57,328 nucleotides of DNA from Nemertoderma westbladi (taxonomy: Eukaryota; Animalia; Xenacoelomorpha): assembly GCA_032718475.1 (NCBI GenBank), contig JAUCBJ010002418.1:1-57328 (forward strand). The letters run 5' to 3'. Shown in pieces: positions 1-57,328 of the stretch. A model generated the notes under the pieces. It was not told the origin of the DNA. It made no database searches and worked only from the letters and a program-made list of their open reading frames with translations. Made by a program: the position numbers and the translations under genes. Each line of letters begins with the position of its first letter. Positions within the stretch are counted from its first letter, which is position 1.

Positions 1-1480
1 TCGAAAGAGTCAAATTGTCGAACAGGTCAAAATGTCGAAAGAGTCAAGTTGTCGAACAGCCATGTCAAATTATCGAAAAAGCTTTCGACACAGACATGCC
101 AAATTGTCGAAAGAGACATGCCAAATTGTCGAAAGAGACATGCCAAATTGTTAGAAATAGCCGGAAGCGTCCAATAGAAGCGTTCGATAGAGCCCTCCAA
201 TCTGTCGATATTAAGTACCAGGAGTATGGAGGACATGTAGCTGCCGAAATTAAGGGGAAACCATCTGCTGGGTACGGCTTCGTGTGCTGCTTCGAAACCG
301 AGTGCATGGTGTGGTGGGTGGAGAGCCCCATGTTTTAGGATACGCTCTGATGAAGGGACAATCGGAAGGAAGCTACATCAGGACGTTTACTGCTTTAAGA
401 TATAACATTTATCATCTTTGCGGTGAAGGTGGCAGAATTAATACAGCTAAGTGGCTTTTCGATTTCGAACTTGCAGTAATAAATGCTTGCAATATAGTTT
501 TCCCAATGGTGACCATGTTAGGTTGTGCTTTTCATTTCGCTAAGGCCATAAACGAGAAGCGAGACAGCCTTGGCCTCAAAGGTGTTTGTGTTGAAGATAC
601 AGCAGAGGGTAAAACTGTAGTAAAGTATTGGTTCAAAGAGAGTCGTTCTTTACCATTCCTTCCTGATGGGTATCGCTATCGGGTTGTCTATACTCTGATC
701 AATGAACAGCTACCAAACCTGTCCGCTTTAACAGCCAATAAAGTTTTCCAATATCGACAATATTTCATTGGATTTTGGCTTCGGCAGGATGTATTCATCA
801 GATGGGGACAGTTCGGAAATACCGGCCCTAGGACCAGCAACTTTGCTGAAGGTTTCCACAATGGGCTTCATTCCCGGCCCACCAGCCTCCATCCGTGCCT
901 TGGAGAGATCCTGGAATTTTTCCAGTTAAATCAACATACTTCCCAGCAGCGCATGAAGGCCTTGCTAGAACCGAATACTATTGCTGTTCCCAAACCAAAG
1001 TCTCCACATATCCAGATACGGGACCAACGCTTGGTTGAGGAGATGGGGCGATTCGCAAACTACATGGATTTATGACCTAATAACATTTATTATAATGACT
1101 GTAAGATGTACATGCGTTGTTTGATGGTCATTGGACTGGTACCCCAGGCTTTAGAGGGGTAATGCCCAATGGTCAGCTAGTCAAGATAACTCTTACTGTA
1201 TAGGCCTATATTGCCCATTGCTATTGAGATATTATACACAATTCGTTAGCCATATCAATTATCAGGTTTCCAATTTCTCAGGTTCAACAATTTAGTATCA
1301 AAATTCAAAAGTATCTAAAAAAGGATAAACGCCATATTGTCGAAAGGGGTGCGCCATATTGTCGAAAAAAAATTCGACATTTTGACATGCCCTAAAACTT
1401 TTTCGACAATTTTACTCTACTTTTCGACAATTTGTCTCTTTCGACATTTTGGCTCTTTCGACATTTTGACCATAAGCCTC
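1..1480 (+). mobile_element. Mutator-like (MULE) DNA transposon, internally deleted, with repeat-built (foldback-type) TIRs; left end is outside the window
   Basis: Tandem TGTCGAAA motifs at 1-150 are mirrored by TTTCGACA motifs at ~1370-1480 (GGTCAAAATGTCGAAAGAG at ~25-43 versus its reverse complement at ~1453-1471). They enclose a MULE transposase fragment. Confidence 0.75.
284..1162 (+). pseudogene. MULE DDE transposase fragment
   Basis: Motifs GYALM..SEGSY, FDFELAVINA (2nd D), GCAFHF (CxxH) and RTSNFAEGFH (E). The first catalytic D region is missing. The frame continues past the TGA at 1073-1075 to a TAA at 1162. Confidence 0.8.
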
Positions 1481-1672
1481 TAGTACGTAGCCCTAGTATA
1501 TATCAGACACGTTTCAGCCGCAACGGATTACAATAACGAAATGGGAGAAGGTTTTCACTTTCAGACATTCTAGCGGCAGACTTTAGAACTGTAGCGAAGG
1601 TGGTTCAGGTACAGAAAGACACAGGCGCAGCCAGGAGTCTAGTACATATCACCCGAAGGGCCAGTATTAATA

Positions 1673-4600
1673 CTGCCGTTGTTTGGCAATACACCCTAAT
1701 CAATTAGTTAAGGAATTGACCAATCAGAAGTAATATCCTTTGTCATTTAATATTTATTTACACTACTTAAATGTAACTCTGTCTGGTGGGAAATAAATTT
1801 TAGTTATTTTAATTTCACCTGGCGCAAATTAATTTACCCTATCTAGTTATATTGATTATTGTTAGGAATTTACTCTTTATTACAACCAACAATGTACTTA
1901 ACAGTCTTGTAAGTTTTAAGGGGAAATTGAGTTTGACAATAATGAGGAGGTAGAGAATCTGGATACGTTTTTTGGATTTATTATTACATCAGAAGGAGAA
2001 ATAGGAACTGGGAGAGATGGAGTAGTTGGACTCGGGCCTGGGATGGTGGAATAGTTGTTGGAGCTGGGGAAAGTGGAATGGTTGTTGGAACTGGGGAAAG
2101 TGGAATGGTTGTTGGAGCTGGGGAAAGTGGAATGGTTGCTGGAACTGGGGAAAGTGGAATGGTTGCTGGAACTGGGGAAAGTGGAATTGTTGTTGGAACT
2201 GGGGATGGTGGAATGGTTGTTGGAACTGGGGAAGGTGGAATAGTTGTTGGAGCTGGGGAAAGTGGAATGGTTGTTGGAACTGGGGAAAGTGGAATGGTTG
2301 TTGGAACTGGGGAAGGTGGAATGGTTGTTGGAACTGGAGAAGGTGGAATGGTTGTTGGAACTGGGGAAAGTGGAATGGTTGTTGGAACTGGGGAAGGTGG
2401 AATGGTTGTTGGAACTGGGGAAAGTGGAATGGTTGTTGGAACTGGGGAAAGTGGAATGGTTGTTGGAACTGGGGAAGGTGGAATGGTTGTTGGAACTGGG
2501 GAAGGTGGAATGGTTGTTGGAACTGGGGAAGGTGGAATGGTTGTTGGAACTGGGGAAGGTGGAATGGTTGTTGGAACTGGGGAAGGTGGAATGGTTGTTG
2601 GAACTGGGGAAGGTGGAATGGTTGTTGGAACTGGGGAAAGTGGAATGGTTGTTGGAACTGGGGAAGGTGGAATGGTTGTTGGAGCTGGGGAAAGTGGAAT
2701 GGTTGCTGGAACTGGGGAAAGTGGAATGGTTGTTGGAACTGGGGGAGGTGGAATAGTTGTTGGAGCTGGGGATGGTGGAATGGTTGTTGGAACTGGGGAA
2801 GGTGGAATAGTTGTTGGAGCTGGGGAAAGTGGAATGGTTGTTGGAGCTGGGGAAAGTGGAATGGTTGCTGGAACTGGGGGAGGTGGAATGGTTGTTGGAG
2901 CTGGGGAAAGTGGAATGGTTGTTGGAACTGGGAAAGGTGGAATGGTTGTTGGAACTGGGGAAGGTGGAATGGTTGCTGGAACTGGGGAAAGTGGAATGGT
3001 TGTTGGAACTGGGGGAGGTGGAATAGTTGTTGGAGCTGGGGATGGTGGAATGGTTGTTGGAACTGGGGAAGGTGGAATAGTTGTTGGAGCTGGGGAAAGT
3101 GGAATGGTTGTTGGAACTGGGGAAAGTGGAATGGTTGTTGGAACTGGGGAAGGTGGAATGGTTGTTGGAACTGGGGGAGGTGGAATGGTTGTTGGAGCTG
3201 GGGAAAGTGGAATGGTTGTTGGAACTGGGAAAGGTGGAATGGTTGTTGGAACTGGGGAAAGTGGAATGGTTGTTGGAACTGGGGGAGGTGGAATAGTTGT
3301 TGGAGCTGGGGATGGTGGAATGGTTGTTGGAACTGGGGAAGGTGGAATAGTTGTTGGAGCTGGGGAAAGTGGAATGGTTGTTGGAACTGGGGAAAGTGGA
3401 ATGGTTGTTGGAACTGGGGAAGGTGGAGTGGTTGTTGGAACTGGAGAAGGTGGAATGGTTGTTGGAACTGGGGAAAGTGGAATGGTTGTTGGAACTGGGG
3501 AAGGTGGAATGGTTGTTGGAACTGGGTACGGTGGAATGGTGGCTGGAGCTGGGGAAGGTGGAATAGTTGTTGGAACTGGGGAAAGTGGAATGGTTGTTGG
3601 AACTGGGGATGGTGGAATGGTTGTTGGAACTGGGGAGGGTGGAATGGTTGTTGGAACTGGGGAAAGTGGAATGGTTGTTGGAACTGGGGAAGGTGGAATG
3701 GTTGTTGGAACTGGGGAAAGTGGAATGGTTGTTGGAACTGGGGAAGGTGGAATGGTTGTTGGAACTGGGGAAAGTGGAATTGTTGTTGGAACTGGGGAAA
3801 GTGGAATGGTTGTTGGAACTGGGGAAAGTGGAATGGTTGTTGGAACTGGGGAAAGTGGAATGGTTGTTGGAACTGGGGAAAGTGGAATGGTTGTTGGAAC
3901 TGGGGAAAGTGGAATGGTTGTTGGAACTGGGGAAAGTGGAATGGTTGTTGGAACTGGGGAAGGTGGAATGGTTGTTGGAACTGGGGAAGGTGGAATGGTT
4001 GTTGGAACTGGGGAAAGTGGAATGGTTGCTGGAACTGGGGAAAGTGGAATGGTTGTTGGAACTGGGTACGGTGGAATGGTGGCTGGAGCTGGGGATGGTG
4101 GAATGGTTGTTGGAACTGGGGAGGGTGGAATGGTTGTTGGAACTGGGGAAAGTGGAATGGTTGTTGGAACTGGGGAAAGTGGAATGGTTGTTGGAACTGG
4201 GGAAGGTGGAATGGTTGTTGGAACTGGGGAAGGTGGAATGGTTGTTGGAACTGGGGAAAGTGGAATGGTTGTTGGAACTGGGGAAGGTGAAATGGTTGTT
4301 GGAACTGGGGAAGGTGGAATGGTTGTTGGAACTGGGGAAAGTGGAATGGTTGCTGGAACTGGGGAAAGTGGAATGGTTGTTGGAACTGGGTACGGTGGAA
4401 TGGTGGCTGGAGCTGGGGATGGTGGAATGGTTGTTGGAACTGGGGAGGGTGGAATGGTTGTTGGAACTGGGGAAAGTGGAATGGTTGTTGGAACTGGGGA
4501 AAGTGGAATGGTTGTTGGAACTGGGGAAGGTGGAATGGTTGTTGGAACTGGGGAAGGTGGAATAGTTGTTGGAGCTGGGGAAAGTGGAATGGTTGTTGGA

Positions 4601-7600
4601 ACTGGGGAAAGTGGAATGGTTGTTGGAACTGGGGAAGGTGGAATGGTTGTTGGAACTGGAGAAGGTGGAATGGTTGTTGGAACTGGGGAAAGTGGAATGG
4701 TTGTTGGAACTGGGGAAGGTGGAATGGTTGTTGGAACTGGGGAAAGTGGAATGGTTGTTGGAACTGGGGAAGGTGGAATGGTTGTTGGAGCTGGGGAAAG
4801 TGGAATGGTTGTTGGAACTGGGGAAGGTGGAGTGGTTGTTGGAACTGGGGGAGGTGGAATGGTTGTTGGAACTGGGGGAGGTGGAATGGTTGTTGGAACT
4901 GGGGAAGGTGGAATGGTTGTTGGAACTGGGGATGGTGGAATGGTTGCTGGAACTGGGGTAGGTGGAATGGTTGTTGGAACTGGGGATGGTGGAATGGTTG
5001 TTGGAACTGGGGAGGGTGGAATGGTTGTTGGAACTGGGGAAAGTGGAATGGTTGTTGGAACTGGGGAAAGTGGAATGGTTGTTGGAACTGGGGAAGGTGG
5101 AATGGTTGTTGGAACTGGGGGAGGTGGAGTGGTTGTTGGAACTGGGGAAGGTGGAGATGTGGTTGGAACTGGGGGAGGTGGAATGGTTGTTGGAACTGGG
5201 GAAAGTGGAATGGTTGTTGGAACTGGGGAAAGTGGAATGGTTGTTGGAACTGGGGAAGGTGGAATGGTTGTTGGAACTGGGAAAGGTGGAATGGTTGTTG
5301 GAACTGGGGAAGGTGGAATAGTTGTTGGAGCTGGGGAAAGTGGAATGGTTGTTGGAACTGGGGAAAGTGGAATGGTTGTTGGAACTGGGGAAGGTGGAAT
5401 GGTTGTTGGAACTGGAGAAGGTGGAATGGTTGTTGGAACTGGGGAAAGTGGAATGGTTGTTGGAACTGGGGAAGGTGGAATGGTTGTTGGAACTGGGGAA
5501 AGTGGAATGGTTGTTGGAACTGGGGAAGGTGGAATGGTTGTTGGAGCTGGGGAAAGTGGAATGGTTGTTGGAACTGGGGAAGGTGGAATGGTTGTTGGAA
5601 CTGGGGAAAGTGGAATGGTTGTTGGAACTGGGGAAAGTGGAATGGTTGTTGGAACTGGGGAAAGTGGAATGGTTGTTGGAGCTGGGGAAAGTGGAATGGT
5701 TGTTGGAACTGGGGAAGGTGGAATGGTTGTTGGAACTGGGGAAAGTGGAATGGTTGTTGGAACTGGGGAAAGTGGAATGGTTGTTGGAACTGGGGAAGGT
5801 GGAATGGTTGTTGGAACTGGGGAAAGTGGAATGGTTGTTGGAACTGGGGAAAGTGGAATGGTTGTTGGAGCTGGGGAAAGTGGAATGGTTGTTGGAACTG
5901 GGAAAGGTGGAATGGTTGTTGGAACTGGGGAAGGTGGAATAGTTGTTGGAGCTGGGGAAAGTGGAATGGTTGTTGGAACTGGGGAAAGTGGAATGGTTGT
6001 TGGAACTGGGGAAGGTGGAATGGTTGTTGGAACTGGGGAAGGTGGAATGGTTGTTGGAACTGGAGAAGGTGGAATGGTTGTTGGAACTGGGGAAAGTGGA
6101 ATGGTTGTTGGAACTGGGGAAGGTGGAATGGTTGTTGGAACTGGGAAAGGTGGAATGGTTGTTGGAGCTGGGGAAAGTGGAATGGTTGTTGGAACTGGGG
6201 AAAGTGGAATGGTTGTTGGAACTGGAGAAAGTGGAATGGTTGTTGGAACTGGGGAAGGTGGAATGGTTGTTGGAACTGGGGAAGGTGGAATAGTTGTTGG
6301 AACTGGGGAAAGTGGAATGGTTGTTGGAACTGGGGAAGGTGGAATGGTTGTTGGAACTGGGGAAGGTGGAATAGTTGTTGGAGCTGGGGAAAGTGGAATG
6401 GTTGTTGGAACTGGGGAAGGTGGAATGGTTGTTGGAACTGGAGAAGGTGGAATGGTTGTTGGAACTGGGGAAAGTGGAATGGTTGTTGGAACTGGGGATG
6501 GTGGAATAGTTGTTGGAACTGGGGAAAGTGGAATGGTTGTTGGAACTGGGGAAAGTGGAATGGTTGTTGGAACTGGGGAAGGTGGAATGGTTGTTGGAAC
6601 TGGGGAAAGTGGAATGGTTGTTGGAACTGGGGGAGGTGGAATAGTTGTTGGAGCTGGGGATGGTGGAATGGTTGTTGGAACTGGGGAAGGTGGAATAGTT
6701 GTTGGAGCTGGGGAAAGTGGAATGGTTGTTGGAACTGGGGAAAGTGGAATGGTTGTTGGAACTGGGGAAGGTGGAATGGTTGTTGGAACTGGAGAAGGTG
6801 GAATGGTTGTTGGAACTGGGGAAAGTGGAATGGTTGTTGGAACTGGGGAAGGTGGAATGGTTGTTGGAACTGGGTACGGTGGAATGGTGGCTGGAGCTGG
6901 GGATGGTGGAATGGTTGTTGGAACTGGGGAGGGTGGAATGGTTGTTGGAACTGGGGAAGGTGGAATGGTTGTTGGAACTGGGGAAGGTGGAATGGTTGTT
7001 GGAACTGGGAAAGGTGGAATGGTTGTTGGAACTGGGGAAGGTGGAATGGTTGCTGGAACTGGGGAAAGTGGAATGGTTGTTGGAACTGGGGGAGGTGGAA
7101 TAGTTGTTGGAGCTGGGGATGGTGGAATGGTTGTTGGAACTGGGGAAGGTGGAATGGTTGTTGGAACTGGGGAAGGTGGAATGGTTGTTGGAACTGGGGA
7201 AAGTGGAATGGTTGTTGGAACTGGGGGAGGTGGAATAGTTGTTGGAGCTGGGGATGGTGGAATGGTTGTTGGAACTGGGGAAGGTGGAATAGTTGTTGGA
7301 GCTGGGGAAAGTGGAATGGTTGTTGGAACTGGGGAAAGTGGAATGGTTGTTGGAACTGGGGAAGGTGGAATGGTTGTTGGAACTGGAGAAGGTGGAATGG
7401 TTGTTGGAACTGGGGAAAGTGGAATGGTTGTTGGAACTGGGGAAGGTGGAATGGTTGTTGGAACTGGGTACGGTGGAATGGTGGCTGGAGCTGGGGATGG
7501 TGGAATGGTTGTTGGAACTGGGGAGGGTGGAATGGTTGTTGGAACTGGGGAAGGTGGAATGGTTGTTGGAACTGGGGAAGGTGGAATGGTTGTTGGAACT

Positions 7601-10600
7601 GGGAAAGGTGGAATGGTTGTTGGAACTGGGGAAGGTGGAATGGTTGCTGGAACTGGGGAAAGTGGAATGGTTGTTGGAACTGGGGGAGGTGGAATAGTTG
7701 TTGGAGCTGGGGATGGTGGAATGGTTGTTGGAACTGGGGAAGGTGGAATAGTTGTTAGAGCTGGGGAAAGTGGAATGGTTGTTGGAACTGGGGAAAGTGG
7801 AATGGTTGTTGGAACTGGGGAAGGTGGAATGGTTGTTGGAACTGGAGAAGGTGGAATGGTTGTTGGAACTGGGGAAAGTGGAATGGTTGTTGGAACTGGG
7901 GAAGGTGGAATGGTTGTTGGAACTGGGTACGGTGGAATGGTGGCTGGAGCTGGGGATGGTGGAATGGTTGTTGGAACTGGGGAGGGTGGAATGGTTGTTG
8001 GAACTGGGGAAAGTGGAATGGTTGTTGGAACTGGGGAAGGTGGAATGGTTGTTGGGACTGGAGAAGGTGGAGTGGTTGTTGGAGCTGGGGAAAGTGGAAT
8101 GGTTGCTGGAACTGGGGAAAGTGGAATGGTTGTTGGAACTGGGGAAGGTGGAATGGTTGTTGGAACTGGGGAAAGTGGAATGGTTGTTGGAACTGGGGAA
8201 AGTGGAATGGTTGTTGGAGCTGGGGAAAGTGGAATGGTTGCTGGAATTGGGGAAAGTGGAATGGTTGTTGGAACTGGGGAAGGTGGAATGGTTGTTGGAA
8301 CTGGGGAAGGTGGAATGGTTGTTGGAACTGGGGAAGGTGGAATGGTTGTTGGAACTGGGGAAAGTGGAATGGTTGCTGGAACTGGGGAAAGTGGAATGGT
8401 TGTTGGAACTGGGTACGGTGGAATGGTGGCTGGAGCTGGGGATGGTGGAATGGTTGTTGGAACTGGGGAGGGTGGAATGGTTGTTGGAACTGGGGAAAGT
8501 GGAATGGTTGTTGGAACTGGGGAAAGTGGAATGGTTGTTGGAGCTGGGGAAAGTGGAATGGTTGCTGGAACTGGGGAAAGTGGAATGGTTGTTGGAACTG
8601 GGGAAGGTGGAATGGTTGTTGGAACTGGGGAAGGTGGAATGGTTGTTGGAACTGGGGAAGGTGGAATGGTTGTTGGAACTGGGGAAGGTGGAATGGTTGT
8701 TGGAACTGGGGAAAGTGGAATGGTTGCTGGAACTGGGGAAAGTGGAATGGTTGTTGGAACTGGGTACGGTGGAATGGTGGCTGGAGCTGGGGATGGTGGA
8801 ATGGTTGTTGGAACTGGGGAAAGTGGAATGGTTGTTGGAACTGGGGAAGGTGGAATGGTTGTTGGAACTGGGGAAGGTGGAATGGTTGTTGGAACTGGGG
8901 AAGGTGGAATGGTTGTTGGAACTGGGGAGGGTGGAATGGTTGTTGGAACTGGGGAAGGTGGAATGGTTGTTGGAACTGGGGAAGGTGGAATGGTTGTTGG
9001 AACTGGGGAAGGTGGAATGGTTGTTGGGACTGGGGAGGGTGGAATGGTTGTTGGAACTGGGGAAAGTGGAATGGTTGTTGGAACTGGGGAAGGTGGAATG
9101 GTTGTTGGAACTGGGGAAGGTGGAATGGTTGTTGGAACTGGGGGAGGTGGAGTGGTTGTTGGAACTGGGGAAGGTGGAATGGTTGCTGGAACTGGGGAGG
9201 GTGGAATGGTTGTTGGAACTGGGGAAGGTGGAATGGTTGTTGGAACTGGGGAAAGTGGAATGGTTGTTGGAACTGGGGAAGGTGGAATGGTTGTTGGAAC
9301 TGGGTACGGTGGAATGGTGGCTGGAGCTGGGGATGGTGGAATGGTTGTTGGAACTGGGGAGGGTGGAATGGTTGTTGGAACTGGGGAAAGTGGAATGGTT
9401 GTTGGAACTGGGGAAAGTGGAATGGTTGTTGGAACTGGGGAAGGTGGAATGGTTGTTGGAACTGGGGGAGGTGGAGTGGTTGTTGGAACTGGGGAAGGTG
9501 GAGATGTGGTTGGAACTGGGGGAGGTGGAATGGTTGTTGGAACTGGGGAAAGTGGAATGGTTGTTGGAACTGGGGAAGGTGGAATGGTTGTTGGAACTGG
9601 GGAAAGTGGAATGGTTGTTGGAACTGGGGAAGGTGGAATGGTTGTTGGAACTGGGGAAGGTGGAATGGTTGTTGGAACTGGGTACGGTGGAATGGTGGCT
9701 GGAGCTGGGGATGGTGGAATGGTTGTTGGAACTGGGGAGGGTGGAATGGTTGTTGGAACTGGGGAAAGTGGAATGGTTGTTGGAACTGGGGAAAGTGGAA
9801 TGGTTGTTGGAACTGGGGAAGGTGGAATGGTTGTTGGAACTGGGGGAGGTGGAGTGGTTGTTGGAACTGGGGAAGGTGGAGATGTGGTTGGAACTGGGGG
9901 AGGTGGAATGGTTGTTGGAACTGGGGAAAGTGGAATGGTTGTTGGAACTGGGGATGGTGGAGATGGGGTTGGAACTGGGGGAGGTGGAATGGTTGTTGGA
10001 ACTGGGGAGGGTGGAATGGTTGTTGGAACTGGGGAAAGTGGAATGGTTGTTGGAACTGGGGAAGGTGGAATGGTTGTTGGAACTGGGGAGGGTGGAATGG
10101 TTGTTGGAACTGGGGAAAGTGGAATGGTTGTTGGAACTGGGGATGGTGGAATGGTTGTTGGAACTGGGGAAAGTGGAATGGTTGTTGGAACTGGGGAAGG
10201 TGGAATGGTTGTTGGAACTGGGGAAAGTGGAATGGTTGTTGGAACTGGGGAAGGTGGAATGGTTGTTGGAACTGGGTACGGTGGAATGGTGGCTGGAGCT
10301 GGGGATGGTGGAATGGTTGTTGGAACTGGGGAGGGTGGAATGGTTGTTGGAACTGGGGAAAGTGGAATGGTTGTTGGAACTGGGGAAAGTGGAATGGTTG
10401 TTGGAACTGGGGAAGGTGGAATGGTTGTTGGAACTGGGGGAGGTGGAGTGGTTGTTGGAACTGGGGAAGGTGGAGATGTGGTTGGAACTGGGGGAGGTGG
10501 AATGGTTGTTGGAACTGGGGAAAGTGGAATGGTTGTTGGAACTGGGGAAGGTGGAATGGTTGCTGGAACTGGGGAAAGTGGAATGGTTGTTGGAACTGGG

Positions 10601-13600
10601 GATGGTGGAATGGTTGTTGGAACTGGAGAAAGTGGAATGGTTGTTGGAACTGGGGATGGTGGAATGGTTGTTGGAACTGGAGAAAGTGGAATGGTTGTTG
10701 GAACTGGGGAAGGTGGAATGGTTGTTGGAACTGGGGAAAGTGGAATGGTTGTTGGAACTGGGGGAGGTGGAATGGTTGTTGGAGCTGGGGAAAGTGGAAT
10801 GGTTGTTGGAACTGGGAAAGGTGGAATGGTTGTTGGAACTGGGGAAAGTGGAATGGTTGTTGGAACTGGGGAAAGTGGAATGGTTGTTGGAACTGGGGAA
10901 GGTGGAATGGTTGTTGGAACTGGGGATGGTGGAATGGTTGTTGGAACTGGGGAAAGTGGAATGGTTGTTGGAACTGGGGAAAGTGGAATGGTTGTTGGAA
11001 CTGGGGAAGGTGGAATGGTTGTTGGAACTGGGGGAGGTGGAGTGGTTGTTGGAACTGGGGAAGGTGGAGATGTGGTTGGAACTGGGGGAGGTGGAATGGT
11101 TGTTGGAACTGGGGAAGGTGGAGATGTGGTTGGAACTGGGGGAGGTGGAATGGTTGTTGGAACTGGGGAAGGTGGAATGGTTGTTGGAACTGGGGAAAGT
11201 GGAATGGTTGTTGGAACTGGGGGAGGTGGAATGGTTGTTGGAGCTGGGGAAAGTGGAATGTTTGTTGGAACTGGGAAAGGTGGAATGGTTGTTGGAACTG
11301 GGGAAAGTGGAATGGTTGTTGGAACTGGGGAAAGTGGAATGGTTGTTGGAACTGGGGAAGGTGGAATGGTTGTTGGAACTGGGGGAGGTGGAGTGGTTGT
11401 TGGAACTGGGGAAGGTGGAGATGTGGTTGGAACTGGGGGAGGTGGAATGGTTGTTGGAACTGGGGAAAGTGGAATGGTTGTTGGAACTGGGGAAAGTGGA
11501 ATGGTTGTTGGAACTGGGGAAGGTGGAATGGTCGTTGGAACTGGGGAAGGTGGAATGGTTGTTGGAACTGGGGAAGGTGGAATAGTTGTTGGAGCTGGGG
11601 AAAGTGGAATGGTTGTTGGAACTGGGGAAAGTGGAATGGTTGTTGGAACTGGGGAAGGTGGAATGGTTGTTGGAACTGGAGAAGGTGGAATGGTTGTTGG
11701 AACTGGGGAAGGTGGAATGGTTGTTGGAACTGGGGAAGGTGGAATGGTTGTTGGAACTGGGGAAGGTGGAATGGTTGTTGGAACTGGGGAAAGTGGAATG
11801 GTTGTTGGAACTGGGGAAGGTGGAATGGTTGTTGGAACTGGGAAAGGTGGAATGGTTGTTGGAACTGGGGAAGGTGGAATAGTTGTTGGAGCTGGGGAAA
11901 GTGGAATGGTTGTTGGAACTGGGGAAAGTGGAATGGTTGTTGGAACTGGGGAAGGTGGAATGGTTGTTGGAACTGGGGAAGGTGGGATGGTTGTTGGAAC
12001 TGGAGAAGGTGGAATGGTTGTTGGAACTGGGGAAAGTGGAATGGTTGTTGGAACTGGGGAAGGTGGAATGGTTGTTGGAACTGGGAAAGGTGGAATGGTT
12101 GTTGGAGCTGGGGAAAGTGGAATGGTTGTTGGAACTGGGGAAAGTGGAATGGTTGTTGGAACTGGAGAAAGTGGAATGGTTGTTGGAACTGGGGAAGGTG
12201 GAATGGTTGTTGGAACTGGGGAAGGTGGAATAGTTGTTGGAACTGGGGAAAGTGGAATGGTTGTTGGAACTGGGGAAGGTGGAATGGTTGTTGGAACTGG
12301 GGAAAGTGGAATGGTTGTTGGAACTGGGGGAGGTGGAATAGTTGTTGGAACTGGGGAAGGTGGAATAGTTGTTGGAACTGGGGAAGGTGGAATGGTTGTT
12401 GGAACTGGGGAAGGTGGAATAGTTGTTGGAGCTGGGGAAAGTGGAATGGTTGTTGGAACTGGGGAAGGTGGAATGGTTGTTGGAACTGGGGAAAGTGGAA
12501 TGGTTGTTGGAACTGGGGAAGGTGGAATGGTTGTTGGAACTGGGGAAGGTGGAATGGTTGTTGGAACTGGAGAAGGTGGAATGGTTGTTGGAACTGGGGA
12601 AAGTGGAATGGTTGTTGGAACTGGGGAAGGTGGAATGGTTGTTGGAACTGGGAAAGGTGGAATGGTTGTTGGAACTGGGGAAAGTGGAATGGTTGTTGGA
12701 ACTGGGGAAAGTGGAATGGTTGTTGGAACTGGGGAAGGTGGAATGGTTGTTGGAACTGGAGAAGGTGGAATGGTTGTTGGAACTGGGGAAGGTGGAATGG
12801 TTGCTGGAACTGGGGAAAGTGGAATGGTTGTTGGAACTGGGGGAGGTGGAATGGTTGTTGGAACTGGGGATGGTGGAATGGTTGTTGGAGCTGGGGATGG
12901 TGGAATGGTTGTTGGAACTGGGGAAGGTGGAATAGTTATTGGAGCTGGGGAAAGTGGAATGGTTGCTGGAACTGGGGAAAGTGGAATGGTTGTTGGAACT
13001 GGGGAAGGTGGAATGGTTGCTGGAACTGGGGAAAGTGGAATGGTTGTTGGAACTGGGGATGGTGGAATGGTTGTTGGAGCTGGGGATGGTGGAATGGTTG
13101 TTGGAACTGGGGAAGGTGGAATAGTTGTTGGAGCTGGGGAAAGTGGAATGGTTGCTGGAACTGGGGAAAGTGGAATGGTTGTTGGAACTGGGGAAGGTGG
13201 AATGGTTGCTGGAACTGGGGAAAGTGGAATGGTTGTTGGAACTGGGGAAAGTGGAATGGTTGTTGGAACTGGGGAAGGTGGAATGGTTGTTGGAACTGGG
13301 GAAGGTGGAATGGTTGTTGGAACTGGAGAAGGTGGAATGGTTGTTGGAACTGGGGAAGGTGGAATGGTTGCTGGAACTGGGGAAGGTGGAATGGTTGTTG
13401 GAACTGGGGAAGGTGGAATGGTTGCTGGAACTGGGGATGGTGGAATGGTTGTTGGAACTGGGGGAGGTGGAATGGTTGTTGGAACTGGGGATGGTGGAAT
13501 GGTTGCTGGAACTGGGGAAGGTGGAATGGTTGTTGGAACTGGGGGAGGTGGAATGGTTGCTGGAACTGGGGAAAGTGGAATGGTTGTTGGAACTGGGGAA

Positions 13601-16600
13601 GGTGGAATGGTTGCTGGAACTGGGGAAGGTGGAATGGTTGTTGGAACTGGAAAAGGTGGAATGGTTGTTGGAACTGGGGAAAGTGGAATGGTTGTTGGAA
13701 CTGGGGAAGGTGGAATGGTTGTTGGAACTGGGAAAGGTGGAATGGTTGTTGGAACTGGGGAAAGTGGAATGGTTGTTGGAACTGGGGAAAGTGGAATGGT
13801 TGTTGGAACTGGGGAAGGTGGAATGGCTGTTGGAACTGGGAAAGGTGGAATGGTTGTTGGAACTGGGGAAGGTGGAATGGTTGTTGGAACTGGGGAAAGT
13901 GGAATGGTTGTTGGAACTGGGGGAGGTGGAATGGTTGTTGGAACTGGAGAAGGTGGAATGGTTGTTGGAACTGGGGAAGGTGGAATGGTTGCTGGAACTG
14001 GGGAAAGTGGAATGGTTGTTGGAGCTGGGGAAAGTGGAATGGTTGTTGGAACTGGGGATGGTGGAATGGTTGTTGGAGCTGGGGATGGTGGAATGGTTGT
14101 TGGAACTGGGGAAAGTGGAATAGTTGTTGGAGCTGGGGAAAGTGGAATGGTTGCTGGAACTGGGGAAAGTGGAATGGTTGTTGGAACTGGGGAAGGTGGA
14201 ATGGTTGCTGGAACTGGGGAAAGTGGAATGGTTGTTGGAACTGGGGATGGTGGAATGGTTGTTGGAGCTGGGGATGGTGGAATGGTTGTTGGAACTGGGG
14301 AAGGTGGAATAGTTGTTGGAGCTGGGGAAAGTGGAATGGTTGCTGGAACTGGGGAAAGTGGAATGGTTGTTGGAACTGGGGAAGGTGGAATGGTTGCTGG
14401 AACTGGGGAAAGTGGAATGGTTGTTGGAACTGGGGGAGGTGGAATAGTTGTTGGAGCTGGGGAAAGTGGAATGGTTGTTGGAACTGGGGAAAGTGGAATG
14501 GTTGTTGGAACTGGGGAAGGTGGAATGGTTGTTGGAACTGGGGAAGGTGGAATAGTTGTTGGAGCTGGGGAAAGTGGAATGGTTGTTGGAACTGGGGAAA
14601 GTGGAATGGTTGTTGGAACTGGGGAAGGTGGAATGGTTGTTGGAACTGGAGAAGGTGGAATGGTTGTTGGAACTGGGGAAAGTGGAATGGTTGTTGGAAC
14701 TGGGGAAGGTGGAATGGTTGTTGGAACTGGGGAAAGTGGAATGGTTGTTGGAACTGGGGAAAGTGGAATGGTTGTTGGAGCTGGGGAAAGTGGAATGGTT
14801 GTTGGAACTGGGAAAGGTGGAATGGTTGCTGGAACTGGGAAAGGTGGAATGGTTGTTGGAACTGGGAAAGGTGGAATGGTTGTTGGAACTGGGGAAGGTG
14901 GAATAGTTGTTGGAGCTGGGGAAAGTGGAATGGTTGTTGGAACTGGGGGAGGTGGAATGGTTGTTGGAACTGGGGAAGGTGGAATGGTTGTTGGAACTGG
15001 GGAAGGTGGAATGGTTGTTGGAACTGGGAAAGGTGGAATGGTTGCTGGAACTGGGAAAGGTGGAATGGTTGTTGGAACTGGGAAAGGTGGAATGGTTGTT
15101 GGAACTGGGGAAGGTGGAATAGTTGTTGGAGCTGGGGAAAGTGGAATGGTTGTTGGAACTGGGGAAAGTGGAATGGTTGTTGGAACTGGGGAAGGTGGAA
15201 TAGTTGTTGGAGCTGGGGAAGGTGGAATAGTTGTTGGAGCTGGGGAAAGTGGAATGGTTGCTGGAACTGGGGAAAGTGGAATGGTTGTTGGAACTGGGGA
15301 AGGTGGAATGGTTGCTGGAACTGGGGAAAGTGGAATGGTTGTTGGAACTGGGGATGGTGGAATGGTTGTTGGAGCTGGGGATGGTGGAATGGTTGTTGGA
15401 ACTGGGGAAGGTGGAATAGTTGTTGGAGCTGGGGAAAGTGGAATGGTTGCTGGAACTGGGGAAAGTGGAATGGTTGTTGGAACTGGGGAAGGTGGAATGG
15501 TTGCTGGAACTGGGGAAAGTGGAATGGTTGTTGGAACTGGGGATGGTGGAATGGTTGTTGGAGCTGGGGATGGTGGAATGGTTGTTGGAACTGGGGAAGG
15601 TGGAATAGTTGTTGGAGCTGGGGAAAGTGGAATGGTTGCTGGAACTGGGGAAAGTGGAATGGTTGTTGGAACTGGGGAAGGTGGAATGGTTGCTGGAACT
15701 GGGGAAAGTGGAATGGTTGTTGGAACTGGGGGAGGTGGAATAGTTGTTGGAGCTGGGGATGGTGGAATGGTTGTTGGAACTGGGGAAGGTGGAATAGTTG
15801 TTGGAGCTGGGGAAAGTGGAATGGTTGTTGGAACTGGGGAAAGTGGAATGGTTGTTGGAACTGGGGAAGGTGGAATGGTTGTTGGAACTGGAGAAGGTGG
15901 AATGGTTGTTGGAACTGGGGAAAGTGGAATGGTTGTTGGAACTGGGGAAAGTGGAATGGTTGTTGGAACTGGGGAAAGTGGAATGGTTGTTGGAACTGGG
16001 GAAAGTGGAATGGTTGTTGGAACTGGGGAAGGTGGAATGGTTGCTGGAACTGGGGAAAGTGGAATGGTTGTTGGAACTGGGGGAGGTGGAATAGTTGTTG
16101 GAATTGGGGAAGGTGGAATGGTTGTTGGAACTGGGGAAAGTGGAATGGTTGTTGGAACTGGGGAAAGTGGAATGGTTGTTGGAACCGGAGAAGGTGGAAT
16201 GGTTGTTGGAACTGGGGAAAGTGGAATGGTTGTTGGAACTGGGGAAAGTGGAATGGTTGTTGGAACTGGGGAAGGTGGAATGGTTGTTGGAACTGGGGGA
16301 GGTGGAATAGTTGTTGGAATTGGGGAAGGTGGAATGGTTGTTGGAACTGGGGAAAGTGGAATGGTTGTTGGAACTGGGGAAAGTGGAATGGTTGTTGGAA
16401 CTGGGGAAGGTGGAATGGTTGTTGGAACTGGGGAAGGTGGAATGGTTGTTGGAACTGGGAAAGGTGGAATGGTTGCTGGAACTGGGGAAGGTGGAATGGT
16501 TGCTGGAACTGGGGAAAGTGGAATGGTTGTTGGAACTGGGGGAGGTGGAATAGTTGTTGGAATTGGGGAAGGTGGAATGGTTGTTGGAACTGGGGAAGGT

Positions 16601-19600
16601 GGAATGGTTGCTGGAACTGGGGAAAGTGGAATGGTTGTTGGAACTGGGGATGGTGGAATGGTTGTTGGAGCTGGGGATGGTGGAATGGTTGTTGGAACTG
16701 GGGAAGGTGGAATAGTTGTTGGAGCTGGGGAAAGTGGAATGGTTGCTGGAACTGGGGAAAGTGGAATGGTTGTTGGAACTGGGGAAGGTGGAATGGTTGC
16801 TGGAACTGGGGAAAGTGGAATGGTTGTTGGAACTGGGGGAGGTGGAATAGTTGTTGGAGCTGGGGATGGTGGAATGGTTGTTGGAACTGGGGAAGGTGGA
16901 ATAGTTGTTGGAGCTGGGGAAAGTGGAATGGTTGTTGGAACTGGGGAAAGTGGAATGGTTGTTGGAACTGGGGAAGGTGGAATGGTTGTTGGAACTGGAG
17001 AAGGTGGAATGGTTGTTGGAACTGGGGAAAGTGGAATGGTTGTTGGAACTGGGGAAAGTGGAATGGTTGTTGGAACTGGGGAAAGTGGAATGGTTGTTGG
17101 AACTGGGGAAAGTGGAATGGTTGTTGGAACTGGGGAAGGTGGAATGGTTGCTGGAACTGGGGAAAGTGGAATGGTTGTTGGAACTGGAGGAGGTGGAATA
17201 GTTGTTGGAATTGGGGAAGGTGGAATGGTTGTTGGAACTGGGGAAAGTGGAATGGTTGTTGGAACTGGGGAAAGTGGAATGGTTGTTGGAACCGGAGAAG
17301 GTGGAATGGTTGTTGGAACTGGGGAAAGTGGAATGGTTGTTGGAACTGGGGAAAGTGGAATGGTTGTTGGAACTGGGGAAGGTGGAATGGTTGTTGGAAC
17401 TGGGGGAGGTGGAATAGTTGTTGGAATTGGGGAAGGTGGAATGGTTGTTGGAACTGGGGAAAGTGGAATGGTTGTTGGAACTGGGGAAAGTGGAATGGTT
17501 GTTGGAACTGGGGAAGGTGGAATGGTTGTTGGAACTGGGGAAGGTGGAATGGTTGTTGGAACTGGGAAAGGTGGAATGGTTGCTGGAACTGGGGAAGGTG
17601 GAATGGTTGCTGGAACTGGGGAAAGTGGAATGGTTGTTGGAACTGGGGGAGGTGGAATAGTTGTTGGAATTGGGGAAGGTGGAATGGTTGTTGGAACTGG
17701 GGAAAGTGGAATGGTTGTTGGAACTGGGGAAAGTGGAATGGTTGTTGGAACTGGGGAAGGTGGAATGGTTGTTGGAACTGGGGAAGGTGGAATGGTTGTT
17801 GGAACTGGGAAAGGTGGAATGGTTGCTGGAACTGGGAAAGGTGGAATGGTTGTTGGAACTGGGGAAGGTGGAATAGTTGTTGGAGCTGGGGAAAGTGGAA
17901 TGGTTGTTGGAACTGGGGAAAGTGGAATGGTTGTTGAAACTGGGGAAGGTGGAATGGTTGTTGGAACTGGAGAAGGTGGAATGGTTGTTGGAACTGGGGA
18001 AAGTGGAATGGTTGTTGGAACTGGGGAAGGTGGAATGGTTGTTGGAACTGGGGAAGGTGGAATGGTTGTTGGAACTGGGGAAGGTGGAATGGTTGTTGGA
18101 ACTGGGGAAGGTGGAATGGTTGTTGGAACTGGGGAAGGTGGAATGGTTGTTGGAACTGGGAAAGGTGGAATGGTTGTTGGAACTGGGGATGGTGGAATGG
18201 TTGCTGGAACTGGGGTAGGTGGAATGGTTGCTGGAACTGGGGATGGTGGAATGGTTGCTGGAACTGGGGTAGGTGGAATGGTTGTTGGAACTGGGGAAGG
18301 TGGAATGGTTGTTGGAACTGGGAAAGGTGGAATGGTTGCTGGAACTGGGAAAGGTGGAATGGTTGTTGGAACTGGGGATGGTGGAATGGTTGCTGGAACT
18401 GGGGTAGGTGGAATGGTTGTTGGAACTGGGGAAGGTGGAATGGTTGTTGGAACTGGGGAAGGTGGAATGGTTGTTGGAACTGGGGAAGGTGGAATGGTTG
18501 TTGGAACTGGGAAAGGTGGAATGGTTGCTGGAACTGGGAAAGGTGGAATGGTTGTTGGAACTGGGAAAGGTGGAATGGTTGTTGGAACTGGGGATGGTGG
18601 AATGGTTGCTGGAACTGGGGATGGTGGAATGGTTGCTGGCACTGGGGTAGGTGGAATGGTTGTTGGAACTGGGGAAGGTGGAATGGTTGTTGGAACTGGG
18701 GAAGGTGGAATGGTTGTTGGAACTGGGGGAGGTGGAATGGTTGATGGAACTGGGGAAGGTGGAATGGTTGTTGGAACTGGGAAAGGTGGAATGGTTGCTG
18801 GAACTGGGAAAGGTGGAATGGTTGTTGGAACTGGGAAAGGTGGAATGGTTGTTGGAACTGGGGATGGTGGAATGGTTGCTGGAACTGGGGTAGGTGGAAT
18901 GGTTGTTGGAACTGGGGAAGGTGGAATGGTTGTTGGAACTGGGGAAGGTGGAATGGTTGTTGGAACTGGGGGAGGTGGAGTGGTTGTTGGAACTGGGGAA
19001 GGTGGAGATGTGGTTGGAACTGGGGAAGGTGGAATGGTTGTTGGAACTGGGGAAGGTGGAATGGTTGCTGGAACTGGGAAAGGTGGAATGGTTGTTGGAA
19101 CTGGGAAAGGTGGAATGGTTGTTGGAACTGGGGATGGTGGAATGGTTGTTGGAACTGGGGAAGGTGGAATGGTTGTTGGAACTGGGGAAGGTGGAATGGT
19201 TGTTGGAACTGGGGAAGGTGGAATGGTTGTTGGAACTGGGGGAGGTGGAGATGTGGTTGGAACGGGGGAAGGTGGAGTGGTTGTTGGAACTGGGGAAGGT
19301 GGAATGGTTGTTGGAACTGGGGGAGGTGGAGTGGTTGTTGGAACGGGGGAAGGTGAAGTGGTTGTTGGAACTGGGGGAGGTGGAGATGTGGTTGGAACGG
19401 GGGAAGGTGGAGTGGTTGTTGGAACTGGGGAAGGTGGAATGGTTGTTGGAACAGGGGAAGGTGGAGTGGTTGTTGGAACGGGGGAAGGTGGAGTGGTTGT
19501 TGGAACGGGGGGAGGAGATGTGGTTGGAACTGGGGATGGTGGAATGGTTGCTGGAACTGGGGTAGGTGGAATGGTTGTTGGAACTGGGGAAGGTGGAATG

Positions 19601-21717
19601 GTTGTTGGAACTGGGGAAGGTGGAATGGTTGTTGGAACTGGGGGAGGTGGAGTGGTTGTTGGAACTGGGGAAGGTGGAGATGTGGTTGGAACTGGGGAAG
19701 GTGGAATGGTTGTTGGAACTGGGGAAGGTGGAGTGGTTGTTGGAACGGGGGAAGGTGGAGTGGTTGTTGGAACGGGGGAAGGTGGAGTGGTTGTTGGAAC
19801 GGGGGAAGGAGAAGATGTGGTTGGAACGGGGGAAGGTGGAGTGGTTGTTGGAACTGGGGAAGGTGGAGTTGTGGTTGGAATTGGGGAAGGTGGAGTGGTT
19901 GTTGGAACTGGGGAAGGTGGTGATGTGGTTGGAACTGGGGGAGGTGAATGGTTGTTGGAACTGGGGAAGGTGGAATGGTTGTTGGAACTGGGGAAGGTGG
20001 CTGGTTGTTGGAACTGGGGAAGGAGGAGATGTGGTTGGAACGGGGGAAGGTGGAGTGGTTGTTGGAACTGGGGAAGGTGGAGATGTGGTTGGAACTGGGG
20101 AAGGTGGAGATGTGGTTGGAACTGGGGAAGGTGGAATTGTTGTTGGAACTGGGGATGGTGGAGATATGGTTGGAACGGGGGAAGGTGGAGATGTGGTTGG
20201 AACTGGGGAAGGTGGAGATGTGGTTGGAACTGAGGTAGGTGGAATGGTTGTTGGAACTGGGGATGGTGGAGATGGGGTTGGAACGGGGGAAGGTGGAGAT
20301 GTGGTTGGAACTGGGGATGGTGGAGATGTGGTTGGAACTGGGGAAGGTGGAGATGTGGTGGGAACTGGGGAAGGTGGAATTGTTGTTGGGACTGGGGATG
20401 GTGGAGATGGGGTTGGAACGGGGGAAGGTGGAGATGTGGTTGGAACGGGGGAAGGTGGAGTGGTTGTTGGAACTGGGGAAGGTGGAATGGTTGTTGGAAC
20501 TGGGGAAGGTGGAGTGGTTGTTGGAACGGGGGAAGGTGGAGTGGTTGTTGGAACGGGGGAAGGTGGAGTGGTTGTTGGAACGGGGGAAGGAGAAGATGTG
20601 GTTGGAACGGGGGAAGGTGGAGTGGTTGTTGGAACTGGGGAAGGTGGAGTTGTGGTTGGAATTGGGGAAGGTGGAGTGGTTGTTGGAACTGGGGAAGGTG
20701 GTGATGTGGTTGGAACTGGGGGAGGTGAATGGTTGTTGGAACTGGGGAAGGTGGAATGGTTGTTGGAACTGGGGAAGGTGGCTGGTTGTTGGAACTGGGG
20801 AAGGAGGAGATGTGGTTGGAACGGGGGAAGGTGGAGTGGTTGTTGGAACTGGGGAAGGTGGAGATGTGGTTGGAACTGGGGAAGGTGGAGATGTGGTTGG
20901 AACTGGGGAAGGTGGAATTGTTGTTGGAACTGGGGATGGTGGAGATATGGTTGGAACGGGGGAAGGTGGAGATGTGGTTGGAACTGGGGAAGGTGGAGAT
21001 GTGGTTGGAACTGAGGTAGGTGGAATGGTTGTTGGAACTGGGGATGGTGGAGATGGGGTTGGAACGGGGGAAGGTGGAGATGTGGTTGGAACTGGGGATG
21101 GTGGAGATGTGGTTGGAACTGGGGAAGGTGGAGATGTGGTGGGAACTGGGGAAGGTGGAATTGTTGTTGGGACTGGGGATGGTGGAGATGGGGTTGGAAC
21201 GGGGGAAGGTGGAGATGTGGTTGGAACTGGGGATGATGGTTAAATAAATACCTTTACTTTTTGTATTTATTTGGGAAGGAATTAATTTTAGTCCCCTCAT
21301 CATTGATCATTTTGACTTCTTGTTGACATGGCAATACACCCCAACTCCAGCAAGCTCTAAACTAATAATACGTGATACAAAATGCTCTACAAAACATGCT
21401 GGCAGAACAAAAAATCACTGTTTTATACTAGTTTCTATGAAACCAGAACCATTGGTTAAACACCCTATCTCAAACAAATCCGCTTACATTGAATGGCAAA
21501 ACACCCTATAATTTTATTTCATCACTTTAATCCCTTTTTCGTCATCTCTCACCATCTATTCTATTAAAAAAATCTAAGTTAGCCTGTTAAGTTCCCTTAG
21601 GACCCATTATCAGCGATTTCTCACAATGTCTTCAATGTTGAATTAGGGGAAACGCGTTTAGGTTAATATCTCAAAATGTGTTTTTTTAGGATAGGGTGTA
21701 TTGCCAAACAACGGCAG
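1673..21717. mobile_element. Non-autonomous TIR DNA transposon (~20 kb) carrying a giant minisatellite; 4-bp TSD, Sola-like by TSD length
   Basis: Perfect 26-bp TIR: CTGCCGTTGTTTGGCAATACACCCTA (1673-1698) and TAGGGTGTATTGCCAAACAACGGCAG (21692-21717). AATA lies directly outside both ends (1669-1672, 21718-21721). No transposase is recognisable; the superfamily call is inference. Confidence 0.85.
2040..21240. repeat. 27-bp minisatellite, ~710 units, consensus GGAACTGGGGAAGGTGGAATGGTTGTT
   Basis: Directly visible. Recurrent variant units, with higher-order blocks of 189, 243, 270, 594, 781 and 1107 bp inferred from the spacing of stop-bearing variants in the ORF track. Confidence 0.99.
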
Positions 21718-22255
21718 AATAGATTATAAACTATCAAATGGAACTGGAAGACACTTTCCACTTTCAAACAATTCGCCCTCTATAACGGCAAACCACACCA
21801 AACTGACCTTCAGACCTATCACTCACAAATATGCAACCTGTGTTTTTAGTATACACCATAACCCTTAATACAACAACCATTTTTAGGGGGTCGGAGCCCC
21901 CCCCCCCCCCCCCCCCCCCCTAATAAAATGCTACGAAATTAGGTATGATGATAGATCGACACCTTTTCTTACTGGTGGTGGCCTGGCCGGATTTTTTAAT
22001 TTATGAGCTATTTCGATATAACAAGGCGTTAAAAATCGTCTATTTCGCAATATTTAGCCACCTCCGTTGGCTTTATTTTTCATCCTTGGAAAAAATGGTT
22101 GTTGTTTTAAGGGTTATGGTGTACATAAAATTGTCAAGTTTCAACTTGAACAGAATAAAAACAAACATATGTGGGGCATTTAATATTTATACATGTAGCC
22201 ACCTCTATGGAGACTTTTTAACTGATGGTGTCTGAAAGTCTCTCAAAAAAGTCAA

Positions 22256-22310
22256 CTAGGGAAATACACACTTTTTGTCACAAAACATTACCCTCGCTGC
22301 GAAGTGCAGC
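22256..22310 (-). mobile_element. Possible Helitron/Helentron-type terminus
   Basis: On the minus strand, hairpins GCTGC-ACTTC-GCAGC and TTTTGT-G-ACAAAA precede CTAG|T. The other end was not identified. Confidence 0.3.
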
Positions 22311-23015
22311 AAGCAAAAGATATAAAAATAAAAAAATATATACAAAGCTTTAAAAAATTAAATTTTCAAATAATGCCATGATAAATATTAAAATATAAAC
22401 ATAATGTAATAAATATATCATATGACTATCTATTCTAAACTGTAGAAGTCGAAGAAAAATTTATTCTGTGAAGATAAATAAACAGCTTTGAACAATAAAG
22501 GCGGATATGAAAGCAACACGAACATAAGAACAAAACGAGACAAACACAACTAATAACATTTGCGACGAAAAACGAGCTTACAATGTGAGATAATGTAGTT
22601 TGCGTGGTTGGAAGTTGTAATTACATTACCGGTTGAGTAGCTGGGGGTGGGGGGGGGGGGGGGGGGGGGGGCAATTAGGTGCCGCGGTGGGGTTGGCCGC
22701 GGATATTGGGGGGATGAAGCGGTTTGGGAATGACTCTGGGGAATACAGATAAGTTATCCTCGCACTCAATGAATAAATCAGATTGTGCGAGAGAATCACT
22801 CCGGTTCGCAGTGCAGTCTCCCGCACCCCATAACGTGGGGATTATCCATCAGTCGCCGTGGGGACTGGGGAACGAGGGCTTTAGGGAATAATCCATTGAA
22901 GTACATATTCCTTAAATGTTTAGGGAAACACAATGTAATGGATGTAATTACAGGCAACTGGTGTATCCGCATATACCGATATATACAGTATATACATACA
23001 GATAGGAGAGGGGGT

Positions 23016-25050
23016 GTGGCTGTGACATAGCATTGATCGGCTGTGACATAGCGTTGGGTGGTTATGATGTGACATAACTTTGGGTGGCTGTGGCATAGCG
23101 TTGAGTGGTTGTTGTGACAAAGCGTTGAGTGGCTGTGACATAGCGTTGGGTGGCTGTGACAATACGTTGAATGGCTGTGACATAGATTTGAGTGGCTGTG
23201 GCATAGCGTTGGGTGGCTGTGACATGGCATTGAGCGGCTGTGACATAGCATTGATCGGCTGTGACATAGAGTTGGGTGGTTGTGACATAGCGTTGGGTGG
23301 CTGTGACATAGCGTTGGGTGGCTGTGACATAGCGTTGGGTGGCTGTGACATGGCATTGAGCGGCTGTGACATAGCATTGATCGGCTGTGACATAGCGTTG
23401 AGTGGCTGTAACATAGCTTTGAGTGGCTGTGACATAGCGTTGAGTGGCTGTGACATAGCGTTGGGTGGCTGTGACATGGCATTGAGCGGCTGTGACATAG
23501 CATTGATCGGCTGTGACATAGCGTTGGGTGGTTATGATGTGACATAACTTTGGGTGGCTGTGGCATAGCGTTGAGTGGTTGTTGTGACAAAGCGTTGAGT
23601 GGCTGTGACATAGCGTTGGGTGGCTGTGACAATACGTTGAATGGCTGTGACATAGCTTTGAGTGGCTGTGGCATAGCGTTGGGTGGCTGTGACATGGCAT
23701 TGAGCGGCTGTGACATAGCATTGATCGGCTGTGACATAGAGTTGGGTGGTTGTGACATAGCGTTGGGTGGCTGTGACATAGCGTTGGGTGGCTGTGACAT
23801 AGCGTTGGGTGGCTGTGACATGGCATTGAGCGGCTGTGACATAGCATTGATCGGCTGTGACATAGCGTTGAGTGGCTGTAACATAGCTTTGAGTGGCTGT
23901 GACATAGCGTTGAGTGGCTGTGACATAGCGTTGGGTGGCTGTGACATAGCGTTGAGTGGCTGTGACATAGCGTTGGGTGGCTGTGACTGTGACATAGCGT
24001 TGGGTGGTTATGATGTGGCATAACTTTGGGTGGCTGTGGCATAGCGTTGAGTGGTTGTTGTGACAAAGCGTTGAGTGGCTGTGACATAGCGTTGGGTGGC
24101 TGTGACAATACGTTGAATGGCTGTGACATAGCGTTGGGTGGCTGTGACATAGCTTTGAGTGGCTGTGGCATAGCGTTGGGTGGCTGTGACATGGCATTGA
24201 GCGGCTGTGACATAGCATTGATCGGCTGTGACATAGAGTTGGGTGGTTGTGACATAGCGTTGGGTGGCTGTGACATAGCGTTGGGTGGCTGTGACATAGC
24301 GTTGGGTGGCTGTGACATGGCATTGAGCGGCTGTGACATAGCATTGATCGGCTGTGACATAGCGTTGAGTGGCTGTAACATAGCTTTGAGTGGCTGTGAC
24401 ATAGCGTTGAGTGGCTGTGACATAGCGTTGGGTGGCTGTGACATGGCATTGAGCGGCTGTGACATATCATTGATCGGCTGTGACATAGCGTTGGGTGGTT
24501 ATGATGTGACATAACTTTGGGTGGCTGTGGCATAGCGTTGAGTGGTTGTTGTGACAAAGCGTTGAGTGGCTGTGACATAGCGTTGGGTGGCTGTGACAAT
24601 ACGTTGAATGGCTGTGACATAGCGTTGGGTGGCTGTGACATAGCTTTGAGTGGCTGTGACATAGCGTTGAGTGGCTGTGACATAGCGTTGGGTGGCTGTG
24701 ACATGGCATTGAGCGCCTGTGAGATAGCGTTGAGTGGCTGTGGCTGTGACATAGCGTTGGGTGGCTGTGGCATAGCGTTGAGTGGTTGTGACATAGCATT
24801 GAGCGGCTGTGACATAGCATTGAGCGGCTGTGACATAGCATTGAGTGGTTGTGATTGTGACATTGCGTTGAGTGGCTGTGACATGGCATTGAGCGCCTGT
24901 GCGATAGCGTTGAGTGGCTGTGACATAGCATTGAGTGGTTGTGACATTGCGTTGAGTGGCTGTGACATGGCATTGAGCGCCTGTGCGATAGCGTTGAGTG
25001 GCTGTGACATAGCATTGAGTGGTTGTAACATAGCTTTGAGTGGCTGTGAC
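23016..25050. repeat. 21-bp minisatellite (GGCTGTGACATAGCGTTGGGT-like), ~97 units, with a ~470-490-bp higher-order repeat
   Basis: Directly visible. The marker unit GTTATGATGTG(A/G)CATAACTTTGGG recurs at ~23061, 23531, 24007 and 24498. Confidence 0.98.
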
Positions 25051-26194
25051 TTCTGTCTCGCCCAACTTCTGTCTCTGCTTCCAAAATTATAAAAAAGCGT
25101 CTCGATATATAAAATATCGAGACTGGAAAAATATTTCGAGAAAATATCGCCATGGGATATATAGTGGTAGCTTAGTGGAAGGGTTTGGTTAGGTAAGTCT
25201 AGAGTTTAGTGTTGTCTTAGGATAGGGTTAGGTTGTAGATAGAGGGAGAGGCGGTATCACAACTCACCTCTGAGTATCAATGATCCAAGTATTGTTAGTT
25301 GTCTGGGTAATCAGTGTGAGTATCGTATTGGAAACATGATTGGATTCATTGTCGCTCATATATCTGTATATTCCACCTAAAAGGATAATAATATATACAT
25401 ATAGCATTGCAGCAATTAGATCAACGTGCACAAGTCACCACAACCCATCACAGACTGTTTCACATTGACACTGCACTGGGGAATAAAGCAAACATTTACT
25501 TACCTACCATAGATAGCCAGAGTAAGGCATGTTTTATTTTAAATTACAGTTTAAGCATATGCACGATCTGACGATTTATAAACGGCCCAAAGTACCAAGT
25601 GGACCTAACCTAACAGCAAGGCCTAGTACAGTAGTAGTAAGTAAAATAATAACCTCATCGCCAGAATCTGATGCGTATCTTTTACCTGGGAACGCATGTG
25701 TAATTTACTTCCGGCCGCCGGCGCTTTTTCCCTCTACAGCTCTATTTGATCCAAATAGATTACAGGATTAGGATTTTCATCACTTGAATCACTGAAATAA
25801 CGATATGTAAGAAGCCTATTCAAGTTCAATACAAACCTGTTAAGTGAAGAACCTTCGCATTAAATGTGGGCCAACTTGACAGTTGACAGAAGATCTGGAT
25901 TCGAAAATTCTTTCCAACGTACCGGTAGTAGGCCGGCATTTCGAGGAGGCCATAATATTTTTCCAGTCAGCCAGTGCAGCCCTTGCCGCTTGCCTGTTGT
26001 TTCGACCAACCAGAGCCAGGAAGACAGAGCCCAATCTAAACTCACCAAACTGTCGTCGTCATCGAATTACTGGCACTGCACTGCCTGACTGGCTGACTCC
26101 TGACTGCATTACATACAGACATATTAGGCCTACTGTATTAGGCCTACAATACAATAAGGCTAGGCTGCTAGGCCTATATAATGTACAGATATAT

Positions 26195-26520
26195 TATTAT
26201 AGAAAGGGATCTAGGGGTCTTAACCTCGAATGATAAGTTTATTTTACCGAAAATAACTTATCATTTATTGGCGCAATTGTAGGACTAATCCCATCACATG
26301 CGTACTTTTTAACCAGGTAGTGTACAAATTTAGGAATCGCGTATTTTTTCTTGAAATTAATATCTCATATCTCTCCAAACCACGTACGCGTTTCGACCTT
26401 ACTGGGTCTCATCGGCGTGGTGTCGGATTCGAACCTGGGACCTCGAGGTGGAAGCCGAGACTACAACCACTAGGCCACAGGTTCTTGAGATATGCAGATA
26501 TGGAGTATTAATTTCAAAGC
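26195..26520 (-). mobile_element. tRNA-derived SINE-like element with a hammerhead ribozyme (copy with the Pol III head)
   Basis: Minus strand: A box TGGCCTAGTGG (26467-26477), B box GGTTCGAATCC (~26425-26435), then the hammerhead motif, then a ~190-bp body highly similar to 50198-50382. The candidate TSD GTACAGATATAT (26183-26194 / 26628-26639) would extend the element to 26627. Confidence 0.8.
26380..26420 (-). ncRNA. Minimal type I hammerhead ribozyme (U4C core variant)
   Basis: CCACG-CCGATGA-GACC-cagtaa-GGTC-GAAA-CGCG-TA-CGTGG. The core reads CCGAUGA instead of CUGAUGA. Confidence 0.75.
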
Positions 26521-27099
26521 CAGCTGCCATTTTAATTAATAGACAATAATTAGACAATTAGACAATAATTGTATAATAACAAACACCTCGAAAAATACAG
26601 CTTGCCAACACATTGTTACTATCAATAGTACAGATATATGACAGTCAGACAGTATGAAGCTTGATTAAAAATAACTTAAACAGTCAGACAGTTAATATAG
26701 GCATACGGCAGTAAACAAACATATGGCAGTATGGTCAACCCTATCTGCCTATTGCAGCACTTAAACCAGTAAACAGCCGGCCTACACTGCAGCACTACTG
26801 TCTGACTGTCAAGCTCTCAGAATGTGGCTGAGTGGGTGCTGGTAGGCTGGGGCAGGCAGTGGAGTGTCTACTGACTGACTGATGTACTGCAGTACTGCAT
26901 GCACTGCCAGACTGATGCATGATTTACTGATTTATAGGCCTATAAACGAATTTGGCGGTAAATTTTAGGCGGTTTATTCAAACAGCCTTAAGTATGATGT
27001 AGTGTTACCACAGTACCGTACCGGTGCCGGTACTAAAATACAGAAATACCTGCTTTATACCTACATCTAACTTATACTGTCTCACTGTCTGACTGTTAT

Positions 27100-28221
27100 A
27101 TGATATTCGAGAAATTCCGCAACGATAAACACAACGCTGCAACGGATGCAACCTACAATCTGACAATGACGCCCCCTAACAATAAAGTAAAGGCGAAAAA
27201 AAATATGGCGTCATCGCGAAGACCTGAGATACCGGTACCGGACATGTCAAAGATGATTAGTTGCGACATATGTTCGGGTTTCTTTCTGGATGAAGCAACA
27301 TACGAAAGCCACAATACTCACTGTCAGGGTTCAATCTTCGTAGAACCTCCCAGCGCCTGCAGCCACTGCAACAAATCTGTATCCGGCAACAATTGTTTAG
27401 GCTGCGAAATTTGTGGATCGTGGATCCATGCTGCTTGCCTCAAACTATCAAATGCTGAAATACAAATCCTAGCCAAATGCAAGAACTGTAAAATCGTCTG
27501 TTCTCCCTGCGAGTCTAAAGGAAAACTATCGATAGAGGACGGCACCAGCCCCGGTCCTAAACAACTAGAGTCCATGATATCTAACCTGAAATCTTCTCTA
27601 AAAGACGACTTCGATTTACTTAACAGTGAATTGATATCTCTTCGAAACAACAACAGTAGTTCCAACCATTGGACGACAGTCGACGGAAAGAAAAAGAACA
27701 GCAATAACAGAGTCAACCAGCAGCATCAACCTCTGACGCTTGATGATGTCTCCCGAGAGGTGGGTGAACAGAAAAAGCGGCAGAACAACTTAGTTATTCG
27801 GGGGTTTGCTCTACCCGAAGAATCTTCTGAGGATGTTCAATGCTTGACAACGTTCCTTCAGGATAACTTCGTAGTGGCTGCACCACTGAAAAAAGTACTC
27901 TACAGACGCCCAGCAAGAACGGTCGATGGTGTCGACAAATGTTCCACTGTAATTGTGGAGCTCTCCTCTCTCGAGATCAAGTCCACAATTCTCCGGAAAA
28001 AGTCAACACTGAAAGACTTGGCTTCTGGCATATATATCTCTCAGGACCTCACCCCCCTTCAATCAGAGCAAGCCTATCTACGGCGCAAATCGATCCGTGA
28101 GAATAGGAGACAAAGTACTTCAACCGAACCCCGGCGTTCTACCACCCGCCCAGCACAGAATGACACTGACACAGCTTCTGCTTCTGGTACTAATTCTGTA
28201 CCGGTGCAGGGAAACCAGTAA
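27100..28221 (+). CDS. LINE ORF1 protein (C2H2-like finger, PHD finger, coiled coil, RRM-like C-terminus)
   Basis: CDICSGFFLDEATYESHNTHC; PHD pattern CSHC..CEICGSWIHAAC..CSPC; KRQNNLVIRG and IYISQDLT motifs typical of CR1/L2 ORF1. The true start may be a downstream ATG. Confidence 0.85.
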   Translation: MIFEKFRNDKHNAATDATYNLTMTPPNNKVKAKKNMASSRRPEIPVPDMSKMISCDICSGFFLDEATYESHNTHCQGSIFVEPPSACSHCNKSVSGNNCLGCEICGSWIHAACLKLSNAEIQILAKCKNCKIVCSPCESKGKLSIEDGTSPGPKQLESMISNLKSSLKDDFDLLNSELISLRNNNSSSNHWTTVDGKKKNSNNRVNQQHQPLTLDDVSREVGEQKKRQNNLVIRGFALPEESSEDVQCLTTFLQDNFVVAAPLKKVLYRRPARTVDGVDKCSTVIVELSSLEIKSTILRKKSTLKDLASGIYISQDLTPLQSEQAYLRRKSIRENRRQSTSTEPRRSTTRPAQNDTDTASASGTNSVPVQGNQ

Positions 28222-31058
28222 AGGGAGGTCATCGCCAACCAGCTAACATAACACATGATCAATATTTGAACTGCTGTTGCTTAAATGCCCAGTCTACTAA
28301 GAATAAACTGCCTGATCTCGACGAATTCCTTAGTTCGCGCAGTATCGACGTCCTCGCGGTTACGGAAACCTGGTTAACTGATGCCGTAAACGACTCTGAG
28401 ATTCAGAGTGATCCAAAGTATAAGGTAATCAGAAACGATCGTTCCTCTAAAATCGGCGGCGGTGTTCTTCTGTTGATTAGCGACAAACTGAAATACGCGC
28501 GTGTCGAACTCCTGGATCCCGAATCAGAAATAGAATTTGTTGCTGTTGACATCCTCGGTGTCAACAAATCCCGGTTTATCTGTGCATATCGACCGCCATC
28601 ACGACAACACAATTCTGCGTATGAAAGTAAACTTTGCGACACCCTTCAAACCCTTTGTGACGTCCCCTACCCATGCATTGTCACTGGAGACTTCAATCTC
28701 CCGAGTTGGAACTGGAAAGACCTCAGTCACCCAGATTCAGATCTCTACAATGGATTCGAGACTTTCATCCTTGAAGCGAGTTTAAACCAGGTCCAGTTTG
28801 AACCAACCAGAGGTGCAAATGTTCTCGACTTGGTGTTTACATCCGATGAAGAGTTTGTATCAAATGTCACAGTAGATTTACCCTTCTCTACCAGCGATCA
28901 TTCCATCGTTCTTTTCAATATCATTGACCCAAATTGTAGTTCTGGAAACATGGATGAGCCACCGGGATTCTACGACTTTAGCAATGGCGACTACATAGGT
29001 TTTAATGATTATCTAAGGGAAATAGATTGGAGAGCTATTTATGGTCCATGCATTTCGGTCAACGATTTTTATAATTGTTTTAGCAAACAGCTAAAGGATG
29101 GCATCGATCGGTTTATTCCTTTCAAGGTTTTTACTCGCAAAAGAAAGAAAACGTATCCAAGTTATGTCAGAAAGCTCCAGAAAACAAAACTGCTACTTTG
29201 GCGGCGGCGCAGTACTCCCGGTGGCCTGGAAGCCTACAGACGATCGGCGAAACAGGCGTCTCAGTCAGTGTACCGGGCAACGTGCGAGAAAGAATCGAAA
29301 CTCTTAAACTCCGGCGACTCGAACGCGATCTTCAAATATATTAACTCTAAACGGAAGAAAGCCTCTGGGATCGGCCCTTTGAAGTATCAAGGAGATACGA
29401 TAGTCGATAATGAAAAAAAAGCCGAGATTTTCGCCAAAGTTCTTTCGGAAAACTTCTCGGAAGACAACGGCACAATCCCGACGTTCCTTCGCAAAGTTCC
29501 AGACAACATCGGACTGTCATCGGTCGATCTGAGCCCCATTAGGGTTCTAACTATATTACGCCAGCTGCAGTCGAAGAAAAGTAGATCACCGGATGGTCTG
29601 CCGTCCATTATCTTTGTTAAATTGGCGTGCGCCCTCGCCTCGCCTCTGTCTGTGATATTTAACGTCTCTCTTTCAACCCACACCCTACCGGACATCTGGT
29701 TGACCGCAGACATTATTCCACTGTTCAAGAAGGGGAACCCTGCAGACCCGTACAATTATAGACCCATCAGTCTCACCTGTATATCTTGTAAAATTATGGA
29801 ACGGTGCATAAAAAATGCTATTATTAATTATTTGTCAAGCCATGGAATTATTTCCAAGGCACAGCATGGTTTCCTTCAGCGTAAATCAACCTGTACTCAG
29901 TTATTGGACTGCATTACAGATTGGTACAAATTAGTTGACCGTAAATATAATATTGATATTATTTATATTGATTACGCCAAAGCGTTCGATTCGGTAGTCA
30001 CTTCGAAATTGTTTGCTAAATTAGAAAGTTACGGCTTTACAGGTGATTTATTGTTATGGCTTAAAGCGTTTTTAACAAATAGAAAGCATCGTATTTTAAT
30101 CGGTAACACTTTTTCAGATTATTGTGCTGTTTTATCAGGTACAGTCCAGGGGAGTGTTTTAGGTCCTGTTCTTTTTTTACTATTTATTAACGACTTACCT
30201 GAATTGCTTTCACCTATTGATGTTAAACTTTTTGCTGATGATGTTAAACTCTACGCACCCACCACCGAACGTGACTCTTTAGCCAACGCCCTCAAATTGT
30301 TAGAGACATGGGCAAATGAGTGGCAGCTAGACGTTGCAGCTCATAAATGCACTGTTATACATGTTGGCGCATCAAACAGTAATTTTAATTATATTTTAAA
30401 CGGTAATGTAATTAAGTGCGAAGATTTCTGCAAAGACCTTGGTATTATTGTTAGTGCTGATTTGAAGTTTAATAATTATTGTAAGCAGCAAGTTGCTAAA
30501 GCTTATAGGATGATAAATATGATATTTCGTAACATTAAATCGTGTAATAAATCGGCACTTTTAACGGCCTACAAGTCTATTGTTAGACCGGTTTTAGAGT
30601 ACTGTACCCCTGTTTGGTCGCCCTTCACTAAGTATGGTATAAATTTAGTCGAACGAGTTCAACACTATTTTACACGCAGATTGTATCGTCGGTGCAAATT
30701 AACTTATGTTTCATATTGTGACCGTCTAACCTGCCTGTCTCTACAACCCTTGGAGGTTAGGAGAATTATTTTCGACTTGAAAATGGTGTACCGTATTTTT
30801 CACGGCCTTGTTGACCTTACGTTTAGTAACTACTTTTCACGTGCGCCAGTAAAAGGGCTACGTGGACACAGCTATAAACTTCATATTCCGTATTGCAGAC
30901 TACAACTTTGTAAGAACTCTTTTAACTACCGCACTGTTCCATTCTGGAATTCTTTATCGCAAGATATTGTTGATGCTAAAAACCTACAAATTTTTTCTCG
31001 TAAATTATTAACGTTCGATTTCAAGTCACACTGTTCGGTCGACCATTGGTGCAAATAG
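28194..31058 (+). CDS. LINE ORF2: apurinic-like endonuclease + reverse transcriptase
   Basis: LNAQS, VTETWL, GGGV, YRPP, GDFN and SDH (APE); NYRPISL, DYAKAFD, QGSVLGP and FADD (RT); CR1-type C-terminus LRGHSYKL..WNSL. The frame is open from 28194 and has no ATG until after the APE domain. Confidence 0.95.
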   Translation, partial: FCTGAGKPVKGGHRQPANITHDQYLNCCCLNAQSTKNKLPDLDEFLSSRSIDVLAVTETWLTDAVNDSEIQSDPKYKVIRNDRSSKIGGGVLLLISDKLKYARVELLDPESEIEFVAVDILGVNKSRFICAYRPPSRQHNSAYESKLCDTLQTLCDVPYPCIVTGDFNLPSWNWKDLSHPDSDLYNGFETFILEASLNQVQFEPTRGANVLDLVFTSDEEFVSNVTVDLPFSTSDHSIVLFNIIDPNCSSGNMDEPPGFYDFSNGDYIGFNDYLREIDWRAIYGPCISVNDFYNCFSKQLKDGIDRFIPFKVFTRKRKKTYPSYVRKLQKTKLLLWRRRSTPGGLEAYRRSAKQASQSVYRATCEKESKLLNSGDSNAIFKYINSKRKKASGIGPLKYQGDTIVDNEKKAEIFAKVLSENFSEDNGTIPTFLRKVPDNIGLSSVDLSPIRVLTILRQLQSKKSRSPDGLPSIIFVKLACALASPLSVIFNVSLSTHTLPDIWLTADIIPLFKKGNPADPYNYRPISLTCISCKIMERCIKNAIINYLSSHGIISKAQHGFLQRKSTCTQLLDCITDWYKLVDRKYNIDIIYIDYAKAFDSVVTSKLFAKLESYGFTGDLLLWLKAFLTNRKHRILIGNTFSDYCAVLSGTVQGSVLGPVLFLLFINDLPELLSPIDVKLFADDVKLYAPTTERDSLANALKLLETWANEWQLDVAAHKCTVIHVGASNSNFNYILNGNVIKCEDFCKDLGIIVSADLKFNNYCKQQVAKAYRMINMIFRNIKSCNKSALLTAYKSIVRPVLEYCTPVWSPFTKYGINLVERVQHYFTRRLYRRCKLTYVSYCDRLTCLSLQPLEVRRIIFDLKMVYRIFHGLVDLTFSNYFSRAPVKGLRGHSYKLHIPYCRLQLCKNSFNYRTVPFWNSLSQDIVDAKNLQIFSRKLLTFDFKSHCSVDHWCK

Positions 31059-32994
31059 CCGTTTAACTTTTTACTTATTTATATTATTTTTTAAACTATT
31101 TTTTTTAAGGTTTTGTATCCGTTGTGTGATTGTGTTTGTTATTTTTATTTCATTCCTACCTATTTTATTAAGTAATAACCAATGAAATTATTTTTATCAC
31201 AATATTTATCACTATACTATACTGTATGTACACATATATTTACACTTAATTTATCTTCTTTTAAAACATTTAAATCGCCCCTTTAAGTGCCTCGAGCCTG
31301 GGCGGCGATCTCCCTCGAAAAATTGTCGATTGCTTATATTTAGTATTTCTTAATTCTACTGTATTGGTTATACTATATATATTTTAATGTATGTTATCGT
31401 GTATTAAATATATAATATAAGACAGATTGGCAATGATGTGCAGGACGTTTGTTCAACACGACAAAGTAGCATTTAACAAACAGCTGGAATAAACATGTAT
31501 GATTTATGTTACACAATAACGTGTAAAACAAATGTTAAATAATTACATGATAAAACATGTTACATTTAGGTATCATAAAAACGTGATCAACAAATGTTTG
31601 ATTATAACATGATTGAATATTATGTTATTTAGATGTTAAAATAACATGTTGATTAAAACAAGTTTAGAAAAAAAACATGTCAACATGATTCAAGCATATA
31701 AACGAACGTTTGGTATAATAACGTGTAGCGTGTCTGGTTAGCAGGGTACGGTCTGACGGTACCTGTCTACTGCTGTGACTGGTGTCAGGCAGTAGCGTAT
31801 CGCGTATCCATCCATACTACCGCTACCGGTACAACATCCGGCAGACAGCCATTGTTGTAGTGCCCGGGCTGCCGGGCTACCCCTGCAAAGGCTATGTCAT
31901 ATTATTATGATAATAAATCTAAATTAAATTTCCCACTACAATATACCAGTATACACAACAAACGTCCTTGTGATTGGTTCATAGGCAAGCACCTACGCAA
32001 GAAATTCCTACGCCAAAAGACAATTCTGGCCTACGCGTAAACCTACGCGTAGGCCTACGTATACGCAGTAAAGTCAAACCCGGACTTGGGGGGGGGGGGG
32101 GGGGGGGGGGTCAGAGGAGAATTTCCACAACTTTTAAATTTTACATTGAAATAAAGACCACCCTACTGACCAGCCGTTTGACGGGTGAAAGTTCCTAGCT
32201 GTATTTACATAGGCCTACTGACATAGGCTTCCGTCTGTCCGTAAGCCTAAATGCTGATACTGTGGTATGAGAACCTGACAATAGCATGCGGTGCTGGAAT
32301 CAGGCAGTATACAGGTATAGCAGTACAGCAGTAGCAGTAGGTCCTTAAAATTAACCTTGAGAATGAGATGAACAAAATGTACTTAATACCGGTCCCTATC
32401 CCTACCGGTGTTAAAAAAATGAAACTGTAAACAAGTAAAGTGAAACTCTTCGTACAGTTAATCTAAATCTTATATCATCAGTCTGTCAGTATATTTTTGT
32501 CTTATTGGGTACCGGCAACGGGCACGGGTACAGCGGTACCGGTAATATTGTGTTTTTTGGGGTAATTCGTAGCGTAGGACTGTAGGACCCATTCCTGCAT
32601 TCAGCCAATGTACTGCAGTCAGGCAGTACTGTCAGACTGTCCAGGGTCCAGCTGTCTGACCAGCTGACTGTTATAGGCCTAGCTGCCTAGGTCAGTGCAG
32701 CAGTAGGTCATAGGTAGGCCTATATAAATATATAACAGTACCGTATAATTAAATTTATAACTGGTATTTAACAGTTTTAGACCATGTCAGCATGTAGGAA
32801 GACCTACCGGCGAGCGGCGACCGGTACGCCGGGGCCGGGGCCAGTACCGGCTGACTGCAGGGCTGCCCGCGCCCGGTGCCCGGGGCTGCCGGCTGACCGG
32901 TCTCTGCACTACACCTTAGGGCCGTGTACGGTACAGGCTGACAGGTAGGCCTAATTGCTTTTATCTTCATAATATTGTCATAATCGGGTGGATA

Positions 32995-35900
32995 ATGGAT
33001 ATGACTTGTTTTTACGAAGTGTGTTCTATGTGCCGGAAACGCGTGAAACTAAACTTCTCTATTAGCGACCCCGAAACTGGACAAGCTAAATTCAATCTAT
33101 CATTTTGTTCGCCATCCTGCCAACAGCAATTTAAATCTGAATACTATGGAATATGTCACGTTTGTTCGAAATTCATAGTAATTCCTCAGAAAAGCTCCAG
33201 CAAGGCACTTGCGGCAAGGGGTTATTGTAGTGAAGAATGCGGTAATTTATTTCGTGGCAATAAATGCCAGGGATGCAACAAAGAATTCACCACCCAAAGA
33301 GGAATTATTGGTACTATGAAGCAATACAAGAATGTGCATCAGACAGTTAGGGTGCTCTGCGGTGATGACTGTGATAAGTTTGTTAACTCTGTTTTAAAAT
33401 CTTGTTGTGTCTCTTGTAAATTGCCCTTGGAAGGTCTAAATATTAAACAATTGCTTTGGCGAAAAGCAATTATGTGTTTTTGCACTGATAAGTGCGTTGA
33501 TTGGTACATTCGGTTTATAACTGGGAAATATAGTAACCAGCATATCTCTGGGACTGTGTGTTCATCTTGTAATTGCGTCATAGATGGCGACATGGTACCT
33601 GAATACAGCGATGCTGATGCTGTTTTAGATGGTCGTGCGTTTTGCTCAAGTTCTTGCAGCAAACGGTCAACTAGGAGTACAAGTTTTGTTCAGAAAGACA
33701 TTTCTACTGCTGATATTGCAAACACTGGTATTGCGACGGTTACCGTTATCACTAATTCGGACGGCATTGATATTTCTGAAAACGTCGGCAACATTGATTC
33801 TGTTATCGACACTAGTTCACCAATTCCTCAGCCATTTTATGGATTCGATTGTAATTATTTAGAATTCTTGAATAGGTTTGGAGAAGGGGCAAGTTGTGTG
33901 TGCAAATGTTGGGTTGCTTTGAAAAATGTCGATAATCCAACGGCATTATCTGAAGTTAGTAAGATACCGGTACCCAATCAGATAGAGGTACCTAAACCGG
34001 GAATAGAGGTACCAAAACCGGGGATAGAGGTACCAAAACCGGGGATAGAGGTACCAAAACCGGGGATAGAGGTACCAAAACCGGGGATAGAGGTACCAAT
34101 ACCGGGGATTGAGGTACCTAAACCGGGGATAGAGGTACCAAAACCGGGGATAGAGGTACCAAAACCGGGGATAGAGCAACCAAAACCTCGAACTGCCAAA
34201 GACGCGATTGTAATTGGTCCAAAGAAACAAAATCCAAAACTTGATTTAACTGTTAGTCTATCTAAATACAATCCAAACCATCTAGACCCGCATTCAATTT
34301 CGAATGTCCTACCTCAAATCAATTCACCACAAAATCCTTATTCAACTGACTCATCCGTTCGAGTACCTGTTGCGAAATTCCCGAAATCTCAAAGTCCCAA
34401 CGTTAAACCTTCTAACCTTCGAGAGCCAACATCCGATCTCCTTCCACCTAACCACATCGATACGGTGCATGGGGATGATTTCTTGGACAGGTTAATACCT
34501 ATCGGTGAAATGTTAGAGCCATTAAAGTCTGCCTTGTCGCCCAATCAGAAGAGACCTTATTCTGGAAGTCCAAAATCGATGTTTCCGAAGGTTCGTTTCT
34601 CGGTACCGGATAACGAACCCATTGATTCAGTCAGCAATGCCAATGACACCAACAACAATGATCTCCTAAGGAGTAGACATTGTGTGGTCTCCATCCCCTC
34701 GTTACGTGTTTCAGATCGATTCCCGTCGTATTCGTCCGCAATCATATCATCTTCCCCCTCCACTCCCTTCCACTCATCACGCACTTTCTACTCCAACTCT
34801 CATTCGCTGAGAGACAGAAGCACAGAAGGTGTCCCCGTTGTTAGGTGCACAGAAGGTGCCCCCGTTGTTAGGTTCACAGAAGGTGCCCCCGTTGTTAGGT
34901 GCACAGAAGGTGCCCCCGTTGTTAGGTGCACAGAAGGTGCCCCCGTTGTTAGGTGCACAGAAGGTGCCCCCGTTGTTAGGTGCACAGAAGGTGCCCCCGT
35001 TGTTAGGTGCACAGAAGGTGCCCCCGTTGTTAGTTGCACAGAAGGTGCCCCCTTTGTTAAGTGCACAGAAGGTGCCCCCGTTGTTAGGTGCACAGAAGGT
35101 GTCCCCGTTGTTAGGTGCACAGAAGGTGCCCCCGTTGTTAGGTGCACAGAAGGTGCCCCCGTTGTTAGGTGCACAGAAGGTGCCCCCGTTGTTAGGTGCA
35201 CAGAAGGTGTCCCCGTTGTTAGGTGCACAGAAGGTGCCCCCGTTGTTAGGTGCACAGAAGGTGCCCCCGTTGTTAGGTGCACAGAAGGTGCCCCCGTTGT
35301 TAGGTGCACAGAAGGTGCCCCCGTTGTTAGTTGCACAGAAGATGCCCCCTTTGTTAAGTGCACAGAAGGTACCCCCGTTATTAGGTTCACAGAAGGTGCC
35401 CCCGTAGTTAGGTGCACACAAGGTGCCCCCGTTGTTAAGTGCACAGAAGGTGCCCCCATGGTTAGGTGCACAGCAGGTGCCCCCGTGGTTAGGTGCACAG
35501 AAGGTGCCCCCGTTGTTAGGTGCACAGAAGGTGCCCCCGTTGATAGGTGCACAGAAGGTGCCCCCGTAGTTAGGTGCACAGAAGGTGCCCCCGTTGTTAG
35601 GTGCACAGAAGGTGCCCCCGTTGTTAGGTGCACAGAAGGTGCCCCCGTTGATAGGTGCACAGAAGGTGCCCCCACTGCTAGGTGCACAGAAGTTGCCCCC
35701 ATTGCTAGGTGCACAGAAGGTGCCCCCGTTGTTAGGCGCACAGAAGGTGCCCCCGTTGCTAGGTGTTCTCCTAGACTTGTTTCCTCATCAACACAAACCT
35801 TCCGAGAGATAGAAGAACTTCCGCCCGAACGGCCGCTAGTGAAACTCGTCTCGATATCGACACAAACAGGTGCCGATCTCGAACCCGTGAGCAGATCGTC

Positions 35901-36225
35901 TCAGACTCGTCCGTATGGAGTGGGTGGACCCCAAGACGGACAAGGCCGTAAGATTGGACGCCCCCCAGCGTCCATGCAGCCTACCGTTAACAGCAAACCC
36001 CTGCCACTAGGGGGCCGCGTAAACGAGTACAATATCTCGAGTTCGCAGATTAAACCTTACCATTCGCGGAACCCGCTACGTCATTGCAACGCCTCGACCG
36101 CTGCTATTTATGATTTCAACGATTCTGATGATTTTGAGCCGGAAACGCAGATTGTTAGGAAAAGAAAGAAATCTGAAAATAAAAGAGGAAGGCCTCGAAA
36201 GTATCCCAAGGCAATAGGACAGTGA
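32995..36225 (+). CDS. Intronless 1076-aa protein with five MYM/FCS(TRASH)-type zinc fingers, two internal repeat arrays and a C-terminal AT-hook
   Basis: Five CxxC-x(20-27)-CxxxC units ending FCSPSC, YCSEEC, LCGDDC, FCTDKC and FCSSSC; KRGRPRKYP AT-hook preceded by a basic NLS-like stretch; AATAAA at 36374-36379. Confidence 0.75.
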   Translation: MDMTCFYEVCSMCRKRVKLNFSISDPETGQAKFNLSFCSPSCQQQFKSEYYGICHVCSKFIVIPQKSSSKALAARGYCSEECGNLFRGNKCQGCNKEFTTQRGIIGTMKQYKNVHQTVRVLCGDDCDKFVNSVLKSCCVSCKLPLEGLNIKQLLWRKAIMCFCTDKCVDWYIRFITGKYSNQHISGTVCSSCNCVIDGDMVPEYSDADAVLDGRAFCSSSCSKRSTRSTSFVQKDISTADIANTGIATVTVITNSDGIDISENVGNIDSVIDTSSPIPQPFYGFDCNYLEFLNRFGEGASCVCKCWVALKNVDNPTALSEVSKIPVPNQIEVPKPGIEVPKPGIEVPKPGIEVPKPGIEVPKPGIEVPIPGIEVPKPGIEVPKPGIEVPKPGIEQPKPRTAKDAIVIGPKKQNPKLDLTVSLSKYNPNHLDPHSISNVLPQINSPQNPYSTDSSVRVPVAKFPKSQSPNVKPSNLREPTSDLLPPNHIDTVHGDDFLDRLIPIGEMLEPLKSALSPNQKRPYSGSPKSMFPKVRFSVPDNEPIDSVSNANDTNNNDLLRSRHCVVSIPSLRVSDRFPSYSSAIISSSPSTPFHSSRTFYSNSHSLRDRSTEGVPVVRCTEGAPVVRFTEGAPVVRCTEGAPVVRCTEGAPVVRCTEGAPVVRCTEGAPVVRCTEGAPVVSCTEGAPFVKCTEGAPVVRCTEGVPVVRCTEGAPVVRCTEGAPVVRCTEGAPVVRCTEGVPVVRCTEGAPVVRCTEGAPVVRCTEGAPVVRCTEGAPVVSCTEDAPFVKCTEGTPVIRFTEGAPVVRCTQGAPVVKCTEGAPMVRCTAGAPVVRCTEGAPVVRCTEGAPVDRCTEGAPVVRCTEGAPVVRCTEGAPVVRCTEGAPVDRCTEGAPTARCTEVAPIARCTEGAPVVRRTEGAPVARCSPRLVSSSTQTFREIEELPPERPLVKLVSISTQTGADLEPVSRSSQTRPYGVGGPQDGQGRKIGRPPASMQPTVNSKPLPLGGRVNEYNISSSQIKPYHSRNPLRHCNASTAAIYDFNDSDDFEPETQIVRKRKKSENKRGRPRKYPKAIGQ
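33982..34186 (+). repeat. Coding 21-bp repeat (IEVPKPG), ~10 copies
   Basis: ATAGAGGTACCAAAACCGGGG tandem units, in frame. Confidence 0.95.
34821..35765 (+). repeat. Coding 27-bp repeat (CTEGAPVVR), ~35 copies
   Basis: CACAGAAGGTGCCCCCGTTGTTAGGTG tandem units, in frame with no indels. Confidence 0.95.
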
Positions 36226-36719
36226 ATACTTAGTAAAGTTGTGATCGCAAACTTTCGAACGTTTTGTTAACAAGAATATGCAATATTATGTAAAAACTAC
36301 TACAATGTGGTGCCCTAGAGTATCGAATATCTGTATGTAACATTCTTTATACCTTTTAGTTGTATTTTTAAACAATAAATTAAGTACCTAAATAGAATTA
36401 AATTTTAATTTGGTTCAACATCAAACCGATTGAAGGCGCAATATTTAAATTGTTGGCGGAGTCTTTATATTATATTGTTTAATTTTTTCCGAATTAATAC
36501 TTAATCATTTAATTGTCGCGATACTGAATAGATGCACAATTAGTATGTGTCGTTTGTGTATATATTATACATACTTAAACCAATGCATCATAATTAATTA
36601 CCGGTATAAACTTATATTAGGTGTAACATATATATACCGCGGGGAATACCGGTATTTATTGTAAATGTCATGAGATTTATCACAACTTTTTGTTGGGCAC
36701 AGCTTTGCAAAGTTGGCAA

Positions 36720-36780
36720 TGACGTCCAGGTAGGATCGAACTGGTGACCTCCGGGTTGGAAGTCTGGCTCAACCCTACAG
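36720..36780 (-). repeat. Degenerate tRNA-like/SINE head fragment
   Basis: Minus strand ...CTTCCAACCCGGAGGTCACCAGTTCGATCC: a B box with a CTTCCA anticodon-like loop resembling the head at 26421-26480. No clear A box. Confidence 0.35.
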
Positions 36781-37925
36781 TACCGTAGGTACAGTAACAG
36801 AAATAATGAGATTTATCGTGAATAATAGATTGGGGAGGGGGGGGGCAACTTTGTCTACTATGCAACTTTGTCTATGCAATTTTGCGTATATAGGATAATA
36901 ATGTATTATTAGTTTCTGTATTATTTTTCGGTTTTCGATCTGATTAATTTCGCTACTGAGTAGAGCATTCATCAAAGATATTTGTTTACCCAACTATAAT
37001 ACATACTGTGTGCGTGGCTAACTGTATCTATGTAATGTAATATATCTTCACTGACTCACTAGTCGCTACGTTCGTTTGTGTTAACAGACTAGTAGTTAAT
37101 ATACTTTGCGCACAAGTATGCGAGTAGTTATTACTCCGGCTCCGGCACGATGTGGATCCCGATTTACTGCGGCCAGTAAGAAATCGTTAGGTTATTGTTT
37201 CATTAGTGCAGTTTATATTAATATAATATTTTGAGTGCAGTTCCATTTTACAATAAGTTTCTATACAAATCCGAAATATTTGTTTTATTTTAGTTTTTAT
37301 GTCTGTTGAAGGATTTAAAGTATATTATTTAGTCGTGTTTTGTTCTAATTATTATATTATCTCAGTTATTTTAGGTACCGGTATGTATACTATCAATTAA
37401 TTGACGAGTGTGATGTATTGAAATTTTTTTAATTATTGTTTAATAATTAATTGTTGAAGTTATTTAATTCGCCACGTACTAATTCCAAACTCAGGCTGAT
37501 GGTTTTAATTTAATTAGTACTTTTAATTATTGTTGGTGACCCATTATTTGTTCTGGCACATATTTAATATTTTGGGAATTATATTTTGCAATGACACATA
37601 AAGCAATTAAACAGTTTTGGCATACATATTATTATGGCTAAATTAATGGTCTAGTTTAATTAATTAAAGTGTTTTATAACTGCAGTTATTGATCGCACCA
37701 CATCCACAAAACCAGTTGATTTCGTTGATTTATTTGTGTTTAGTTTATTTTTAACTAACTGACTCAAAAATTGTTAATTTATCTATGAAAATACCGTTAT
37801 ATATAGCAATTATTACACAGGTGCTTAAATGTAATTTTGTAATACAGTAGTTTTCGAACACAGAATATAGGAAGCCAACATGAATTTTTATATGCATTTT
37901 CATTTCACAATAACAATGACAAACA

Positions 37926-37996
37926 TTTCACAAGAATGCTGCGCCGGGTTCATTATACACATATCCAATCAGACACAATACAGCATTGGAGGTGTG
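37926..37996 (+). repeat. Short fragment of the RTE LINE family found at 49-51 kb
   Basis: TTTCACAAGAATGCTGCGCCGGGTTCATT...ACACATATCCAATCAGACAC...CATTGGAGGTGT matches ~50847-50930 with a small deletion. Confidence 0.75.
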
Positions 37997-38475
37997 GGGC
38001 GAGCCTCGTAAGTCCAGGTGAGCGTTTAGCGTACTGTATGTAGGTAGGGGTTAGTGGGAACCCCTCTGTCGTAGTCGATAGTCGCCCGACGCGCAATTCG
38101 TTACTCAACTTTCAGCTCATAAAAAATCAAAGGCTATATTGCAATAGACGAGCTATAAAAGAGTTGATGAATATTTAGTTGGTAAAATAATGGTTACTTC
38201 GGATTGGTTGTCAATGCAAGGTGTTTATTGAAAGTTGACTATTTATGTGTTATCGTCTCCATATATATAGGCTACAATGTGTTCTAACTTATAATTTAAA
38301 GCTCATGTATGATGAACCTAAACAGTGTTAATAATTTGCAATCTACAAATGGCTTAAATTTTGTCTTACATTATATAAGTTATGTTTAAACCACAATCTA
38401 CTAAACTACAAGGTGAATTTTTTTAACAACAACAAATATTTTGCACATGAACGGCTCTGTTTCACGACTGCTGGC

Positions 38476-38688
38476 TCAGAAGGGGTTTGAGACTGTTCTT
38501 TGGGTACGCATAGTGTTAAAATCAGGCGGCGGGTTGTTCCTTATAGACACTTTGCGTTGTCTTTCCGCTTGTTTATCTATTTGAGTTCGTTCTTTGGCTT
38601 GTACGTGTTCCATCTTGGCTTTACGAGCGGCCAGCATTGCATCCACATCCGGGGTCACCTTTTTCATACCAGACATGGCGGAAATCAT
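38476..38688 (-). CDS. Exon 2 of a putative 128-aa charged helical protein of unknown function
   Basis: Acceptor CTTTCGATGTAG|ATG at 38689-38690; phase 0 matches exon 1; ends in TGA; coding-like composition. Confidence 0.6.
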   Translation of the reverse strand: MISAMSGMKKVTPDVDAMLAARKAKMEHVQAKERTQIDKQAERQRKVSIRNNPPPDFNTMRTQRTVSNPF

Positions 38689-38892
38689 CTACATCGAAAG
38701 AAATTGTTATATTTTATTGGTATTTTGATTAGAACTAAATATTATTGTTTATATTTGGTGCTCTTCGTGGCAGCAATAACTATTTTTACTTAACTGTGTG
38801 GACAGTATACATGATCGGCCTACATTGAAAACCTTTGTACTTGCAGAGTGAAGATGGGTTTTGGAAATAAGATTGCACCACCCATCTGCACT

Positions 38893-39174
38893 GCACCATC
38901 TTGGTGTAGTGGTTGCATTGAATTCATATCTCCTGTAGGTCGTGGGTTCGATCCTCACATGGGCCAGTGCAGTTTTCGTTTCGGCACGAATGCTTTAAAG
39001 GGACCAGCCAGAGCGCATCTCTGCCTTGCATCCTTAAGTGGTAGCTTAATGAGTACTAGAGTTTCCTCTGGGGAGTAAAGTTCTGGGGGGACCGCACTGG
39101 AAATAAGTCGTCAGACTTTGTGCGTAATCCCTGGCCTAGCGGCCGAAGAAAATTTACTTTACTTTACTTTTTAC
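38893..39174 (+). mobile_element. tRNA-derived SINE with a (TTTAC)n tail, intronic and antisense to the host gene
   Basis: A box TGGTGTAGTGG, B box GGTTCGATCC, central GCCTTGCATCCTT...AATGAGTAC resembling conserved metazoan SINE core domains, and tail TTTACTTTACTTTAC. Confidence 0.8.
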
Positions 39175-39347
39175 TACCCGACTACCGGTATAGAGTAAAG
39201 TACAGTAAGTCATCTTCTACAGTAACATTGTCAGGTATGTATTATTATGCTGCTATACTGGCGTTGGTCGCCATATTTACCAGTGATCAATGACATCATT
39301 CCACTTACTGTCTGAACGAAAAGCTTTTTGTATTTAATTAGGCCTAC

Positions 39348-39521
39348 CTGTTTCTGTTGTTTGCTTGTCCTGTCGATATCTTTCATGGCAGCTGACCGGT
39401 ACTTTTCCGTGGTCTCTGCCATTTGTTTCTGCTTTAGGATACTCTTCTTATCAGCTTCCCTTTCTTTCGCGGTCGCCTTAAAGTCGTCATCTGTACCTTT
39501 CATAAGTTCTCCGCCATACAT
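39348..39521 (-). CDS. Exon 1 of the putative 128-aa protein (MYGGELMKG...SKQQKQ)
   Basis: ATG at 39521, 58 codons, donor CAG|GTAGGC at 39347, K/E/Q/A-rich like exon 2. Confidence 0.6.
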
Positions 39522-39997
39522 TTCTTTTTATATTTATATTTCTTTATTCGTGAAAATAATAATAAATAGTTAAAAATTTATTATTTATTATATTTTAAAA
39601 GCGCTGTCAAATAATATAAAATGTACCATTTAACAAATCTACATGAATACCCATGTTAGATATACAGTATTTCCCAAGTCTGTATATTATGTACATTACT
39701 GTAGTGATTCAATTTTCTATCAACAAGGATACATTTATGTTAAACAATGAACCGAAACCTTCTGAACAAAAACCAAAATATTAAACAATTATTGACAGAA
39801 ACCATCTACAGTATAAAAATGTATGTTATTGCAAACGACCTAGCAAGTATAGTGTATGTACTGGTCTCAAAGTTTGAAATTTAATAATTTAAATAATGAT
39901 AATAATTACTGTAGTCAACAATTTATAATAAGTACCGGTGTGACAACGTCTACAACAAAATAATTTAGGCCTATGTCTAGACAACAGGAAATAAGTC

Positions 39998-42977
39998 AAA
40001 TTAGAACCTTTTAGCCGCCACTAGTAGCCCAATAAGAACCTTTTAGCCGCCACAAATAGCCCAATTAGAACCTTTTAGTCGCCACAAATAGCCCAATTAG
40101 AACCTTTTAGCCACCACAAATAGCCCAATTAGAACCCTTTAGCAGCCACTAATAGTTCAATGAAAACCTTTTAGCCGCCACATATAGCCCAATAAGAACC
40201 ATTTGGCCTCCACCAATAGCCCAATTAGAACCTTTCACCCGCCACAAATAGCCCAATTACAACCTTTTAGCCTCCACTAATAGCCCAATTAGAACCTTTT
40301 AGCCGCCACAAAAACCCCAATTAAAATCTTTTAGCCGCCACTAATAGCCCAAATAGAACCTTTTAGCCGCCACAAAAACCCCAATTAAATTCTTTTAGCC
40401 GCCACTAATAGCCCAAATAGAACCTTTTAGCCGCCACAAAAACCCCAATTAAAATCGTTTAGCCGCCACTAATAGCCCAATTAGAACCTTTTAGCCGCCA
40501 CAAAAACCCCAATTAAAATCTTTTAGCCGCCACTAATAGCCCAATTAGAACCTTTTTGCCGCCACAAAAACCCCAATTGAAATATTTTAGCCGCCACTAA
40601 TAGCCCAATTAGAACCTTTTAGCCGCCACAAAAACCCCAATTAAAATCTTTTAGCGCAACTAATAGCCAAATTAGGAAAATTTAGCCGCCACATATAGCC
40701 CAATAAGAACCATTTCGCTGCAACAAATAGCCCAATAAAAAACATTTTAGCCAAATATCCCAATTAGAACCTTTCACCCGCCACAAATAGCCCAATAAGA
40801 ACCTTTTAGCCGCCACAAATATCCCAATTAGAACCTTTTAGCCGCTACAAATAGCCCAATTAGAATATTTTAGCCGCAACAAGTAGCCCAATAAAAACAT
40901 TTTAGCAGCAACAAATAGCCCAATTATAACCTTTCACCCAAAATAGCCCAATTAGAACCTTTTAGCCGCCACAAAAACCCCAATTAAAATATTTTAGCCG
41001 CAACTAATAGCCAAATTAGGAAAATTTAGCCGCCACATATAGCCCAATAAGAACCATTTAGCCGCAACAAATAGCCCAATAAAAAAACATTTTAGCAGCA
41101 ACAAATTTCCCAATTAGAACCTTGAACCTTTTAGCCGCCACAAATATCCTAATTGGAACCTTTCACCCACCACAAATAGCCCAATAAGAACCTTTTAGCC
41201 GCCACTAGTAGCCCAATAAGAACCTTTTAGCCGCCACAAATAGCCCAATTAGAACCTTTTAGTCGCCACAAATAGCCCAATTAGAACCTTTTAGCCACCA
41301 CAAATAGCCCAATTAGAACCCTTTAGCAGCCACTAATAGTTCAATTAAAACCTTTTAGCCGCCACATATAGCCCAATAAGAACCATTTGGCCTCCACCAA
41401 TAGCCCAATTAGAACCTTTCACCCGCCACAAATAGCCCAATTACAACCTTTTAGCCTCCACTAATAGCCCAATTAGAACCTTTTAGCCGCCACAAAAACC
41501 CCAATTAAAATCTTTTAGCCGCCACTAATAGCCCAAATAGAACCTTTTAGCCGCCACAAAAACCCCAATTAAATTCTTTTAGCCGCCACTAATAGCCCAA
41601 ATAGAACCTTTTAGCCGCCACAAAAACCCCAATTAAAATCGTTTAGCCGCCACTAATAGCCCAATTAGAACCTTTTAGCCGCCACAAAAACCCCAATTAA
41701 AATCTTTTAGCCGCCACTAATAGCCCAATTAGAACCTTTTTGCCGCCACAAAAACCCCAATTGAAATATTTTAGCCGCCACTAATAGCCCAATTAGAACC
41801 TTTTAGCCGCCACAAAAACCCCAATTAAAATCTTTTAGCGCAACTAATAGCCAAATTAGGAAAATTTAGCCGCCACATATAGCCCAATAAGAACCATTTC
41901 GCTGCAACAAATAGCCCAATAAAAACATTTTAGCCAAATATCCCAATTAGAACCTTTCACCCGCCACAAATAGCCCAATAAGAACCTTTTAGCCGCCACA
42001 AATATCCCAATTAGAACCTTTTAGCCGCTACAAATAGCCCAATTAGAATATTTTAGCCGCTACAAATAGCCCAATTAGAATATTTTAGCCGCAACAAGTA
42101 GCCCAATAAAAACATTTTAGCAGCAACAAATAGCCCAATTATAACCTTTCACCCAAAATAGCCCAATTAGAACCTTTTAGCCGCTACAAATAGCCCAATT
42201 AGAATATTTTAGCCGCAACAAGTAGCCCAATAAAAACATTTTAGCAGCAACAAATAGCCCAATTAAAACCTTTCACCCAAAATAGCCCAATTAGAACCTT
42301 TTAGCCGCCACAAAAACCCCAATTAAAATATTTTAGCCGCAACTAATAGCCAAATTAGGAAAATTTAGCCGCCACATATAGCCCAATAAGAACCATTTAG
42401 CCGCAACAAATAGCCCAATAAAAAAACATTTTAGCAGCAACAAATTTCCCAATTAGAACCTTGAACCTTTTAGCCGCCACAAATATCCCAATTGGAACCT
42501 TTCACCCACCACAAATAGCCCAATAAGAACCTTTTAGCCGCCACAAATAGCCCAATTAGAACCTTTTAGCCGCCACAAATATCCCAATTAGAACCTTTCA
42601 CCCGCCACAAATAGCCCAATTAGAACCTTTTAGCCGCCACAAATAGCCCAATTATAATATTTTAGCCGCAACAAATAGCCAAATTAGAACCTTTTAGCCG
42701 CCACAAATATCCCAATTAGAACCTTTCACCCGCCACAAATAGCCCAATAAGAACCTTGAACCTTTCACCCTCCACAAATAGCCCAATAAGAACCTTTTAG
42801 CCGCCACAAATAGCCCAATAAGAACCTTTTAGCCGCCACAAATAGCCCAATTAGAACCTTTTAGCCGCCACAAATAGCCCAATTATAATATTTTAGCCGC
42901 AACAAATAGCCAAATTAGAACCTTTTAGCCGCCACAAATAGGCAAATTAGAACCTTTTAGCCGCCACAAATAGGCAA
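39998..42977. repeat. 32-bp satellite (CAATTAGAACCTTTTAGCCGCCACAAATAGCC), ~93 units, with a 1184-bp higher-order duplication
   Basis: Period of 32 (40003 to 40035). The variant block starting AGAACCTTTTAGCCGCCACTAGTAG recurs at 40003 and 41187. Confidence 0.97.
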
Positions 42978-43956
42978 TGCTCGAATCATACAATATACTG
43001 TAGCCTATGCTTTACCGTTTCTATATCGCCTTTAGAAACAGGAAATTCATGGTTGTACAGTACGTACGATCAGAAAATTATAACAAAGTTGAAATATTTT
43101 ATGAAAGTAGTATTGGAAAGTTACAACTTATAATCCTCCGGCGAAATGACGAATCCATATTATGAACATTCTACATACTTAATACCTATTATAGCTATGT
43201 AATAAGGTATAAGAACATAATAACGAAACAAGTGCCGCAGGGCAGCTCTTAGTTCAAGCGAGAGAGCATTTTATGAATATCTTTCAACCGAGTTAAATGA
43301 TAAGCGATGCGTAAGTAATGATACAACAAAAACCGTATCGGGTCAATTATAAATACTGGCCGCACATACCCCCTATAAATAATCACGTTTGCCACTTGGA
43401 CATAAGGGAACTTGTCCCTTCAAGTGGATCAAAACCATGCCCCTCGGCAAAATTACCTGTAATCCCCCATTTCTATGTTTCGAATCATAACGATGGCAGT
43501 GATTCTCTATAATACCCGAGAAGTGCATTATTGTGCCAACATTAGATTTACAATAATTAAAAGTAAACTCCCGTCCCACTAGATCTAGACGCACCTCGCA
43601 ATGGAGACCAAATAATCCGCCTGTTTGTTTATACAGAATTAATATAATAATTCATAATATTATTCACATTTTAGAAGGAAGAGGTATTTTTGGCTCAAAT
43701 CCAATCTGGGCAAATCAACAAGGATAATTAACAATTAAAGGATAGGAACAGGTTACAATGGCTGACTTTAAACCAAAATAATAAACGACAGTTAATTTCA
43801 CCGTGTTTATATTTTTGGAGAGGAGAAGGTTTAATTTTGATTGTGTCCAAAGGTCCCCTAATGTTTATGTTTTAATATTAATTTGATTAAAAAACAATAA
43901 CGTTTTCGGAACTTTACAGAATAATTTCTGCTAATCTCTCTCAATGTTTCGTTTTC

Positions 43957-44545
43957 ATTTTCTGATGACACGGACCCCCCCCCTCCCCCCCCCCCCCCAC
44001 AAAAAAAATTTTTTCTACAAATCTTTATCATATTGTTTGAAATTTGAAACACAACCAGTTCAACTCACCGTCGATGACCCCATGAAGCCGGAATTTTCGA
44101 TTTCACCTTTAAATTATTTTTATAAGCGTTTTAAAAAAGTGTCTATTGCGAAATCGCACCATCCGTATCATTGTTCCAGAATATTATGTATTTATTAAAT
44201 AGAATAAATGGCCTTCAGCGAACAATAATTCTTGCAATCTTTGAACGCCTATTTCTCAGCTGTTTCTCAACGAAATTCAAACATTGTTACATATTTGGAA
44301 TCCTTGGAACACAAGCTCTTTAATGATATCTATGAAGCGAGGTTAATGTGGAGAATGGCGATGATAGGAGATGTGCAATTTCGCAAAAGACACTTTTTTA
44401 AAACGCTTATAAAAAAAAATGTAAAGGCAAAATTGAATATTCCGGCTTCATGGTGACAACCACGGTGATTTGAACTAGTTGTGTTTCAAATTTCAAGCAA
44501 TATGATAAAAATCTGTAGAAAATGTCATCAGTGTCATCAGAAAAT
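43957..44545. mobile_element. MITE/foldback element with ~200-bp imperfect inverted arms
   Basis: ATTTTCTGATGACAC...GTGTCATCAGAAAAT termini; arms pair through TTGAAATTTGAAACACAAC, CATGAAGCCGGAA and AAGCGTTTTAAAAAAGTGTC. No TSD seen. Confidence 0.75.
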
Positions 44546-46825
44546 CACACTACAGTAAATTACGGGTCATGGTGTAAATTAAGTTGGTTAGTTAAGAATC
44601 AACTGGGCTGTAAAGTAGCTGACCACTAAGCCTAAACGTCAGGCGTTAGCTAAATATTAAAGTAACATTACTCACAAAACGCCAAACTCGCGAAACGTAT
44701 ATTATTTGGTAAAACATTAAGATTTTAGTGACATCTAAAATAAGTTACTCGTTGGGACACAAAATGTATCTCACTTTACATATAAACAATCTACAGTAAC
44801 AATAATGATACACTGCGGTAATTAGTTACAAATATATGTATTATATTATTCTGTATACCAGCGGGGAGCCCGTGTTATGTTAAAAGCGTTAGGCCTATTA
44901 TGTCATACTATATTACATGTTTTATAGTACCATTCGTAGATGAATGGAATGTAATTACTTTTAGCTAATTAGCTTGTTTGCCCACTAAACTGTTATGAAT
45001 GCATATAAATTTCATAACAACGTCGGCTATTGTAATGTTTAAAGTAAGTTTATCAGATGTTAACTGCCAACCAGTCCATTAACTAGAAGGTGTAATTTAC
45101 GTACAATTAAAGGTTAATTAGCTTATTGTAATAATACTAAATATGATACATTTATTGTGTGTAACGTGGCTGTACACCTAAATAGAGTAATAAATGGGAA
45201 AACTTAACCCATTTCATATTAATACAAATAAATACAATAATATACAAATAATGTTACACAATATTACATACTGGAGTTCAAATAAAACAGTTAAGGTCCA
45301 CTACATTTTTAATAAACGCCGACTGTTTATTTTATATTAATAATTTAAAATAATAATATGTTAAAGATTATGCGATTACAAACAAAATAAGATTAAAAAC
45401 TTCTGGTAAGTGGCAACATTCGCTCTCGAATTTGGTTTCAGTTCAAAAAGGCGAAAGCTTATCGGCTGCACCTTGTCGACCATAGCCATAAGCCTATAAG
45501 AGAAAGTGTTGAGATTGATATGATTATAGAGTGAGATTGGGTGTCTCCCGACTACATGTGTACTAAATTTAATAAAATATTGAACAAATATTGACATATG
45601 TAAATTTTTGTTTATTACTATTTGTTTATTATTATTAGTTATCTTAAAACACCGGAACATGCCCATATCAAGAATAACAGGTTTTCAGTTTTTGTTTGAA
45701 ATTGTATTTATAATTTTTTTACACAGTATGAAGAACTTCTATTTTTTTAATTTCTTCTTATTATGCGTTTTATATCGCTTATTTGTATCTTATAACCTGT
45801 ACAGATACTAATTTGTTTATTGTTTTGGTTAGATTCAGCCCTTCTGTAACCTTTGTTTTAAGTGAAAACCTTGTATTCTTTTGGGGTAAACTGTAAAGTG
45901 AAATCTAACAGCAGAACGTCTTGTATACTTCGTGGCTCGCCCCACATGGACGGAAAACCAGACCACAGACAAGCAATTGCTAAACAGCATCACCTGTATA
46001 CAAATTTCGATTACTTATGGTCGCTCGACCCACAACTCGCAGTACTAACGGTCGCTCTACCCACAACTCGTAGTACTAGCGCCTCTAGCGGTGTCAACTA
46101 ATGATGAAATTTTAGAACAATACCCGACACTATAAATTTTCTGATGTAATTATTTAAAAATGTACAAATAATATAAATGTTTGAAAATGGGTAGGTTCGC
46201 TTTGGAATGATGCTGTTTGTTTGTGGTATCAATATAATTATTATAATAATAATTTACAAAGTTTGTTTTATTATTAGCAGTAATAACCCCGAAGGTAGTT
46301 CTGGCATAACGATGTAATCTTCAAATCCCATCCAAAATAAATAAGTAATTACATCGGACAATAGGACTTACACCGCATTTCTCCCTTGAAGTATTTTCCG
46401 GCTTTGTACCAACTGTAACTCACACAGATAATCTAGATTATTATGGGTCGAGGTGAATTCTTTCCGAGTAACAACAAACATTCCTCGATGAGTTTATATT
46501 AGGGCCTACCTACACTGTAGATTATCGGCTATAATTTACGTAAAACTAAATTATAATAAACACTCCTCTTATTTAAACACTCCCCACGTCCACCTGATTT
46601 GCTCTTGACTAGCGTTGGTGTGCTCGGTAGTTAGTTAGAGCCCAGCATGGACTCCAATAGAGGACTAGGCCTCCTGGTTTTACGCCATCCCGGGAGGTTT
46701 AAGACCTTGTACTCTTCTTGCTTCAACTGATAACCGTGTTAAATATTTGGAATTTCCACAATATTGCGTGAATAATTAATTGTCAACTTAATAATTGTAT
46801 TTTATAATGTGTAGCTATTTAGGCC

Positions 46826-46905
46826 AGACATCGATCTTAGACATCGATCTTAGACATCGATCTTAGACATCGATCTTAGACATCGATCTTAGACATCGAT
46901 CTTAG
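46826..46905. repeat. 13-bp tandem repeat (AGACATCGATCTT) x6
   Basis: Six perfect copies. Confidence 0.95.
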
Positions 46906-47327
46906 TTAGAGTCGGTTTCTGCAAATAAGGAATAAAGTTGACATACTGTAACAAAATTACGCACATCATTGTATGAAAAGGGAAAAGGCATTATTCGGCG
47001 CTAAAGAATAAAGACCATTGATTACTTATATAAGTTCTTTGTCTGCGCTTGCTCGCTACTAGTATCATAAAGACGAATCGTTTTACTTTTCACACAATGA
47101 TGTAAAATAGTTATTGATTTATATGTAACATCCCTAGCAGGGCAAATAATTTGGGGTCAGGACCGTTTCTTTATTTAGTGAACATGTCCGCAATCGTGAT
47201 ATATTGAGAGAGCGGACTGTAACAGTACACTAAATTAAAAAAAAAAGGATAGTTTCACGCCCTCTTAAGGTGACTCCTAAGAGAAGAACTATATTATTCT
47301 ATTATTCATATAAGAACAAAACGAAGA

Positions 47328-47408
47328 TGGCTGGGGTGGGATTCGAACCCACGCCTCAATGAGACTGGTGCCTTAAACCAGCGCCTTAGACCGCTCGGCC
47401 ACCCAACC
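47328..47408 (-). tRNA. tRNA-Leu (anticodon AAG)
   Basis: GGTTGGG/CCCAGCC acceptor stem, TGGCCGAGCGGTCTAAGGC D arm, CTGGT-TTAAGGC-ACCAG anticodon arm, CTC-ATT-GAG variable arm, GTGGG-TTCGAAT-CCCAC T arm, discriminator A, downstream TTTT terminator. Confidence 0.95.
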
Positions 47409-47423
47409 ACGAGAAGATGAAGC

Positions 47424-47805
47424 AACAATAATACTTGTTATATTTACCGTTCCCTCTCTCAGCTGTTTCTCAACGAAATTCAGATATTGTTACATATTTG
47501 GAATCCTTACAAGTACAACGCAAGCTTTCCAATGATATGAAAAAATATACGACTAATGTGAAGAATGGCCACGATACGGAGGGTGCGATTTCGCACGACA
47601 CTTTTTTAAAACGCTTATTAAAAAAATTTAAAGGCGAAATCGAAAATTCCGGCTTCATGGAAACAACCACGGTGTGTTGAACTAGTTGTGTTTCAAATTT
47701 CAACCAATAGGATAAAGATTTATAGAAACATTTTTTTTTGGGGGGGGGGGGGGGGGGGGTGGTGGTGTTATCAGCATGCCACTCACTATATTACGGGTCA
47801 TGGTT
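47424..47805 (+). repeat. Second, partial copy (centre, right arm and flank) of the 43957-44545 MITE locus
   Basis: Colinear with ~44221-44573, e.g. TCTCAGCTGTTTCTCAACGAAATTCA, CCGGCTTCATGG and ATTACGGGTCATGGT. Confidence 0.8.
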
Positions 47806-48219
47806 GGTTTATTACGCGGTAGTAATAGCCATAGGGTAGCAGGTACGTTTCTACAACATCCAAATGGCCAATTATTAGTTAGCAAGTCGTTAGACTTGAT
47901 TATGAGTATGATTACTACTGTAAGAAAAAAAAAAGCTACTGGCTACTGACTACTGGCTACTGACCTAGAGCAAAAACTGCTCTAAGGATTTTGATTAAAT
48001 TTTGCATGGACCATGAAAATGGATTTCTAAGGGTACTTGTGAAATCGCGGTTTAAATTGAAACATCTCAACTTGTTTTATTTAGAAAAATAGACCCAAAA
48101 CACGAAAATTGCCATAGGCGCAATGATAAAAACACCAGCTGGCACTCAGACTACACAGGCTATACTATGCTCTCATCGCATTATTGTTTTGTTTTGAAAT
48201 CTTTGTGCCAACGTTAATA

Positions 48220-48413
48220 CTGTGGAGGCTGTATGCTTATAAGGCTGAATGTTTACTCAGCCTCATAATGATTCTCCATAAGGCTAACATTATAGTTTGA
48301 AATATCGATAATAAAGTTTGTAATAGCTTTCCTGATAATAAAAGCGCTTTGAGTATGCTGAGCGTAGAAAAGCGCTATATAAATAACCAATATTATTATT
48401 ATTATTATTATTA
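48220..48413 (+). repeat. Degenerate SINE/LINE 3' remnant with an (ATT)n tail
   Basis: AAAGCGCTTTGAG...AAAAGCGCTATATAAAT followed by (ATT)n is an L2/SINE-type 3' end; upstream GTGGAGGCTGTATGCT. Confidence 0.4.
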
Positions 48414-48840
48414 AATATAAAAATCTGTTATAATAATAATATAATTGTTGTATTTAATTAATATCGTGGTTTACATTGAACAGTGTAAATTGTTAATCGC
48501 GGTTTACATTGATACATCTCAACTTGTTTTATTTATTACAAAAATAAGAACGAATTTGTCTTATCACTTCTTGTGCGCGATTGTATTGAATTCATGGCAA
48601 CTGCTGTTATTATTATTAATCAATTGACACCTCGACTCCTCTCTGAGACTCCGACTACTCTATCCGATAGAATAAAATAATCATTTCGCTAACTGCTCTC
48701 TATCTTCTATAATCACAACAGCTTTTATAATTGATTAACAATTACAACATAATAATTATAGTTTGAAGTTGTCTAGAAAACTTATCGTACACCACCGGGA
48801 CTACCCTCACACTAATTGATTATCAGACAGAACAAAAAAC

Positions 48841-48980
48841 TTTTTCTTGACTCGCACTGTCTCCTACGACTTGCTTCACGGGCCGCTAGGCCCGTCTCTA
48901 GTATTTCAATTTTAGTCTGTTTGTCTGTAGGTCGGTCTGTTGCGTACTAATAATAACTCAGCCAAACTTCGGTGGAATTA
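48841..48980 (+). mobile_element. Helentron/DINE-1-like non-autonomous element end, interrupted by the RTE and resuming after 51249
   Basis: T-run, hairpin ACGGGCC-GCTA-GGCCCGT (48878-48895), CTAG|T, degenerate (GTCT)n microsatellite, then ATAACTC... body. Confidence 0.45.
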
Positions 48981-50154
48981 TGTATTCCTCGAAACGGGAA
49001 ACGGGCCCCCTGGACTGACAACAAAATTCAGAAGTGCCGAAATGACCTCTGCAAGGCGCAGAAAGAGTCCCGACTCAAACAGACTACAGTACAGCGGCCA
49101 AGAATGCAGATAAGGCTGCATCTAGGTCCCTGAACACGCAGTACTCTGTTAATTTACAGGAGCTAATAAACCAACAGGTTGATGCCATCAATGATGCTGA
49201 CGACAGCAGGCAATCATCCCAGTTGATCAATCAACTTGCTTGCTGGTCGAAAAAGCCAACCAACCACCAGGGTTAAGGCTGAATCACCAGCCGATCGCCT
49301 CAATGGTTGGAAGGCCCACTTTGAAAAGCTCCTCAATAATGACAGGGTATTGCCTGATAACTTTATAGAAGTAAAAGTGTCTGAGTCTGTACTCCCAGAT
49401 ATTCCTATTGGTGATATCTCCTTTGCAGAAGTGAAGGCTGCTGCAAAGAGCATTAAGACCAATCGTACCAGTGGAGTAGATGGTGTTCCCCCTGAGGTCT
49501 TTAAAATACCTGAGTATTTAAAGCTCATCTATCCCATCATAGTAGACATGTACAGAACAACAAGAGTCCCACAAGAAATGAAAACAAATAAGTTGGTGCC
49601 AGTTCCCAACAAGGGCAACCTAACACTCTATGGTTCTTTTCGGGGAATCTCATTGATCTCGATTGCTGCCAAGCTATACAATAGAATTCTATTAAATCGC
49701 ATCAGGGATCGCATTGAGAGACTGCTCCGTGGAAATCAGAATGTGATCCGTAAAGGTCGTGGGACCATGGAGCCCATTTTGGCACTTAGAAGGATAATTG
49801 AAGAGTTATCAAAAAAGAAAGACGGGCATCTGGCTGTTATCTTTGTTGACTTCTTCAAGGCCTTTGATTCAGTCTCTCGCTCACATATATTATGTTCAGC
49901 ATACTTTCAGTATATGGGATTCCTGATGAAATTATTGCAGCAATCAGATCAGTATACGATGGTTCGACAACATTTGTGTCTACTGTTGACGGTGACACAG
50001 AACCATTTGAAGTGTTATGGGGCGTCCTCCAGGGAGACACACTTGCACCATTCTTGTTCATAATTGTTGTTGACTATGTTCTACGCATGTCCTTAGATCA
50101 CTATAATGATGCTAACTCCACCTACTGGCTCCAGAAGTCGAGGAAACCCTGCCA

Positions 50155-50391
50155 CGCCACGCTGATGAGACCCAGTAAGGTCGAAACGCGTACGTGGTTT
50201 GGAGAGATATGAGATATTAATTTCAAGAAAAATTACGCGATTCTTAAATTTGTACACTACCCGGTTAAAAAGTACGCATGTAATGGGATTAGTCCTACAA
50301 TTGCGCCAATAAAAGATAAGTTATTTTCGGTAAAATCAACTTATCATTCGAGGTAAAGACCCCTAGATCCCTTCCTATAATAAATGTATAA
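50155..50391 (+). mobile_element. 5'-truncated copy of the hammerhead SINE inserted in the RTE RT domain
   Basis: Reverse-complement match to ~26195-26422; TSD TGCCA (50150-50154 / 50392-50396). Removing the insert restores RSRGNPAKYLTDLDFADD. Confidence 0.9.
50157..50197 (+). ncRNA. Minimal type I hammerhead ribozyme with canonical core
   Basis: Stem I CCACG/CGTGG, CTGATGA, stem II GACC-CAGTAA-GGTC, GAAA, palindromic stem III ACGCGT, GUA cleavage triplet (predicted cut after 50192). Confidence 0.88.
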
Positions 50392-52575
50392 TGCCAAGTA
50401 CCTAACTGATCTAGACTTTGCTGATGACTTATGAGTACTCTCAGAATCACTAGAGGGAGCCCAACGGCTCCTCAGCTCATTAGAACATGCTGCTTCTAGT
50501 GTTGGTCTTTTTATTAACTCCAGAAAGACCAAAATTTTGACAGTTAACTTTGAAAGTCCTCAGCAAGTCTCTGATCGGATGAGCATAAGCTCAAAAGATG
50601 GTATGCTTGAGCATGCGGATGACTTCTGTTACCTGGGATCATGGATCCGGAAGTCAGGTGAGGACCTTCGAATACGTAAGGGAACGCCATGGGCAGCGTT
50701 GAATAGGCTTTCCAGGATTTGGAAGACACCGAGAATTAATCGGAAACTTAAGGTCCGATTATTTAGAGCAGCAGTAGTTCCAGTACTCCTCTATGGGAGT
50801 CCATAGAGGCTCTAACTGCTGAGGACACCAAATCTCTGGATGGCACTTTCACAAGAATGCTACGCCGGGTTCATTGTGTCAAGTACAATGCACACATATC
50901 CAACCAGACACTATATAACATTGGAGGTGTCTCATTGGTTCCCCCAAGCTTGACACTAGAACAAAATCGCCTCCGCTTTGCAGGACATTGCTTTCGCCGT
51001 GAGGACCAGCCAGTGCATAATCTTGTACTTTGGCAGCCTCATGGAGTGAATAAGCATGGTGGACAGCCCATGACTTTCTTGAGACGCATCTTAAAGGACA
51101 CTGGCCTTGAAGATGCGGATGATCTAGCAAATGTCATGGGTGATAGGGAGTTGTGGCGGTGCAATTTTGTCGATAAGCCGGCACAGTATTCTTAAAAATG
51201 CAGCTGCAATGCAGCATGCCGATCCTAGTAGTAGTAGTCGATGGAATTAAACCATACTTGGTTGGTAGACATGTGGTCTGTCGAAATTCTGAAATATAAC
51301 TTGCGTGGGAGGACTCAACAGTTCACCAGTCTCCTGCTAGAGGGCGACTAGTCCATGGTTCGATTAGTGGTGCCCACGAACGTATTACTCTTCCATGCGT
51401 AAATATTGTGTGTAAAGTGTCTTACACAATGAGTGACAGATAATGCGTGGTAGACAACAAGCATTACAAAAAGAGTTGGATAAGTGAGAATGGTACAATA
51501 CCAGTAGTATAGAATGCTATGACACGGCACCAAGGTCACCCGTAGTCCATCATTACCATCCATTTCTGGTACTGCAGCCAATCAGAAGCCACCATTTCAA
51601 CCTTTACCAGTGGTCGTTATTATTTCAACCAATCAGATGACAGCATTTCATCCGTAACCATGGTAAATTCTCAAGTTCCCGCTTATTCCGCTAGAGGCGT
51701 TATTAGTCCCCCGACGCTAGTACTGCATCCAATCACCAACCTTTATTTTACAGGTGTTCGAGTGTCTACACTTAGCATCAGGTAACATCTACTATTTTTC
51801 AAATCGCTATTTTTCACCAACCATTGCATATTCATCTTCACATAGCCTAACCTCACGATGCATGGCTAGCCCCCATCCCATCATCGCTACTCAATCCACA
51901 GCTGTTACCCACCCACCAACCAACCAATCAACGGCGATGTTTGCCTCGACCAGTATTTTCATATTTACCAACCTTTATTTTACAGACGCTAGGGATGTCT
52001 ACAGGTAACTTCTACTATTTTTCACCAGTAACTAAATTTAATTTTGCAATTTTTCAGATAACAAAATATTCAACAGGGTTTGAACCCGGGACTGATATAA
52101 CTCCTCACAACTCACCAATCACTCTTCCATCCAACCTCGAGAGAAAAAGGCGATAAATATCTGAGTTATACCATAGTCATTGAATTCTTCATCTTCATCA
52201 CTGGTAGCAGATGATTATAAATAGCTTCTAGTTCCTTAACATAATTACTATAGCATAGAATACATTAATTCGACTATTAATAATAATCAATTTCTTTTAT
52301 CGATGTAACTGATCGATCAACTAAGTTGAATATAAGTTAGAATGATAGGGCTAGCATTGATTACGTTGCATCTGTTACACGTTACTGCTATTTCACTCTC
52401 TAACTCACGCTAATGTAATAAATTTAATTGTACACGTTGCATCTGTTACACGAAGCAACTATATTCCTCACTGTAAGTCACTCTGCTGTATTAAAGCAAC
52501 CATATAAACAGAAGTTTTACAATCTAATAATCATTTATTTAGTTTTTATTTTTCAAAATAGTTTTCATTCTAATT

Positions 52576-53619
52576 ATGGATTTATTTAAAAAAACTTCAA
52601 GCAATACTTGGAAATTTACATTTAATAAATATACCTGTAGTATTGTTTATGGCAAGTACTTTATATTACTCTCATGCGATAGCAATGTAACAACGTGCTT
52701 CTCTTACCAGGATACACTCTACCTTCTAGACGTCTTAGAAATATTATTCAACCAACAAAAGGAATCACCAGTTTCAAGAGGTAATATTTATCCTAATATA
52801 GAATTTACAAGAGGAAAGTTAAATATTTCCACCTGTGTTATTACTGAAAACGTATATATTCAGAAGCAAGGCAAATGTCAAATTCTAAACAAATCACTCA
52901 TTAATTTATTGCTTCAGAGTAAGACAGAAATATTAGAATTGTTATCACCACCACTCGAAATAATAAATCAGTGTTATGTTGTTAATTTAACCAACCCATC
53001 TTTTGTTGGTTTTGTAAGCAAATATAAAGGAGCGACTTATATGGGACTATGGGAGATTTCAGCTAGATATTCTGATGCTATTGGTCTTAGGTATTATAAT
53101 GGGTTTAACTTAACAGCATCGGAAGTAAATTCATTGTGGTATGAATGGAATTATGAAATTAGTAACGAAGGTGTCTTTTCAGAGCTAGATACGGGCGATA
53201 AAGCTTTATCTGACCGACTTAAAGTAAAAATAAATGTACAAGAAAAAAAAGTAATTATTACAGACAAGGAAAGCAAATATTTACAGTTACATTACGATAA
53301 AGACATACCTCATGTAGAGTTTCTCTATGATATGATGTTAAAGGTTTCATCAACTGATATAGCAGACGGTTTCGTGATTCTATATCCACCAACTTGGAAG
53401 TTTAAGGATAATAAGTCATTTCCAGAAGTAGTTTCATCCACATTTAATCCAAAGACATACATCGAAGAGACCTCGAGTGATAGAAAGCGCAGATCTACAT
53501 CTCAATCATCTTCCATTCCCAACAATGATTCTATACCTACAAAGAAAATAAAAGTTACAAAAGCAAGTGAAGAGGTAGCAGATTACAATAAGGAACATAT
53601 AAAAACAGTATCAGATTGA
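52576..53619 (+). CDS. Polinton-associated 347-aa protein with a possible PC4-like ssDNA-binding domain
   Basis: Long ORF in AT-rich DNA. VSKYKGATYMGLWE...GFNLTASEVNSL resembles the PC4 pattern V.efkG...idirE...GisL..eqw..L. Basic NLS-like C-terminus. Confidence 0.6.
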   Translation: MDLFKKTSSNTWKFTFNKYTCSIVYGKYFILLSCDSNVTTCFSYQDTLYLLDVLEILFNQQKESPVSRGNIYPNIEFTRGKLNISTCVITENVYIQKQGKCQILNKSLINLLLQSKTEILELLSPPLEIINQCYVVNLTNPSFVGFVSKYKGATYMGLWEISARYSDAIGLRYYNGFNLTASEVNSLWYEWNYEISNEGVFSELDTGDKALSDRLKVKINVQEKKVIITDKESKYLQLHYDKDIPHVEFLYDMMLKVSSTDIADGFVILYPPTWKFKDNKSFPEVVSSTFNPKTYIEETSSDRKRRSTSQSSSIPNNDSIPTKKIKVTKASEEVADYNKEHIKTVSD

Positions 53620-54171
53620 TTTATTATTAACTAGAGACTTTTCTTTTTCAGTTTCACACTGACTTGTAAAGGTAACTTTTTATCACAAAGCGTGATTATT
53701 ATAAAGTATTTGCATGTAAAGGTGACTTTATTGAGTAAATATTGGTGATAGTTTAATGTGAGCACGGGATTAGGTATAAATCATTCGCATGTAAATGCGT
53801 GAGTTTACACCACCATAATAAAACATTTGCATGTAAAACCTACTTTATCAATGAAAATTAAAAACGCATTATGTACATCTTGGTTTAGACTTGATTTTAT
53901 TATAAAGAATTCAGTTGTAAAAGCAACTTTATTTATGATGTTAGTTTCCCAATGAAACTGTTATTTATGATTGGTTGGTCTAAGTAGAAACTTGAAATAT
54001 ATATACAAAGAGCTCAACTGATTCAATCGAGCTCATTCTGAAAATATTAAATTAATTAAAGTTTAGATATTATATTTTATTTGTGTTGAGTAGCTTATGA
54101 ATTTTTTTTGATTATATATATATATAACAATATTCATATTAATTTTAAATTGTTTTTAGGATAATAAAGAT

Positions 54172-57100
54172 ATGGATAAACAATTGAAATGTCCATTTTG
54201 TCCTCTTCAAATTTCTAAACGAAATTATTTAACACATTTGAAATCGCATTTTGAAGAATACAATTGTTTTAATTGTCATGTGAAATGTTCACGTGAAGAA
54301 ATATGTAAACGACATGAAACGACTACGGGATGTAAAGAAATGAAGTTTTGCGTGTATGAAAAAACTTGCCCTACTTGTAATAAAGAGTATTTATATGATA
54401 ATTATTTACGTCACAACTGTCACCAACGTTATTATCATGTTAGACCACCACAACGGAATCAAAACAATACTGTCGCATCTAGAAAAAGACTGAAATCTGG
54501 TCAAGGTCCATCAATTTTTAGCATCGAACGATCCGCACACGATAACCGTTTAGAAATCTATGTTTACAATCTTCCAAATGATGAAGATTTTCCTGATATT
54601 CATTCATCATTAATTAAAATTCTTCCCCATATTAAAAACTTATTATTAGGAAAACTTAGCGAAATGAATGTACTTAGACCCTGGCTAGGTGTGAATATAC
54701 TCATGTATCGATCACATTTTTCAGAGGGTGATCAAGAAGAAGCTTTCTATTTTAGTTCTTCAGGTGGTGCAGTTAATACCATAGATTCACATGAAAGTTT
54801 TGACACATGGTTTGAGTATGTATTAGAAAAATTAATGCAAAAAATAGCCATGTTTAACACTCGTGGCTCAGGGTGGCGCGTTAAATCTTTATTAAGAGTG
54901 GAAATTAAAGTAGCTGAATCCAAGTGTAGGTCACTGGAATATAAGGGACACGGTTATATGGAGTTACCTAAGGCTCTAGCGTGTAAACAATGTGTTATAA
55001 ATATACAAACGGTTGATAATGATTGTTTTAAATGGGCAATTATAGCCACAAAATTTAGTAGCAAAGTGAAAGATCACAAAAACCGTACTTCGCAGTACAA
55101 AAATTATATGAATCATTTTATTTTCGACAACGGTAACAAAGATTATCCAACAGAATGGCAGCTTGCAATTAAACTTTTTGAAAAACAGAATTCAGCATAT
55201 ATAATTAATTTATTACTCTACGACAACAATCGAGTATCTATATTAAGACAAGCGCCATTTAGTAAAATCACTCCAGATAAAGAGTTATTGAATATATTAC
55301 TTGTAAAAAATAAGAATACGAGTAAACAATCACATTATGTTTGCATAACTAACTTGAATCGATTGATGAATACAAGAGGTAAGCATATTGGATGTAGGAA
55401 ATATTGCGAACGGTGTTTGTCGCATTTCTACAGAAATGTTCTAGAACGTCACCGTCTTGCTTGTTATCAAGGAAAAAGTCAAGTTGAGAAGCTACCGTCT
55501 GATAAAAGAACTCACATTAGCTTTAGAAATTTAGACAGAACATTACCAGCATTGTTTGTAATATATTTTGACATAGAATCTATTTTGGAGCCAGCCAGCA
55601 ACAGTAAATTTATTCAGAATCATATTCCATGCGCTGTAAGTTATTTAATTGTTCCTAGTGCCGAATTAATCAATCCACCAAAATTTTATTTGAAGACCTT
55701 TACAAAAACAATCGACAACAACTGTATTCAAGACTTTTTAGACTCTGTATATAATGACATCACTCAATTATATAAATGGTCGGAAGACCACACAAGAGAG
55801 AGAATGATACTAAATGATGTAGATAAGTTAAGTTTTTGGAAAGCTAAAACTTGCTTTTATTGCAATGTTTTATTTAAGGATAAGTCTGAGAAAAACAAAC
55901 ATCACTCACATATTACTGGTAACTATATAGCAGCCGCTTGTAACGCATGTAACCGTTCTTTATCGTTGAAACGACACATGTATATACTCGCTGCACACAA
56001 CTGCAATCTCTACGATTTGCATTTTCTTTTACAAGTTGGTTTTACCAACAATAAATATTCTGATTGGGATATAAAGGTAATCCCTAAAAATTCTGAAAGG
56101 TATATTTCACTAAGCATGCATATACCTGTGAAAGACTCAACAACTAAGATCGAGCTACGTGTCTTAGACACATATCAATTTTTATCCTTTTCCCTAAGTA
56201 CTTTAGTTGATTGTTCAACAAAGGATATAGACAGCGAGGATATAACATCAGTTCTACCAATTACTGAACAGCAAATGAAATATTTTTATCCAAATTTAAA
56301 TAATGCAACAATTAAACGAAAAGGTATATTTCCCTACGAGTACCTGACAGATTTAAATAAATTCAATGATTCGAAATTACCATCAATAGACAAATTTTAT
56401 AGTAAATTAACACAAAATACCTGTACACCCGAGGAATATAGTTTCGCCAACGCATCATGGAGTCAGTTTGACTGTGTGAATCTCAAGGATTATCTTTTAG
56501 CATACTTAAAACTCGATGTTTGTCTCCTCGCTGATATATTTGAGAACTTTAGGAGAGTGTGTAGACAAAACTACGAATTAGAAGTAGTTTATTATTGCAG
56601 TATCGCAGCTTTCACTTATGATTGCGCCCTGAAATACAATAAATGTAAGTTAGCATTAATAAAAGATTACCAAACATATAGAGATTTTGAAGCATCTATT
56701 AGAGGTGGGGTTTCATTCTGTCGAAAGCATTACATAGAATCAAATATACCAGATACTGATAATTATGATCCAAGCAAGGAAGAGTGTCATATTTTCAATA
56801 TAGATTTTAATTCCTTGTATTCTGGTAATTTAAGTAAAAAGCTACCTGTTTCAGGGTTTGAACAAGTCAACGTTACATATTTAGAGAATGCTGCTCCAGA
56901 AGAACTAATAAAATATTTATCAAATCTTGATACTGAAGGGGATATTGGGTTTTTCTTAATTTGCGATTTGAAATATCCCAAAGATATTCACGATCGTACA
57001 TTAGAACTACCCTTAGCTCCAGAACATTTAAGTATAAATGAGACAATGCTTTCACCATATATGAGGGAACAATATAACAATGTTTGTAAACAAAGAGGCA

Positions 57101-57328
57101 CTAATAGCAATTATAAGATGTGTGCACCAAAACTTATGTTGACACAATTCGATAAGGAATTCTATCATGTAAATTTAAAACTGTTAAAATTTTATATAAA
57201 ACAAGGTTTAATTGTTACTAAACTACATAAATTATATTCTTTCCACAAGACTTTGTATTTAAACCCTATATAGATTTTAATATTAATCAAAGGCGTTTAG
57301 CAAAAAGTTATATTGAAACAGCTGTCGC
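54172..57328 (+). CDS. Protein-primed family B DNA polymerase (pPolB), frameshifted near 57245 and continuing past the window
   Basis: GSGW, DNDCFKWAI, YFDIES (ExoI), AHN..YD (ExoII), RKGIFPYEY, YLKLDV.LLADIFENFR (ExoIII), IRGG, DFNSLY (Pol motif A) and LPLAP. The expected FKPYIDFN continues in another frame after ~57245. Confidence 0.93.

What the first reader, a model, noticed from the sequence alone, without database searches (positions are those of the whole stretch)
26195..26627. tRNA-promoter SINE fused directly to a hammerhead ribozyme
Seen (minus strand): Pol III A and B boxes of a tRNA-like head run straight into a minimal type I hammerhead, followed by a ~190-nt body with a 3' hairpin and a TAA-rich tail. 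Known: minimal hammerheads with a palindromic stem III occur in Penelope-like elements and retrozymes and cleave as dimers; tRNA-derived hammerhead repeats are known from Schistosoma Sm-alpha. Inference: a mobile, Pol III-driven, self-cleaving retroelement family. Cleavage would separate the promoter head from the body. Two copies within 24 kb suggest high copy number.
Basis: partly seen in the sequence, partly recalled or inferred. Interest (0 to 1): 0.82.

Follow-up and report, generated by a model that had tools for sequence, protein, structure and literature searches.

The report
tRNA-headed hammerhead repeat, Penelope-style insertions
This is one copy of an abundant 411-base non-coding jumping repeat of an animal, in which a tRNA-type promoter motif sits directly in front of a predicted self-cutting hammerhead RNA (a design already known from blood flukes), and the shape of its insertions suggests that a Penelope-type enzyme likely copied it.

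Summary
The feature is real. Window 26195-26627 is an insertion with a 12-nt target duplication. It holds Pol III A and B boxes fused to a type I hammerhead. Contigs of public runs show a high-copy family in which head and ribozyme are normally linked. The repeat unit is 411 nt and cyclic. Two fixed end points 64 nt apart, recurrent tail inversions and no LINE-like 3' end point to Penelope-type mobilisation. Expression, cleavage and circles are not shown: the one circular contig comes from a run that also holds other genomic repeats. The design matches Schistosoma Sm-alpha/Sj-alpha and the non-LTR retrozymes. This scan has already noted what looks like the same family on other pieces of this genome. 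Verdict: new member of a known kind, interest 0.45.

The parts
26628..26639 (.). Target-site duplication, copy on the element's 5' side (12 nt)
   Evidence: Exact repeat of 26183-26194. A form without the insert, joint 26182>26628 with 12 shared letters, is seen in runs X1 and X5.
26564..26627 (+). 64-nt tail of the unit, inverted relative to the body; it normally follows the body's 3' end
   Evidence: X4 record 17; loose ends before 26564 read as the body's 3' end in 23 X1 and 7 X2 contigs. Copy B's last bases match the start of this tail.
26535..26563 (.). 29-nt reiterated filler at the inversion junction, likely specific to this copy
   Evidence: Summed contig depth in bin 26539-26569 is 21,456 against 590,838 in the next bin in X1, and 10,610 against 423,675 in X2; sequence.
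26484..26534 (-). 5' segment of the unit, upstream of the predicted Pol III start; predicted to pair with the sequence just 3' of the ribozyme
   Evidence: Duplex energy -22.5 kcal/mol, reached by 5 of 1000 shuffles. An 8-nt stretch at 26488 is absent in part of the family.
26425..26483 (-). tRNA-derived head: A box 26477-26467, B box 26435-26425; cut off right after the B box (T stem and acceptor stem incomplete)
   Evidence: Motif scan and chance control; local alignment with the window's tRNA-Leu at both boxes; not called by ARAGORN or Rfam.
26379..26421 (-). Type I hammerhead motif; core at 26415-26409 with a private U-to-C change at 26414; predicted cut after 26385
   Evidence: The family letter at 26414 holds 558,622 of 558,676 summed depth in X1.
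26195..26378 (-). Non-coding body with a hairpin near 26267-26225; holds the only T4 run of the sense strand covered by the window (26253-26250)
26183..26194 (.). Target-site duplication, copy on the element's 3' side
50155..50391 (+). Copy B: 5'-truncated at the ribozyme, intact CUGAUGA core (50162-50168), body and a short start of the tail; inserted in a dead RTE-like LINE reverse transcriptase gene
   Evidence: The LINE without the insert (joint 50149>50392, 5 shared letters) is seen in all 4 runs laid.
50150..50154 (.). 5-nt target duplication of copy B (partner at 50392-50396)

Best explanation
The insert is one copy of a young, high-copy, non-coding 411-nt repeat that joins tRNA-type A and B boxes to a type I hammerhead motif, and it is likely a self-promoting non-LTR retrozyme pasted into the genome by a Penelope-like (PLE) reverse transcriptase/endonuclease acting in trans. 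Step 1 (inferred): Pol III would start at a head in a tandem or partial-tandem locus and read into the next unit. Step 2 (predicted): two ribozymes would pair through the palindromic stem III and cut after GUA, releasing a 411-nt monomer with the head at its 3' end, which a host ligase would close into a circle. Step 3 (inferred from junctions): a PLE enzyme would nick both target strands and start cDNA at two sites 64 nt apart. One cDNA copies the body backwards; the other copies the tail onto the opposite strand. Shown in the DNA: duplication + inverted tail + filler + 5'-truncated body + duplication (copy A), and a plain 5'-truncated copy (copy B). Copy A itself likely cleaves poorly because of its core change.
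For: High copy and linkage. In X1, summed contig depth is 702,551 over the ribozyme, 580,495 over the junction and 559,050 over the head, against 797-1,607 in the flank bins 26632-26848. Four of the 24 records listed bridge the junction by 31 nt or more on both sides; 4,562 further pieces were not shown. Three X5 contigs continue from the ribozyme start into B-box letters. Cyclic unit. X4 record 17 (441 nt) maps body, 19 other letters, tail, then body end again: period 411 with a 30-nt overlap. Five X2 contigs show the same link from the unit's 5' segment to the tail end in a run guessed to be DNA. Two fixed end points. Mixed flanks begin at 26194 (26 X1 and 24 X2 contigs, agreement 0.46 and 0.44) and at 26627 (30 X1 and 20 X2 contigs, agreement 0.50 and 0.45). 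Inversion is recurrent: 5 of the 15 joints shown (of 67), plus 3 more in table 5c, join the body to the tail as in copy A. These match PLE hallmarks: 5' truncation, partial tandems, inverted 5' copies and a tail at one end (PMC8557442 passages), and a tail lying between two internal RT start sites in an AC-rich region (PMC11167929 parts 1-2). Our tail is 66% A+C against 51% in the body. The co-folding minimum of two copy-B motifs is the active dimer (-32.3 kcal/mol); the active monomer is -6.4 against -12.0 for an inactive fold. The circular model folds better than 60 of 60 shuffles (z -5.1). Copy A spans the cut site and about 50 nt upstream of the predicted Pol III start, so its template was longer than a lone Pol III transcript. 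No ORF: the longest stop-free stretch is 86 codons, and the ATG in the core stops after 15 codons.
Against: No RNA evidence. X4 is only guessed to be RNA and carries a different organism label. It also holds the RTE LINE (depth 35-182) and scraps of the MITE, roughly in step with their DNA depth, so its circular contig may be collapsed genomic repeats. No PLE partner was identified: no genome is held and no PLE gene was recognised among the window's ORFs (read by eye; 5 of 43 scanned). A T4 run at 26253-26250 lies before both end points and could stop Pol III (leakiness of T4 is recalled). The tail is 64 nt, against 30-40 nt in described PLEs. The tail alone folds weakly (-3.7 kcal/mol). Both copies score below the Rfam gathering thresholds. 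There is no covariation: the copies are too alike and no distant relative was found. In the anole PLE, cleavage was dispensable in vitro and no reads ended at the cut. Only 1 of 9 Xenopus retrozyme dimers cleaved in vitro. Most inversion joints rest on short sides of 22-30 nt at 80% likeness. Summed contig depth is not a copy number.
Confidence: 0.55

Rival explanations
1. Same element and same PLE partner, but the ribozyme is mostly a passenger: uncut linear multimeric transcripts are the template and no circle is needed.
For: In the anole PLE, ribozyme mutants inserted normally and uncut RNA was the main substrate (PMC11167929). Two start sites on a linear RNA also give an inverted tail that meets the body's end. 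The monomer motif is predicted to misfold. Copy A is continuous across the cut site.
Against: The family majority keeps a full core and perfect stems. Related metazoan retrozymes accumulate as circles (PMC7229834 discussion). In copy A the body stops 19 nt short of the second start site, as a one-lap copy of a circle would, but this is a single case.
Confidence: 0.2
2. The unit is the pseudo-LTR of an autonomous, protein-coding Penelope element that captured a tRNA promoter; the short copies are its truncated ends.
For: PLE ends carry type I hammerheads and most PLE copies are truncated. Retrozymes are proposed to derive from pLTRs (bioRxiv 10.64898/2026.07.22.740005). Unreviewed scan notes report this arrangement in other genomes (leads only).
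Against: The tail returns through 19 nt to the unit's own 5' segment rather than into an ORF. There is no ORF on either strand of the modelled unit. The ribozyme has canonical rather than PLE min-HHR helix sizes. A rare coding branch could hide among the 434 loose ends not shown.
Confidence: 0.13
3. An ordinary tRNA-derived SINE, mobilised by a LINE, that happens to carry a hammerhead.
For: A and B boxes with tRNA spacing, 5' truncation, target duplications of 5 and 12 nt, an A-rich 3' end; LINEs are abundant here. LINE twin priming also makes 5' inversions (recalled).
Against: The unit extends upstream of the head and is cyclic, has two fixed end points and no simple-repeat tail. There is no similarity to the 3' regions of the two LINEs in the window; the best match is 12 nt, E=0.045. 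Only those two LINEs were tested.
Confidence: 0.07
4. A chance nesting at this locus: a hammerhead repeat inserted into an unrelated tRNA pseudogene or SINE.
For: Copy B lacks the head.
Against: Depth runs on across the junction, diverged contigs bridge it, and one duplication brackets the whole insert.
Confidence: 0.02

Closest known systems
Sm-alpha (Schistosoma mansoni) and Sj-alpha (S. japonicum) SINE-like hammerhead retroposons. Seen in passages of PMC6765202, PMC2770079 and PMC8490949; Ferbeyre 1998 and Laha 2000 were not read.
   Same: tRNA-derived Pol III promoter followed by a type I hammerhead, unit of a few hundred nt (335 nt there), tandem and dispersed copies, very high copy number, promoter left at the 3' end of the cleaved monomer.
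   Different: Unit of 411 nt. Sequence homology was not tested (no Sm-alpha sequence was held), and the host taxon here is unknown. The passages read give no Penelope-type end points or inversions for Sm-alpha.
Metazoan non-LTR retrozymes (Cervera and de la Pena 2020, PMC7229834: passages and discussion; Li, Clavereau and Pollet, bioRxiv 10.64898/2026.07.22.740005: parts 1 and 3 of 5)
   Same: Non-coding unit with one canonical type I hammerhead, GC below 50%, target duplications longer than 4 bp, cyclic unit, PLEs proposed as partner.
   Different: A 2020 review states that retrozymes seem to harbour no promoters (PMC7761336 passage); this one has intact A and B boxes. Circular RNA and cleavage are not shown here.
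EN+ Penelope-like elements, e.g. Poseidon of Anolis carolinensis (PMC11167929, parts 1-2 of 4); PLE structure in PMC8557442 (passages)
   Same: 5' truncation, partial tandems, inverted 5' segments, an optional tail between two end points, hammerhead upstream of an A/C-rich tail.
   Different: No ORF; tail of 64 nt rather than 30-40; tRNA-type head; canonical rather than minimal hammerhead.
Non-autonomous PLEs such as MRC1 of Chlamydomonas (PMC8557442 passage) and short non-autonomous Penelope elements of Heliconius (PMC6685494 passages)
   Same: Short non-coding elements with PLE-type head-to-tail insertions.
   Different: No tRNA head is described in the passages read; the Naiad/Chlamys group lacks canonical hammerheads.

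Membership tests
Type I hammerhead ribozyme | Core CUGANGA, GAAA, UH with three helices, ends in stem I | tested here: met
   Met in copy B and in the family majority; copy A has one core change.
Type I hammerhead ribozyme | Score above an Rfam hammerhead gathering threshold | tested here: not met
   HH9 23.8 and 26.3 bits against 52; no hit at gathering. The very short stem III is a likely cause.
Type I hammerhead ribozyme | Stem covariation | tested here: inconclusive
   No compensatory change between copies A and B; no distant relative found.
Type I hammerhead ribozyme | Self-cleavage | not testable with these tools
   Folding predicts a dimer requirement.
PLE min-HHR (Cervera 2014) | Helix II 7-8 bp, helix I 4-5 bp, extra nucleotide before helix II, little or no helix III | tested here: not met
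   Here helix I 6 bp, helix II 4 bp, 4 nt between GAAA and UH, which fits that paper's 'canonical' class.
Sm-alpha-like elements | tRNA-derived A and B boxes directly upstream of a type I hammerhead | tested here: met
Sm-alpha-like elements | Sequence homology to Sm-alpha/Sj-alpha | not tested
Sm-alpha-like elements | Pol III transcription | not testable with these tools
   Motifs only; one T4 run in the body.
Non-LTR retrozyme | Non-coding unit with one type I hammerhead and target duplications longer than 4 bp | tested here: met
Non-LTR retrozyme | Head-to-tail tandem copies | tested here: inconclusive
   Both junctions that close the unit exist in contigs, but this window has only single copies; arrays are reported only in unreviewed scan notes.
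Non-LTR retrozyme | Accumulation as circular RNA | tested here: inconclusive
   Circular contig in X4, but that run also holds other repeats in step with DNA depth.
Non-autonomous PLE | Tail between two end points, inverted 5' segments, 5' truncation | tested here: met
   tables 5, 5c, 7 and 8.
Non-autonomous PLE | An autonomous PLE partner sharing the terminal sequence | not testable with these tools
   No genome held.
Autonomous EN+ PLE | RT plus GIY-YIG ORF joined to the repeat | tested here: not met
   No ORF in the modelled unit; a rare coding form cannot be excluded.
LINE-dependent tRNA SINE | Element starts at the tRNA head and ends in a LINE-like 3' end or simple-repeat tail | tested here: not met
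   About 50 nt of unit upstream of the head, cyclic unit, no match to the two local LINEs.

The most novel reading that the evidence does not exclude
This is a Penelope-dependent counterpart of SINEs: a viroid-like RNA rod that captured a tRNA promoter inside the extension of its hammerhead stem I, makes its own Pol III circle, and is integrated by two-site priming on that circle. Copy A would be a one-lap record of this: body plus inverted tail cover the whole 411-nt unit except 19 nt, and the two pieces meet at the same point (4-5 nt overlap). With the head cut out in silico, the flanks still fold as one long helix around the ribozyme, and the head lies between two ACC triplets. The family would give thousands of young junctions for reading how a PLE enzyme handles a circular template. 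I found no report of a tRNA-headed element with PLE-type ends in 9 literature searches.
Probability: 0.3. Interest if true: 0.7.

Novelty: new member of a known kind. Interest (0 to 1): 0.45.

Why it matters
The partner that mobilises Sm-alpha-like elements and animal retrozymes has been proposed (PLEs) but rests on co-occurrence and pLTR similarity. A young, abundant family with a clean Penelope insertion signature and its own Pol III promoter motif makes that link testable, and it is an exception to the statement that retrozymes lack promoters. The promoter-plus-hammerhead design itself has been known since 1998, so the surprise is moderate.

Tried and rejected
Whole-genome search: no genome is held. 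Exact 32-nt pattern in metagenome contigs: 0 hits. A degenerate B-box-plus-hammerhead pattern gave 15 metagenome and 3 viral loci; none of the 18 matched copy A by blastn at E<=0.01. By their content they are complete tRNAs next to ribozymes, other hammerheads or chance matches (15 of 18 scanned with Rfam), so no covariation test was possible. Expression: no RNA holder listed. I first took the circular contig of X4 as a circular RNA and dropped that after the control. Polymorphic insertion: the insert-free form exists, but the flank is itself repeated and the spanning X5 contig differs from the window by 11-12 letters and many gaps, so allele and paralogue cannot be told apart; I do not claim polymorphism. 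X2 shows a different joint there (26197>26635). Copy number: summed contig depth is not a count, so no number is given. Host taxon: a homologue search with the local LINE ORF2 gave no organism names. Weak Rfam hits and 52 other than the hammerhead (VIS1, mir-7386, sR42 and others) are chance level. Lunse et al. 2017 (PMC5785218) is not held; Ferbeyre 1998 and Laha 2000 were not read. No supplements were read; those of the bioRxiv preprint and of the retrozyme papers could list tRNA-headed families. A look-up of earlier findings by sequence returned nothing.

Full report
Context. The window is repeat-rich DNA, most likely animal: satellites, an intact LINE ORF2 at 28194-31058 whose relatives carry endonuclease and RT domains, a dead RTE-like LINE at about 49000-51230 (clade name from recalled motifs) and one tRNA-Leu. 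No whole genome is held, so family-level evidence comes from contigs of public runs: 12 runs were listed and 4 of them (X1, X2, X4, X5) were laid twice.

Observation. On the minus strand an A box (26477-26467) and a B box (26435-26425) lie 31 nt apart. The only other such pair in the window is the tRNA-Leu, and 200 simulations gave none. Four bases after the B box a type I hammerhead begins: stem I 6 bp, stem II 4 bp with a 6-nt loop, a palindromic stem III, and a predicted cut after GUA at 26385. My descriptor finds only this motif and its twin at 50162, and none in 200 simulations. Rfam agrees weakly (HH9, E=0.0027 and 0.00019, both under gathering). Because the flank is itself repeated, that form may be an allele or a paralogue.

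Corrections. Copy A's core reads CCGAUGA. The family majority has U there: 558,622 of 558,676 summed depth in X1, 325,780 of 325,817 in X2, 2,238 of 3,396 in X5. Core changes are expected to reduce cleavage (PMC8490949 passage). Copy B (50155-50391) starts at the ribozyme and has no head; it sits in the LINE with a 5-nt duplication, and the uninterrupted LINE is seen in 4 of 4 runs. The two copies differ at 10 of 230 positions. The helix sizes are those of the canonical metazoan motif, not the PLE min-HHR (PMC4209133, passages and section 5). The head is a promoter remnant: ARAGORN and Rfam do not call it, and the end of its B box is predicted to pair into an extension of stem I.

Is the head part of the family? 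Yes. In X1, depth is 702,551 over the ribozyme, 580,495 over the junction and 559,050 over the head, against about 800-1,600 in the right flank; X2 gives 400,812, 289,742 and 157,231. Four of the 24 records listed bridge the junction, with 5 to 22 differing letters. Three X5 contigs extend the start of copy B with B-box letters. Depth falls towards the 5' segment, as 5' truncation would give. These depths are sums over contigs and are not copy numbers.

The unit. X4 record 17 (441 nt) maps as 26194-26534, then 19 other letters, then 26627-26564 on the opposite strand, then 26199-26221 again. That is a period of 411 with a 30-nt overlap, a closed loop in the assembly graph. Both closing junctions also occur in runs guessed to be DNA: body end to tail (23 X1 and 7 X2 contigs) and tail end to 5' segment (5 X2 contigs). 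So the first 64 nt of copy A are the unit's downstream tail turned round, followed by a 29-nt low-depth filler. The control shows that X4 also holds the RTE LINE (35-182) and scraps of the MITE, while the element stands at 13.8, roughly the ranking seen in DNA. The loop is therefore no evidence for a circular RNA or for expression.

Insertion signature. Mixed, long flanks begin at two points: 26194 (26 X1 and 24 X2 contigs) and 26627 (30 and 20, plus 9 X2 contigs at 26624). Five of the 15 joints shown (67 in all) and three more in table 5c join a truncated body to an inverted tail as in copy A; most have short sides. PLEs are described with 5' truncation, partial tandems, inverted 5' copies and a 30-40 nt tail at one end (PMC8557442 passages). 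In the anole PLE the tail is the stretch between two internal RT start sites in an AC-rich region, and both target strands are cut and extended (PMC11167929 parts 1-2). Priming at two sites 64 nt apart explains copy A directly: one cDNA copies the body, the other copies the tail until it meets the first start, and the pieces overlap by 4-5 nt. The body and tail show no similarity to the local LINE 3' regions. No partner PLE was found, so this step is an inference.

RNA structure. The insert folds better than 100 of 100 shuffles (z -3.74), and the circular model better than 60 of 60 (z -5.1). A long helix between the 5' segment and the sequence after the ribozyme encloses head and ribozyme (-22.5 kcal/mol, 5 of 1000 shuffles), and it persists when the head is removed in silico, which suggests the head was captured into an older hairpin (inference). 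A lone motif prefers an inactive fold (-12.0 against -6.4 kcal/mol); two motifs co-fold into the active double hammerhead (-32.3), in line with the dimer model. One T4 run at 26253-26250 would have to be read through for a transcript to reach the end points. Copy A includes about 50 nt upstream of the predicted Pol III start and spans the cut site, so its template was an uncut multimer or a re-ligated circle. The modelled unit has no ORF.

Comparison. A promoter followed by a hammerhead, in tandem and dispersed copies, is the described design of Sm-alpha and Sj-alpha (passages of PMC6765202, PMC2770079, PMC8490949). Non-LTR retrozymes share the unit type and are proposed to be PLE-mobilised (PMC7229834; bioRxiv 10.64898/2026.07.22.740005, parts 1 and 3), though a review says they seem to lack promoters (PMC7761336 passage). 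Nine searches found no report of a tRNA-headed element with PLE-type ends; the library lacks most subscription papers and I read no supplements. No relative turned up in the contig collections.

Earlier scan notes. I had written down the 411-nt, PLE-type reading before seeing them. Three unreviewed notes from other pieces of this genome describe what looks like the same family, two of them as tandem arrays, and notes from other genomes describe tRNA-headed pLTRs of coding PLEs. I treat them as leads; the second group raised the coding-PLE rival, which I tested only on the modelled unit.

Verdict. A real, young, abundant Sm-alpha-like retrozyme family with a Penelope insertion signature. New member of a known kind, interest 0.45. 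The bolder reading (a Penelope-dependent SINE class copied from a Pol III circle) has probability 0.3 and would merit 0.7.

Noticed in passing
window 2040-21233: A 19-kb satellite of 27-nt units (711 copies, 92% matches) with GC skew near 0.84 and stop-free frames of over 6,400 codons on the minus strand; most likely a satellite, not a gene.
   Followed up: no
window 27037-31058 (+): An apparently intact LINE 410 nt from copy A: ORF1 of 394 codons with a weak PHD match, and ORF2 of 954 codons whose best relative is 41% identical.
   Followed up: partly
window about 48990-51230 (+): A dead RTE-like LINE that hosts copy B and ends in short TAG repeats; its family has higher summed depth than the hammerhead element.
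   Followed up: partly
window 52543-53619 and 54160-57273 (+): Two long ORFs with no Pfam hit; the longer has no PDB sequence hit either. By eye it resembles the protein-primed DNA polymerase of Polinton/Maverick elements (recalled, untested).
   Followed up: partly
window 43974-44522 and 47424-47766: A MITE-like inverted-repeat family with poly-C/poly-G ends, present several times in the window and at high depth in DNA runs.
   Followed up: partly
window 32920-36225 (+): A 1,101-codon frame with cysteine-rich motifs and two internal tandem repeats (21 and 27 nt); possibly a real exon with coding repeats.
   Followed up: no
L004:347-454, L006:484-800, L014:426-557, L017:701-750: Hammerhead-like motifs a few bases 3' of tRNA or tRNA-like ends, in tRNA arrays for L004, L006 and L014; L006 also has a second hammerhead above gathering and a partial GOLLD match. 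Possibly ribozyme-based tRNA 3' processing in phage-like DNA.
   Followed up: no
window 47326-47409 (-): An intact tRNA-Leu (AAG) gene next to a MITE-like repeat.
   Followed up: no
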